Source: an uncultured Candidatus Saccharibacteria bacterium (GTDB taxonomy: Bacteria > Patescibacteriota > Saccharimonadia > Saccharimonadales > Saccharimonadaceae). Taken from it: a stretch of 32,000 bases of DNA. A program made the translations under genes and the position numbers. Within the stretch, counting starts at the first letter, position 1; every line of letters begins with the position of its first letter. The stretch spans positions 1 to 32,000 of the forward strand of contig CAYYWC010000006.1 of the NCBI GenBank assembly GCA_964475295.1. Direction: 5' to 3'. Shown one piece after another: positions 1 through 32,000 of the stretch. The notes beneath the pieces are model-generated. The model did no database searches. It saw only the letters and a list, made by a program, of their open reading frames with translations, and was not told the origin of the DNA.

Positions 1-2914
1 CGAAGATGGAGTACTCGGCGTAGGAGCCGAAGGTGCGGGAGGTGTAGAGGGGAGGCGATGTATCCTTTTTCAGCGCGATAGCAGTTTGCGGCAGCCCGTA
101 GGTGCTCGTCGAGCCACTTGCAAGTACTCGCCCAGAGACGCTCCAGGCCACACCACTCAGCGTAGAAGCATTTGGATTTTGAACCACTCCGATACGAGAA
201 CACCCAAGATTTGCAACGTACATCCTACCGTCAGGGCCTCGCTTAACATGCCCACCGCCATTAGCTATACCACTACAATCACGCATTTCTGTACCTGAGC
301 CAAAATGGGCAAGGCGCTGAACCGAACTACGTATTGCCGTACTATCATGCTCCTGTCCATCAATCTTATAGCGATAGAGATTCCCGTATCCCGTTAAATC
401 CGAAGTTGTACTATTGTAGAGACTTGTCACATAGACCCAATCTCCGTCCGGTGAGAAATCGGCCGAGTATGTCATCTGACCAAGCGACCAATTTGAAAGC
501 TCACTTACGGCGCCAGTTGCTTGATTAAACCTCAATAAACGAACTGAGTCACCACCGTAGCTTCCACTGGAATTTATACTTGTCGCTAGAATAGCCCGAG
601 AATAATCATGGTTGAAGTTGATCGATCCAAATCCCCTGTTTCCGCTCGATATTGCTGTTCCAACCGCATAATTTGTGTGCCCGACAGATCCACCACTCCA
701 ATTCTCTGGAACGTAATACGTCCTTATCGTATTCGTACCAGCAAGACTGGCTATAATCCAATAGCCGATCTCATTCCCCTCGGAGTCCTTACGAGGCGCG
801 ATAGACAAGGCCTCACCAAGCACATTATCTGTCGGACCAAAACTTCGTCGCTTCTGCCCAGCGACAACCTCGCCATTACCACCATTGGCTGCCATATTCA
901 CAATCGAATACAGCAAGTGGCCTGGACCGCCAGTACCCGATGTCTCGGACGAATTTGCGATAACAACCCAACGCCCACCGGAAATCGGAAAGACAGCAGC
1001 GGCCTGTGTCGTCGTTGATGTCGAGCCGACCCCTGCGCCATTTGACATAATCGAACCATCTGGGCGGTATATATTCAATCCATCAGTAAAAAATTGGGGC
1101 TCTCCATCTTGGTTGTTTGCGACTGTCGTACCTTCGTTTCCTGAAGCGCATGACGCTGTTTTTCGCGCTGTCACACTAGTTCCACTGTCACCAAAATCCA
1201 GATGTGCACAAGTACCAAAAAACCAGTGCCGTTGTGCTCTACGCAATCTGTCGCGAAGCTCATCGTCAGACGGGACAACACGGACGCTCTGGAGTGTCGT
1301 GAGACTCGTAATGACTTGCGATGCATCTCGGATACTACTCTCAACAAAACCACGCCCCACCTGCACGCTACCTCCGTGAACCTGAGTCTTTGGCCGTTTA
1401 CCTACGGTCGTGCAGCTAAGCCTTGAGTGGTATGCACGAGTCTTACCAGAGCCAGTTGACGTATTGTAGCCCCGCACCGATACACCATAGCAAACTCTAT
1501 CGCCCGCCTCAAGACTATCGGGGATTGTGCTACTGATCGAAGGTATCGTATGTGTACGATTAGAAATAGCCCCGCCACTGTTGCCGCTTTCATGATTAAA
1601 GACATAATTCGTCCAATCTGTAGATGCTCCTGCTGGACCAGTCCTCAATGAACTACAACTCGAGCCAGACGGACGCGAGTAATAGTCACACGCACTATCC
1701 GGACTTGAGCCTACCTGTGTTGATACACTAGATCCCGCAGGGTAGATAATGCGAGTATAGCGAACGTCTGTTTGGTATGACTTTGTCGGTCCACTATTCT
1801 GAACCGAACCTTGCGGATTTAGCGTCTGCCCAGGGACGGACACATCCGGGATACTACTAGCGGTAAAAGAAGGAGTAAGTGTATATGCGTATGGCACGTT
1901 TGCGCATCGATAGCTAGTCGTCCCCGCACTACTATTATTCCATGCCCTTGGCTGCCATTCTATTCGCTGGCAAAGATTATTTCCAACGTTAATCTGAGTC
2001 ACGGTGTAGTCGGTATAGCTTGGATTACCGCCCGGATAAAGGCCAAGACGCACAAATAACGTACCGTTCGCAATGGTCGGAGCAACACTACTGTGATTCA
2101 GGGCCGTAGGCCCACTCCAGGATTGACCGGTAGTCCTGAACGAATCAGGAAATCCCGTACCGCGCAATGTCCAGTAAACTCGCCTATCAAGATTTGCACT
2201 TTGAACCCGCAAGTCGTGGGAATAATTAATTCTCTCACCTGGACGAGCTGTGATATTTGTTTGTCCATATCCAGTCGTTGAGTTGATAGGTGCCGCAGAG
2301 CTTATCTTTTTTATATAGCTTTCCGCACGAATCGTCCAGGGAAGGGCTTTAACCCCATCGCAAAACCAGGCGACATCATCGTTAGACCATGCAACCTCAT
2401 CAGCCCAAGAGCTATGCTCGACTCGATACTGATTGTATACCTGTGTTACAAAAGGGATTGCTCCATGCCCGTATGTCCTCGGTGGATATTCCCAGCCGCC
2501 GCCATCAAACAAGTACGGACCAGAGCCATCCGCTGGGCGATTCTTATTATAAGATGCGCTCCAGTAGTTATACCCCATTTCGTTTGATCCGTTTGGGTGA
2601 CGGACAATATGCACCCATATATAGTCACTGCTATACTCACTACAGGCCGCTCTTACCGTACTCCATGACGTTCCATTATAGAAACCACTACTCGGACCTC
2701 CGCCCGTCTTCGAGAAGCGCTTCCATCCGTGCCCATTTGCTGTGTTCCAGCTGCCTCCAGGGCCTGAGCCACCCCCTCCTGGACCACGTGCGGCGCCTGC
2801 TTGATCAGACAAGAATAGAGACGATCCCAAAACAACAACACCGAACATCACCACAAGAGCTGCCGTAATCATAACGTAACTCCAGATATCCTTACTCGCT
2901 ATCGTTTTTATCAT
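1..2914 (-). CDS. very large secreted/surface protein with an N-terminal signal-anchor; the C-terminal part runs off the window (partial)
   Basis: Absent from the supplied track because it has no stop inside the window. My hand translation of the minus strand from ATG 2914 (MIKTIASKDIWSYVMITAALVVMFGVVVLGSSLFLSDQAGAARGPGGGGSG...) stays open to position 1; I spot-checked the frame at 2760-2914 and 1370-1440. It has a hydrophobic N-terminal anchor and a Gly-rich linker. Later FSPDGDWVYV and GRMYVANLG strand motifs suggest beta-propeller repeats. All track ORFs in this span are short and in other frames. Confidence 0.7.
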   Translation of the reverse strand, partial: MIKTIASKDIWSYVMITAALVVMFGVVVLGSSLFLSDQAGAARGPGGGGSGPGGSWNTANGHGWKRFSKTGGGPSSGFYNGTSWSTVRAACSEYSSDYIWVHIVRHPNGSNEMGYNYWSASYNKNRPADGSGPYLFDGGGWEYPPRTYGHGAIPFVTQVYNQYRVEHSSWADEVAWSNDDVAWFCDGVKALPWTIRAESYIKKISSAAPINSTTGYGQTNITARPGERINYSHDLRVQSANLDRRVYWTLRGTGFPDSFRTTGQSWSGPTALNHSSVAPTIANGTLFVRLGLYPGGNPSYTDYTVTQINVGNNLCQRIEWQPRAWNNSSAGTTSYRCANVPYAYTLTPSFTASSIPDVSVPGQTLNPQGSVQNSGPTKSYQTDVRYTRIIYPAGSSVSTQVGSSPDSACDYYSRPSGSSCSSLRTGPAGASTDWTNYVFNHESGNSGGAISNRTHTIPSISSTIPDSLEAGDRVCYGVSVRGYNTSTGSGKTRAYHSRLSCTTVGKRPKTQVHGGSVQVGRGFVESSIRDASQVITSLTTLQSVRVVPSDDELRDRLRRAQRHWFFGTCAHLDFGDSGTSVTARKTASCASGNEGTTVANNQDGEPQFFTDGLNIYRPDGSIMSNGAGVGSTSTTTQAAAVFPISGGRWVVIANSSETSGTGGPGHLLYSIVNMAANGGNGEVVAGQKRRSFGPTDNVLGEALSIAPRKDSEGNEIGYWIIASLAGTNTIRTYYVPENWSGGSVGHTNYAVGTAISSGNRGFGSINFNHDYSRAILATSINSSGSYGGDSVRLLRFNQATGAVSELSNWSLGQMTYSADFSPDGDWVYVTSLYNSTTSDLTGYGNLYRYKIDGQEHDSTAIRSSVQRLAHFGSGTEMRDCSGIANGGGHVKRGPDGRMYVANLGCSRIGVVQNPNASTLSGVAWSVSGRVLASGSTSTYGLPQTAIALKKDTSPPLYTSRTFGSYAEYSIF

Positions 2915-2924
2915 CTTGTCTACC

Positions 2925-3422
2925 CTATTCCTCATCAGATATCGTATTTGACCGAGACTCTTCCGTGACTAAGCGTTGAATAATGTCCTTATACTCTAGC
3001 AACCCTGCGCTTGTGCGTAAGTTATTATCCGAGAATATTCTTTTATCATGGAGTACCTGTAGTGAGTCGTATGAACGCTGTGCTGCCTCACGATCCTTAG
3101 TATCAAAAGCAGCCCAGAATAACATCACCTGGCATGTTGGATCAGACTCGTAGTTTTCTTTATCTCTGATTTGAGTAGCGAGGTTAGCTAGACCCTCTCG
3201 ATCCATTGAAGGAAGTTTGGCAGAATCATCGCGAAATATATAGTTAGTGGCGTCATTATATTGCTTAACAAAATCGTCTCCGCAAACACTTGGAACAGTA
3301 ATATATTGACTATCTGGATCCTTTAGAGCAATCACAAGTCTACCTGAAGCTATCGCCCAGATACCAAAACCAACCAATACGACAGCCACCCCAAGTAATA
3401 TCCACGTCTTACTTTTCTTCAT
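2925..3422 (-). CDS. small membrane-anchored protein of unknown function
   Basis: Track ORF 2925..3452 trimmed to ATG 3422 (MKKSKTWILLGVAVVLVGFGIWAI). This start is preceded by GGAGGGG at about 5 nt on the minus strand. There is a single N-terminal TM helix and then a soluble domain with no motif I recognise. Confidence 0.55.
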   Translation of the reverse strand: MKKSKTWILLGVAVVLVGFGIWAIASGRLVIALKDPDSQYITVPSVCGDDFVKQYNDATNYIFRDDSAKLPSMDREGLANLATQIRDKENYESDPTCQVMLFWAAFDTKDREAAQRSYDSLQVLHDKRIFSDNNLRTSAGLLEYKDIIQRLVTEESRSNTISDEE

Positions 3423-3488
3423 GATCACCCCTCCATCAATAGACCGTCTCATTAGCCTACTTCTTGTCTGTATACTACCATAGCCGTT

Positions 3489-4670
3489 ATGTCAGAAGCA
3501 ACTAAAAATACAACGAATTATGTTACGATAGAGCCAATGGCTATTCTTACCAGTCTCATGATCATGAGCGGCAGCACCGGTGTCATCCTTGGTGCTCGAT
3601 TGCTTGTACTCCTTCGTCGCTTCACACGTTCTGACATTTCACCACCACCAAGTTCGCTCAAAGAGTTGCCGACAGTGTCTGTCTGTATACCAGCACGTAA
3701 TGAAACCCACGCCATGACACAATGCCTTGAGCGAGTCATCGCAAGTACATACCAAAAGCTTGAAGTCATCGTGCTTGATGACGCATCTGCAGACAACACT
3801 TCGATTCTTATCAAGTCATTTGCACACGCAGGTGTTCGCTTTGTTGAAGGTGGCGAGCTACCGGATGGCTGGCTCGGCAAAAACTACGCACAACATGAGC
3901 TTTATAAGCAATCGAGTGGAGAGTACATTCTCTACCTAGATGTTGACACGCACATCGCACCCCACACAGTAGATAGTCTTATATCCCTTGCACTCACAGA
4001 GAATGCCTCTGTCGTGTCAGTGCTACCGACACGAGATGATGCCTGGCGAAATAGTATCTTATTCGCCACGCTACGCCACTTCTGGGCGATTCTCTCACAT
4101 ACTGTCCGCCATCCGGCTGCCACAAGCAACGCATGGCTCGTACAGAAGGACTTTCTCGACGATAATTTTAATGGCCTTGATCACCTTAAGACGGTCGCTG
4201 CCCCCGAAAGAAGTGTTGCGACCTTTGCGTCCCGACAACGGCAGTATCGATTCTTCGTCAGTACAAAGGAAATCGGCGTATCGTATGAAAAAAAATGGCT
4301 TTCACAGTGCCAAACGAGTATTCGATTGCTCTACCCTTTCTTTGGCGGTAAGCCAATAAGAGTACTTGCTGGCCTCGCTACGCTACTACTTCTTCTGACA
4401 CCGTTTGCTGTCCTTGTCACCGCTCTTTTCACTTCTTGGTACACCGTCCACAGCCTTGCACTTGCCGTCTCAATACTATTAGTTAGTGTATATATGATCT
4501 ATACAGCCCGTGTCTGGCGTAGCGGCTGGCTCGTTGGCGGTATTATCTTTCCACTCATATTGGCACAAGAGTGCTGCTTGCTTATTGCTAGTATGTACGC
4601 CTATGCGACAGGTTCGGTAACCTGGAAGGGTCGACCAATCCGCTATACCGCAAAAGAAGCCGCAAACTAA
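3489..4670 (+). CDS. family-2 glycosyltransferase (GT-A fold) with C-terminal transmembrane helices
   Basis: 393 aa. GT2 signatures VCIPARNE, VIVLDDASADNT and YLDVDT (DxD), followed by several hydrophobic helices (LAGLATLLLLLTPFAVLV..., LAVSILLVSVYMIY...). Confidence 0.8.
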   Translation: MSEATKNTTNYVTIEPMAILTSLMIMSGSTGVILGARLLVLLRRFTRSDISPPPSSLKELPTVSVCIPARNETHAMTQCLERVIASTYQKLEVIVLDDASADNTSILIKSFAHAGVRFVEGGELPDGWLGKNYAQHELYKQSSGEYILYLDVDTHIAPHTVDSLISLALTENASVVSVLPTRDDAWRNSILFATLRHFWAILSHTVRHPAATSNAWLVQKDFLDDNFNGLDHLKTVAAPERSVATFASRQRQYRFFVSTKEIGVSYEKKWLSQCQTSIRLLYPFFGGKPIRVLAGLATLLLLLTPFAVLVTALFTSWYTVHSLALAVSILLVSVYMIYTARVWRSGWLVGGIIFPLILAQECCLLIASMYAYATGSVTWKGRPIRYTAKEAAN

Positions 4671-4681
4671 CTAGCGACCGC

Positions 4682-6328
4682 CTACTTCTTCGTGTCACTA
4701 TGAACTGGTAATGAAAAGCTGAATGTTGATCCATAGTTCAGACGACTTGTTAAATCAACTTCCGTACCTAGCTTCCGAGCAAGCTTTGTCACGACATAGA
4801 GACCGAGACCAGTGCCTCCTGTCTCTCGTGTCCGATAGTCTTCACTTCGATAAAATTTATCAAATACCTTTGTCTGCTCCGCCTTACTGATGCCAATACC
4901 AGTGTCTTTTACGGAGAATACAATCCTATCATCTTGACGATGTGCCGACACTGTCACGCCGCCATCCTTTGTATATTTGATGGCGTTGGTAATAAAATTC
5001 TGCAACAACTCTTCTACATACAGTCTGCTTGCTTTGATCTTGCCAACGCCCGACCTGACATCGATATCCAGTGAAAGATGTTTTTTCATGGCGACAGGTG
5101 TGTATGTGTCGTACAATGACCGAATAAGCCCTTGGACATCAATCACTTCACGAGCATCATCCGCACCGCGCTCAGCCCGAGATAATGCACTAAGGTCATT
5201 CACCATCTTCGCCAGATACACAGTCTGATCATGGGCCATACGAACAGCGTCGACAACCTTATCTTTTGGAATATTAGCTTTCGTTAACATAACTTCAAGA
5301 TTAGACAGAGAACCTTCAACAACCGTCACGGGTGTTCGCAGTTCGTGACTTACCACATTAATAAACTCGTCTCGCTCTTCCTCGAGACTTTTAGCTTTCG
5401 TAACGTCGCGCATAATAATCACATACCCGTCTTGCCCTGCAGATTCTCGTCGAAACGCTTTACGGATCGGCGACACTGTCACCTCAAGACGGATACGTTC
5501 GCCATCCTCAAAGACATACCACAAGTCATCTCGAATTATCACAGACCCCACCCCTCTAAGGAGTTCCGACGGAGCTAGGAGCTCATCATCTTGATCATAG
5601 AGCTTCAAGATCGTATCGATATGATGACCATTCAGGCTATCGTTTGTGTCGAGCAGATCAAGCGAGGCAGCATTATACACACGGATCACCCCTTGCTTAT
5701 CAGTGCTCAGTACAGCATCGGCTAGATTGTTGACAATGGTTAATATTCTGTCTCTTTGCAAGACCTCCTGCTCATGACTGCGCGCAAGCTCCGTCCTGTC
5801 AACTGCCTGCGCCTTGTTGATTCCCATGATGATTAGTCCGCACAGCAGTATCGCAACAAGTACCGCTAAGTCATACGGGATTGCCCCTAGGGTTGCACCG
5901 CCCCACATAATCATATCCAGACACACGGTGGCCATAAAAACACCGATACTACTCAAGACGCCTTTTCTGTCAAAGTAGAGATATGATGCGACAAGAAGTA
6001 CAATCCACAATGCTACGAACGGGGTTACAATTCCCGTCACAAATAGAAGGTAGGCAGCCGCTAGTATGTGGTATAGTCCGATACGAATAATCGCAACCCA
6101 CCGATGCCGTGCACGGAACACAAATTGCCAAATAGCAACCACCATCCATATACTCGTGATGATTGTGAGTATTGTAAAATTAACATAATTCTGACTCTCA
6201 ACAATCTGAAAAGCGTGCAAATAACCGTAGATTGCGAGTATGATTGGCGCGACAAGACCCGCATACCGAAGAATGCGTGCCGATTGAGGAGTATTATGAG
6301 AACCACCCGTAAACATAACTACTATCAT
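4682..6328 (-). CDS. membrane sensor histidine kinase (multi-TM, PAS-like, HisKA, HATPase_c)
   Basis: 548 aa. Multiple N-terminal TM helices, H-box SHELRTP, N-box ITNAIKYT, G-boxes KDTGIGI and GGTGLGLYV. No response regulator is adjacent. Confidence 0.9.
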   Translation of the reverse strand: MIVVMFTGGSHNTPQSARILRYAGLVAPIILAIYGYLHAFQIVESQNYVNFTILTIITSIWMVVAIWQFVFRARHRWVAIIRIGLYHILAAAYLLFVTGIVTPFVALWIVLLVASYLYFDRKGVLSSIGVFMATVCLDMIMWGGATLGAIPYDLAVLVAILLCGLIIMGINKAQAVDRTELARSHEQEVLQRDRILTIVNNLADAVLSTDKQGVIRVYNAASLDLLDTNDSLNGHHIDTILKLYDQDDELLAPSELLRGVGSVIIRDDLWYVFEDGERIRLEVTVSPIRKAFRRESAGQDGYVIIMRDVTKAKSLEEERDEFINVVSHELRTPVTVVEGSLSNLEVMLTKANIPKDKVVDAVRMAHDQTVYLAKMVNDLSALSRAERGADDAREVIDVQGLIRSLYDTYTPVAMKKHLSLDIDVRSGVGKIKASRLYVEELLQNFITNAIKYTKDGGVTVSAHRQDDRIVFSVKDTGIGISKAEQTKVFDKFYRSEDYRTRETGGTGLGLYVVTKLARKLGTEVDLTSRLNYGSTFSFSLPVHSDTKK

Positions 6329-6358
6329 AGTATCACGAGATGCAATCGTGCGAAACTA

Positions 6359-7048
6359 CTATACGACTGGGCTCTCCTGCTTTAGACGAGCACGATGAGC
6401 CTTAAAGTGAGGATCGTGCATCTCGACCAAATTCCAAAAGTCCGTACTATGGTTCATATGAACTGTGTGGGCCAACTCATGAATAAGAACATAATCAATA
6501 AGCTCAAACGATAGCTTCATGAGTGCGATATTTAAGCTAATTGTTCCGTTACTACTACAACTACCCCATCGACTACTTGCGTGAGAAAAGCGAACCTTTG
6601 CATACGACAACTCAGACTTATCTGCGAGGAACTGCAGACGTTTCGTCAAATAGCCTTTCGCTTCTCTTCGCAAGGCAGCTATGACTTGCTTGCGTAGTTT
6701 TTCCTGAACATCATGATCCTCGATATGACATCCCTTTGGAAGTGTGACAATAATTCGTAATCCCTGACGGGTGATACTCAGCGGTGCACCTTCTCTGACG
6801 AGTAGACTGTGGCTCTTCCCGATTTCTGACCCATTACCATACCGAAGTACCGGCCGCTGCGATTCGACCATTACACGTAAGTCATGTCGTGAACTATCAA
6901 TAGCACGTTTTATCATAAAAAGCGGCATAAGCTTTGGTGCGGAAATACGCAGCCTACCGTCTGGTGCAACCTTGATGCGAACCTGAGATGACCGAGCAGT
7001 TCGACTGACCGTTATCTCTCCCAGTTCACGATCATTAATAGTCTGCAT
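6359..7048 (-). CDS. YgjP/DUF45-type (M48/WLM-like) zinc metallohydrolase
   Basis: 229 aa. The C-terminal IHELAHTVHMNHSTDFW (HExxH plus a downstream His) is typical of the YgjP/DUF45 family. Confidence 0.8.
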   Translation of the reverse strand: MQTINDRELGEITVSRTARSSQVRIKVAPDGRLRISAPKLMPLFMIKRAIDSSRHDLRVMVESQRPVLRYGNGSEIGKSHSLLVREGAPLSITRQGLRIIVTLPKGCHIEDHDVQEKLRKQVIAALRREAKGYLTKRLQFLADKSELSYAKVRFSHASSRWGSCSSNGTISLNIALMKLSFELIDYVLIHELAHTVHMNHSTDFWNLVEMHDPHFKAHRARLKQESPVV

Positions 7049-7064
7049 CTCGTACCTGTCCTAC

Positions 7065-7655
7065 CTATTGAATACGGACACGTCGCTGCGGAGGCACAAC
7101 TTTTGCAGCCTTAACGCGCGCAATATCAGGCCCTGAAGCGGTACGCGCACCACTCAAGCGGCGCAAGACAATCTTAAGCTGAGATGCATATGTGTGCTTA
7201 CCGCTGATCACAATGAACGGATCCGCATCCTTAAGTGGCGTGAATTTCTTTATAGCAGTATCGTACACAGCCGCAGAGACACCTTGCTTGAGTGCCCGCG
7301 CTCGTGACGTAGCAGTGTCCGTTTGCACCCATACAAAAAGTGGTTCATAGCCAGCCTTACGTATCTGCTTCTCAAGATTTTTTCGAGATACTTGCGTTGT
7401 CATGTCGCCCTCGTATAAAACTGTTGCGCCTGTCTTCATCATCTGATCAAGCATCAAATCAGCAACACGCTGCACAATCACCTCTTCATCCTTTGAAAAG
7501 GTTGGCTCGTTAAATAGCTCACCCCTGACGGCACCCCAGCTTACGATTGGTGCCGAGAATGTTTTTGCAAAGTGTTCCGCAAAAAAACTTTTTCCCGAAC
7601 CAGGTACACCTACCATGATGACAACATGCGGCACTGCTAAACTCAACGACTTCAT
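7065..7655 (-). CDS. P-loop kinase (AAA_33 / zeta-toxin / PNK-like fold)
   Basis: Track ORF 7065..7793 trimmed to ATG 7655 (MKSLSLAVPHVVIMVGVPGSGKSFFAEHF), which puts the Walker A motif right after the start. The longer form would overlap the divergent glgB start and adds only low-complexity hydrophobic sequence. Confidence 0.65.
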   Translation of the reverse strand: MKSLSLAVPHVVIMVGVPGSGKSFFAEHFAKTFSAPIVSWGAVRGELFNEPTFSKDEEVIVQRVADLMLDQMMKTGATVLYEGDMTTQVSRKNLEKQIRKAGYEPLFVWVQTDTATSRARALKQGVSAAVYDTAIKKFTPLKDADPFIVISGKHTYASQLKIVLRRLSGARTASGPDIARVKAAKVVPPQRRVRIQ

Positions 7656-7728
7656 GACGATAGTATAGCAGATGTTTGACAGATACACCATGACGCTCAC
7701 ATAAGCATAAGCTGGTATACTAAAGACC

Positions 7729-9690
7729 ATGAAGATCCCCACTATTGCTGATATTGACCCGTGGCTTGAGCCGCACAGAGAAGCATTAACCAAGCAGCAG
7801 ATTTATATACGTGAGACGTCTGATAAAATTCTTGAACAGTCGTCACTACACCAGTTCGCGCTTGGACATCTCTACTTCGGGCTTCATCGAACTGACACTG
7901 GCTGGATAGTGCGCGAATGGGCGCCAAATGCAACACGTATATTTCTGCTCTGCGCTGCCAATACTTGGGCCGACACAGAAGCATACCGTTTCTCACAGAA
8001 AGATCACGGCATATGGGAGCTTCAACTTCCATTAGATGCGCTCAACCACGAAGACCATTGCAAGCTTCATGTTCATTGGCGCACCGGGTCGGGTCATCGC
8101 ATCCCATCCTATGCAACATACGTTGTCCAGGATAAAGAAACACATCTTTTTGATGCTGCTGTATGGCAACCCGACAGTCCATACATATGGAGCCACACCG
8201 CCCCAGAAACCCCTCGTGTACCACTTATCTACGAAGCGCACATAGGCATGAGTAGCGAGGAGCCTACCGTTGCCACCTATCGGCACTTTACAGACCTCAT
8301 CCTACCTCGCATCAAGTCACTCGGATACAATACGATTCAACTTATGGCAATCCAGGAGCATCCATACTATGGCAGCTTCGGCTATCATGTATCAAATTTC
8401 TTCGCTGCGAGCAGTCGCTTTGGCACACCGACTGACCTCAAGCGTCTTATCGACACCGCTCACGGCATGGGTTTGCGGGTTATTATGGATATTGTTCATT
8501 CGCACGCTGTTAAAAATGAAAATGAAGGATTGAGCCGCTTTGATGGTACGCTAACACAGTATTTTCACGACGGCGATCGGGGTAATCATACCGCATGGGA
8601 TTCACGAACGTTTGACTATGGCAAGCCAGAAGTCGTTCACTTCCTCCTTTCGAACCTGCGGTTCTGGCTGGACGAATATCAATTTGATGGTTTTCGATTC
8701 GATGGTGTTACGAGTATGCTCTATCACGATCATGGACTTGAGAAGGCGTTTGGTAGTTATGATGATTATGTCTCGTACAATGTTGACCTTGATGCATTGA
8801 CCTACCTGAACCTAGCGACTCAGCTTATTCATACTGTCAATCCCTCGGCCACTATTATCGCTGAAGATGTGAGTGCCTTTCCTGGCCTGGCAGCGCCTGT
8901 CGCTCTTGGTGGAATTGGCTTTGATTATCGGCTCAGCATGGGCGTGCCCGATCTTTGGATTAAAATACTCAAAGAGCAACGTGACGAAGACTGGAATCTC
9001 GGTCATCTTTTTCATGAACTCACCGCCCACAGACCAGAAGAGAAGACGATTAGCTACGCTGAAAGCCATGACCAAGCACTGGTCGGCGACAAAACGCTTA
9101 TCTTCCGCCTTATCGATAAGGCGATGTATGATCACATGCAACGTGACGATACCGACCTAACCGTTGAGCGCGGCATAGCGCTCCATAAGATGATCCGTCT
9201 CCTCACCGCAAGCACCCACGCCGGTGGATATCTCACATTCATGGGTAACGAGTTTGGGCACCCAGAGTGGATCGATTTTCCTCGCGAAGGTAATAACTGG
9301 TCATATCACTACGCTCGTAGACAATGGAGTCTCGCAGACAACCCTGCACTAAAATACCAGTGGCTCCACCATTTCGACACATCACTCACGGGGTTTATTC
9401 AACGCCTTACCGATTCACTATATCACTACGTGACTATCGATGAAGATAGGAAGCTTCTCTCATTTGTCCGAGATGATCATCTCTTTGTCTTTAACTTCTC
9501 ACCAGATACATCCTACACGAATCATACTATTCCAACATTCTCGGGCGACTACTCTGCTATCCTCTCGACAGACAGCGCACCCTATGGCGGTCAGGACCGT
9601 ATCGACACAAAGATGACCTACCATGCCGAAAACCAACAAGTCTCTCTGTACATACCAAGCCGAACCGCACTTGTCCTAAAAAAGCACTAA
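7729..9690 (+). CDS. glgB: 1,4-alpha-glucan branching enzyme, GH13 (eukaryote/plant-like GH13_8 type)
   Basis: 653 aa. GH13 conserved regions DIVHSHA, GFRFDGVTSMLYHDHG, IAEDVS and AESHDQALVGDKT. The FRFDGVTSM form of region II is the one I associate with eukaryote-type branching enzymes rather than classical bacterial GlgB. Confidence 0.85.
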   Translation: MKIPTIADIDPWLEPHREALTKQQIYIRETSDKILEQSSLHQFALGHLYFGLHRTDTGWIVREWAPNATRIFLLCAANTWADTEAYRFSQKDHGIWELQLPLDALNHEDHCKLHVHWRTGSGHRIPSYATYVVQDKETHLFDAAVWQPDSPYIWSHTAPETPRVPLIYEAHIGMSSEEPTVATYRHFTDLILPRIKSLGYNTIQLMAIQEHPYYGSFGYHVSNFFAASSRFGTPTDLKRLIDTAHGMGLRVIMDIVHSHAVKNENEGLSRFDGTLTQYFHDGDRGNHTAWDSRTFDYGKPEVVHFLLSNLRFWLDEYQFDGFRFDGVTSMLYHDHGLEKAFGSYDDYVSYNVDLDALTYLNLATQLIHTVNPSATIIAEDVSAFPGLAAPVALGGIGFDYRLSMGVPDLWIKILKEQRDEDWNLGHLFHELTAHRPEEKTISYAESHDQALVGDKTLIFRLIDKAMYDHMQRDDTDLTVERGIALHKMIRLLTASTHAGGYLTFMGNEFGHPEWIDFPREGNNWSYHYARRQWSLADNPALKYQWLHHFDTSLTGFIQRLTDSLYHYVTIDEDRKLLSFVRDDHLFVFNFSPDTSYTNHTIPTFSGDYSAILSTDSAPYGGQDRIDTKMTYHAENQQVSLYIPSRTALVLKKH

Positions 9691-9699
9691 CCTCAGAAA

Positions 9700-10392
9700 C
9701 TATGCATAAATATGCGAAACCCTCATCAGTAACATCGTAAAGACTAATACTGCGATGACAAAAAGTATCGCATAATGTTTACGAACAAACGTATGAAGAA
9801 AAGGGTAAAGCGCTTTTGTGATCTCATAGGCGACAAAATATCGCGCCATCCGAGCCACCACGGCAACAAGTATGAGCAGTGGTATGAAAAAGTCAAAGTC
9901 AAGCGACAAGTGGTTAAAAACCTTAAACGGCACCCCGGAGAATGGTTGGAAAAAAAGTCCCCATATTCCCCACTCCGAAAACCATGTTTGTACTTGAACA
10001 ATCATCGCCTCATGCACAAAAGGAAGCTGCACAAGAAAGCTTGGTGGCGCATGCCACAGTATACCAATCGTAGCCCCGATGATCGTCCCGATAATATCGT
10101 ACTTTAGCAAGTCAAACTTATGTCGAACCTTCATGAACATAATGAGAAACAACAGAAACTCAGGCAAGACAAACCATATAAACGCTTCAGCGGCTGCCCA
10201 CACGACAATTAACGCATTCGACTCAGGACTCATAAAGAATTGCTCGACAAATTGATTGAATCTCGGCCTCTTTGCCGCAATAGCACGCCTGTTTCGCCAC
10301 CAGAACATCGTCACAAATGGCATAAAAAATAAAATGATTGCCATAAATACGAATAGAAAATTAAAAATTAAACTAATGAAATACTCACCCAT
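9700..10392 (-). CDS. polytopic membrane protein (tentatively DedA/YqaA-like)
   Basis: 230 aa with about 5-6 TM helices. The segment VWAAAEAFIWFVLPEFLLFLI loosely resembles the DedA/YqaA re-entrant motif. The start is uncertain because the longest form overlaps the upstream UbiA gene by 25 nt. Confidence 0.45.
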   Translation of the reverse strand: MGEYFISLIFNFLFVFMAIILFFMPFVTMFWWRNRRAIAAKRPRFNQFVEQFFMSPESNALIVVWAAAEAFIWFVLPEFLLFLIMFMKVRHKFDLLKYDIIGTIIGATIGILWHAPPSFLVQLPFVHEAMIVQVQTWFSEWGIWGLFFQPFSGVPFKVFNHLSLDFDFFIPLLILVAVVARMARYFVAYEITKALYPFLHTFVRKHYAILFVIAVLVFTMLLMRVSHIYA

Positions 10393-11234
10393 ACCACGAT
10401 AAACCCGTAAAACAATAGTTCATACTGTAAGCATTGATGGAATTGATGATTCAGTCGCGTATACGAATGCTTTGGAGATAGTCGAGCTCGACAAGAAACA
10501 AGCCATATCGCAAGTGCGCCACCAAGTAATGTCCATAGCCATGTGCGAGATGCATCATGTAGCAGCCATGCTATCGAGATCAAAATACCGGCATACCCTA
10601 TAACCGACATTATCACGCTCACACTTCGAACCTTTGTTCTACCATATACAAGCAAGAATGTTCTCTTGTCATGTAGCGCGTCTCCGTGTGCGTCTTTATA
10701 GTCCTTTAGCATGGAAAGTGATACCCGTCCAATCGCAAAGCTTGCACCGAGACATAGTACGAGATACGACACCTCCAGACTCCCCAATGAGACACCAAGC
10801 ATGAATGGCACAAAAGCGTAGCATATACCTAAAAGTACAATAGAGCCAATCGGGCGTCGTGATACCTGAAAAGGTTTAGAATTGTACATCCAAGAAAGTA
10901 TAATAAATATACCAAGAAAAGCCACCGCGGATAGTGGCAGGAGTAATATACCGAGCCCCATTGCCACAAGAATCATCATATGAGCAATGTGACGCACGCT
11001 GTTCGGCGACATGATATCGATCAGCCCATCCTGTCTCCCATTCGTCTTGTCGATGACCTCATCTTCAATGTCATTCAAAAGTGTCACAGCACTATGGATG
11101 AGAAATGTCACGACGAGCGCACCAGCAACAACAGCATACGGCATATGAACGATCATACCGCCTAGATAGATAAGTATAAGCGGGAGAAGCGCATTATACG
11201 GTCGCATCGCAGCGATAAAGATACTAAAAAGCAT
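10368..11234 (-). CDS. UbiA-family aromatic/polyprenyl prenyltransferase
   Basis: 288 aa with about 8 TM helices. First Asp-rich motif LNDIEDEVIDKTNGR (NDxxDxxxD) and second Asp-rich motif KDYKDAHGDALHDKRT. Confidence 0.8.
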   Translation of the reverse strand: MLFSIFIAAMRPYNALLPLILIYLGGMIVHMPYAVVAGALVVTFLIHSAVTLLNDIEDEVIDKTNGRQDGLIDIMSPNSVRHIAHMMILVAMGLGILLLPLSAVAFLGIFIILSWMYNSKPFQVSRRPIGSIVLLGICYAFVPFMLGVSLGSLEVSYLVLCLGASFAIGRVSLSMLKDYKDAHGDALHDKRTFLLVYGRTKVRSVSVIMSVIGYAGILISIAWLLHDASRTWLWTLLGGALAIWLVSCRARLSPKHSYTRLNHQFHQCLQYELLFYGFIVVWVSISLV

Positions 11235-11247
11235 GACTCCCTATCTG

Positions 11248-11757
11248 CTAAGTACCGCGAACATCCTGCCCAGTTGCCGCCATAATAAACATAAAGAGGA
11301 TAAAAAGAATCATTGGAGCCATAGGAAGAAATATGATCAACCCTATGATACCCAGGACAATTATAGCTGCAGGGTTCGTCTTCTTCGGCTTCACCCAACC
11401 TGAGAACCCTGGTGTTACACTGCTTAGGGCCTTTTTGCTTGGCGCTACAAGTGACTTAATCGCAAGAATCGCAAAGACAATTACCGCAATTGTCATGGGT
11501 ACCGTCATAAATGCCCCCGCATCTGAAGAGAGCCCGACAAAGACGAGTAGTGCCGCAGCACCGCCGGCATACGTCCAGAAGTCTTTCATATTTGATGCAG
11601 CCTTCTGATCAACCACTTGCAGCGGCATGACAGGCTGGGGTTGCATAGGTACCTGTACCTGTGGTGCCGCACTGCGCAACCTTTCATACTCTTCACGACT
11701 GAGCCATACACCATTCACCTGCTCAGGTGAAACTTGAGGGTTTTGACTATTTTCCAT
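11248..11757 (-). CDS. membrane protein of unknown function
   Basis: 169 aa. Soluble Pro/Gln-rich N-terminus, then 3-4 TM helices. Its start overlaps the stop of the upstream gene by 11 nt, suggesting an operon with 11747..12454. Confidence 0.5.
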   Translation of the reverse strand: MENSQNPQVSPEQVNGVWLSREEYERLRSAAPQVQVPMQPQPVMPLQVVDQKAASNMKDFWTYAGGAAALLVFVGLSSDAGAFMTVPMTIAVIVFAILAIKSLVAPSKKALSSVTPGFSGWVKPKKTNPAAIIVLGIIGLIIFLPMAPMILFILFMFIMAATGQDVRGT

Positions 11758-12454
11758 GCTTCTTCGCTCCTTTTACCGATTCTGAATCAGTGATTTGTTT
11801 CCTCATTAGAATACCGTAGCGATTTATCAAGAGCGGGATAAATGAAAGGATCAAGAAGGAGAACGCAAGTGCCGCAAAGCTACCGATAATCATTGGCGTC
11901 TGTCGTGCACCGATAAATACAGCTGCACATATGAGCGAGATGATGAACGCGAGTGCAATAACTCCTCCAAATTGCGGAAGACCCTTGGTCAGAACAGCCA
12001 TCTGTGTGATACGTGTGCCCATTGGCATCCAGACGAATGCAAGAATAGCAAGAACTATCATGCGCGGTGCGCCCTCAAGATTGAAATGGAGAATTCCATC
12101 TTGGACAGTCGCAGCTGGCTCCATGATGAATGCCCTGGCTCCCAAAATAGCCGCACCTGCAAGTGTCACTGCGACAACCGAAAGAATCGAAAACTTACGA
12201 AACTGCGCCTCGAGCAAAAATCCAGTACCAACCAGCAGCAACACGTCGCCCATAAACACAATCATAGGGATAGAAACAGGGTCATGTATGAGCGGCGCCA
12301 TCCCCCACACAAGGAGTGCTAATCCAAGCATTAAAAAAGCAATCGTAAAGTACATTCGCTGACGAAATGCAAGCTCTCCGAATGACCGATAAAACGAGAT
12401 AGCAAACCATCCAATAATAGAAGCTGCTATCAAGAAACCAATAAACCCTAGCAC
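11747..12454 (-). CDS. polytopic membrane protein of unknown function
   Basis: Track ORF 11747..12577 trimmed to GTG 12454 (MLGFIGFLIAASIIGWF...). On the minus strand AAGGAGG sits 6 nt upstream of this GTG. The long form would overlap the divergent plsY start. Confidence 0.5.
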   Translation of the reverse strand: MLGFIGFLIAASIIGWFAISFYRSFGELAFRQRMYFTIAFLMLGLALLVWGMAPLIHDPVSIPMIVFMGDVLLLVGTGFLLEAQFRKFSILSVVAVTLAGAAILGARAFIMEPAATVQDGILHFNLEGAPRMIVLAILAFVWMPMGTRITQMAVLTKGLPQFGGVIALAFIISLICAAVFIGARQTPMIIGSFAALAFSFLILSFIPLLINRYGILMRKQITDSESVKGAKKHGK

Positions 12455-12506
12455 CCTCACCCTCCTTCTTTTTTCAGTGACTGCCTGTTGGTATATACTA
12501 TATAGC

Positions 12507-13079
12507 ATGTTGGCGGCAGTACCTATAGCTTTATTAGCATTATCGGCATACCTTTGTGGATCAGTTCCGTTCGGCAAGCTTATCGCAAAACGCTACGGCA
12601 TAGATATTCAGAAGCGCGGCAGTGGCAATATCGGATTCGCGAACGTATTACGCGTCATCGGCTGGAGAGCAGCGCTTCCTACGCTTGCTCTCGACATAGC
12701 AAAAGGTTTCACACCAACAGCCCTTGCTGTGTATTATTTCGATATCCACACTGGCTTTGCTATCGGAATAGCTGCTATTTTCGGCCATCTGTTTCCTGTA
12801 TGGCTACGGTTTAAGGGTGGCAAAGGCATTGCCACGGGTCTCGGTGTACTCCTCGGGGCTACACCAGTTGTTGGATTGATCGGCTTTAGCGTCTATATTA
12901 TATCTTCTCTCGTCTTGCGCAATTCTAGCCGCGCCTCCGTTGCTGCAGGACTCTCTGTTGCAGTAAGTGGCATCGCACTACTGCCCACCTATTCATGGGC
13001 TTATATAGCGCTTATTATGATTGCTCTCTGGACACTGCGAAAAAATCTTTTTGGAACTGTACCAAGCTATGACGTCTGA
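12507..13079 (+). CDS. plsY: glycerol-3-phosphate acyltransferase PlsY
   Basis: Trimmed to ATG 12507 (MLAAVPIALLALSAYLCGSVPFG). PlsY motifs GSGNIGFANVLR and FKGGKGIATGLG; 5-6 TM helices. Confidence 0.85.
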   Translation: MLAAVPIALLALSAYLCGSVPFGKLIAKRYGIDIQKRGSGNIGFANVLRVIGWRAALPTLALDIAKGFTPTALAVYYFDIHTGFAIGIAAIFGHLFPVWLRFKGGKGIATGLGVLLGATPVVGLIGFSVYIISSLVLRNSSRASVAAGLSVAVSGIALLPTYSWAYIALIMIALWTLRKNLFGTVPSYDV

Positions 13080-13812
13080 ACTACTCCTGAGGCTCAGTGT
13101 TATTCTTGTCGGTTTCATTATTGTCGGTACAGCCGCCTGCTTACCGCTCTATCGGTGGAACGTTCGCGACCTTCTTGCCTCATCTCTATTCGTCAAGATA
13201 TTATGGTGGATACCCATCTTCCTTGTACTTATTCTTATACTTTATGGAGGTCTTACTGTAGCAATTGCAGTAACGGCAGTCGTTATACTATTAGGACTCC
13301 GTGAGTTCATTCGTAACCGTGGCTGGTCACAGCGTTTTGCATCGCTCTATTTTATATTATTTCTTATCTGGACTGCGCACCTTGCCTGGTGGTATACACT
13401 GCCAGAATCTCTCGCGACACCCCTTCTTATCGCAGTCGCTGTCATGTCGGTTGTATCCGATGTGTGTGCCTTCTTCTTTGGTAACTACCTAGGTCATCAC
13501 AACTTACCGCACTGGTTGAATCGGCGCAAAAGCTGGGAAGGTGTCGCAGGGCAGATCATCGGCGCAGGTATCGGCGCACTACTCGCTATCTTCTTTTTAT
13601 CGATTCCGCTATCTCTAGGATTAATCCTTGCTATCGGTGTTGCGAGTGCGAGCGGCGATCTCATCAATAGCGCAGCAAAGCGTTCGCTATCCATAAGAGA
13701 CTGGGGCCGCACCATCCCTGGTCACGGAGGCGTCATGGACCGCATGTCAAGCCTCTCCCTGTCAATTACAGTAGCTTATTGGACCACTTTCGCGTTCTAT
13801 ATTATGCAGTAA
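13069..13812 (+). CDS. cdsA: phosphatidate cytidylyltransferase (CDP-diglyceride synthase)
   Basis: Trimmed to ATG 13069 (MTSELLLRL...), which overlaps the plsY stop. C-terminal CdsA signature SAAKRSLSIRDWGRTIPGHGGVMDRMSS; polytopic. Confidence 0.8.
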   Translation: MTSELLLRLSVILVGFIIVGTAACLPLYRWNVRDLLASSLFVKILWWIPIFLVLILILYGGLTVAIAVTAVVILLGLREFIRNRGWSQRFASLYFILFLIWTAHLAWWYTLPESLATPLLIAVAVMSVVSDVCAFFFGNYLGHHNLPHWLNRRKSWEGVAGQIIGAGIGALLAIFFLSIPLSLGLILAIGVASASGDLINSAAKRSLSIRDWGRTIPGHGGVMDRMSSLSLSITVAYWTTFAFYIMQ

Positions 13813-13825
13813 TCAAAAATTTAAA

Positions 13826-13902
13826 TGGTGGAGCATATCGGATTTGAACCGATGACCTCTTCCATGCCATGGAAGCGCGCTAGCCAACTGCGCCAATGCC
13901 CC
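13826..13902 (-). tRNA. tRNA-Ala, anticodon GGC, CCA encoded
   Basis: The reverse complement folds as a cloverleaf: GGGGCAT TG GCGC AGTTGGCTA GCGC G CTTCC ATGGCAT GGAAG AGGTC ATCGG TTCAAAT CCGAT ATGCTCC A CCA. It has a 7-bp acceptor stem with the G3:U70 alanine identity pair, a GGC anticodon in a 7-nt loop, and a T-loop TTCAAAT. Confidence 0.9.
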
Positions 13903-13984
13903 GTCAGGTATTCATTCTAACAGACCAGTACCCTATAATACAGCCCCGTCGACCAACAACTGATCATATGATTGATAGGCCAAG

Positions 13985-14527
13985 CTACTTTAGCCCATCC
14001 TTCATTACATCAACTGCGCGTTGACGTGATGAGTAACGCCAATACTTCTCCCCCTCCATTTCGGCACACGTCAAAGACTCTCCATTCGGTATGACTATTG
14101 TGTCATATCCCCATCCGTTCGTACCTCGTTGCTCATGCGAGATAGTACCGTCCACTCGACCCACAAAAACCTGAGCACCATTTTCGTCACAGTACGCCAT
14201 CGCACACTCCATGTAGCAATTACGATTCTCCGCATCACCAAGCATATCGAGTAAGCCATCACAGCCTACCTCAACAATGAAGTGTTTAATAAGCGCACCA
14301 GGCAGCGAACCCCACTGTTCAAACGTTAAGCCCGCATCGTCAACAAGCACGGGTCTTTGTAGTTTTTCATATGCCTCAATCGCCTTGTGCTTCACAACCT
14401 CAGCAACATCCATAGATTGAATTTCAGTCAGCTCTATGTCAGAACGGTTCAACTCGACTCCAAGGAGCAGGCCAATGTCCTTTACTTTATTAGGATTGCC
14501 TGTTACAAGAGCAATATGCTGTTTCAT
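13985..14527 (-). CDS. rdgB: RdgB/HAM1-family non-canonical purine NTP pyrophosphatase (ITPase)
   Basis: Trimmed to ATG 14527 (MKQHIALVTGNPNKVKDI). Ham1 pattern with VLVDDAGL and PGALIKHF. Confidence 0.75.
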   Translation of the reverse strand: MKQHIALVTGNPNKVKDIGLLLGVELNRSDIELTEIQSMDVAEVVKHKAIEAYEKLQRPVLVDDAGLTFEQWGSLPGALIKHFIVEVGCDGLLDMLGDAENRNCYMECAMAYCDENGAQVFVGRVDGTISHEQRGTNGWGYDTIVIPNGESLTCAEMEGEKYWRYSSRQRAVDVMKDGLK

Positions 14528-14607
14528 ATACTTGCATTGTAGCACGAAGATTGCGTCAATGTTCGTATCTGCACTGAATCAATCGTATCTTCCTGTATAA
14601 TTACATC

Positions 14608-14997
14608 ATGATCGACTGCCCATTCTGCCTAGAAAACAATCTACTTAGAGTTAATATCGTCTACGAAGATAGCTTGTGGTATTTTACTGATCTAGATCCT
14701 GAAGAAGAAAGTAATTCAGGAATGGCCATAACCAAGCGTCATATTGCAACACCATTTGATATCAATCCAGATGAATGGGCCGCGCTACACGAACTACTGC
14801 CTAAATTTAGAGCAATGATCGACACAAGAGAGTCGCCAGATGGCTATAACATAGGGTGGAACGTCGACCAAGCAGGCGGACAAACCATCCCACATGCGCA
14901 TTTACACATTGCAGCACGATATAGCGACGAAGAACTTGCCGGTAAAGGTATGCGATATCATTTCAAGGGTTTTCGGAATAAGAGAAATAAGATATAG
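14608..14997 (+). CDS. HIT (histidine triad) family nucleotide hydrolase/transferase
   Basis: 129 aa. Histidine triad IPHAHLHIAAR (HxHxHxx) near the C-terminus. Confidence 0.8.
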   Translation: MIDCPFCLENNLLRVNIVYEDSLWYFTDLDPEEESNSGMAITKRHIATPFDINPDEWAALHELLPKFRAMIDTRESPDGYNIGWNVDQAGGQTIPHAHLHIAARYSDEELAGKGMRYHFKGFRNKRNKI

Positions 14998-15127
14998 GCG
15001 ATACAAACTTTTAGTAGTTTTACAGCATCTCGGCAGAAGCCAAAGGATAATCACCGAACCTATTGCGGTATAGTATCTTTCTCGGGATGAGATGACTATC
15101 AAGTACGATAGGGTTTGCAATAAATGA

Positions 15128-15706
15128 TCACTTACTAATCTCTCGGAGAACCAGATCTCGTAGGATCTCGGATTTATTCTTGCCGGTGATGTGCGCCTGA
15201 TACTTTAAGTAGGCGTTAATCTCTGGATTTATAAAGAAGTTAAAACGCATGTCTTTTTTATGAATCTTATTTTCGTTAATAAACGCCCCTATTACTACAC
15301 GAAGACTATCCGTGTCATATCGCTTAACAGTAGCAAGACTATCGAAATCAGGGCTGATACCATTGCCAAAACTCGTATTGGTAGATAAGGCGTCTTTGCG
15401 TATCAGGATTAGCACTGGCTTCTTAAGCTGGACCGCAGTGGCTATTTGATACCCGACAGAGAGACTTTCCTCTGTCGCTTCTACAATGACAATGTCAGCC
15501 CTAGCGAGTATTCGAAGGTCCTTTTTAGTAGATATCCACCAGTTTATTTCATCAAAATATTTAGATGATCTAGCCATTTCGTATTCTTTGTCCAGCCGCT
15601 CCCTAGTCAGGGTATTCCCAGACTCTGTAATAATGTCAAGAATCTCGCGCAATTGCTCATAGTCCCTATCGAGGGCGTGCTTTACGGCTGCGAAATGTAT
15701 AATCAT
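15128..15706 (-). CDS. nucleoside 2-deoxyribosyltransferase-like (NDT/SLOG-type Rossmannoid) domain fused to a C-terminal ribbon-helix-helix
   Basis: 192 aa. The core LARADIVIVEATEESLSVGYQIATAVQLKKPVLILI matches the NDT-like pattern (aD.vva....S.G...E.g.A...gKPv..l). The last 40 aa or so, MRFNFFINPEINAYLKYQAHITGKNKSEILRDLVLRE, has the strand-helix-helix pattern of CopG/Arc-type RHH domains. Confidence 0.5.
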   Translation of the reverse strand: MIIHFAAVKHALDRDYEQLREILDIITESGNTLTRERLDKEYEMARSSKYFDEINWWISTKKDLRILARADIVIVEATEESLSVGYQIATAVQLKKPVLILIRKDALSTNTSFGNGISPDFDSLATVKRYDTDSLRVVIGAFINENKIHKKDMRFNFFINPEINAYLKYQAHITGKNKSEILRDLVLREISK

Positions 15707-15747
15707 ATAATATTCCCCTTGGAGAGAAATAAGCTTATAATAATCGC

Positions 15748-16206
15748 ATGAATAGAGTGCTATGCCGAGACATTAATGGTAGAGTCCATATCGTAACCAA
15801 GTAAGACCTGGTAAAAAGAACGTCAATATATGGGGTAATAGAGAGCGTAAAGGGTGTACTACTCGTTAGAGATAGAACAGCCGTCAACGACAAATGGGAT
15901 CTACCAGGAGGGGGTGTTGAGCCGGTAGAAAAGCTGCTTGATGCCCTGGAGCGTGAAATTAAAGAGGAAACCGGACTTTATCTTATCGGCAAACCTACAA
16001 AGATATGCGATTTTACCGAATTTTTCTATGATGTCGAGTCAGAAACTGGCTGGGAGTCAACTCGACACTTCTATAAAGTGGAGTATAAAGGCGACCCTGT
16101 TATGGATGGTAACCACGACGATATCGTCGATGCTCGATACTTCAGGAAACCCCTGCCTGACGATAAGGTCGCCCCGGTTGCCCACATGATTATCAATATG
16201 ATCTAA
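15748..16206 (+). pseudogene. NUDIX hydrolase interrupted by an in-frame TAA (or an N-terminally truncated gene using a non-canonical start)
   Basis: Missed by the track. ATG 15748 reads MNRVLCRDINGRVHIVTK, then TAA at 15802-15804. The same frame continues DLVKRTSIYGVIESVKGVLLVRDRTAVNDKWDLPGGGVEPVEKLLDALEREIKEETGL (a complete Nudix box, GX5EX7REUXEEXGU) to TAA at 16204-16206. There is no ATG, GTG or TTG between the internal TAA and the Nudix box; only CTG at 15808. Confidence 0.65.
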
Positions 16207-16421
16207 CGTTGTAGGTGATGGCTTAAGTGATCGATCGCCTCACCCCTACTTCTTCTACAGCCAGCCCTATGCTATGGTGCTATATAACTCCAACCCAGTC
16301 AGTAGACTACTCTAATTAGAGCCTAGCTCAGCACACCCTTGCCCTAAAAATAAATAAACTGGAACCATTCTCCTCTCTTTCCTACTTGGCAGGGCTTACA
16401 GGACGATTACCAAACCTATTG

Positions 16422-16430
16422 TGATATAAT
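16422..16430 (+). promoter_or_regulatory. extended -10 promoter (TGaTATAAT) giving a leaderless or near-leaderless ASCH mRNA
   Basis: TGATATAAT at 16422-16430, with the ATG at 16440 only 9 nt after the hexamer. No Shine-Dalgarno sequence lies in between. Confidence 0.4.
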
Positions 16431-16439
16431 ATAAAAAAT

Positions 16440-16778
16440 ATGAACATTCACCAACTACAACTTGCAACTACACCATTTAATGCTATTACTTCTGGCGTAA
16501 AAACTATTGAATCACGACTTTATGACAAAAAGCGCCAACTCATTCAAATCGGCGATACTGTTGATTTTACCAACCGCGAAGCTCCAGATCAGACGGTTTC
16601 CGTAAAAGTCATCGGTCTACTTCGCTACAAAACATTCCACGACTTATTCACGCACAATGATCCGTCTAAATTTGGTGGAGAAAGTGTCGAGTGGCTCGAA
16701 AATCAAATCAACGAATTCTATTCCATCAACGAGCAAAGCCAAGACGGTGTCATTGGCATAGAGTTTGAGCTGATTTAA
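16440..16778 (+). CDS. stand-alone ASCH (ASC-1 homology, PUA-like) domain protein
   Basis: 112 aa. PFNAITSGVKTIESRLYDKKRQLIQIGDTVDF, followed by ...YKTFHDLF... and GVIGIEFELI. This is the typical ASCH pattern F..I.sG.KT.E.R..d.kr..i..GD.i.f. Confidence 0.8.
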   Translation: MNIHQLQLATTPFNAITSGVKTIESRLYDKKRQLIQIGDTVDFTNREAPDQTVSVKVIGLLRYKTFHDLFTHNDPSKFGGESVEWLENQINEFYSINEQSQDGVIGIEFELI

Positions 16779-16793
16779 CACCCTAGTGACTAG

Positions 16794-16822
16794 TTGCGAT
16801 TGTAGCACAGTCATGTTATAAT
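16794..16822 (+). promoter_or_regulatory. sigma70-like promoter upstream of the GC-rich GNAT-ASCH gene
   Basis: TTGCGA (16794-16799), a 17-nt spacer, then a perfect TATAAT (16817-16822). GGAGGT lies 6-7 nt before ATG 16899. Confidence 0.5.
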
Positions 16823-16898
16823 AGTAATAGTCTCATAACCCTGTGAGACGTTCCTCTGCTAGGTCGCAAAATCCTAGCAATCAATTTGGAGGTGTACT

Positions 16899-18242
16899 AT
16901 GACCGCATCAACGGTCATTAACGACGTCGTCATTCGCTCCGCAGGAGCTGACGACTTCGAGTGGGTCGCTGATCTCATGGTTCGGGCGCTCAGTCCGTTC
17001 TATGACGGCGACCACCGTGCACACGCACGGCGCATTTTCGATACACACATGGAGGGAGGTATCGACCGTGTCGGTCACTTCTCGGCTGGACAGTACATGT
17101 TCATTGCCGAACAGGACGGGCAGCCGGTCGGACTAATCCACGTCGTGGAGAAGAAGCAAGAGACGGTAAAGATCAGTCCGCTGATCGTCAGCACCGACTA
17201 CCGTGGGAAGCTGGGAATCGGAAGCATGCTGCTCAGGCACGCTGAAGACTTTGCCCGCGACCTCGGTGCTCGGCAGCTGTACTGCACCGTCGCCTCGCCG
17301 AACCAGAAGGCGCTGGGGTTCTTCCTCCGGAGGGGCTTCCGCATCACCGGAACGGCGAAGGATCACTACAAGCAGGGCATCGACGAGCACATGCTGTACA
17401 AGCAGCTGGTCGATGAGCCGGGTTTCGACTCGCCCAACGTTTCAGTGATCCCCTTCGACGAGGAAGCGCACGCTGATGGTGCGCGCGACCTCATCCTTTC
17501 GCAGATGAGTAGCGTCTTTCGCGGTGTGGACGACGACTGGGTTGACGCCCTATACGCCGGCTACAAGCGAAAGGAGCTTGGCGACGTTAATGCCAAGTTC
17601 AAGATCATCTTCACTGCCGAGTGTGGCGGTGAGGTGGTCGGTATCGCCGGTGCTACGCCCAAGAAGGGGCAGCCCATCAAGCTGATGCCGCTCGTGGCGA
17701 AGTCGGAGGTAGCGTTCGAAGCGCTCGTCATTGATCTTCAGGGGCTACTGATGGACTACGGTCACAAGCTATACGTTCACTTGGTTCCTGAGCCGTGGCA
17801 GGTCGCCTGTCTCCAGCGCCATGGCTGGACACTGGAAGGCGTGTTCCCTGGCGGGTACGCACCGAACAGCGTCGTGCAGCAGTGGGGACTCAACTTCAAC
17901 AAGGAGGGAGCAACCGTGCGTAAGATGCGCATCAAGCGTCCGTATTTCGATGAAATCATGTCGGGTCGTAAGACCTTGGAGGTTCGCGTCGGATACGACA
18001 ACATCAAGCGCCTGAAGGCTGGTGAGCTATTGCAGCTCGAGACTGGACACACCTCGGGTGTGGTGCGGATCAAGTCGATCCGCGTCTACGACAACTTCGC
18101 CGACATGTTGGCGACGGAGCCGTGGCGCGAGATCGTTCCGCAGGTCGACAACCAGACGACCGCCCTCCGGCTCCTGCGCGAGATCTACCCCGCACACAGG
18201 GAACGCCTCGGCATCCACGTCATCGAGGTTGAAAAGCAGTAG
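16899..18242 (+). CDS. tandem GNAT N-acetyltransferase domains fused to a C-terminal ASCH domain
   Basis: 447 aa. GNAT 1 has motif A, STDYRGKLGIGSMLLRHAEDFARDLGARQLY...ALGFFLRRGF. A second, degenerate GNAT-like domain covers about residues 185-330. The C-terminus is MRIKRPYFDEIMSGRKTLEVRVGYDNIKRLKAGELLQLE...YDNFADML...GIHVIEVE, the same ASCH subfamily as the upstream gene. GC content is markedly higher than the flanks. Confidence 0.8.
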   Translation: MTASTVINDVVIRSAGADDFEWVADLMVRALSPFYDGDHRAHARRIFDTHMEGGIDRVGHFSAGQYMFIAEQDGQPVGLIHVVEKKQETVKISPLIVSTDYRGKLGIGSMLLRHAEDFARDLGARQLYCTVASPNQKALGFFLRRGFRITGTAKDHYKQGIDEHMLYKQLVDEPGFDSPNVSVIPFDEEAHADGARDLILSQMSSVFRGVDDDWVDALYAGYKRKELGDVNAKFKIIFTAECGGEVVGIAGATPKKGQPIKLMPLVAKSEVAFEALVIDLQGLLMDYGHKLYVHLVPEPWQVACLQRHGWTLEGVFPGGYAPNSVVQQWGLNFNKEGATVRKMRIKRPYFDEIMSGRKTLEVRVGYDNIKRLKAGELLQLETGHTSGVVRIKSIRVYDNFADMLATEPWREIVPQVDNQTTALRLLREIYPAHRERLGIHVIEVEKQ

Positions 18243-18329
18243 AACAACGACACAGGGTTCGCACCCCAAGATGGAGTAATCCAGCTTTATAATGCGAGTG
18301 ACTTGGGCTAGTGTCACTGATACCTGATT

Positions 18330-18562
18330 TAAGGTGTCGAACAACTAGCCTGTTTTTCTTTGGAATTATTTTTACCTAAAATATAAATAACACACCTTCG
18401 ACAGTGTGTTATTTATATTGGCAGAGCATTATTGTACAGGTTAGAACCCTGCTAATCACGGCATAGTTGGACTACAGACCTGTTAAATGTCCAGTGTATC
18501 CTCAGTCCAGCCAAGCAAGAGACGGGAACCCTTACCTCGTTCCTATATAGTTTGACACCTTA
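18330..18562. repeat. 13-bp inverted repeat pair (12/13 match) bracketing the hairpin
   Basis: TAAGGTGTCGAAC at 18330-18342. The reverse complement of 18550-18562 is TAAGGTGTCAAAC. The two arms enclose 207 bp of non-coding sequence. Confidence 0.4.
18381..18418. terminator. perfect 15-bp-stem hairpin, a possible bidirectional terminator
   Basis: ATATAAATAACACAC cttcgaca GTGTGTTATTTATAT. It sits in a 420-bp non-coding gap between the convergent genes ending at 18242 (+) and 18665 (-), and is flanked by A/T runs. Confidence 0.5.
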
Positions 18563-18664
18563 GGGGGGTGGGTAAATTCCGAGGATAATACTTATATATA
18601 ATGACAAGCGACAGGAAATTTTTAAAAAATGGAAACCCAGCGTAAAGCAACTACTCCTTTGAGT

Positions 18665-18934
18665 CTATGAGCATTGGCCTACTGCCCAGTTCTCAAGCTC
18701 GGGCGTTACTGGCTCATAATGACTTGCCGTCGCCAGTGTTCGTTCTACGCATTCATCAAACTGGTCAAGCTTTGCCTCAATCTCGGCTCCATCGTCATGG
18801 CGCAGCTCGGCTTGGATAGCCTCATAATCTGGCTCTGGCGGGGGTGGCGTCATAATACCCGTTATGAACCATATGGCCGCAGCCGCACAGACGATAATTG
18901 TGCACCACATTTTAAAGCTTTCCCAGTCTTCCAT
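18665..18934 (-). CDS. small single-TM protein of unknown function
   Basis: Track ORF 18665..18985, probably starting at ATG 18934 (MEDWESFKMWCTIIVCAAAAIWFITGIM). One TM helix, then an acidic tail. No recognisable motif; it may not be a real gene. Confidence 0.35.
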   Translation of the reverse strand: MEDWESFKMWCTIIVCAAAAIWFITGIMTPPPPEPDYEAIQAELRHDDGAEIEAKLDQFDECVERTLATASHYEPVTPELENWAVGQCS

Positions 18935-19138
18935 GCCTGCTCTTCTCTTTACTGAATCAGTTTGGGCACCCCTTGGCGATGTCATCTAACTCTTTATCAT
19001 ACCTTGCTTGAGTATCTGGCGATTTCGCAATTTCTTCGTCCATTTTAATCGCCCCCTCAACGCCATGCCTATCAATATACTTAGAGTACAAACATACAAT
19101 ATGGGCTGTATTATCTGGGCTATTCTGCCGCACCGACT

Positions 19139-19345
19139 CTAGGTATTGCTCTTTCGTAATAATTGGTGCCGTGATACTTGATGGCTCAACTGCTCTAGGC
19201 TCAATGTAAAAACGTCATCCCAAAGTGTCTGGCACTGTTCTTCTTCCCAAGCATAGGGTCGCTGGTAGTCGGGAATTAAAAATACCGATTTCTTGTCTGT
19301 CAACAGCTCCCTAATGGTTTTCTGGTCTACAGTTATTTTAGACAT
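19139..19345 (-). pseudogene. DUF262 (GmrSD-type, ParB-like nuclease N-terminal domain) stump, truncated after about 46 conserved residues
   Basis: MSKITVDQKTIRELLTDKKSVFLIPDYQRPYAWEEEQCQTLWDDVF is the canonical DUF262 N-terminus (IPxYQRxYxW...LxDD). The ORF stops at 68 aa, whereas full-length family members are several hundred residues. Another frame stays open downstream for about 85 codons but does not continue the domain. Confidence 0.75.
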
Positions 19346-19369
19346 ATACTCTCCTGCATGCTCTTACGT

Positions 19370-20056
19370 TTATTTATTGGCCTCGGCGGCGCTTCTTTCT
19401 TTTGGGTATTGTATTGTCACATACAAAAAATCCTGACCGTTGAGAGCGCTATAGGCGGCTTCTTCATTATAGGTAATATCCTCAGCCATGAGCGATCCTA
19501 TATATCTAGCAGTGTCGTTGAGTAGCTGGTATTTTTCACCCTGGTTTTTTGGTTTCTGCACCGAGCTTAGTTCGATCAAATCTTCGAGGAGCGCTTCGCG
19601 GTACAGGGCAAAATTATGGCAATCACGAGCAGCCAAAATATAGCCAAATGTCGAAGGGCTCAATTTAAACTCGCCCGAAAAGAACGAGTGTAACAGGTTA
19701 TTCACGCTATTAATCTCTTCGCCAACTGACTCAGGCTTCGCAGTCCACATGTATGATAGTGCTTTCGCTGCAACTGGTTTTTGTTCGAGTTGTTTGTGCA
19801 AATTATCTAAGTCTATCCAATGACAAAGTGAACCATTGTTGGGATTATTTTTTTGCAACAATTCTACAATTTGTAGAGCGTTTGAATCGGTCAACGCGCC
19901 GTGTGTTTTGAGTTCATCGTTGAGTTTTGGCAGTATATCCCACTTGTACTGTTCGTCCCACTCCGTTGTTTCATTGCTGGATCGACGCCTGTAGTAATCA
20001 TCTTTATTTTTCTCGTAAAAAGCTCTTAGGGAGAGTTTATTGATTTCTGCTGTCAT
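19370..20056 (-). CDS. hypothetical protein resembling the N-terminal (non-ATPase) region of McrB-like AAA restriction proteins
   Basis: 228 aa. EQYKWDILPKL... and later KLSPSTFGYILAARDCHNFALYREALLEDL recall the YKW... and s.lsyiL...dp..ypiy pattern seen N-terminal to McrB-type ATPase domains. No P-loop is present. The functional call is low confidence. Confidence 0.45.
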   Translation of the reverse strand: MTAEINKLSLRAFYEKNKDDYYRRRSSNETTEWDEQYKWDILPKLNDELKTHGALTDSNALQIVELLQKNNPNNGSLCHWIDLDNLHKQLEQKPVAAKALSYMWTAKPESVGEEINSVNNLLHSFFSGEFKLSPSTFGYILAARDCHNFALYREALLEDLIELSSVQKPKNQGEKYQLLNDTARYIGSLMAEDITYNEEAAYSALNGQDFLYVTIQYPKERSAAEANK

Positions 20057-20142
20057 GAATATATTGTATCTGTTTTACGGTATTTAGGCCAGAATACTCG
20101 AGTTAGTTCAAGTGTTGGTACTGGACGTGTCCGTATCGACAT

Positions 20143-21237
20143 TTATGCCTCTTCGGCATAGGCTTGCAGCGTAACCAGCTCTTTGGCCATTTGATCTGGT
20201 GTGGTGCGTAGATCTATCTCAATCCATGAGTTGAGTACGTTGTGCTCTAGCAGGTCAATCTTCTCGCCAGTGAAACAATCGTCATCGAACCAGAGGAACG
20301 GCTTGCCGAAGTCGATCGCTTCGGTCTTTTTCAAACTCCAGGTGACTGGCTTGAACTTCTCAAGCCATGGACGGAGATCTTCTGTCGACGCACGATTTAG
20401 ATACTCGATGGCATGTGCCGGATCACCATCCATACAATGAGTCGTCAGCCAATACACATCGAAGTGCTCGACGGCGTACTTGATGAAATCTACCGCGCCA
20501 ATAGATAAGTTTTCTTCGTTTACTAGCAAGACGCCGTCGATGTCGAGGTAGATATTACTAATTAGCTGTGATGTAAGATTTCCGATTGCCACACCTCGCC
20601 CCTTCGGCTGATGAAATAAACTCTTGCTCGGCGGCAACCCCTTCCATGCCGAGCGCGGACAATTAAGTCGCGCATCCTTCGTCGGGTCGTTGAATACTAC
20701 CACCTTCCATAAAAACCTGCATACCTGGTAGACATATCCCCTCTCGGGGAACTGTCGCTCCAGCCCCCATAGTGCTCGTTTATATAGCCTCTGACGACAT
20801 AGGCTCATGAAATCCCCCTCAAGATCAAGCTGTAATACATAGGCGGGTCGGGCATAATTATCGCTCACCGATCGAATATGATGATCGAGCCGGCGAATAC
20901 CATATAGCGTACCCTTGCCCTTCCGGCAACTGTAGTTGTCTTCGATAAACCGTGCATCCCACCATTCATTTACTTGATTGAAAAGAAAGTGGTGCACAAT
21001 GCGATCACGAAAATCAGCTGCGAAAATCTCACGCTTCACCGGCTTATGTATGATAAACGCCGTAGACGGACGGGGCTGATATATTCGATCATGGATCTCT
21101 TTCGCTAGTACAGACAACTCCGTCGCAGCGACCTTATCAAACCCCACCACCTGCAGCGAGCGAGTCTTGCCTTGCCGCGCGCGCCGATAGGCGCGCTCTA
21201 GTTCCTGCTGGAGCCATTTCATTCGCTGTGTTGTCAT
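20143..21237 (-). CDS. chimeric ORF: DGR-type reverse transcriptase fingers/palm (motifs 1-4, no YxDD) fused in-frame to a HAD-like phosphatase domain
   Basis: Residues 1-231 carry RT motifs: AYRRARQGKTRS, HKPVKREIFAADFRDRIVHHFL, SCRKGKGT, YVLQLDLEGDFMSL (motif A Asp) and GVAIGNLTSQLISNIYL (the I/LGxxxSQ form typical of DGR RTs). From residue 232 the sequence is DIDGVLLVNE...YWLTTH...FLWFDDD...IEIDL, which has HAD motif I (DxDG) and an acidic motif IV. It is paralogous to 24308..24702. No YxDD, motif 6/7 or thumb is present. Confidence 0.8.
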   Translation of the reverse strand: MTTQRMKWLQQELERAYRRARQGKTRSLQVVGFDKVAATELSVLAKEIHDRIYQPRPSTAFIIHKPVKREIFAADFRDRIVHHFLFNQVNEWWDARFIEDNYSCRKGKGTLYGIRRLDHHIRSVSDNYARPAYVLQLDLEGDFMSLCRQRLYKRALWGLERQFPERGYVYQVCRFLWKVVVFNDPTKDARLNCPRSAWKGLPPSKSLFHQPKGRGVAIGNLTSQLISNIYLDIDGVLLVNEENLSIGAVDFIKYAVEHFDVYWLTTHCMDGDPAHAIEYLNRASTEDLRPWLEKFKPVTWSLKKTEAIDFGKPFLWFDDDCFTGEKIDLLEHNVLNSWIEIDLRTTPDQMAKELVTLQAYAEEA

Positions 21238-21377
21238 GCTATAGTATCACACCCCCTAGCGAGCAGTCGACGCGGTAGGTTCGGTCGTGGTCACTCCTTC
21301 ACGCTCACCTCGCTTTGTAGGCTAGAGAAATTACCCCCTCCGGAGTCTCGCCCCTCTAGGGCGCAACCCCATCTGGA

Positions 21378-22520
21378 TTAATTTAAGAGACAGCGAACCC
21401 CGGCCCCGAAGTTGCGATTGTCGTAGCCATCGCCCGGGTAGAAATCGCTCGGATCGAAGCTCGCGAAGAAGGCGTAGTCCGGGTGGTCTGGGCTAGCAGA
21501 AGCAGACCACAAGGTACCCGCGTCGCCCTGAAAGCCAAAACCGCCGTACCAGCGGCCTGAGAACGACCCTTTAAATGGTCCAGACGGTTGCCACTTTGCG
21601 ACACTCGGACCGCCCGCACCTGTCCCGCCAAAGGCCACATCCAGCTGCCAGAGGTCGCTGCTTGGAGATCCACTGGTTGGAAGTCGCCAGTTAGCTGGAC
21701 AGATGGAATACTGGGCATTGCCGGAAGTAAAGGTGGTTCGCGTTTCCCCTGCGGTGGCTGCTGGGAAGTTGTAAAGATAGCCGTAGTTGGTAGCACCTGA
21801 GCCGGTGTCGCCAGGGACGGGGCCGTAGGCACGTGGGTTGTCATAGTCAGCCGTTCCGCCGGTTGTCAGCTGTGGCAGGGTGAAATTGCTGGCTACGTTG
21901 CTATCGGCTGGTGTGAGCGTGATTGACCCGCTGGTACTCCCGAGCTTAAGGTTGGTGAGCATCCAGCAGTTGCCGTCGGCAAGCTTGGCGACTTCGTAGT
22001 ATTGGGTGGTAGGACCACGGGTGTCGGCTAGGGAGATGATGGCATCAGCATTAGTGCCAGTGTAGGTATCGAGAGCGTCACATTGAGCTGCGGTAAAGTT
22101 TTGCATGGTAGCAAGTTCTGGTTCAGGTGGAGTGGTTGGGTTAGTGGGGTTGGTGCCGTCGCCTGGAGCTGGAGCTTCGGGACGATTGAGAGGGTCGGTG
22201 GTGCAGATAATAGTGCCGTTAGCTTCATAGTAGCAGCGCGACTCACCGGCGGCTGCTTGACCCTTGCCTGCACCAGTGGCAGTACCGAGGGTGCTCTGGG
22301 AAGAAGCACTATCGCTGGCCGGCGTAGCTGCGTTGCTGGCCTGCACAGCGGTATCCGAGCCGCCAGCAGCGGAGACGGCGGCGCGGTGCTGGATAAGTGT
22401 GAAGGCGGCCAGAAGGATGATAACGAGAGCAACGGTGGCGATGATAATACTACGGGGCTGATGTGAGATACGACGTAGTATAGTAGTTAGCGCAGCAGCT
22501 GTTGTAGTTATTTGTTTCAT
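21378..22520 (-). CDS. secreted/anchored protein with a low-complexity Ala/Thr/Pro linker and a C-terminal FISUMP (Fibrobacter succinogenes major paralogous, C-lectin-like) domain
   Basis: 380 aa. N-terminal anchor IIIATVALVIILLAAFTLI, then an A/S/T/G/P-rich linker. FISUMP hallmarks follow: LADTRGPTTQYYEVAKLADGNCWMLTNLKLG, CPANWRLPT and the terminal GAGVRCLLN. GC-rich. Confidence 0.75.
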   Translation of the reverse strand: MKQITTTAAALTTILRRISHQPRSIIIATVALVIILLAAFTLIQHRAAVSAAGGSDTAVQASNAATPASDSASSQSTLGTATGAGKGQAAAGESRCYYEANGTIICTTDPLNRPEAPAPGDGTNPTNPTTPPEPELATMQNFTAAQCDALDTYTGTNADAIISLADTRGPTTQYYEVAKLADGNCWMLTNLKLGSTSGSITLTPADSNVASNFTLPQLTTGGTADYDNPRAYGPVPGDTGSGATNYGYLYNFPAATAGETRTTFTSGNAQYSICPANWRLPTSGSPSSDLWQLDVAFGGTGAGGPSVAKWQPSGPFKGSFSGRWYGGFGFQGDAGTLWSASASPDHPDYAFFASFDPSDFYPGDGYDNRNFGAGVRCLLN

Positions 22521-22562
22521 GACCCTTGGGCACCCCTTTTACCTTGTTTACTCTTTACATAG

Positions 22563-22586
22563 ATACATACATATGTGCGTATGTAT
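22563..22586. promoter_or_regulatory. inverted repeat in the divergent intergenic region, a possible operator
   Basis: ATACATAC (22563-22570) and GTATGTAT (22579-22586), 8-bp arms with an 8-nt spacer that itself overlaps the palindrome ACATATGT. It lies between the divergent starts at 22520 (-) and 22598/22649 (+). Confidence 0.3.
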
Positions 22587-22597
22587 TTGTAACGTAG

Positions 22598-23365
22598 GTG
22601 CAGTGGTGGGTGCACGATGTTATCTGGGGAGAGTATAGCATAGGCGGGATGAAGGTGTCTAGGGGAAACACGAAATACACCAAAAAACCTAGCCATATTC
22701 TAGAAAAACTTTCTAACTACAACGAAAAGGTAAGATTCGACGGTGTTTTACACTGTAGAAAATGTGATTACTTTTATGCCGACAAGCACAATTTCAATGT
22801 TTTCCTTAAGCACAACAAGCACGATGTAGCAGCACCGCGAAAAGAAATACAAATTCGTAACAATAAAATCTATTACCCTAGTTTTTGGAATGGCGCCCCG
22901 GATTCAGTACTTAGTCGCTACGGCTATTCTGCAGATGGCACGCTGCAGCAAAAGTCTAGGAGAAAGGTAATCTCCTACATAGTTGGAAGTAAGAGGATTA
23001 CTCCAGATGATTATACGGAAAACAAGCTACGCTACGACCAAGAAATAAGCCGTGTAAAACAGCAGATCGAACGGCTAGAAGAAGCCGATAAAAGCTTCTA
23101 CGTTACGGCTTCGTATCTGTTACAGCTATTCAAGCACGGCGAAAAGATTTTTGAATTAGCAAGTATAGAAGAAAAGCGTGAACTTCTGAAACTCGTGCTA
23201 TCGAACCTCGAATTAAAAGACAAAACGGTCCGTTTTACACCTAACGAACCGTTTGCTACTGTACTTAAATTGTCTGAACGTTCTACTTGGCAGGGGTACA
23301 TGGATGAAGATAGAACTTTTTACTCTGTTAGTGAAAACGCTATTTTAGGAGGCAAAAATGTTTAG
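22598..23365 (+). CDS. protein with a Cys/His-rich N-terminal region and a C-terminal half matching the coiled-coil/C-terminal domain of large serine recombinases (no catalytic resolvase domain)
   Basis: 255 aa from GTG 22598; alternative start ATG 22649 (MKVSRGNTKY). The C-terminal EEADKSFYVTASYLLQLFKHGEKIFELASIEEKRELLKLVLSNLELKDKTVRFTPNEPFATVLK...WQGYMDEDRTF matches the conserved tail of large serine recombinases (ekAD..yy.....ll.la......f......eKr.ll..vlsNl.l.......pf..l...W......RT). The N-terminus has HCRKCDYFYADKHNFNVFLKHNKH (CxxC...HxxH). The catalytic Ser domain is absent. Confidence 0.6.
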   Translation: MQWWVHDVIWGEYSIGGMKVSRGNTKYTKKPSHILEKLSNYNEKVRFDGVLHCRKCDYFYADKHNFNVFLKHNKHDVAAPRKEIQIRNNKIYYPSFWNGAPDSVLSRYGYSADGTLQQKSRRKVISYIVGSKRITPDDYTENKLRYDQEISRVKQQIERLEEADKSFYVTASYLLQLFKHGEKIFELASIEEKRELLKLVLSNLELKDKTVRFTPNEPFATVLKLSERSTWQGYMDEDRTFYSVSENAILGGKNV

Positions 23366-23804
23366 GTTAAATTCATCCTCTCTTTATGACCAGTCTACAT
23401 TTTATGATAGGTTTTATAAGGATCTTCGGAGTGCAAAACGCCGCGTAGTTATAGAAAGCCCGTTCATTACTCAGCGTCGTTCTACGCCCCTACTCGCCAC
23501 CATATCAAGGCTCAAAAAGCGCAGAGTCGAGGTTATAGTGAATACAAAACCGATCGAGGAGCATGATTCACAATATCAAGATCAAGTGGCTGTAGTTGTC
23601 GAAATGCTACAGAATCTGGGCGTGAGGGTGTTATTTACAATAGGTCACCACAGAAAGATCGCTATCATCGATGACATACTCTACGAAGGTAGCTTGAATA
23701 TACTGTCTCAAAACGATAGCTGTGAGCTGATGCGTCGCATAGATGACGCCTCATCGGTACAAGAGATACTACGCTTCACAAGACTGGAAAAATGGTGCAA
23801 ATGA
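23358..23804 (+). CDS. single-domain phospholipase-D-family (HxK) nuclease
   Basis: 148 aa. GHHRKIAIIDDILYEGSLNILSQ is the HxK(x)4D...GSxN PLD/Nuc motif. Its start overlaps the upstream stop by 8 nt. Confidence 0.8.
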   Translation: MFRLNSSSLYDQSTFYDRFYKDLRSAKRRVVIESPFITQRRSTPLLATISRLKKRRVEVIVNTKPIEEHDSQYQDQVAVVVEMLQNLGVRVLFTIGHHRKIAIIDDILYEGSLNILSQNDSCELMRRIDDASSVQEILRFTRLEKWCK

Positions 23805-23805
23805 T

Positions 23806-24315
23806 ATGATAGGTAGTATGGAATATCTAGGGTTAAGTGCCGGAGTCTTATTTGGTCTTGCGTACCTACACTTTTCACAAGCTATCGACTGGATTCTTGT
23901 CGTGCTTCACTATGCGTTCTTTAGGTCAAAAGATAGTTTCTACGGGTTGTATGACAATACTGAGCAAGAATCGGTTTATGAGCATCTGAAGTACGCAGAA
24001 ACAATAGCTGTAAAAGACTATGCCGATTATCTGCGCATACACCAGTCAGCTCGACCTTCGGCGTATAAGCGATTCAGAAAATATTACGACACGCTATTGC
24101 GAGTGATCTTGGTTCGTGTTTTGCCTATCACACTGCTGCCAGCTATCTTGTTCTGGTCTAATTGGTATTACTACATCGGAGGCATACTCATAGCATTTAC
24201 TGTATTGGCACTCTATGCGATTATCGTAAAACCACGCGGTGCTGGTGCCCGTAAGCGACTGATGGTGTTTGCTGTGATGCGAGACTACCTAAAGGACAGC
24301 AATAAGTCTAAATAA
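23806..24315 (+). CDS. membrane protein (2+2 TM) of unknown function
   Basis: Track ORF 23743..24315 trimmed to ATG 23806 (MIGSMEYLGLSAGVLFGLAYLHF), 1 nt after the PLD stop. There are two N-terminal and two C-terminal hydrophobic helices around a charged middle. Confidence 0.55.
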   Translation: MIGSMEYLGLSAGVLFGLAYLHFSQAIDWILVVLHYAFFRSKDSFYGLYDNTEQESVYEHLKYAETIAVKDYADYLRIHQSARPSAYKRFRKYYDTLLRVILVRVLPITLLPAILFWSNWYYYIGGILIAFTVLALYAIIVKPRGAGARKRLMVFAVMRDYLKDSNKSK

Positions 24316-24702
24316 TCTCCGCTACGTCTTTTAGCTGATTCGGATTTTTCTTTAAGTCAATCAAGGTAAAATTATCTGTTGCGTTGTGCTGCTCAAGCAC
24401 CGTCAGCTCATCTTCCCACAGATCATCGTCTAGCCATATAAACTTCTCCGAGAAGTTTAAGCCGTCCGTTTTCATTTCATTCCAGACGGTCGGCTTAATT
24501 TTGTCGAGCAGCGGCACGGTCTCCGGCTTGAGATGTGGCGCAAGTACTTCTTTAGTTCTGTTCTCGCCGCGCCAGTTGTGAGTCGTTAGCCAGTAGGTAG
24601 AATCAGGATATGCTGCACGTCTTGCAAGAACTCATCCGCATAATTTGTGGCGCTATCTTCGTTTGCTAGTAGTACTCCGTCAATGTCTAAGTAAACATTC
24701 AT
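24308..24702 (-). pseudogene. stand-alone HAD-like gene, frameshifted near 24612; paralog of the C-terminal domain of the RT chimera
   Basis: ATG 24702 reads MNVYLDIDGVLLANEDSATNYADEFLQDVQHILILPTG and then stops. Another frame, offset by one nucleotide, continues AAYPDSTYWLTTHNWRGENRTKEVLAPHLKPETVPLLDKIKPTVWNEMKTDGLNFSEKFIWLDDDLWEDELTVLEQHNATDNFTLIDLKKNPNQL (the track shows only the last 69 aa). It is collinear with residues 228-355 of the RT-HAD ORF. The start lies 3 nt after the stop of the NUDIX-SAHH-like gene. Confidence 0.7.
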
Positions 24703-24704
24703 GG

Positions 24705-26393
24705 CTAAGCATCATATTTATAAATATAGTCAACCCAGGCATCAGCTATTGCATTCTGCCTAGCCTTATCGTTTGTTTCCAGCTTGTGCTCCTTTTGCTT
24801 ACTGTCCCTACGCTCATATAGTGAAATAACACTACTCACCAACTCACCTTGTACTAGATAGATATACTTATCAACTGCCGCAGAGTACAAGAAGTTAACG
24901 GCATTACCATCATTCAATAGATGGAAGTGGTGACCTCTCTTTGAGTAGCGTGTAATATCTTTGGTAATTTTATCTTTTGAGTACTCGCTATCAATAAACC
25001 GCAAATCAAATTCATCATCTGACGATGTGACGGACGCCAAGAACGCGCCTCGCTTCAGATCTCTTAGTCTCAGGATATCTATTGCTTGTGACCCTGTCGC
25101 ACAGAAAACGACGTCGCTATTGCGCAGTAGATGACCAATAGGTACTACTCTTGCTCCATCGCACGAAGCCTGGACAGCACGCATAGCGTCAATCTCACAG
25201 ACATACGGCTGGACGCCACGCTGCTGTAAGTACTGAAATATGCCTCTTCCTATTTTTCCGTAACCAATAATGCCGCAGCTTTTGTAGGTAATGAGTGTAT
25301 TTAAGTCACGCAGTACCGTCTCGGCAGCATGAGCCACTCCGTTGCCAACCAATTGATCTTCAAAGCTCTTCAGCGGACTGCGAGCAACGGATATAACACG
25401 GAGATTATCCGGCATATTTTTTTCGTATTTTTGATGGCCATTTTCTGTATCTTCGACGACACCAAGTAGCTTCTTGCCTAGTTTCTTCTTAATTGAGGTG
25501 ATGCTCTCGCTAAAGTAGCCACCGATATCTACCATGCAAACATTGTCATATTTATCGAGGTAATTCGATATTTCGTCGGGGTTGCTCGTGATGCTTTCTC
25601 GAGTGAACTGACTGAGGATTGGTATATCTTTATCTGTTAGAAGAGCTTTGGTTCTTTTATTGATTGAGTTGGGCTTTGGGATTATTCCAATAAGATTGAA
25701 GTTTTCTTGCAAGCTAAGAATATAGCTCTCTGAGCTTGGGATAATATGCGACACTGCTATAACCGATATTTCTTTCCCTTGGTTATCTGCAATTGATCTA
25801 AAAAAATCACGTGGATTTGGCTCCAGCAAGCCCTCAATTCTATCGACAATAACCGTGAAGTGTGGGTCGTCTGCAAAAACCTCCCAGTCGACCCACTGGA
25901 AGCCATTTGATTCGTTAAGATCAACATTTATGTCAGACTTTTCAGTAATGTACAGATAACGAAAGTCGTGATGGTAATGTCCAGGCTCATTTTTGCGTGG
26001 ATTTTCTGGTATATAGTGGCTGTCGATATGGAACGGCACAATCGGATGATTACGCAAGACAGGCTGAAGGACTAACTCATCGGGTTTCAGTCCAGTTTCT
26101 TCCTCTACTTCTCTCAGTGTAGCCTCTAATGGCGAACCGTCTTCCTTGTCAATGTGCCCTCCGGGTTGTAGTAGCTTGCCGAGCGACTTATGCTGCAAGA
26201 GAAGTACCTGTCGTGTAAACTTGTTGATTACGAAAGCACTTGCAGTAATATGCCCGACAAAGTTCTTGCGTGATGTTATATCCTGATCATTCTGCTCGAG
26301 CTGTTCCGCAAGTAGCTTAAGGTTATTGACATCTTCAGTGTGGTTATCTATGTATTTCTCGTATAGTTCTTTAATCTGCATTAACTTTCCCAT
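24705..26393 (-). CDS. fusion of an N-terminal NUDIX hydrolase with a complete S-adenosylhomocysteine-hydrolase-like (NAD-binding) module
   Basis: 562 aa. Nudix box GGHIDKEDGSPLEATLREVEEETGL. The C-terminal 350 aa or so are collinear with the SAHH fold: GVVEDTENGHQKY (compare GvsEETTTGvhRL), VISVARSPLKSFEDQLVGNGVAHAAETVLR (compare inVNDSvTKskFDNlYGcreSl.dgi.R), and CGIIGYGKIGRGIFQYLQQRGVQPYVCEIDAMRAVQASCDGARVV...SDVVFCATGSQ (compare vvGYGdVGKGcA..lr..GA.V.vtEiDPi.AlQAamdG..V...DIfvTaTGn). Confidence 0.8.
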   Translation of the reverse strand: MGKLMQIKELYEKYIDNHTEDVNNLKLLAEQLEQNDQDITSRKNFVGHITASAFVINKFTRQVLLLQHKSLGKLLQPGGHIDKEDGSPLEATLREVEEETGLKPDELVLQPVLRNHPIVPFHIDSHYIPENPRKNEPGHYHHDFRYLYITEKSDINVDLNESNGFQWVDWEVFADDPHFTVIVDRIEGLLEPNPRDFFRSIADNQGKEISVIAVSHIIPSSESYILSLQENFNLIGIIPKPNSINKRTKALLTDKDIPILSQFTRESITSNPDEISNYLDKYDNVCMVDIGGYFSESITSIKKKLGKKLLGVVEDTENGHQKYEKNMPDNLRVISVARSPLKSFEDQLVGNGVAHAAETVLRDLNTLITYKSCGIIGYGKIGRGIFQYLQQRGVQPYVCEIDAMRAVQASCDGARVVPIGHLLRNSDVVFCATGSQAIDILRLRDLKRGAFLASVTSSDDEFDLRFIDSEYSKDKITKDITRYSKRGHHFHLLNDGNAVNFLYSAAVDKYIYLVQGELVSSVISLYERRDSKQKEHKLETNDKARQNAIADAWVDYIYKYDA

Positions 26394-26427
26394 ATCGCTA
26401 TTATAGACTAGATTATCTCTTAAAACT

Positions 26428-26442
26428 ATGCTATTATAGCAT
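26428..26442. promoter_or_regulatory. 15-bp palindrome ATGCTATTATAGCAT in the divergent promoter region, with a second GCTATTATAG copy at 26397-26406
   Basis: 7-bp arms ATGCTAT/ATAGCAT around a central T. The 10-mer GCTATTATAG is repeated 33 nt away. The reverse complement of the first copy gives TATAAT (26405-26400), 6 nt from ATG 26393, which implies a leaderless NUDIX-SAHH mRNA. The second copy reads TGCTATTAT, an extended -10-like sequence for the + strand kinase gene. Confidence 0.4.
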
Positions 26443-26460
26443 CAAATCGTGTAATTTTCA

Positions 26461-27069
26461 ATGGAGCGAAATGTGAAGTTACCAGAAATTATCGGAATAA
26501 GCGGAACGAACGGAGCAGGCAAAGATACGCTTGCTGCCCTGCGCTACGAAAGAGAAGGTGCTGAGCATGTCAGCCTTAGTGATATATTGCGCAGAGAATT
26601 AACTATGCTCGGCGTCCCTCTTGAGAGAGAAAATCTCATGAATCTGAGTAGACAGTGGCGCGATGAAAGCGGAGATTACGGAATATTGGCCACACGCACA
26701 ATTCAACGATACCTCGGAGACAAAGCCGTTACATCAACCCTAAACGGACTATCAATTGTCAGTGTACGACACCCCGATGAAGCAAGACGTATCAAAGAGG
26801 CTAACGGTAAGATTTTTTGGGTTGATGCTGACCCGAAATTAAGATACGAGCGCATCCAGTCAGGCGGTAGAAATCGAATCGATGATCGAAAAAGCTTCGA
26901 AGAGTTTATTGATGAAGAGCAACGCGAAATAAGTCCAATCGATTCTGATCCAGCAAGCGTTAACTTGGGTGAAGTGTCACGCATTGCTGATGTAAAGATT
27001 GAAAACAATTTTGATGACGAATCAGCATATATCGACTTCTTGCTTGATCGATATTTCTCCGAGTGCTAG
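26461..27069 (+). CDS. P-loop nucleoside/nucleotide kinase (CoaE- or dNMP-kinase-like)
   Basis: 202 aa. Walker A IGISGTNGAGKDTLA (GKDT as in dNMP-kinase/CoaE-like small kinases). Size and helix pattern fit the NMP-kinase fold. Confidence 0.65.
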   Translation: MERNVKLPEIIGISGTNGAGKDTLAALRYEREGAEHVSLSDILRRELTMLGVPLERENLMNLSRQWRDESGDYGILATRTIQRYLGDKAVTSTLNGLSIVSVRHPDEARRIKEANGKIFWVDADPKLRYERIQSGGRNRIDDRKSFEEFIDEEQREISPIDSDPASVNLGEVSRIADVKIENNFDDESAYIDFLLDRYFSEC

Positions 27070-27080
27070 CGGGCTTCCTT

Positions 27081-28295
27081 CTATATAGATTTACAGACTT
27101 CTATAACACGGCTAGCGACTTTCTTGATATCATTATCGCTCGAATGAATATTGATACCAAAGGCAGATCCGAGTCCACCGTCGACAACTCCAACACTAAC
27201 GTTGACACAGCGACTTAGGATATCGTCAGTTTTTGGCAGATCACCTGCGTGAGTGAACTTACCCTGGGCAGACCAATTCTTGGTCGGTGTCTTATGTTCG
27301 ATGATCTGCTCCATATTACTGTAAACGTGCCAACCAGATTCTGATAAGGGCATATTTCCTAACTGCTCACTAACTTTCTTTGCCATTTCTTTGGTGTCAA
27401 AAATTACTGTCAGCATTGTTGCACACTCGCCATCGACATCATTGATTTTCCTAAAGGACAGTCCGGAGATGTTCGCTTCTTCTATGTAACCCTTCAGTTG
27501 CCGCTTCTTCTCGCGTAAGACTTGCAGCATTCCTTCCAGTTTTCTTGCCTGAGCCAGTGCAACCGCACCAGATAGCTCGTTCATCTGAAAGTTAAGTCCT
27601 ACGAGACTCCTGTTTCCCACCTCTTTACCACTCCTGTTGGGCATGTGACCTTGGTCGCTAATGGCAAAAGCTCTTTGGTGCAAGGCGTCATCATCGGTGA
27701 CGATAATACCGCCACTACCCGCAGCAATGTTCTTGTGTTGATTTAGCGAGAATGCTCCGATATCTCCAAATGTACCGAGCTTCTTTCCCTTAAAAGACCC
27801 TCCTGCCGCCTGGCACCCATCTTCAATCACAAAGAGGCTGTGCCTCTTGGCTATATCCATTATGGCATCCATATCGCAAGGATTGCCGAGCATATGAACC
27901 GGCATAATAGCCTTCGTTTTCTCTGTAATTTTACTTTCCAAGTCCGTAGGGTCGATAGTAAGAGATTCATCCACCTCGACCAATACAGGTGTGGCACGAG
28001 AATAGATGATTGAGCCGATTGACGCCACAAAGGTGTAGCCGGGAACCAATACCTCGTCGCCTTCCTGCAGGCCAAGAGCGAGTAGTGATATGAATAATGA
28101 GCCCGTACCAGAACTGTTCGCAATGGCGTGGCGAGATCCTAGGTAGTTGGCAAATTCTTGCTCGAGTGAGTAGACCTTATGCTTGAACTTAGGGTCGTCG
28201 AGACTACCGTACCGAGATAAATAACCGCTCTCAAGTACATCCAGTACCTCTTTTCGCTCCTCGTCGCCAAAACTATATGCACCCGGACCAGCCAT
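27081..28295 (-). CDS. DegT/DnrJ/EryC1/StsC-family PLP-dependent aminotransferase
   Basis: 404 aa. NSSGTGSLFISLLALGLQEGDEVLVPGYTFVAS, FVIEDGCQAAGG, and the PLP-lysine region AFSLNQHKNIAAGSGGIIVTDD. The N-terminal ...YLSRYGSLDDPKFKHKVYSLEQEF insertion resembles the glutamine:scyllo-inosose (StsC-like) subgroup. Confidence 0.85.
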   Translation of the reverse strand: MAGPGAYSFGDEERKEVLDVLESGYLSRYGSLDDPKFKHKVYSLEQEFANYLGSRHAIANSSGTGSLFISLLALGLQEGDEVLVPGYTFVASIGSIIYSRATPVLVEVDESLTIDPTDLESKITEKTKAIMPVHMLGNPCDMDAIMDIAKRHSLFVIEDGCQAAGGSFKGKKLGTFGDIGAFSLNQHKNIAAGSGGIIVTDDDALHQRAFAISDQGHMPNRSGKEVGNRSLVGLNFQMNELSGAVALAQARKLEGMLQVLREKKRQLKGYIEEANISGLSFRKINDVDGECATMLTVIFDTKEMAKKVSEQLGNMPLSESGWHVYSNMEQIIEHKTPTKNWSAQGKFTHAGDLPKTDDILSRCVNVSVGVVDGGLGSAFGINIHSSDNDIKKVASRVIEVCKSI

Positions 28296-28339
28296 AGCTC
28301 TCCTCTCTCTTTAAGGGTATTGTATATACTACAATATTA

Positions 28340-28348
28340 TGCTATAAT
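28340..28348 (+). promoter_or_regulatory. extended -10 promoter TGCTATAAT for the + strand operon, with an adjacent palindrome ATTGTAtatacTACAAT (28319-28335)
   Basis: TGnTATAAT at 28340-28348. The RBS ACGGAGG at 28395-28401 precedes ATG 28411. The 6-bp-arm palindrome immediately upstream could be an operator. Confidence 0.4.
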
Positions 28349-28410
28349 TGCGTAAATATCAAGGTGTCGTAAAAATATCGTAATATTGAGTGATACGGAG
28401 GTTGGGCAAG

Positions 28411-29418
28411 ATGGGTAAAATTCGTATAGGGTTGATTGGATATGGCCGTTTAGGTTCAATTCATGCTGAAAATATCAACAAATCAGAATATGCCGAGCTT
28501 TATGCGGTATGCGACACCAACTCTGATGTGCTATTTGAAGCGAAGAAACTCTATGAAAATATCCTGACTTTCGACAGCCTGGATGATTTTCTAAAGGCGC
28601 CTTTTGATGGGGTTGTTATCGCCTCAAACACACATTTGCATGTCGAGCACATAAAACTAGCAGCTCAAGCCGGCAAGCATATATTTACCGAGAAGCCGAT
28701 TGGACTAACATTGCCAGAGACTGATGAAGCCCTACAGGACGTAGTGAACGCTGGCGTCAAATTCCAAATTGGCTTTCAGCGGCGCTGGGATCCTCGATAC
28801 TTAGAAGTAAAAAGAATAATTGACAGTGGCAAGATTGGTACACCTGTGCTATTCAAGGCGTACGGGCGTGACCCGAACGCCTCGAATCCTGACAACTGGG
28901 GCCTGGACAAGAACGGTGGACTGTTCTTGAACGCCGCCATCCATGACTATGATGCAGCTCGATTCTTGCTTAAGCAGGAGGCGCTTGAAATTTCTGCAAA
29001 CGGCGCAGCACTTGTGTATACCGACCTCAGAAAATACCAAGATATTGATACTTGTGCGACCACAATATTGATGAGCAATGACACTATGGCAATTACCGAA
29101 TGGAGTCGTTATGCTTCCTACGGATACGATATCTCTGCCGAAGTAATAGGCACAGATGGCGTCATTCGGATAGGCAATGAGCAAGATAGCGGCGTGACAT
29201 TGCGACTGCGAAACGAGCGGTCTCCTAAAGTAATCGATGTTTTCCGAGATTCGTACGCGGCCGAGATAGACGCTTTTGCGCTCGCAATCAAAAACGACAC
29301 TGCGCCAACACCGGGCATTGAAGATGCACGAATCGCGCTTCATCTTGCATTGCTAGCTAGACAGTCGTTTGAAGAAAGTAAGGTTATAAAGGTGACCAAT
29401 CCTGCAAAACTGGACTAG
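28411..29418 (+). CDS. Gfo/Idh/MocA-family NAD(P)-dependent oxidoreductase (IolG-like)
   Basis: Trimmed to ATG 28411 (MGKIRIGLIGYGRLGSIHAENI, the Rossmann GxGxxG). EKP motif FTEKPIGLT, GFQRRWDPRY and AIHDYD, as in inositol/sugar dehydrogenases of this family. Confidence 0.85.
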   Translation: MGKIRIGLIGYGRLGSIHAENINKSEYAELYAVCDTNSDVLFEAKKLYENILTFDSLDDFLKAPFDGVVIASNTHLHVEHIKLAAQAGKHIFTEKPIGLTLPETDEALQDVVNAGVKFQIGFQRRWDPRYLEVKRIIDSGKIGTPVLFKAYGRDPNASNPDNWGLDKNGGLFLNAAIHDYDAARFLLKQEALEISANGAALVYTDLRKYQDIDTCATTILMSNDTMAITEWSRYASYGYDISAEVIGTDGVIRIGNEQDSGVTLRLRNERSPKVIDVFRDSYAAEIDAFALAIKNDTAPTPGIEDARIALHLALLARQSFEESKVIKVTNPAKLD

Positions 29419-29421
29419 ATT

Positions 29422-30036
29422 ATGAGTACCGAGCTATACCTCATACGACATGGAGAAGCGGCCAATAACGTGCGGCAGAATTATATCGCAGGACGTAGCA
29501 ATCATTTTCCGCTAACAGAAAATGGCGTAGAGCAATCACGCAAATTGGGCGCTGCCTTACTGGGCATAGGCTTATTGCCAGATGTCGTATACTCCTCTCC
29601 GGCAGTCCGAGCACTCCAAACTGCACGTCACACACTTAATGCAATGTCGTACAAAACCTTGATACACGAGGATGACCGCCTGCAAGAACAAGATGTTGGC
29701 GAATGGGTTGGACGTGTGGCGACGGAAGTATTTACGGATGAGCAAGTTGCCGAGATTGATAGGCTTGGAAAAGAGTTCCGGTCTCCTGGTGGAGAATCAT
29801 TCAATGATGTGGGTGACAGGACGTACGAATGGGCTGATTCAATAGTTGACGACGGACGTATATTTGCCTTCACTCACGGTGGTACTATCCGCTGCCTCGC
29901 ATCGAGGCTAGAGTCTTGGTCGCACCCTCAAACGTATCAGACACGCCCTGGCAATACGTCGGTAAGTCTGTTGACGCGCACTAGCGGTGATTGGCAATTA
30001 GAGTATATAGGAAAAGATGTAGAGGAGATAAAATAG
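29422..30036 (+). CDS. histidine phosphatase superfamily (phosphoglycerate-mutase/CobC-like) phosphatase
   Basis: 204 aa. The N-terminal LYLIRHGEAANN (RHG catalytic motif), PLTENGVEQS and VYSSPAVRALQTA, plus a C-terminal FTHGGTIR (second catalytic His). Confidence 0.8.
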   Translation: MSTELYLIRHGEAANNVRQNYIAGRSNHFPLTENGVEQSRKLGAALLGIGLLPDVVYSSPAVRALQTARHTLNAMSYKTLIHEDDRLQEQDVGEWVGRVATEVFTDEQVAEIDRLGKEFRSPGGESFNDVGDRTYEWADSIVDDGRIFAFTHGGTIRCLASRLESWSHPQTYQTRPGNTSVSLLTRTSGDWQLEYIGKDVEEIK

Positions 30037-30753
30037 ATGACTGGGCAGGAAGTTCCGCAGGAGATTACAGCTCGCCTCACGGCAGACGCTCTCATTAAAT
30101 CGAGCCTTAAATCGGTTATTTGGTTCGGCTCTGTAAGGAACAGTCAGGATGTGCATGACCGCTCGGACTGTGACCTGCAAATCGTATTAGATAAGCCTTC
30201 ACACGAACTTATCGTTGCCGTCAACGCCACACTGGAGGACTATCCGAGCGTTGACCTGAGTATTATGTATATGCAAGACATATACAATCATGCAGGCGAT
30301 GTCATATTTCATGATGGCACAAAAAGCCTCTTCTTCATGTATGTGCTTGCTGTCGGAGAGATACTGTATGGCGATAATGTCTACGCAGGTATAGTAAAAA
30401 ATCTAAGCCTCGATGACATACGGCCATCTCTGTTGGTAACGATACGTGAGTATCTATCGCGACTACGAGTCATGGCCATTCAGCAGACAAATGACACGCT
30501 TGGATTCAAGAAGTACAGTCTCAAGCTATTCAAAGATACCCTGGTATACATTGGCGAGGAAAAGCCCGAAGCCATTTCTGCTATTACGAATGATACTGCC
30601 AAGGAGGCGATACAGCACATCTATCCTTTCAGCAACGGATCAACAAAGGCACTAGACGACATTACAAATTATGACAGAAACTACACGCGCGAAGAAATGG
30701 CTTATCTTCTGACGGATTACGAGAACATTATAGAAAGACTTTGCAATGAATAA
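30037..30753 (+). CDS. minimal Pol-beta-superfamily nucleotidyltransferase with a helical C-terminal domain (ANT/KNTase-like architecture)
   Basis: 238 aa. VIWFGSVRNSQDVHDRSDCDLQIVLD is the GS-x(9-13)-D-x-D NTase motif, followed by about 130 aa of predicted helices. The ATG directly abuts the upstream stop. Confidence 0.7.
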   Translation: MTGQEVPQEITARLTADALIKSSLKSVIWFGSVRNSQDVHDRSDCDLQIVLDKPSHELIVAVNATLEDYPSVDLSIMYMQDIYNHAGDVIFHDGTKSLFFMYVLAVGEILYGDNVYAGIVKNLSLDDIRPSLLVTIREYLSRLRVMAIQQTNDTLGFKKYSLKLFKDTLVYIGEEKPEAISAITNDTAKEAIQHIYPFSNGSTKALDDITNYDRNYTREEMAYLLTDYENIIERLCNE

Positions 30754-32000
30754 TATCGAGAAAATACCAGCACTCTCTCCGAGCGTCGAACTCGAGGATA
30801 AGTCTCCGGGCGATTTTGGAGAGATTAGACAAGACGTTGCCGAGCGCCTATTCAAGGATCCGTCCTATACGGCGTTTGACGCAATGGCCGAAATGTCTGC
30901 GGCTGCCGAAGAATATATCAATAAACTTTCAAATCAATATCCCGGTCTCAAGCTATGGGTCGGCGGCTCTCTTGGTCGTCGCGAGATGCTCCCAAATTCA
31001 GATATTGACCTCTTTGTCATATATGATGACGAGGACTACGAAGAGAGTGATATCAGAGTTGATGGAGTTGATAAATTCGAGGTCGGACATATTAGTAAAA
31101 GCCGGCTGCACGACTTGTTGAATTATTCACTAGTTGATGCCAACCGTTTTATTGACGGGAGAATGGTCGGTCATGTACCTGCTCACGATATAGAAAGCAT
31201 GATCCTCGAAGCAAACACCCTCGACCACCAGCTCGCTAACAATATTAGTGAATATTTCTTCTATCGTTATTTTGACTTCCCAAATAAAACCACGCCTATG
31301 GGGCCAAATCTAAAATACAGTACTGGATCAAGTAGAGATACCATTTTCTTCAATATGATTTCTCGGATGAGTACGGGTAATTTCCCTGCTATACGAGGTG
31401 ATAATCCTGAGCTGCCAGAAGTTATGGCTGATGCCGAAGAGCGGTATGGTCTGCGTGCGCCATTTAAGGCGACGGATCTGCTTTTTACGGTAAAAAATGC
31501 AGCTATATCTGTCTACGATAAAAGTGGCGATATGCGTAACCGATATGTGTCTCCGACGAGCTTAGAGGCTATCTACGAATTCGCTAAAGATAAGTTTCAA
31601 GCATGGGGTATCGAGGATAGCGGACAATTTATCGAAACTTACTCGGCAGCGAGACAGGAGCTAGAATATACAGTTGATACGATGTTGACGCGAGTTCTTT
31701 CTGAGTATCCTGCGGTAGAATCTTTTGAGCAAGTCCTGAAAGCAACGCCGAAACGCTTACCGGGGCTTTGTGTTGAGCTTATCAATAGCGATTCTGATTA
31801 TCCGCACTCTGTCGCTGCCTTCAGCACATGGTACGCCTCTACCGGACGAGTAGACGGAGCTAGTATGGAAAGAATTGCCGATGAGCTGATGAAGCAACCG
31901 CTAGATCGATCATGGGGTGCACTCATGGCAGTCGCGTGCTGCCCCTACACTCCAGACTCTACGCTCTCAGAGCTGGCTGATTGGTTGTACGAGAACGAAA
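30746..32000 (+). CDS. GlnD/GlnE-like nucleotidyltransferase (partial; continues past the window end)
   Basis: Absent from the track because it has no stop in the window. ATG 30746 overlaps the upstream stop (ATGAATAA). My translation is open to 32000: ...LWVGGSLGRREMLPNSDIDLFVIYDDE (NTase motif as in PII uridylyltransferase), ...LVDANRFIDGRMVG and GPNLKYSTGSSRDTIFFNMI (compare GlnD P.iKeg.GGlRDi). Confidence 0.75.
   Translation, partial: MNNIEKIPALSPSVELEDKSPGDFGEIRQDVAERLFKDPSYTAFDAMAEMSAAAEEYINKLSNQYPGLKLWVGGSLGRREMLPNSDIDLFVIYDDEDYEESDIRVDGVDKFEVGHISKSRLHDLLNYSLVDANRFIDGRMVGHVPAHDIESMILEANTLDHQLANNISEYFFYRYFDFPNKTTPMGPNLKYSTGSSRDTIFFNMISRMSTGNFPAIRGDNPELPEVMADAEERYGLRAPFKATDLLFTVKNAAISVYDKSGDMRNRYVSPTSLEAIYEFAKDKFQAWGIEDSGQFIETYSAARQELEYTVDTMLTRVLSEYPAVESFEQVLKATPKRLPGLCVELINSDSDYPHSVAAFSTWYASTGRVDGASMERIADELMKQPLDRSWGALMAVACCPYTPDSTLSELADWLYENE

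Follow-up and report, generated by a model that had tools for sequence, protein, structure and literature searches.

An open reading frame that joins the N-terminal half of a DGR reverse transcriptase to a HAD-like domain in Saccharibacteria

The chimeric reading frame and its two halves

The window, the entire 32-kb stretch of DNA that was analysed, carries on its minus strand an open reading frame (ORF; 20143-21237) whose 364-residue product consists of the N-terminal half of a DGR reverse transcriptase (RT) followed by a complete HAD-like domain. A preliminary description had singled out this ORF without naming a strand, and it is real. An alternative start at Met6 (21222, minus strand) yields a 359-residue product, which is the form called in the Logan assembly discussed below. 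Three parts can be distinguished on the minus strand. Codons 1-227 (20558-21237) are RT only and include motifs 1-4, with the motif-A residue Asp138 at 20824-20826 and IGNLTSQ at 20566-20586, but lack motif 5 (YxDD), motifs 6-7 and the thumb. A 16-nt junction tract (20542-20557; T-AAT-ATC-TAC-CTC-GAC, encoding N-I-Y-L-D) is common to both parents. The remainder, including the stop codon (20143-20541), is HAD-like only and keeps DxDG (D232, D234), WLTTH and FDDD. At the DNA level, RT homology stops at 20542/20543 and HAD homology starts at 20557. Both homologies break inside 20542-20557, in line with the earlier remark that the NIYLD codons (about 20542-20556) could be assigned to either parent.

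Residues 1-232 correspond to the N-terminal half of a DGR RT from Saccharibacteria, the relatives of which are ~360 residues long and 74-78% identical. The closest RT homologues span 63-64% of the chimera query, and identity ends right after SNIYLD(232), where the homologues continue with QLDRFV...GRYVDDF and the window ORF with IDGVLLVNEE. RT motifs 1-4 are present as first described, including LQLD(138)L and the SQ-variant motif IGNLTSQ (residues 218-224), which aligns to IGSLTSQ of PDB entry 8ub7. YxDD is indeed absent, but its expected position is ~20 residues past NIYLD and not immediately after it, as had been supposed. The best PDB match of the RT half (E = 1.8e-14) is the 328-residue 'Reverse transcriptase' chain of 8ub7, which we take to be the bRT of Bordetella phage BPP-1. 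Chimera residues 12-152 and 212-232, containing motifs 1-4, align to chain residues 17-152 and 175-195, including IGSLTSQLFANVY; however, the chimera has about 40 extra residues between motifs 3 and 4, and chain residues past 195 have no counterpart in it. The PADLOC RT model matches protein residues 10-232 at profile positions 8-194 of 263, Pfam RVT_1 has no match at E ≤ 0.1, and no RT C-terminal half was found anywhere in the 32 kb. The (I/L/V)GxxxSQ motif 4 that defines the DGR RT clade (PMC3521204) is present, the best PDB match is of DGR type, and kin loci carry A-biased TR/VR pairs (template repeat and variable region). The features of a catalytically complete RT (motif 5 YxDD, motifs 6-7, thumb) are missing. 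Only one of the three catalytic aspartates is left, and the remnant cannot polymerise. Because the nearest RT is 78% identical and synonymous sites are saturated, dN/dS is unusable for the remnant, and deviations in conserved columns were counted in its place. The remnant departs from the consensus in 1 of 112 columns conserved at ≥95%, the substitution being Y142D, which adjoins the motif-A nucleotide pocket.

Residues 228-364 are a full copy of a usually stand-alone HAD-like protein of about 140 residues. The C-terminal 137 residues are 89-91% identical to stand-alone proteins of 135-150 residues, which begin M(x0-3)N-I/V-Y-L-D-I-D-G; the nearest, L021, is 96% identical at the amino acid and 93% at the nucleotide level. 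The complete small HAD-like domain proposed earlier is borne out, with DxDG, WLTTH and FDDD kept and all 53 family-conserved positions intact. YLDIDGV, corresponding to HAD motif I, is invariant in the family, and domain residues 2-4 form a strand in the AF2 model of the HAD half (pLDDT 93). The WLTTH, K-T and FDDD columns, conserved at ≥95%, follow in the order expected of motifs II (S/T), III (K) and IV (DD), and this order together with the modelled secondary structure suggests that they are those motifs. The best PDB and BFVD matches of the model are HAD-superfamily proteins, at Foldseek E values of at least 0.07 and a TM of about 0.5. Pfam matches of the HAD half have E values of at least 0.025; profile searches gave weak HAD_SAK_2 matches in 34 of 66 family members and weak Hydrolase_6 matches in 22 of 66, and neither Pfam nor NCBIfam includes a model for the family. 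The N-terminal strand ending in DxDG and the subsequent T-T, K and D-D-D motifs in the expected order resemble capless (C0-type) HAD phosphatases (KdsC/YrbI, SCP1/FCP1-type CTD phosphatases, Pfam HAD_SAK_2), although all matches of the HAD half to these are below significance.

The HAD-like family comprises 673 representatives at 50% identity and is common in mobile and defence islands of Saccharibacteria. Compared with L020, the HAD half has a dN/dS of 0.08, a value that mostly predates the fusion, and the domain, being intact, may still be functional. It no longer has a start codon or a ribosome-binding site of its own, which leaves two ways of producing it, as the C-terminal end of the chimera or by initiation at an internal GTG (V216), on a transcript that is probably shared with the upstream target gene. 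A second, divergent HAD-like paralog lies on the minus strand at 24308-24702. It begins with MNVYLDIDG at 24702 as first described, but it shares just 39% identity and does not form an intact stand-alone gene: a frameshift near 24618-24625 leads to a stop after 39 codons, and the rest is found in a different frame at 24308-24517.

The DGR locus and the downstream module

Directly upstream of the RT remnant is an intact DGR target gene of 380 codons (21378-22520, minus strand). Its product shows a hydrophobic N-terminal segment on inspection of the translation by eye and a weak, below-cut-off match to FISUMP/Fib_succ_major; an exact look-up of the protein returned no record. The 3' end of the gene contains a VR (21385-21562, minus strand) that aligns to the TRs of related loci, with 68.5% identity to positions 1-175 of the TR of L012. 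Of the VR-TR mismatches, 23 of 56 fall on TR adenines, an enrichment given that adenine makes up 23% of that TR. In nine relatives, TR and VR pair over 106-184 nt, and their mismatches lie almost all on TR adenines (15-25 at adenine sites, 0-2 elsewhere). These relatives share the locus order target(VR)-RT-TR, with the TR ~250 nt downstream of the RT, and all have YVDD. In the 32-kb window no TR, that is, no second copy of the VR, was detected, and there is no TR/VR pair. With neither an RT C-terminal half nor a TR in the window, the VR is orphaned in the target gene, and it would be frozen unless another DGR of the genome acts on it in trans. Several DGRs can coexist in one genome, as in a relative MAG with three (L012, L017 and L018).

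A GC-rich hairpin just past the target stop codon (21341-21371, minus strand), statistically indistinguishable from shuffled sequences, may serve the DGR in target recognition or act as a terminator. A promoter-like site with an extended -10 (22632-22661, minus strand; a consensus match at 10/12) precedes the target gene and is a candidate promoter for that gene and the chimeric ORF. A 255-residue ORF at 22598-23365 may be a fragment of a serine recombinase, a lead based on a weak phrog_95 match (E = 3e-4); pairwise comparison gave nothing significant.

Downstream, the HAD-like sequence belongs to a 1354-nt segment (19203-20556, minus strand) that is gapless and collinear with L020 and has a breakpoint at each end. 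In L020 the corresponding module, of mobile or defence type, consists of a stand-alone HAD gene, ORF228 and a full-length GmrSD gene, of which the window segment contains the 5' end. ORF228 (19370-20056, minus strand), the companion gene of the module, encodes a protein identical to that of L020 at 227 of 228 residues and differs at 6 of 684 nt (99.1% identity). The truncated GmrSD_N gene (19139-19345, minus strand) has 68 codons, the first 47 of which are those of the L020 GmrSD (585 residues). It is cut at the second breakpoint (19203/19202), 1354 nt from the first. Identity to L020 along the segment is mosaic: 88% in the HAD gene, 99.1% in ORF228 and 100% in the GmrSD remnant. Past the second breakpoint, the sequence showed no homology to the distal flanks of DGRs. 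A reading of 13.9-20.5 kb as an island at a tRNA-Ala beside a tRNA-abutting DGR was discarded: the tblastx match to L015 reflects generic tRNA similarity (tRNA-Pro), and that comparison gave no conserved synteny.

Uniqueness and reproducibility of the junction

The Logan assembly of SRR8449813 contains the same junction, with 100% identity over 7518 nt that include both breakpoints. The two assemblies were made with different software, and Logan assemblies use k = 31. Because an independent assembly is identical and the 16-nt tract is shorter than a de Bruijn overlap, mis-assembly of the junction is unlikely. No other instance was found: a degenerate junction pattern had no matches in GTDB representatives, JGI metagenomes or IMG/VR (positive control, L019), and no second RT-HAD fusion was found among 5.8 G protein clusters or 1.84 G representatives. 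No homologue match spans both halves of the chimera. The cluster at 90% identity has 73 members, and among the 15 listed the sole long protein is the window's own product; none of the best 150 HAD-family representatives has an RT N-terminus. The 364-residue product has no record in an exact look-up, whereas the 359-residue form and ORF228 are both on record. The preliminary description had reasoned that a fusion unique to this assembly, with YxDD retained in all homologues, would indicate mis-assembly or a recent deletion. This is what was found, and the independent assembly makes the former unlikely.

We regard it as quite improbable that the ORF is an assembly or amplification chimera of RT and HAD genes that in reality lie apart in the genome, each of them intact. 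The junction does lie on microhomology, as is common for amplification chimeras, and the second breakpoint is just 1354 nt away. Moreover, both junction assemblies may stem from one sample, which makes chimeric reads formally possible, and the frameshift in the second HAD-like gene could hint at poor sequence quality. Yet an identical 7.5 kb with both breakpoints was recovered by different software in two assemblies, from a shared tract too short for de Bruijn assemblers to join; the paralog frameshift lies outside any homopolymer, and decay at the locus is coherent, with GmrSD truncated and the TR missing.

Origin of the fusion and relation to known systems

In our view the RT-HAD ORF is very probably the wreck of a DGR, in which microhomology-mediated recombination fused the front half of an RT to a HAD-like gene. 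The fusion is ordinary genome decay, a one-off chimera and no new enzyme type. The ancestor would have had the normal layout of a target gene with VR followed by RT and TR. A crossover would have joined RT codons 228-232 (S-N-I-Y-L-D) to codons 2-6 of the HAD gene (M-x-x-N-I-Y-L-D-I-D-G), and the event would have removed the catalytic half of the RT (motifs 5-7, thumb), the TR and everything between. Since both genes read the crossover pentapeptide in one and the same frame, the chimeric ORF would be intact automatically. The earlier argument that 364 intact codons speak against decay therefore carries little weight, the more so if the event is recent. Of the two origins proposed in the preliminary description, the evidence favours recombination at short homology with loss of polymerase activity: the breakpoints lie in the 16-nt tract, YVDD and the TR are gone, the fusion is unique, and a suitable gene layout exists in L023. 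The other, a genuine RT-like-HAD architecture, is not supported, with no second example in protein clusters, GTDB, JGI or IMG/VR.

L023, a natural metagenome contig, carries TR, RT, SfLAP-like, FtsK-like and HAD genes on one strand. RT and HAD are separated by two genes, or 2.5 kb, and their NIYLD codons form a direct repeat, 10 nt of it exact, at a spacing of 2465 nt. Judged by its gene order, L023 illustrates a layout of the type needed before the deletion, although its RT is only 48% identical and its TR lies upstream of the RT. A direct ancestor with intact RT, TR and the same HAD allele at the same position was not found. No HAD gene lies within 10 kb at any of 11 related RT loci in GTDB genomes, and an RT upstream of HAD on the same strand was seen at only 1 of 80 HAD loci. 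With no ancestor, rare RT-HAD linkage and a divergent L023, a one-step 1354-nt insertion or a complex rearrangement is inseparable from two successive deletions.

Nevertheless, we infer a deletion in situ rather than insertion of a fragment. It is possible, if doubtful, that a 1354-nt module fragment (HAD, ORF228 and the GmrSD remnant) was captured through two illegitimate recombination events, as might follow DNA uptake, and replaced the RT 3' half and the TR in one step. Such an event would accommodate the two breakpoints that bound the module segment, the usual absence of HAD genes beside DGRs of this RT subfamily and the mosaic identity to L020. However, L030 has a HAD-containing defence island next to the same GNAT-ASCH genes, and the island may therefore be old at the window site. 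L023 also shows that RT-HAD synteny on one strand is possible, and the missing DGR-distal flank homology past the second breakpoint likewise speaks against insertion.

The deletion appears to be recent, as suggested by the number of deviations in the RT (1/112), the HAD half (0/53) and ORF228 (6/684 nt). That the RT remnant is conserved almost perfectly agrees with recency and would also agree with continued selection. The latter would be expected if the chimera were a selected two-domain protein in which the HAD phosphatase receives nucleic acid or nucleotides bound by RT fingers and a partial palm. The ORF is intact, and conserved positions are kept in both halves (111/112 in RT, 53/53 in HAD). 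Natural proteins also place the HAD-like domain C-terminal to FtsK_SpoIIIE, ADP-ribosylglycohydrolase, LRR and OGFr_N, and the domain thus tolerates N-terminal fusions. We nonetheless hold such a function to be highly improbable. The fusion occurs once in all collections searched, and recency explains the conservation equally well, the neighbouring ORF228 being 99.1% identical to L020. The remnant stops inside the motif-4 helix and lacks the motif-C hairpin needed to complete the palm sheet, which, judging from RT structures, makes independent folding doubtful. N-I-Y-L-D would also have to serve as HAD strand β1 according to the model, and the sole consensus deviation, Y142D, sits in the nucleotide pocket. 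Even less credence is due to the more speculative proposals that, in a defence-island setting, the RT remnant binds nucleic acid or nucleotides on behalf of an active HAD phosphatase, or that another DGR continues to rewrite the orphan VR in trans, making the locus a working 'remote target' with an exapted RT remnant.

Among known systems, defence-associated UG/Abi/DRT RTs likewise combine RT-related sequence with an unrelated enzymatic domain in one polypeptide, and the chimera lies in a defence-island neighbourhood (GmrSD; PLD-like and SNF2 in relatives). Those RTs, however, have kept their catalytic core and are seen repeatedly in different genomes, whereas the chimera lacks YxDD and is a single occurrence; its matches to PADLOC DRT/UG models are weak (E = 4.5e-4 to 3e-3). 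Parallels are found in the DiGReF survey of Schillinger et al. (2012), which describes DGR RTs truncated by transposon insertion, nonsense mutation or frameshift, as well as 'clearly truncated' SQ-motif RTs without TR/VR (PMC3521204). As in those cases, an RT of the (I/L/V)GxxxSQ clade has been cut short and a non-functional element lies beside a target gene. Here, by contrast, the RT is truncated by recombination into another gene, a mode absent from the passages of the survey that were consulted (PMC3521204), with an in-frame chimera as the result and the TR also gone. The intact counterparts are the cellular DGRs of Patescibacteria (CPR), DGR clade 2 being described as confined to that group (Roux et al. 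2021, PMC8144416). Saccharibacteria RTs from loci with the order target(VR)-RT-TR and adenine-specific TR/VR mismatches share 74-78% identity with the RT remnant. The window copy, a candidate member of clade 2, lacks motif 5 onward and the TR.

The locus is a clean, fully resolved example of the death of a DGR, with both parental gene types recovered, a layout of the required kind in L023, a 16-nt crossover microhomology and an orphan VR; it has little import for mechanism discovery. The HAD-like family, unannotated and defined here as a by-product, may merit its own study. For annotation, the lesson is that RT motifs 1-4 together with the SQ signature, even in an intact ORF, do not constitute evidence of a working DGR. 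More generally, where two genes share a peptide by chance, recombination at that site can produce frame-preserving chimeras that resemble designed fusions.

The two halves of the chimeric reading frame

The ORF at 20143-21237 (minus strand, 364 aa) is real, and the preliminary description of it, as a reverse transcriptase (RT) whose catalytic half is replaced in frame by a HAD-like domain, is accurate: RT identity extends to residue 232 and a complete HAD-like gene follows. Residues 1-232 are the N-terminal half of an RT of the diversity-generating retroelement (DGR) type. The 328-aa RT chain of PDB entry 8ub7 aligns to the chimera (E = 1.8e-14), with motifs 1-3 at residues 12-152 and motif 4 at residues 212-232 (IGNLTSQLISNIY in the chimera versus IGSLTSQLFANVY in 8ub7). 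A motif 4 of the form (I/V/L)GxxxSQ is described as a hallmark of DGR RTs, with QGxxxSP elsewhere (PMC3521204). The generic PADLOC RT model matches at profile positions 8-194 of 263 and no further, and Pfam RVT_1, a model that leans strongly on the motifs missing here, gave no match to the chimera. Searched against 5.8 billion protein clusters, the protein gave 3182 hits; the best 120 (~350-410 aa, mostly from Saccharibacteria/Patescibacteria, top identity 74-78%) all contain RVT_1 and cover just 60-65% of the query. Identity to the RT relatives is unbroken to S-N-I-Y-L-D(232) and gone afterwards, every aligned relative continuing Q-L-D-R-F-V...G-R-Y-V-D-D-F and the window I-D-G-V-L-L-V-N-E-E. 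At 112 columns conserved in at least 95% of 74 close RTs, the window differs once (family mean 1.4), at Y142D, four positions past the motif-A aspartate in the region of the nucleotide-binding pocket.

Searching each half apart, as had been proposed, separated the parents. The C-terminal 137 residues matched 840 proteins, and those listed are nearly all of 135-156 aa, without a Pfam domain, at up to 91% identity and 99% query coverage; a stand-alone copy on metagenome contig L021 is 96% identical to the HAD half in protein and 93% in DNA. Stand-alone proteins begin M-(0-3 residues)-N-I/V-Y-L-D-I-D-G. Given the coverage of both halves, the chimera joins 232 codons of one gene to the entire second gene minus its start. 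The family keeps YLDIDGVLL, WLTTH, K-T and FDDD, which follow one another as HAD motifs I-IV do, and none of 53 conserved columns is altered in the chimera. An AlphaFold model of the domain (66 sequences, mean pLDDT 93) has alternating strands and helices, with N-I-Y-L as the first strand. Foldseek matches to it in PDB and BFVD are mostly of the HAD superfamily (KdsC/YrbI, SCP1, TIM50, viral HAD hydrolases, a nucleotidase), none of them significant (E of at least 0.07, TM about 0.5), and Pfam signals for HAD_SAK_2 and Hydrolase_6 all lie below threshold. The label HAD-like is therefore reasonable but not proven: the motif order fits, but the fold and Pfam matches fall short of significance. 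This ~140-aa family (673 representatives at 50% identity, including P0375, P0389, P0387, P0356 and P0354 in alignment A3) is unannotated and is found in mobile and defence islands of Saccharibacteria. The domain's own start and ribosome-binding site are gone in the chimera. It can be produced solely as the fusion or, speculatively, from an internal GTG (V216), six bases 5' of which the sequence reads AAGGGG.

The junction and its occurrence

DNA similarity to RT loci stops at 20542/20543 and similarity to five independent HAD loci starts at 20556/20557, which places the crossover within at most 16 nt, T-AAT-ATC-TAC-CTC-GAC (20542-20557). Here the window reads AGT-AAT-ATC-TAC-CTC-GAC-ATC-GAC, the RT relatives AGT/AGC-AAT-ATC-TAY-CTN-GAC-CAR and the HAD start of L021 ATG-CAG-CCT-AAT-ATC-TAC-CTC-GAC-ATC-GAC. 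Both parent genes read this tract in one and the same frame, as the pentapeptide N-I-Y-L-D, and this by itself suffices to explain the uninterrupted ORF.

The Logan assembly of SRR8449813 contains the junction, both breakpoints and 7518 nt (window 13875-21392) at 100% identity, and calls the product from Met6 (359 aa). The adjacent gene ORF228 and the DGR target protein are also on record from a 332,912-nt contig (NCBI, JGI, ENA, GEM). An identity of 16 nt is too short to make a de Bruijn assembler working at k=31 join sequences wrongly; an origin from chimeric template molecules is possible. The independent Logan contig runs from 13875, inside tRNA-Ala, to 21392, where it covers just the last 8 nt of the variable region (VR); heterogeneity in the population, or a sequence like the template repeat (TR) at another place in the genome, could account for a graph break within the VR.

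The alternative that this is a genuine RT-HAD architecture finds no counterpart in the databases searched. A degenerate pattern for any sequence encoding T-S-Q-L-x-S-N-x-Y-L-D-I-D-G-V, which recovered the Logan contig as positive control, gave 0 matches in 185,579 GTDB species genomes, 241 million JGI metagenome records and IMG/VR. A HAD-family profile run against 1.84 billion representatives found 673 members, mostly of 130-150 aa; in some the domain naturally forms the C-terminal part of a fusion with FtsK_SpoIIIE, ADP-ribosylglycohydrolase, LRR or OGFr_N domains, and none is fused to an RT. At the 90% level the 359-aa product clusters with HAD proteins of ~140 aa (73 members, representative 141 aa); of these, 40 were read and 15 listed, and it is the sole long one of the 15.

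Remnants of the DGR and the surrounding island

Nine related loci share a canonical DGR order: target gene, a gap of 120-140 nt, RT, and a TR of 106-184 nt ~250 nt downstream, with TR/VR mismatches almost all at TR adenines (25 of 25 in locus L009, 23 of 23 in L016). In the window the target gene (21378-22520, 380 aa) lies upstream of the chimera, and the relatives' TRs align to its final ~180 nt (21385-21562), with mismatches enriched at TR adenines. A second VR copy, a TR and RT residues 233-364 were all sought within the 32-kb window and none was found, so the element has no template, its VR is orphaned, and of the three catalytic aspartates a single one remains. At L001, the locus of the closest RT (78%), VR 4929-5112 and TR 6542-6725 are only 72% identical and 32 of 53 mismatches lie off TR adenines, a pattern unlike that of the other relatives; it may be another decaying DGR. 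One Saccharibacteria-like MAG, JACKGS01, carries three DGR cassettes of this family (L012, L017, L018), which makes trans-complementation of an orphan VR conceivable in such genomes.

Directly downstream of the chimera are ORF228 (19370-20056, minus strand), without a match in Pfam, NCBIfam, PHROGs or PADLOC, and a 68-codon stub (GmrSD', 19139-19345, minus strand) left from a type IV restriction enzyme of the GmrSD/DUF262 kind. The exact ORF228 sequence is already on record, and a near-identical variant occurs on the 114.8-kb Logan contig L020, where positions 7200-8553 are gap-free and collinear with window 20556-19203 (95.3% identity). There the HAD gene stands alone (TTG start, 138 aa, its start overlapping the stop of a 171-aa ORF), followed by ORF228 (7700-8386) and a full-length GmrSD of 585 aa, among a serine recombinase, a Replic_Relax protein and more defence genes. 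The first 47 codons of GmrSD' are identical to the 585-aa protein, and homology breaks at 19203/19202. Collinearity and the two ends together make HAD-ORF228-GmrSD' a 1354-nt fragment with a breakpoint on each side. Its identity to L020 is mosaic: 88% for HAD (dN/dS 0.08), 99.1% for ORF228 and 100% for GmrSD'. ORF228 lies 25 nt upstream of GmrSD in L020 and, adjoining it, may be its uncharacterised partner.

Related HAD genes lie behind FtsK/SpoIIIE-like genes (L004, L021, L023) or within DUF2779-HAD-SNF2-GmrSD islands (L002, L003, L030). In L030 the island borders on the same ASCH and GNAT-ASCH genes that the window has at 16.4-18.4 kb, and this neighbourhood looks like an insertion site for islands. 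The ASCH and GNAT-ASCH (447 aa) block (16440-18242, plus strand) has 59% G+C in a region of ~45%, and its DNA is 84.5% identical to that of L030, where the island comes next. Upstream of the target gene on the opposite strand, a 255-aa ORF (22598-23365, plus strand) weakly matches the C-terminal part of a large serine integrase (E = 3e-4, phrog_95 476-564 of 651) and may be another gene fragment. A small PLD-like protein (23358-23804, plus strand; PLDc_2, MkoC/MkoB-like in PADLOC) has homologues near the DGR in several relatives (L008, L011, L013, L014, L017). A divergent HAD-like paralog (24308-24702, minus strand), 39% identical to the fused HAD, is frameshifted near 24618-24625, outside any homopolymer, which would fit a pseudogene as well as a sequence error. 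It starts 2 nt after the stop of a 562-aa gene directly upstream (24705-26393, minus strand) that joins an N-terminal NUDIX domain (E = 2e-12) to a C-terminal AdoHcyase_NAD-type Rossmann domain (E = 4e-18), an unusual pairing, possibly from a nucleotide-salvage or defence operon.

Origin of the fusion

Alone among 80 metagenome HAD loci, L023 has an AAC-rich TR, a DGR RT, SfLAP-like, FtsK-like and HAD genes, all on one strand. Its RT is complete (422 aa, YVDD, RVT_1 E = 1e-18), and the N-I-Y-L-D codons of RT and HAD form a direct repeat, G-AAC-ATC-TAT-[T/C]TA-GA (10 nt exact), 2465 nt apart. L023 is not the ancestor, since its RT belongs to another subfamily (48% identity); it shows that the layout needed for an in-situ deletion exists in nature. 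Instead of such a deletion, a single-step capture of the 1354-nt fragment is possible, and would fit the lack of a HAD gene within 10 kb at all 11 loci whose RTs belong to the same subfamily as the window's. The near-intact conserved columns in both halves point to a recent event, as do ORF228 and GmrSD', which are 99-100% identical to L020; these comparisons have no power to tell relaxed from continued selection on the RT remnant.

The first reading in the preliminary description, a fusion through short homology that killed the RT, holds: both homologies meet in the 16-nt tract, and the RT C-terminal half and the TR are gone. Most probably, a DGR was inactivated here when it recombined, through microhomology, with a neighbouring island gene, in a stretch that also holds a cut-short GmrSD and a frameshifted HAD paralog. 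A crossover in the shared N-I-Y-L-D codons would join the RT front to the HAD gene, and would leave the DGR without the RT catalytic half and the TR, its VR orphaned. Truncated DGR RTs are already documented in PMC3521204. The chimera, with its frame preserved, is a neat variation on these known truncated DGR RTs rather than a new architecture.

Follow-up and report, generated by a model that had tools for sequence, protein, structure and literature searches.

A co-conserved gene cluster of Saccharibacteria predicted to make or process a nucleotide-tagged amino-cyclitol or amino-sugar

A cluster of genes in a 32,000-nucleotide stretch of DNA from an uncultured Candidatus Saccharibacteria bacterium (hereafter the window) is predicted, from its enzyme families and gene neighbourhoods, to act most probably in the synthesis or processing of an amino-cyclitol or amino-sugar with a nucleotide tag. 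The cluster matches no described pathway, and no published description of it was found. Its host genome, of the Saccharibacteria type, is reduced, as the initial annotation had supposed. Gene content, linkage, folds and motif states were observed directly, and the features are as follows.

24308..24702, minus strand: HAD-like gene, frameshifted (pseudogene); its translation start MNVYLDIDGVLL is HAD motif I
24705..26393, minus strand: fusion of NUDIX and SAHH-like NAD-binding domains, 562 aa, module A (Pfam, NCBIfam, PDB SAHH alignments, family alignment)
26433..26461, minus strand: promoter-like site within the divergent region (67 nt) that precedes the fusion gene (consensus match only)
26461..27069, plus strand: P-loop kinase, UPF0200/AdkA-like, 202 aa, module A (AAA_17/18, PRK08356)
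27081..28295, minus strand: DegT-family PLP aminotransferase, 404 aa (Pfam DegT_DnrJ_EryC1, E 6e-79)
28390..29418, plus strand: IolG-type Gfo/Idh/MocA oxidoreductase, likely start ATG 28411 (TIGR04380, PDB alignments)
29422..30036, plus strand: histidine phosphatase (branch 1), 204 aa (Pfam His_Phos_1, E 5e-39)
30037..30753, plus strand: NTase1, pol-beta nucleotidyltransferase with a helical C-terminal domain, 238 aa (weak Polbeta, AF2 fold)
30746..32000, plus strand: NTase2, rare GlnE/GlnD-type, first 418 of about 452 aa, running off the window (NTP_transf_2)

The eight genes and domain assignments of the initial annotation were confirmed by ORF positions and by Pfam and NCBIfam, and the ORF coordinates give the junction gaps of 3, 0 and -8 nt that it had listed; its labels IolG-like, ANT-like, GlnD-like and NUDIX-SAHH-like also agree with the profiles and fold matches. 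The operon had been expected to extend past base 32000. Indeed, NTase2 is 452 aa long in a relative on a 95%-identical contig (L001), where a broken EEP gene comes next and then a PfkB kinase and a 2H phosphoesterase; genes for an EEP phosphodiesterase and for these two enzymes are what relatives add beyond the window. L001 also encodes an intact 132-aa orthologue of the HAD-like gene, against which the copy in the window has a 4-bp deletion, so that the proposed frameshift is real. This HAD-like family occurs only in L001-L003, the closest relatives, and is thus peripheral to the cluster. As for the two divergent promoter regions that had been proposed, promoter-like sites are present in both intergenic regions, one of them strong, at 26461-26433(-), with TTGAAA, a 17-nt spacer, TATAAT and a TG before the -10 (extended -10; 11/12 matches), but such sites are not enriched over shuffled sequence.

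The cluster genes occur together far above chance. In Saccharibacteria, ten families are kept together in at least four arrangements, and a five-gene core (oxidoreductase, DegT, phosphatase, NTase1 and NTase2), 37-61% identical, is found in Rhodococcus and Blastococcus and on soil contigs (56-61% for the aminotransferase in the actinobacterial cluster copies), which supports the earlier reading of the genes as one functional unit. The Rhodococcus and Blastococcus version has two Fe/2OG-type oxygenases alongside and no NUDIX-SAHH gene. NTase1 adjoins NTase2 in 27 of the 32 dereplicated NTase2 loci; where flanks are long enough, NTase1 is adjacent in 11/11 loci, and oxidoreductase, DegT and phosphatase are present in 9/11. 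The phosphatase and NTase1 are even fused in a single ORF in four loci (L011, L012, L097 and L111). It is the NTase pair that forms the invariant core, rather than the dehydrogenase and aminotransferase; the NTases, for which self-resistance had been one suggestion, are not accessory resistance genes.

The GS...DxD...D residues of NTase1 are invariant. Its AF2 model (pLDDT 91.7) finds AAD(9) 6xz0 (TM 0.62/0.60) and AadA 5lpa (TM 0.57) as top Foldseek matches, so that its full-length fold best matches the ANT(9)/AadA type, that of aminocyclitol adenylyltransferases, with a likeness (TM about 0.6, 14-16% identity) that is insufficient to fix the substrate. NTase2, modelled via the 92%-identical protein P0121 (pLDDT 92), is closest in fold to the GlnE N-terminal domain 1v4a (TM 0.45-0.47). 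It carries the GlnD-like motifs GSxGRxE...SDxDL and K..GS.RD, and its weak GlnD/DUF294 matches score at noise level in sequence. However, it differs from GlnE and GlnD in the low TM and in having no PII or glutamine synthetase context. NTase2 is rare, with only 134 relatives among 1.84 billion representatives in a profile search, and all but one of these are below 540 aa and therefore too short for full-length GlnD or GlnE. Both NTases are acidic (pI 4.5-5.2), as are aminoglycoside NTases.

The top NCBIfam model of the oxidoreductase is iolG (TIGR04380), at 294.7 bits against 97-105 for the next models, although the iolG cut-off of 355 is not reached. Five of its best six PDB matches are inositol dehydrogenases; the other, 3ezy, is homologous over the full length and carries only the deposited name 'Dehydrogenase'. 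Across 21 sequences it retains the substrate-binding motifs GFQRRWD and YGY, which mark myo/D-chiro-inositol dehydrogenases (PMC9603128). These motifs favour a cyclitol or sugar substrate. On the other hand, the catalytic triad of inositol dehydrogenases has an Asp where an invariant Asn stands here, and C. glutamicum IDH-like proteins that deviate at this position showed no inositol dehydrogenase activity (PMC9603128). The closest solved relative of the aminotransferase is KdnA (5k8b), the Kdo8N transaminase of Shewanella, with 244 bits over nearly the full length; NtdA (126 bits), WbpE (117 bits) and RifK score much lower. The KdnA substrate is a free sugar with no nucleotide handle. KdnA is partnered by a metal-dependent alcohol oxidase, whereas the aminotransferase here is partnered by a Gfo/Idh/MocA enzyme, in a context with no Kdo or LPS genes.

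From these families, a route to an amino-cyclitol can be proposed, in which all substrates and the order of steps are predictions. The core would be the translationally coupled NTase1 (ANT(9)/AadA-like fold) and NTase2 (GlnE-like fold), supplied by a three-enzyme module of oxidoreductase, DegT and phosphatase. The IolG-type NAD dehydrogenase would oxidise a hydroxyl group on a cyclitol or sugar that may carry phosphate, the KdnA-like aminotransferase would turn the ketone into an amine, and the histidine phosphatase would take off a phosphate. The product, probably a scyllo-inosamine-like amino-cyclitol and less likely an amino-sugar, would then receive a nucleotide (NMP) from NTase1 and NTase2. 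Among the nearest known parallels is the aminocyclitol branch of streptomycin and spectinomycin (StrI/StsC, SpcB/SpcS2) with the ANT(9)/AadA adenylyltransferases: there too, an inositol-dehydrogenase-type oxidoreductase stands beside a DegT aminotransferase, with phosphatase and kinase steps, and NTase1 shares the full ANT(9)/AadA architecture. Unlike that branch, the cluster has the Asn for the catalytic Asp, an aminotransferase nearer to KdnA than to BtrR-type inosose transaminases, and no glycosyltransferases, amidinotransferase or inositol-phosphate synthase, and it adds a GlnE-like second NTase, EEP, 2H and a NUDIX-SAHH-like protein. No inositol-supply gene, transporter or glycosyltransferase was seen in the cluster, which also speaks against this route.

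A possible but rather doubtful alternative is a puromycin-type route to a 3'-amino-3'-deoxy nucleotide or nucleoside, in which the oxidoreductase, the SAHH-like module or both would oxidise a nucleotide 3'-OH, DegT would aminate it, the NUDIX domain and histidine phosphatase would strip phosphates, kinases would re-phosphorylate, and the NTases would use or neutralise the analogue. The enzyme roles that the initial annotation gave for this comparison are correct: the dehydrogenase is Pur10, the aminotransferase Pur4, the Nudix enzyme Pur7 and the phosphatase Pur3, and clusters for A201A, cystocin and the Photorhabdus ADG contain this core as well (PMC11641026). All four enzyme classes are present here. 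The fusion protein has a NUDIX domain at residues 48-173 and AdoHcyase_NAD plus adenosylhomocysteinase-like sequence at residues 200-560 (Pfam/NCBIfam), far under the cut-offs of the NCBIfam adenosylhomocysteinase models (ahcY 86 bits vs 498). It can be compared with SAHH and with AgmF, the NAD-dependent, SAHH-like dehydratase in the angustmycin pathway. Conserved features are the SAHH fold, the GxGxxG NAD site and the equivalents of Lys186, Asp190 and His55 (Lys342, Asp346 and His216 equivalents in PDB and family alignments). In contrast, Ile and Ser stand for the elimination residues Asp131 and His301, which SAHH and AgmF require and which are both essential by AgmF mutagenesis (PMC8599513); His353 and the C-terminal NAD-capping tail are also missing, and the N-terminal NUDIX domain is peculiar to the fusion. 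For the oxidation by an SAHH-like module that had been suggested, NAD-binding and oxidation residues are retained and elimination residues are missing, so that a plain 3'-oxidase is conceivable.

Gene context cuts both ways for the same alternative. Each adequately flanked NTase block of Saccharibacteria has the nucleotide-directed NUDIX-SAHH gene beside it, with which a nucleoside substrate would fit equally well, and the surroundings of the fusion elsewhere resemble nucleoside clusters. Its neighbours in Streptomyces include genes for a thymidylate-synthase-like protein, a carbamoyltransferase, a methyltransferase, a histidine phosphatase and a cytidylyltransferase; those in Firmicutes include genes for an MFS transporter and an NRPS adenylation-thiolation protein. 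The kinase, whose family profile matches SSO1041/AdkA-like structures (E 6e-13), adjoins the fusion gene in 10 dereplicated loci. However, fusion and kinase are a separable module, kept in Saccharibacteria, also solitary or in other clusters, and absent from the actinobacterial version. In addition, the phosphatase is of another family than Pur3, Pur6-, Pur5- and Pac-like tailoring and resistance genes are absent, and the oxidoreductase keeps its inositol-binding motifs, with an iolG match far above any other. On the sequence motifs we tentatively lean to a cyclitol or sugar over a 3'-amino-nucleoside.

It is less probable that the cluster is a nucleotide-signal, toxin or defence module, in which the NTase pair would make, for example, a 2'-5'/3'-5'-linked oligomer or a nucleotidylated target, EEP and 2H would degrade the product as PDE12 and AKAP7-type enzymes do 2-5A, and the dehydrogenase, aminotransferase and phosphatase would be lineage-specific add-ons. 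The minimal conserved versions (L090, L091 and L108) consist of only NTase1, NTase2 and EEP, with or without 2H, and therefore the NTases have a substrate independent of the dehydrogenase and aminotransferase, which also counts against the amino-cyclitol route. On a relaxase-bearing contig, L090 is surrounded by ParE/RelB toxin-antitoxin pairs, actinobacterial copies adjoin CHAT-TPR, RES, OLD and AbiEi genes, the 2H protein has both of its HxT motifs intact, and there are weak HalB, CD-NTase and MntA similarities. Against this, no PADLOC model was matched above noise, no viral contig or plasmid was found to carry NTase2, the EEP profile is nearest to sphingomyelinases rather than nucleases, the NTases are acidic, and the dehydrogenase and aminotransferase are left with no role.

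NtdC, NtdA and NtdB form a dehydrogenase, aminotransferase and phosphatase triad, and the cluster has the same three classes, so a kanosamine-type route (oxidation of a sugar phosphate, transamination, dephosphorylation) deserves mention as an unlikely option. NtdA is among the PDB relatives of the aminotransferase, and a charged substrate might explain the Asp-to-Asn change, but NtdA and RifK lie well behind KdnA, the oxidoreductase motifs are of inositol-dehydrogenase type, and the phosphatase family is unlike NtdB. Inositol compounds are abundant in Actinobacteria, on which Saccharibacteria usually live, and a role in salvaging or detoxifying an aminocyclitol, inositol lipid head group or aminoglycoside from the host would agree with the sphingomyelinase-like EEP, with the NTase1 fold of aminoglycoside-inactivating enzymes and with dehydrogenase/aminotransferase pairs that may also work catabolically. 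This is improbable, since downstream catabolic (iol) genes and transporters are absent from the cluster and Actinobacteria themselves have the five-gene core. WbpB/WbpE-type synthesis of a UDP-3-amino sugar for a surface glycan, the third reading of the initial annotation, has only the family-level pairing of Gfo/Idh/MocA and DegT in its favour and is rejected as close to refuted, with 117 bits to WbpE against 244 to KdnA, 97 bits to UDP-GlcNAc 3-dehydrogenase against 295 to iolG, and a glycosyltransferase, flippase or polymerase beside the cluster in 0/32 loci.

Of the original interpretation, the co-conserved functional unit and the family labels stand, the surface-glycan reading and the accessory role of the NTases fall, and the NUDIX-SAHH/kinase pair is recast as a separable module. 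Our best overall explanation, held tentatively, is a modular, horizontally mobile small-molecule pathway whose amino-cyclitol, or less likely amino-sugar, product would be nucleotidylated by the NTase pair. In Saccharibacteria, the added sphingomyelinase-like EEP, 2H phosphoesterase, PfkB kinase and NUDIX-SAHH/P-loop kinase pair may serve in the supply, trimming or recycling of nucleotide and phosphate moieties.

The eight genes lie where the initial annotation had placed them, its labels agree with Pfam and NCBIfam, and the gaps that it gave for the successive junctions from oxidoreductase to NTase2 (3, 0 and -8 nt) agree with the gene coordinates.

Genes of the cluster in the window
Downstream of the fusion gene; HAD-like gene, starting MNVYLDIDGVLL and broken by a 4-bp deletion
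24705-26393, minus strand; NUDIX-SAHH-like fusion of 562 aa, with a canonical Nudix box region (residues 48-173) and an adenosylhomocysteinase-like NAD-binding region (residues 200-560)
26461-27069, plus strand; P-loop kinase
27081-28295, minus strand; DegT-family aminotransferase (Pfam E 6e-79)
28390-29418, plus strand; Gfo/Idh/MocA oxidoreductase, best model iolG (294.7 bits)
29422-30036, plus strand; branch-1 histidine phosphatase (His_Phos_1)
30037-30753, plus strand; pol-beta-type nucleotidyltransferase NTase1
30746 onward, plus strand; pol-beta-type nucleotidyltransferase NTase2

Comparison with a 95%-identical metagenome contig (L001 among the related loci) showed that the HAD-like gene, carrying the 4-bp deletion in the window, is intact there and encodes 132 aa. 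The same contig gives the full length of NTase2, 452 aa, and the order of genes 3′ of it: a degraded gene for an endonuclease/exonuclease/phosphatase (EEP) protein, a PfkB kinase, a 2H phosphoesterase, and then T4SS-like genes. The EEP gene, past the window end (L001:3560-4276), is disrupted in L001-L003, the closest relatives, leaving an Exo_endo_phos fragment of 64 aa and an ORF of 123 aa, and is intact (about 238 aa) in other loci. This breakage, together with the frameshift in the HAD-like gene, suggests some decay in the lineage of the window. Promoter and terminator scans gave no enrichment against shuffled sequence. Outside the cluster, the window resembles an ordinary Saccharibacteria chromosome, and the genomes closest to it are labelled Candidatus Saccharibacteria. 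Three plus-strand genes that overlap one another immediately precede the cluster (22598-24315): an ORF of 255 aa without assigned function, a gene for a PLD-like protein of 148 aa, and one for a 190-aa protein whose hydrophobic segments look membrane-like; the PLD-like protein was the only one matching the Mokosh system (MkoC and MkoB C-terminal domains; PADLOC). Two patches at 16899-18242 and 21378-22520 have a GC content of 0.58-0.59, against about 0.45 elsewhere; one contains a GNAT-ASCH fusion protein, and the other encodes a probably secreted protein of 380 aa that is of low complexity and has a weak Fib_succ_major domain. At 7065-7793, a Zeta-toxin/AAA_33-like kinase gene has a YgjP-like metallopeptidase gene as its neighbour and overlaps the beginning of the gene for a glycogen-branching-type enzyme.

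Loci for comparison were fetched with the fusion protein (85 loci) and with NTase2 (32 loci). In Saccharibacteria, ten families are linked: 2H, PfkB, EEP, NTase2, NTase1, histidine phosphatase, oxidoreductase, DegT, P-loop kinase, and the NUDIX-SAHH-like fusion. They occur in at least four gene orders. The pair of kinase and fusion, for instance, lies next to DegT in some loci and between 2H and PfkB in others, and in further loci the fusion gene follows EEP or comes directly after NTase2. Linkage that outlasts rearrangement is strong evidence for a functional tie among these families. NTase1 and NTase2 are the invariant pair and the core of the system, adjacent in 27 of 32 dereplicated loci and in all 11 well-flanked ones. 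The initial annotation had suggested that the NTases could provide activation or self-resistance; they are the core here, not accessory resistance genes. Minimal versions consist only of NTase1, NTase2 and EEP, with or without 2H (L090, L091, L108), and that in L090 is surrounded by toxin-antitoxin genes. In four Saccharibacteria loci (L011:9565-10854, L012:14560-15894, L097, L111), one ORF of 429-449 aa encodes both phosphatase and NTase1; the window has two distinct genes that abut directly (gap of 0 nt). NTase2 is rare, with 134 relatives among 1.84 billion representative proteins in a profile search, 29 of them at E <= 1e-30. A small NlpC/P60 peptidase gene appears repeatedly at the cluster edge in Saccharibacteria (L006:3108-3587, L009:4068-4568, L011:4135-4620, L098, L099, L101).

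A five-gene core of oxidoreductase, phosphatase, NTase1, NTase2 and DegT is also found in Rhodococcus and soil contigs, and a Blastococcus locus has this core without the phosphatase.

Identity to the window proteins in actinobacterial-type core loci
DegT; 56-61%
Oxidoreductase; 45-53%
Phosphatase; about 45%
NTase1; 40-46%
NTase2; 37-42%

In these actinobacterial and soil loci, the core is partnered by a PhyH-type and a 2OG-Fe(II) oxygenase and has no fusion, kinase, PfkB, EEP or 2H gene. Its surroundings (L086-L089, L092) are defence-island-like, with CHAT protease, TPR, RES toxin, OLD nuclease, AbiEi and transposase genes. A TPR-like gene of 488-513 aa lies between the oxidoreductase and PhyH genes in the same loci.

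The oxidoreductase can be aligned over its whole length to inositol dehydrogenases and to 3ezy, a homologous structure without functional annotation. The iolG model TIGR04380 gives 294.7 bits, under its cut-off of 355, and the next NCBIfam models reach only 97-105 bits. Alignments show that EKP, GFQRRWD, RDP, IHDYD and SYGYD are kept, and the NAD site (GxGxxG and an acidic residue) and catalytic Lys are conserved as GLIGYGRLG, AVCD and FTEKP in 21 of 21 orthologues. The motifs GF(M/N)RR(Y/F)D and YGY are substrate-binding, group-i markers of myo/D-chiro-inositol dehydrogenases (PMC9603128), and both occur here, the first with Q and W variants (GFQRRWD) and the second within SYGYD. The Asp of the catalytic triad (BsIolG Asp172, four residues before His176) is absent (GGLFLNAAIHDYD); the His is present, and Asn replaces the Asp in every one of the 21 orthologues from Saccharibacteria and Actinobacteria. 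Since C. glutamicum paralogues deviating at the Asp172 position showed no inositol dehydrogenase activity (PMC9603128), the enzyme is better described, from its sequence, as IolG-type than filed as IolG. A modified inositol, e.g., a phosphorylated or substituted one, is a reasonable guess for its substrate. The aminotransferase scores 266 bits with Pfam DegT (cut-off 19.8). Its FSLNQHKNI carries the PLP-binding Lys, placed by the pattern S-x4-K, which we take to mark this residue in DegT/DnrJ/EryC1/StrS aminotransferases. In a PDB comparison, its closest solved relative is KdnA (244 bits), which transaminates a free sugar acid, followed by perosamine synthases and an entry named glutamine-scyllo-inositol transaminase (about 181-185 bits), and then by BtrR (146), NtdA (126), RifK (118) and WbpE (117 bits). 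A WbpB/WbpE-type UDP-sugar pair, one of the routes first suggested, is contradicted by both enzymes (WbpE 117 vs KdnA 244 bits; NF040723 97 vs iolG 295 bits) and by the context, as no glycan genes adjoin the cluster in the related loci.

The structural model of NTase1 (pLDDT 91.7) is most similar, across both domains, to AAD(9) and AadA, which are adenylyltransferases of spectinomycin and streptomycin (TM 0.62/0.60 to 6xz0 and 0.57 to 5lpa), so that the two-domain ANT(9)/ANT(3″)(9) fold is present. Its invariant residues G31, S32, D44, D46 and D73 include the NTase catalytic carboxylates. At the sequence level, no Pfam or NCBIfam ANT model matched NTase1, and profile searches of the PDB with both NTases gave only noise-level matches to the NTase motif. 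The NTase2 model (pLDDT 92) is closest to the N-terminal NTase domain of GlnE (TM about 0.45) and then to ANT(4′). Sphingomyelinase C and beta-hemolysin, rather than nucleases, are the nearest matches of the EEP family profile, and that of the kinase family is nearest to an archaeal AdkA-like UPF0200 protein. The 2H phosphoesterase, whose gene lies beyond the window, has two H-x-T/S motifs in the L001 orthologue (PLHSTIV and LPHATVQ) and scores 33.1 bits with Pfam 2_5_RNA_ligase2 (cut-off 27).

The fusion protein scores 47.4 bits with Pfam NUDIX (cut-off 21.1), and the Nudix box GX5EX7REUXEEXGU occurs in it as GGHIDKEDGSPLEATLREVEEETGL. Residues of the SAHH-like module were read from an alignment to solved SAHH structures and from a 22-member family alignment. 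The module keeps the NAD site GxGxxG and, in the numbering of human SAHH, counterparts of His55, Lys186, Asp190 and Asn346, with Asp in the place of Glu156; GYGKIGRG, K342, D346 and H216 (the Lys186, Asp190 and His55 equivalents) are invariant in all 22 members. The equivalents of Asp131 and His301 are lost, replaced by an invariant Ile290 and an invariant Ser457, and His353 is also lost; judged by Asp131 and His301, the fusion lacks the residues for C4′-H abstraction and leaving-group chemistry. In AgmF, the SAHH-like dehydratase of angustmycin biosynthesis, the His55, Asp131, Lys186, Asp190 and His301 equivalents are all essential (PMC8599513). From the residues kept and lost and the requirements of AgmF, the module probably still binds NAD and oxidises a ribose-like hydroxyl, and probably does not carry out the elimination of SAHH or AgmF. 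The SAHH-like module, proposed initially for a 3′-oxidation, thus keeps its NAD site and the Lys, Asp and His residues and lacks the elimination residues. A housekeeping SAHH role was rejected because both the residues and the scores fail (TIGR00936/ahcY 85.7 vs 497.6 bits; NF004005 92.6 vs 275 bits).

The fusion and kinase are present in the cluster as first described, but they are a separable module: in four of eight Saccharibacteria-type fusion loci, which come from a genome scan not selected for NTase2, there is no NTase block within 10 kb. The fusion family is large and widespread. In Firmicutes (L024, L025, L027-L030; Parvimonas, Streptococcus sciuri, S. porcorum, Tissierella and Butyrivibrio), its gene is flanked on one side by that of an MFS transporter and on the other by that of an NRPS-like adenylation-thiolation protein of 957 aa, in what looks like a compact three-gene cluster of aminoacyl-nucleoside type. 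In Streptomyces and Kitasatospora, it lies in a lower-GC3 island (L050:1287-12445 and about 20 others within L046-L085) beside genes for a thymidylate-synthase-like protein, a carbamoyltransferase, a SAM methyltransferase, His_Phos_1, APH-like kinases, an NAD epimerase and a CTP_transf_3 cytidylyltransferase. Several of these loci, L050 among them, encode the fusion in two different reading frames. In L032 and L033, from a Micrarchaeota-labelled and a Bacteroidetes MAG, the fusion occurs with NDK and a CYTH protein. The SAHH-like part alone, about 370 aa without NUDIX, occurs in L044 and L052-L059 (Neptuniibacter, Neptunomonas) and in L045, L073 and L078 (Amphritea); the Neptuniibacter genes adjoin one whose product, by its sequence, looks like a PAS-GGDEF protein.

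As for the product, we tentatively favour an amino-cyclitol-like or amino-sugar-like compound, which the cluster may make and then nucleotidylate, because of the oxidoreductase motifs, the free-sugar-type aminotransferase, and the NTase with aminocyclitol-adenylyltransferase architecture, which is physically fused to the phosphatase in some genomes. This reading is weakened by the Asn substitution and by the minimal NTase/EEP modules, which have neither dehydrogenase nor aminotransferase. A 3′-amino-nucleoside of puromycin type comes second and seems rather unlikely. As to enzyme classes the analogy holds (PMC11641026), the fusion is nucleotide-directed and strictly present beside the NTase block in Saccharibacteria, and its contexts elsewhere resemble nucleoside clusters; yet the oxidoreductase keeps inositol-binding motifs, the actinobacterial version has no Nudix or SAHH-like gene, and tailoring and resistance genes are absent. 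Compared with the Pur10/Pur4/Pur7/Pur3 core, the classes occur in Saccharibacteria, but the phosphatase here belongs to the His_Phos_1 family, and the Nudix gene is missing from the actinobacterial version. That the NTase, EEP and 2H core serves a nucleotide signal or defence is possible, but direct support did not come from the searches made: with the cluster proteins, matches to PADLOC defence models stayed at noise level, tblastn of plasmids with NTase2 gave no match, and a scan of viral contigs found no NTase2 but only four weak relatives of the fusion protein (32-34% identity). RNA repair by the kinase, 2H, phosphatase, NTase and Nudix proteins is not favoured because it leaves no role for the dehydrogenase and aminotransferase and because both NTases are acidic. 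The idea of an undescribed pathway survives; literature searches on Nudix with SAHH clusters and on Saccharibacteria with inositol and aminotransferase returned no description.

The widest scheme, improbable as a whole, is that Saccharibacteria and Actinobacteria share a horizontally exchanged pathway to a nucleotide-linked amino-cyclitol or 3′-amino nucleotide. At its centre would stand a previously undescribed pair of ANT-like and GlnE-like NTases, and the product, a toxin or a signal, would be deployed against phage or in the struggle of epibiont with host. The NUDIX-SAHH-like fusion would then constitute a new family of oxidases that depend on NAD and act on nucleosides or nucleotides, one that would also seed uncharacterised nucleoside-type clusters in Streptomyces and Firmicutes.

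The genomes of Saccharibacteria are tiny and confer little capacity for biosynthesis, and Actinobacteria are the phylum of the usual hosts of these bacteria. Because a conserved accessory cluster of up to ten genes is kept in such genomes and is partly shared with the host phylum, its product is a strong candidate for a compound that plays a part between epibiont and host. The cluster also defines three uncharacterised and directly testable enzyme families, namely the rare GlnE-like NTase, the ANT(9)-like NTase, which might show the origin of aminoglycoside-resistance NTases, and the widespread NUDIX-SAHH-like fusion without elimination residues. Should the product be a nucleotidylated aminocyclitol or a 3′-amino nucleotide, uncultivated bacteria would be the source of a new bioactive scaffold.

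Follow-up and report, generated by a model that had tools for sequence, protein, structure and literature searches.

What does a protein do in which a Nudix hydrolase is joined to a module resembling S-adenosylhomocysteine hydrolase (SAHH)? The question is raised by a single open reading frame in the 32,000-nt stretch of DNA analysed here (the window), which derives from an uncultured Candidatus Saccharibacteria bacterium (Table 1). The answer developed below is that the SAHH-like module belongs to a distinct, rare, and uncharacterised branch of the SAHH superfamily. Because this pair of modules recurs in many bacterial phyla, frequently with genes for nucleotide kinases, exporters, or anti-phage functions nearby, the fusion protein probably acts on nucleotides by a route not yet described.

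Table 1. Positions of the fusion gene, its parts, and its neighbours in the window (nt)
Feature	Position	Strand	Remarks
Frameshifted HAD-like hydrolase gene	24308..24702	minus	Begins 2 nt after the fusion stop codon
Whole fusion ORF	24705..26393	minus	562 aa; stop codon at 24705-24707
SAHH-like module, residues 197-562	24708..25805	minus	Substrate-binding-type domain and NAD-binding Rossmann domain
NAD-binding Rossmann domain, residues 359-501	24891..25319	minus	Pfam AdoHcyase_NAD; GYGKIGRG
Nudix module, residues 1-195	25809..26393	minus	Two N-terminal helices and Nudix alpha/beta/alpha core
Nudix box, residues 78-102	26088..26162	minus	GGHIDKEDGSPLEATLREVEEETGL
Second TATAAT	26400-26405	minus	6 nt 5' of the first ATG
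Best sigma-70-like promoter of the fusion gene (candidate)	26433..26461	minus	11/12 consensus matches
P-loop kinase gene (AAA_17/AAA_18-like)	26461..27069	plus	Adjoins the fusion gene; divergently transcribed
Saccharibacteria-specific block	27081..32000	mixed	Five genes, the last running off the window end
DegT aminotransferase	27081-28295	minus	
Gfo/Idh/MocA IolG-like dehydrogenase	28390-29418	plus	295 bits with the model for inositol 2-dehydrogenase
Histidine phosphatase (His_Phos_1)	29422-30036	plus	
Pol-beta-type nucleotidyltransferase-like protein	30037-30753	plus	238 aa
Partial gene at window end	about 30752-32000	plus	NTP_transf_2 protein in the same position in loci L094 and L095

Architecture of the fusion protein

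Both parts of the architecture were recovered from one ORF by Pfam searches: NUDIX (PF00293) spans residues 48-173 and scores 47.4 bits (E = 2.4e-12; cut-off 21.1), and AdoHcyase_NAD covers the Rossmann domain with 66.6 bits (E = 3.8e-18; cut-off 27). An AF2 model of the Nudix module (pLDDT 91.2) retrieved Nudix proteins for all of its top Foldseek matches, with PDB 3fcm and 3f6a first, followed by Ap4A hydrolases and RppH; 3fcm aligned to residues 14-191 of the fusion protein. The Nudix box that the first-pass annotation had placed in the N-terminal part is present, and its catalytic R94-E95-x2-E98-E99-x-G-L (REVEEETGL) is intact. Compared with the canonical GX5EX7REUXEEXGU, it has one extra residue in the spacer and Asp85 in place of the first Glu. 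The four catalytic residues are conserved in 88-96% of 151 members (R94 in 145, E95 in 133, E98 in 135, and E99 in 136), and the module also carries clade-specific His-rich motifs (GH48xT, H68, GGH80, H126, and H139-Y-H141-H142-D143).

The larger module was assigned to the SAHH fold by sequence profiles and by structure. NCBIfam adenosylhomocysteinase models aligned collinearly with residues 200-551, thus spanning the substrate-binding and NAD-binding halves as had been proposed, with scores of 40-93 bits, all below the equivalog cut-offs of 275-512 (the best was 92.6 bits against 275; the others were 40-86 against 440-512; TIGR00936 / PRK05476). When an AF2 model of the module (pLDDT 91.6) was searched against the PDB with Foldseek, the top 50 matches were all SAHHs, with TM-scores of 0.6-0.78 (normalised to the target) over 385-470 aligned columns; the SAHH structures compared include 3x2e, 1li4, and 6gbn. 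A generic 2-hydroxyacid or other dehydrogenase was therefore ruled out: 2-Hacid_dh_C appeared only as a weak secondary Pfam match, and the fold matched SAHH exclusively.

Within this fold, the signature changes noted earlier were confirmed by a HMMER alignment to Thermotoga maritima SAHH and by alignment to human SAHH: EETTTG has become EDTENG, and (V/I)NDS has become VARS, so that NVNDS reads SVARS. The GYGxxGxG segment is GYGKIGRG, and E-I-D...A-V-Q-A is present. Across the clade the module is marked by the motifs H216-IIP, K240-P-x-S243-I, D289-I-GGYF, E314-DTENG, S335-VARSxLK342xxE345-D346, GYGK380IGRG, S454-VTS457-SDDE, and GNAVN500-F. Catalytic residues were assigned by homology mapping onto SAHH. 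On this basis the oxidation residues are kept, with H216, K342, and D346 corresponding to human His55, Lys186, and Asp190; among 256 relatives, K342 was found in 254, D346 in 251, and H216 in 243 (the remainder being gaps plus one Gln). The NAD site is likewise retained in its glycine-rich segment, its acidic residue at the end of beta-2 (E400), and N500 (human N346). Other parts of the SAHH active site are gone. At position 290, the equivalent of Asp131, the 256 relatives have Ile, Val, or Met without a single Asp, and position 457, the equivalent of His301, is Ser in 254 of them. The adenine-recognition loop (HPSFVMS) has been lost, leaving no conserved His at the His353 position, and about 45 N-terminal residues and a C-terminal tail of about 30 residues are missing; for the loop and the tail, the HMMER alignments to PDB SAHHs agree with the human comparison. 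In SAHH this tail completes the NAD site of the neighbouring subunit. In their place the clade has a new set of invariant residues: Lys240, Glu317, Asn318, Arg338, and Glu345 (the last in 256 of 256).

The replacement of Asp131 and His301, together with the missing adenine loop and C-terminal tail, argues against the window protein being an AdoHcy hydrolase, and the fixation of the altered signature residues throughout the 256-member clade lends weight to the earlier suggestion that AdoHcy is an unlikely substrate. A related possibility is that the module is a hydrolase or lyase of 5'-substituted adenosines (AdoHcy, S-inosylhomocysteine, MTA, or 5'-deoxyadenosine) that uses alternative catalytic residues to clear by-products of SAM-dependent enzymes, with the Nudix domain as an unrelated house-cleaning addition. 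We consider this very unlikely, even though the module keeps the fold and the Lys/Asp/His triad, relatives bear the database annotation 'adenosylhomocysteinase', and in one subfamily the gene shows translational coupling to that of a large SAM-dependent methyltransferase. The profile scores fall far short of the equivalog cut-offs, the residue losses are clade-wide, and even a full catalytic set does not ensure activity on SAH, since AgmF has one and lacks that activity (PMC8599513). The consistent phosphohydrolase partner described below would also be left unexplained.

The 5' end of the gene is less clear than its domains. Homolog P0001, 95% identical to the window fusion protein, has 558 aa, and the sequence MQIKELY, which begins at Met5 in the window, is the N-terminus of homologs such as P0003, P0023, and P0033. 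The start codon is therefore uncertain, and, judging from these sequences, the second ATG at 26381 (Met5) may be the true start, giving a protein of 558 aa. The mRNA had been thought to be leaderless from a TATAAT close to the first ATG. The hexamer is indeed there, with the reported 6-nt spacing, but a consensus promoter scan found no acceptable -35 hexamer for it and did find a far better candidate upstream, consisting of TTGAAA, a 17-nt spacer with an extended-10 TG, and TATAAT at 26433-26438. Use of this predicted promoter would give a leader of about 30-45 nt; with homologs beginning at Met5 as well, the leaderless reading was not borne out.

A scattered clade with phosphohydrolase partners

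A total of 141 fused homologs was recovered, with identities down to about 32%; together with split and reverse-order forms they rule out a chance fusion or an assembly artefact. The clade as a whole comprised 353 representatives among 1.84 billion proteins and occurred in over 540 of the 185,579 species genomes, across many bacterial phyla, most members being stand-alone proteins of about 375 aa. It is frequent in reduced-genome Patescibacteria and was also found in a Micrarchaeota MAG; cultured carriers include Lactiplantibacillus plantarum (on plasmids), Streptococcus sciuri, S. porcorum, Paracidovorax avenae, and many Streptomyces. A phage-encoded family was ruled out: only 4 of 2.9 million viral contigs matched, and none of 50,697 phage records did. 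No family or description matching either the fusion or the clade was found in Pfam, NCBIfam, PADLOC, or the searchable full-text literature. The first-pass annotation, which had called the architecture unusual and did not recognise it as a described family, was right that it is real; the fusion is not unique, being one form of a more widely distributed module.

Usually the SAHH-like module comes with a nucleotide phosphohydrolase, which may be a fused Nudix domain, a Nudix protein encoded by the next gene, or an HD or HAD hydrolase. Fused loci numbered 41 and split loci 38. In the split loci, such as L050 of Streptomyces aculeolatus, the order was always SAHH-like then Nudix, with short gaps or, in L080, a 4-nt overlap; the fusion P0144 has the reverse order. 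In a lineage with a degenerate Nudix domain, an extra stand-alone Nudix gene adjoins the fusion gene. Plasmids of L. plantarum have MFS-HD-SAHH-like operons (matches in 42 plasmid records, with the operon inspected in two). In L045 a HAD hydrolase gene follows the SAHH-like gene, as does the frameshifted one in the window. Functional coupling of the phosphohydrolase and the SAHH-like module is strongly supported by this comparative genomic evidence, because it combines split pairs, fusions in both orders, and displacement by HD or HAD enzymes.

Genomic contexts and proposed role

The frameshifted HAD-like gene in the window reads MNVYLDIDGVL... in one frame and ...WLTTHNW...FIWLDDD... in another by three-frame translation, and its match to HAD_SAK_2 was weak (E = 0.004, below cut-off). 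The kinase on the other side shows weak similarity to an anti-phage dCTP deaminase protein and has a dNMP kinase as its PHROG match; it is a conserved immediate neighbour in Saccharibacteria (cluster c23 in L007, L008, L010, L012, and L013, and also L094). Beyond it lies a block of genes that adjoins the fusion gene in L007, L014, L094, L095, and L103, lies 4-6 kb away in L012, L013, and L104, and is missing in L008-L010; the link is frequent, not obligate, and the adjacency persists in Saccharibacteria down to 54% identity. Since the DegT/Gfo block is confined to Saccharibacteria, it was ruled out as a universal partner. The remainder of the window is ordinary chromosome, and its composition gave no clear signal of horizontal transfer.

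This block invites comparison with nucleoside antibiotic pathways. An established minimal pathway consists of Pur10 (an NAD-dependent, RifL-like NTP 3'-dehydrogenase), the aminotransferase Pur4, the Nudix enzyme Pur7, the phosphatase Pur3, and an MFS exporter (PMC11641026, PMC9239236). Analogous enzyme classes stand side by side in the window, although the comparison is one of class: the dehydrogenase is IolG-like and the phosphatases are of different folds (His_Phos_1 and HAD). The fusion protein, together with the dehydrogenase, aminotransferase, phosphatases, kinase, and nucleotidyltransferases beside it, could belong to a pathway like those for puromycin or ADG. The product would be an antimetabolite, either a nucleoside or a nucleotide, with a 3'-amino-3'-deoxy sugar or some other sugar modification, with the Nudix domain converting NTP to NMP as Pur7 does and the SAHH-like domain supplying or processing a 3'-keto intermediate. 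We hold this possible but doubtful. The conserved adjacency speaks for it; the block is, however, missing from all loci outside Saccharibacteria and from some within, the window has no exporter, and the SAHH-like domain would be redundant if the Gfo enzyme performed the oxidation. Given the dehydrogenase score on the inositol 2-dehydrogenase model, a pathway to an inosose, inosamine, or kanosamine-type amino sugar is at least as likely.

Nucleotide kinases also occur beside the gene at other loci, and they are of many kinds (AAA_17, dNK, DNMK, NDK, ADK, thymidylate kinase, AAA_28, and PfkB). A single orthologous kinase as universal third component was ruled out, as the P-loop kinases share only Walker-A-level similarity. 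Both the lack of mutual orthology among partner kinases and the restriction of the DegT/Gfo block to Saccharibacteria count against the model preferred below. Kinases of the salvage type (dNK, NDK, ADK, PfkB, and TMK) would suit a housekeeping role in salvage or sanitation, in which scavenged or damaged nucleotides are taken down to usable nucleosides, ribose, and bases and the kinases re-phosphorylate the products in hosts of reduced nucleotide metabolism. One lineage has the gene within the ribosomal-protein operon, flanked by secY and adk, and at several other loci it stands alone among housekeeping genes; such surroundings suit housekeeping more than conflict, and the frequency of the clade in Patescibacteria, its presence in a Micrarchaeota MAG, and the ordinary chromosome around the window gene point the same way. 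Still, we judge this explanation unlikely in view of the sparse spread (about 540 species genomes and 353 representatives), the occurrence of the gene on plasmids and a conjugative transposon, the STAND NTPase fusions and defence-like operons, and the linkage to exporters and an NRPS-like protein.

The last-named contexts are varied. In Firmicutes the gene is found with an NRPS-like A-T protein and an MFS transporter, and in Streptomyces it lies in an operon resembling a biosynthetic gene cluster. On a conjugative transposon it is accompanied by DCD and by a kinase that matches the anti-phage dCTP deaminase protein. In a BREX/Pgl-like operon it is the third gene, after a NERD-kinase and an Eco57I-MmeI methyltransferase, and elsewhere it is found beside SIR2_2 and HerA. 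The module is N-terminal in NB-ARC+DUF7779 proteins and precedes an NB-ARC/NACHT NTPase in STAND proteins such as P0206, P0207, P0223, and P0243; genes for fusions of this type adjoin AbiEii and the PADLOC candidate PDC-S01. By Pfam the window protein is without a central NB-ARC/NACHT NTPase; among clade members, the distant P0206 and P0223 have one. These defence associations are single instances and do not amount to a statistical enrichment. PADLOC-DB v2 models gave no match to the window protein or to the NLR-type fusion P0206, and matches occurred only among neighbours (PDC-S01, the dCTPase kinase domain, IetA, and a restriction helicase).

Regulatory functions are known for some AHCY-like proteins, such as IRBIT. 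With that precedent, and with the module at a terminus of the STAND fusions, it might be supposed that the SAHH-like module is a non-catalytic sensor of NAD, adenosine, or nucleotides that regulates the Nudix domain or the STAND NTPase. We think this highly improbable: even very distant members show hardly any variation in the catalytic Lys, Asp, and His or in a dozen residues of the active-site region, and stand-alone forms are the majority. In bacterial STAND proteins, moreover, the N-terminal domain is usually an effector and not a sensor. The same holds for fungal NLRs (PMC4986451).

A further thought is that the clade, marked by DIGGYF and EDTENG, is a new class of nucleotide-targeting conflict enzyme, oxidising the 3'-OH of (deoxy)nucleosides or nucleotides after phosphate stripping or STAND assembly. 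We entertain this only tentatively and would not expect it to hold for the clade. If true, it would mean that a nucleotide pool is irreversibly destroyed (3'-keto nucleosides readily shed their base) or that a chain-terminating or antimetabolite nucleoside is made, an NAD-dependent antiviral or antibacterial nucleotide chemistry distinct from that of viperins, deaminases, dNTPases, and PNP-type nucleosidases. The absence of a PADLOC match for the window protein and the near absence of the clade from phages count against a conflict role.

The reading that we prefer, and to which we give an even chance, is that of a bifunctional enzyme from an uncharacterised SAHH-superfamily clade that usually works with a nucleotide phosphohydrolase in the conversion or destruction of nucleotides. 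From its contexts, this role would probably lie in specialised or conflict-related metabolism and not in the methyl cycle. The proposed order of events is as follows: the Nudix domain, going by what is known of its family, would cleave a nucleotide pyrophosphate bond (NTP, NDP, or NDP-X to NMP), and neighbouring HAD or histidine phosphatases could carry the product on to the nucleoside. Next, the SAHH-like module would bind NAD+ and, through Lys342, Asp346, and His216, oxidise the 3'-OH of the sugar to a ketone. In SAHH and AgmF, residues of the Asp131 and His301 type serve in C4'-H abstraction and in handling the 5' leaving group and water (PMC8599513). Because these residues have been lost, SAHH-type 5'-elimination and rehydration would not follow. 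Finally, the 3'-keto species could itself be the product, handed to other enzymes or decomposing, or it could enter a different chemistry directed by Lys240, Glu317, Asn318, Arg338, and Glu345, for which C2' chemistry, base elimination, epimerisation, and transamination are candidates. Ribose 3'-oxidation, and channelling between the two domains, may both occur, as the first-pass annotation had proposed.

The clade is of interest as a coherent, widely scattered group in which the machinery of NAD-dependent oxidation has been kept while the residues for 4'/5'-chemistry have been exchanged for a new invariant set. Its contexts (plasmids, a conjugative transposon, exporters, an NRPS-like enzyme, the Streptomyces BGC-like operon, the BREX/Pgl-like operon, and an NLR-like effector position) suggest an undescribed nucleotide reaction of ecological or immune relevance. 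A modified nucleoside, if that is the product, could offer a new scaffold for antimetabolites; nucleotide destruction, if that is the activity, would be a new mechanism in nucleotide-depletion immunity. With cultured carriers at hand, the question is directly testable.

Comparison with known systems

SAHH is among the most conserved of enzymes, and to our knowledge very few enzymes that depart from its reaction have been characterised (S-inosylhomocysteine hydrolase and AgmF). The window protein, at about 20% identity, has in common with SAHH the two-domain fold, GxGxxG, the acidic beta-2 residue, Asn346, and His55/Lys186/Asp190. Where SAHH has Asp131, His301, His353, EETTTG, and NVNDS, the window clade has Ile/Val/Met, Ser, no conserved residue, EDTENG, and SVARS, and, unlike SAHH, it usually has a phosphohydrolase partner.

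A closer parallel in kind is AgmF, an SAHH-like, NAD+-self-sufficient dehydratase of angustmycin biosynthesis that binds NAD tightly, does not hydrolyse SAH, and requires H56, D129, K184, D188, and H299, all probed by mutation (PMC8599513). Like the enzyme proposed here, it is an SAHH-superfamily member of a specialised nucleoside pathway that puts transient sugar oxidation to the service of other nucleoside chemistry. AgmF differs in retaining the full catalytic set and in having no Nudix partner; the window clade has Ile and Ser at the equivalents of D129 and H299.

For the Nudix domain, the likeness is to Pur7, CstH, AdgD, and TubG, which convert NTP to NMP amid sugar-oxidising or sugar-modifying enzymes. 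The Photorhabdus adg operon includes an MFS exporter, as do the Firmicutes and L. plantarum loci of this clade. Pur7-type Nudix enzymes stand alone and work with the Gfo/Idh/MocA-type Pur10, whereas the window Nudix is fused to an SAHH fold; it is closest to the uncharacterised structural-genomics proteins 3fcm and 3f6a, and is likened to Pur7 by enzyme class. The STAND fusions, in turn, resemble NLR/STAND effectors of the PNP_UDP/Pfs-like type, PNP_UDP being a recognised NLR effector class (PMC4986451). In both, a nucleoside-metabolism fold is N-terminal to NB-ARC/NACHT; the fold is PNP/Pfs in those effectors and SAHH-like here, and the window protein carries its SAHH-like fold without a STAND NTPase.

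Domains and distribution of the fusion protein

The 562-aa ORF described in the first-pass annotation was found on the minus strand, and its reading as a Nudix module followed by an S-adenosylhomocysteine hydrolase (SAHH)-like module was borne out by Pfam, NCBIfam, PDB sequence matches, and Foldseek. The Pfam matches were NUDIX (residues 48-173, E 2.4e-12) and AdoHcyase_NAD (residues 359-501, E 3.8e-18); residues 200-551 were collinear with NCBIfam adenosylhomocysteinase models, at 40-93 bits, far under the equivalog cut-offs of 275-512. In a PDB sequence search, the match to residues 14-191 was 3fcm (E 1e-11), a Nudix protein of Clostridium perfringens that is itself uncharacterised, and the C-terminal two-thirds drew about 50 SAHH entries, led by 3x2e/5tov (E 8.6e-17). 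The AlphaFold2 model was confident (pLDDT 91.6, pTM 0.77), and its top 50 Foldseek matches in the PDB were SAHHs only (E ~1e-20, 385-470 aligned columns; TM 0.6-0.78, normalised to target). Because of these SAHH-only fold matches to a confident model, and a 2-Hacid_dh_C Pfam match that was marginal and secondary, the C-terminal module is not a generic dehydrogenase. The sequence motifs noted earlier were seen in the PDB-match alignments and in an alignment with human SAHH: GYGxxGxG (as GYGKIGRG), EID...AVQA, and the changes of EETTTG to EDTENG and VNDS to VARS. The Nudix box, previously called complete, has an intact REx2EE but one residue more than the canonical box, and Asp takes the place of the first Glu.

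A leaderless mRNA had also been proposed. TATAAT does lie 6 nt upstream of the first ATG, but leaderless transcription is not the simplest reading, since a better, near-consensus promoter (TTGAAA, 17 nt with TG, TATAAT; 11/12 in a promoter scan) lies further upstream and the protein sequence conserved among homologs starts at Met5. Neither the leaderless nor the leadered reading is proven by these sequence features.

The fusion protein is one member of a clade. Full-length fusions at 95% to 38% identity, named in databases only 'NUDIX domain-containing protein' or 'adenosylhomocysteinase', came up in a word-indexed search. Clade-specific peptide patterns, scanned against one genome per GTDB species, located at least 542 encoding loci. 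Carriers were Saccharibacteria, other Patescibacteria, a Micrarchaeota MAG, Bacteroidota, Bacillota (including cultured Streptococcus sciuri and S. porcorum), Planctomycetota, Bdellovibrionota, Paracidovorax and Acidovorax, and very many Streptomyces and Kitasatospora; the named loci closest to the window gene were Candidatus Saccharibacteria MAGs. The clade was essentially absent from phages. Among 1.84 billion cluster representatives searched exhaustively with HMMER, 353 matched at E <= 1e-30, most of them stand-alone proteins of ~370-400 aa; the fusion is thus a minority form. The first-pass annotation did not recognise the fusion as a described family; among Pfam, NCBIfam, PADLOC and PHROG families none corresponds to the clade or the fusion, and full-text literature searches found no description of either.

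Active-site residues

The 267 retrieved proteins were aligned to a clade HMM; 256 had the SAHH-like core, 141 of those fused. Several human SAHH residues had near-constant equivalents: His216 (human His55; 243/256, the remainder gaps plus one Gln), Lys342 (Lys186; 254/256), Asp346 (Asp190; 251/256) and Asn500 (Asn346; 252/256). The Rossmann motif was also retained. Human Asp131 was replaced by Ile, Val or Met (Ile290 in the window protein) and was never Asp in the 256 members, and human His301 was replaced by Ser (Ser457) in 254/256. Adenine-loop His353 had no conserved equivalent in the alignment with human SAHH, and the C-terminal tail was absent. Essentially invariant new residues were Lys240, Glu317, Asn318, Ala337, Arg338, Glu345 and Lys380.

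In AgmF, the SAHH-like NAD+-self-sufficient dehydratase of angustmycin biosynthesis, Lys was assigned to hydroxyl deprotonation during oxidation, Asp129/131 to abstraction of the adjacent C-H, and two His to handling of the leaving hydroxyl; variants H56A, D129A, K184A, D188A and H299A were each tested (PMC8599513). The residue pattern suggests that the clade would oxidise a 3'-OH with NAD+ and would not keep the 4',5'-elimination and rehydration step of SAHH and AgmF. A genuine hydrolase for 5'-substituted adenosines would share the retained His, Lys and Asp; with Asp131 and His301 replaced, we consider it very unlikely.

Catalytic residues of the Nudix module were conserved in 88-96% of members, and its His-rich signature (H48, H80, H126, H139, H141, D143) was nearly invariant. 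Its top fold matches were 3fcm, 3f6a and 1k2e, none of them characterised; the proteins of known function that came nearest (Ap4A hydrolases, RppH, NUDX1, and dihydroneopterin-triphosphate pyrophosphatase) are all nucleotide pyrophosphohydrolases. Given the near-invariant catalytic residues of the SAHH-like module, its use as a non-catalytic sensor is very unlikely.

Pairing with phosphohydrolases

By tblastn, 41 of the 93 fetched loci encoded a Nudix-then-SAHH-like fusion and 38 a split pair, always the SAHH-like gene then the Nudix gene, with 9-125 nt between HSPs; 14 lacked an adjacent Nudix. The two Streptomyces genes overlap by 4 nt, and one protein (P0144) is a fusion in reverse order. 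One Saccharimonadales lineage has a degenerate box (KKLHRETG) in its fused Nudix, and the gene directly downstream encodes a separate Nudix protein from the same subfamily.

Other phosphohydrolases take the same position. The SAHH-like protein matched 42 Lactiplantibacillus plantarum plasmid records; in the two inspected, an MFS transporter, an HD-domain phosphohydrolase and the SAHH-like protein are encoded in that order by overlapping genes. No functional literature on this operon was found. Small 'holin-like toxin' genes often flank it. In Neptuniibacter, the SAHH-like gene is followed by a HAD hydrolase gene. In the window, a frameshifted HAD-like gene (HAD_SAK_2 match weak, E 0.004) starts 2 nt past the fusion-gene stop codon; the frameshift marks either a pseudogene or an error of sequencing or assembly. 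The SAHH-like proteins from all these loci share the clade motifs.

Fusions occur in both orders, the genes can be translationally coupled, a dead domain is compensated for, and Nudix, HD and HAD enzymes displace one another non-orthologously. Together these make a strong genomic case that the module works as a unit with a phosphohydrolase, and it probably needs adjacent nucleotide phosphohydrolase activity. The partner would remove 5'-phosphates from a nucleotide, which the SAHH-like module would then 3'-oxidise, with no AdoHcy-type hydrolysis; we hold the chances of this enzyme-level model to be about even. Oxidation could be followed by release of the 3'-keto product, by C2'-directed chemistry (base elimination, epimerisation), or by hand-off to an aminotransferase.

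Genomic surroundings

Coordinates of the window features and of selected clade loci
Source	Position	Strand	Feature
Window	7065-7793	-	AAA_33/zeta-toxin-like P-loop kinase adjoining YgjP-like metallopeptidase
Window	16899-18242	+	GNAT acetyltransferase fused to ASCH domain, 447 aa; local GC 0.54, exceeds window mean
Window	21378-22520	-	Protein with Thr/Pro/Ala/Gly-rich N-terminal half; weak, below-cut-off Fibrobacter-succinogenes-major-domain match; local GC 0.58, markedly above surroundings
Window	22598-23365	+	255-aa ORF, Cys-rich segment, coiled-coil-like C-terminus; no Pfam match; by eye resembles C-terminal part of large serine recombinase, may be mobile-element remnant beside the locus
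Window	23358-23804	+	Small PLD-like (HxK) protein; matches PLD domains of Mokosh MkoC, MkoB (PADLOC, E 2e-11)
Window	23743-24315	+	190-aa protein without family match, start overlapped by PLD-like ORF; looked membrane-associated from sequence
Window	24308-24702	-	Frameshifted HAD-like gene
Window	24705-26393	-	Nudix-SAHH-like fusion gene
Window	26433-26438		TATAAT of upstream promoter
Window	27081-32000		DegT aminotransferase, IolG-like Gfo/Idh/MocA dehydrogenase, histidine phosphatase, 238-aa nucleotidyltransferase-like protein
L029	309-3200		Firmicutes partner (cluster c25), adenylation + carrier domain; homologs in L026, L027, L030, L031
L080	9968-11089; 11086-11646		Streptomyces SAHH-like and Nudix genes
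L091; L092	5931-9128; 5939-9131		L. plantarum plasmid MFS-HD-SAHH-like operon
L096; L097	7001-8689; 2520-4208		Nudix-SAHH-like gene between secY and adk
L099	5165-8659		P0206, on Dot/Icm (Legionellales-like) contig
L100 (also L101)	68-9863		Three-gene operon: 1,441-aa NERD + Ser/Thr-kinase; 1,204-1,214-aa methyltransferase with DUF7008; SAHH-like

The gene content of the window, which includes PlsY, CdsA, Ham1, a histidine kinase, a branching-enzyme-like protein and tRNA-Ala, is that of ordinary Saccharibacteria chromosome, and its base composition is unremarkable. A divergently transcribed gene for a P-loop kinase directly adjoins the fusion gene. The DegT/Gfo block beyond it looks like a pathway from a 3-keto to a 3-amino sugar, cyclitol or nucleoside. 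A further gene runs past the window end; L094 and L095 encode an NTP_transf_2 protein at that position, and the L094 block extends beyond it to PfkB kinase and Exo_endo_phos genes. Nine Saccharibacteria loci, to 54% identity, have the block next to the fusion gene or no more than 6 kb from it; the block is absent from some other Saccharibacteria loci and from the loci of every other phylum, and we treat it as a lineage-specific association. Its enzymes are reminiscent of the Pur10/Pur4/Pur7/Pur3 scheme that yields 3'-amino-3'-deoxy purine nucleosides (PMC11641026, PMC9239236), yet an inosamine or kanosamine-type amino-sugar route fits equally, and a window-specific role in an aminonucleoside or amino-sugar pathway is possible though doubtful.

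Elsewhere, nucleotide kinases near clade genes were many and non-orthologous (AAA_17, dNK, DNMK, NDK, ADK, thymidylate kinase, AAA_28, PfkB), several being deoxynucleotide enzymes; HD and CYTH phosphohydrolases were also nearby. A Streptomyces operon resembling a biosynthetic gene cluster encodes a carbamoyltransferase, a glycosyltransferase-like protein, a methyltransferase, a P-loop kinase, two kinase-like proteins (read as putative APH-type), a histidine phosphatase, an SDR, the SAHH-like and Nudix proteins, and a KdsB-like cytidylyltransferase. Firmicutes loci have exporters and an NRPS-like A-T protein, whose ~400 C-terminal residues had no Pfam match and could be a novel condensation/transfer domain acting on the module's product.

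At other loci, a conjugative transposon carries a clade gene along with DCD and a kinase, the kinase matching the anti-phage dCTP deaminase protein (E 8e-19), and a SIR2_2 and HerA pair adjoins another. In ~1,170-aa proteins (P0206, P0207, P0223, P0243), the clade module stands N-terminally, ahead of NB-ARC and DUF7779, with a long helical-repeat-like tail; neighbours of P0206 are AbiEii, a 1,231-aa ankyrin protein, and PADLOC candidate PDC-S01. These contexts suggest a role in specialised or conflict-related nucleotide chemistry. Housekeeping salvage or sanitation would be favoured by the counter-examples, namely several lineages in which housekeeping genes surround the clade gene and the P0093 lineage, in which a Nudix-SAHH-like gene lies in the ribosomal-protein operon on >20 contigs; against the varied contexts just described, we judge it unlikely. 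Accessory genes are not usually found in a ribosomal-protein operon.

The three-gene operon, found on 14 contigs, encodes a NERD/Ser-Thr kinase, an Eco57I/MmeI-type methyltransferase and an SAHH-like protein. In L100 and L101 the latter carries a zinc-finger and its gene has a 4-nt overlap, and AAA_28 and thymidylate kinases flank the operon. It resembles a Pgl/BREX-type system but differs by the extra enzyme. For the clade as a whole, SAHH superfamily membership and the general strategy of transient NAD-dependent sugar oxidation are already known; a different catalytic inventory, the phosphohydrolase partner in most forms, and the use as an NLR-type N-terminal module set it apart.
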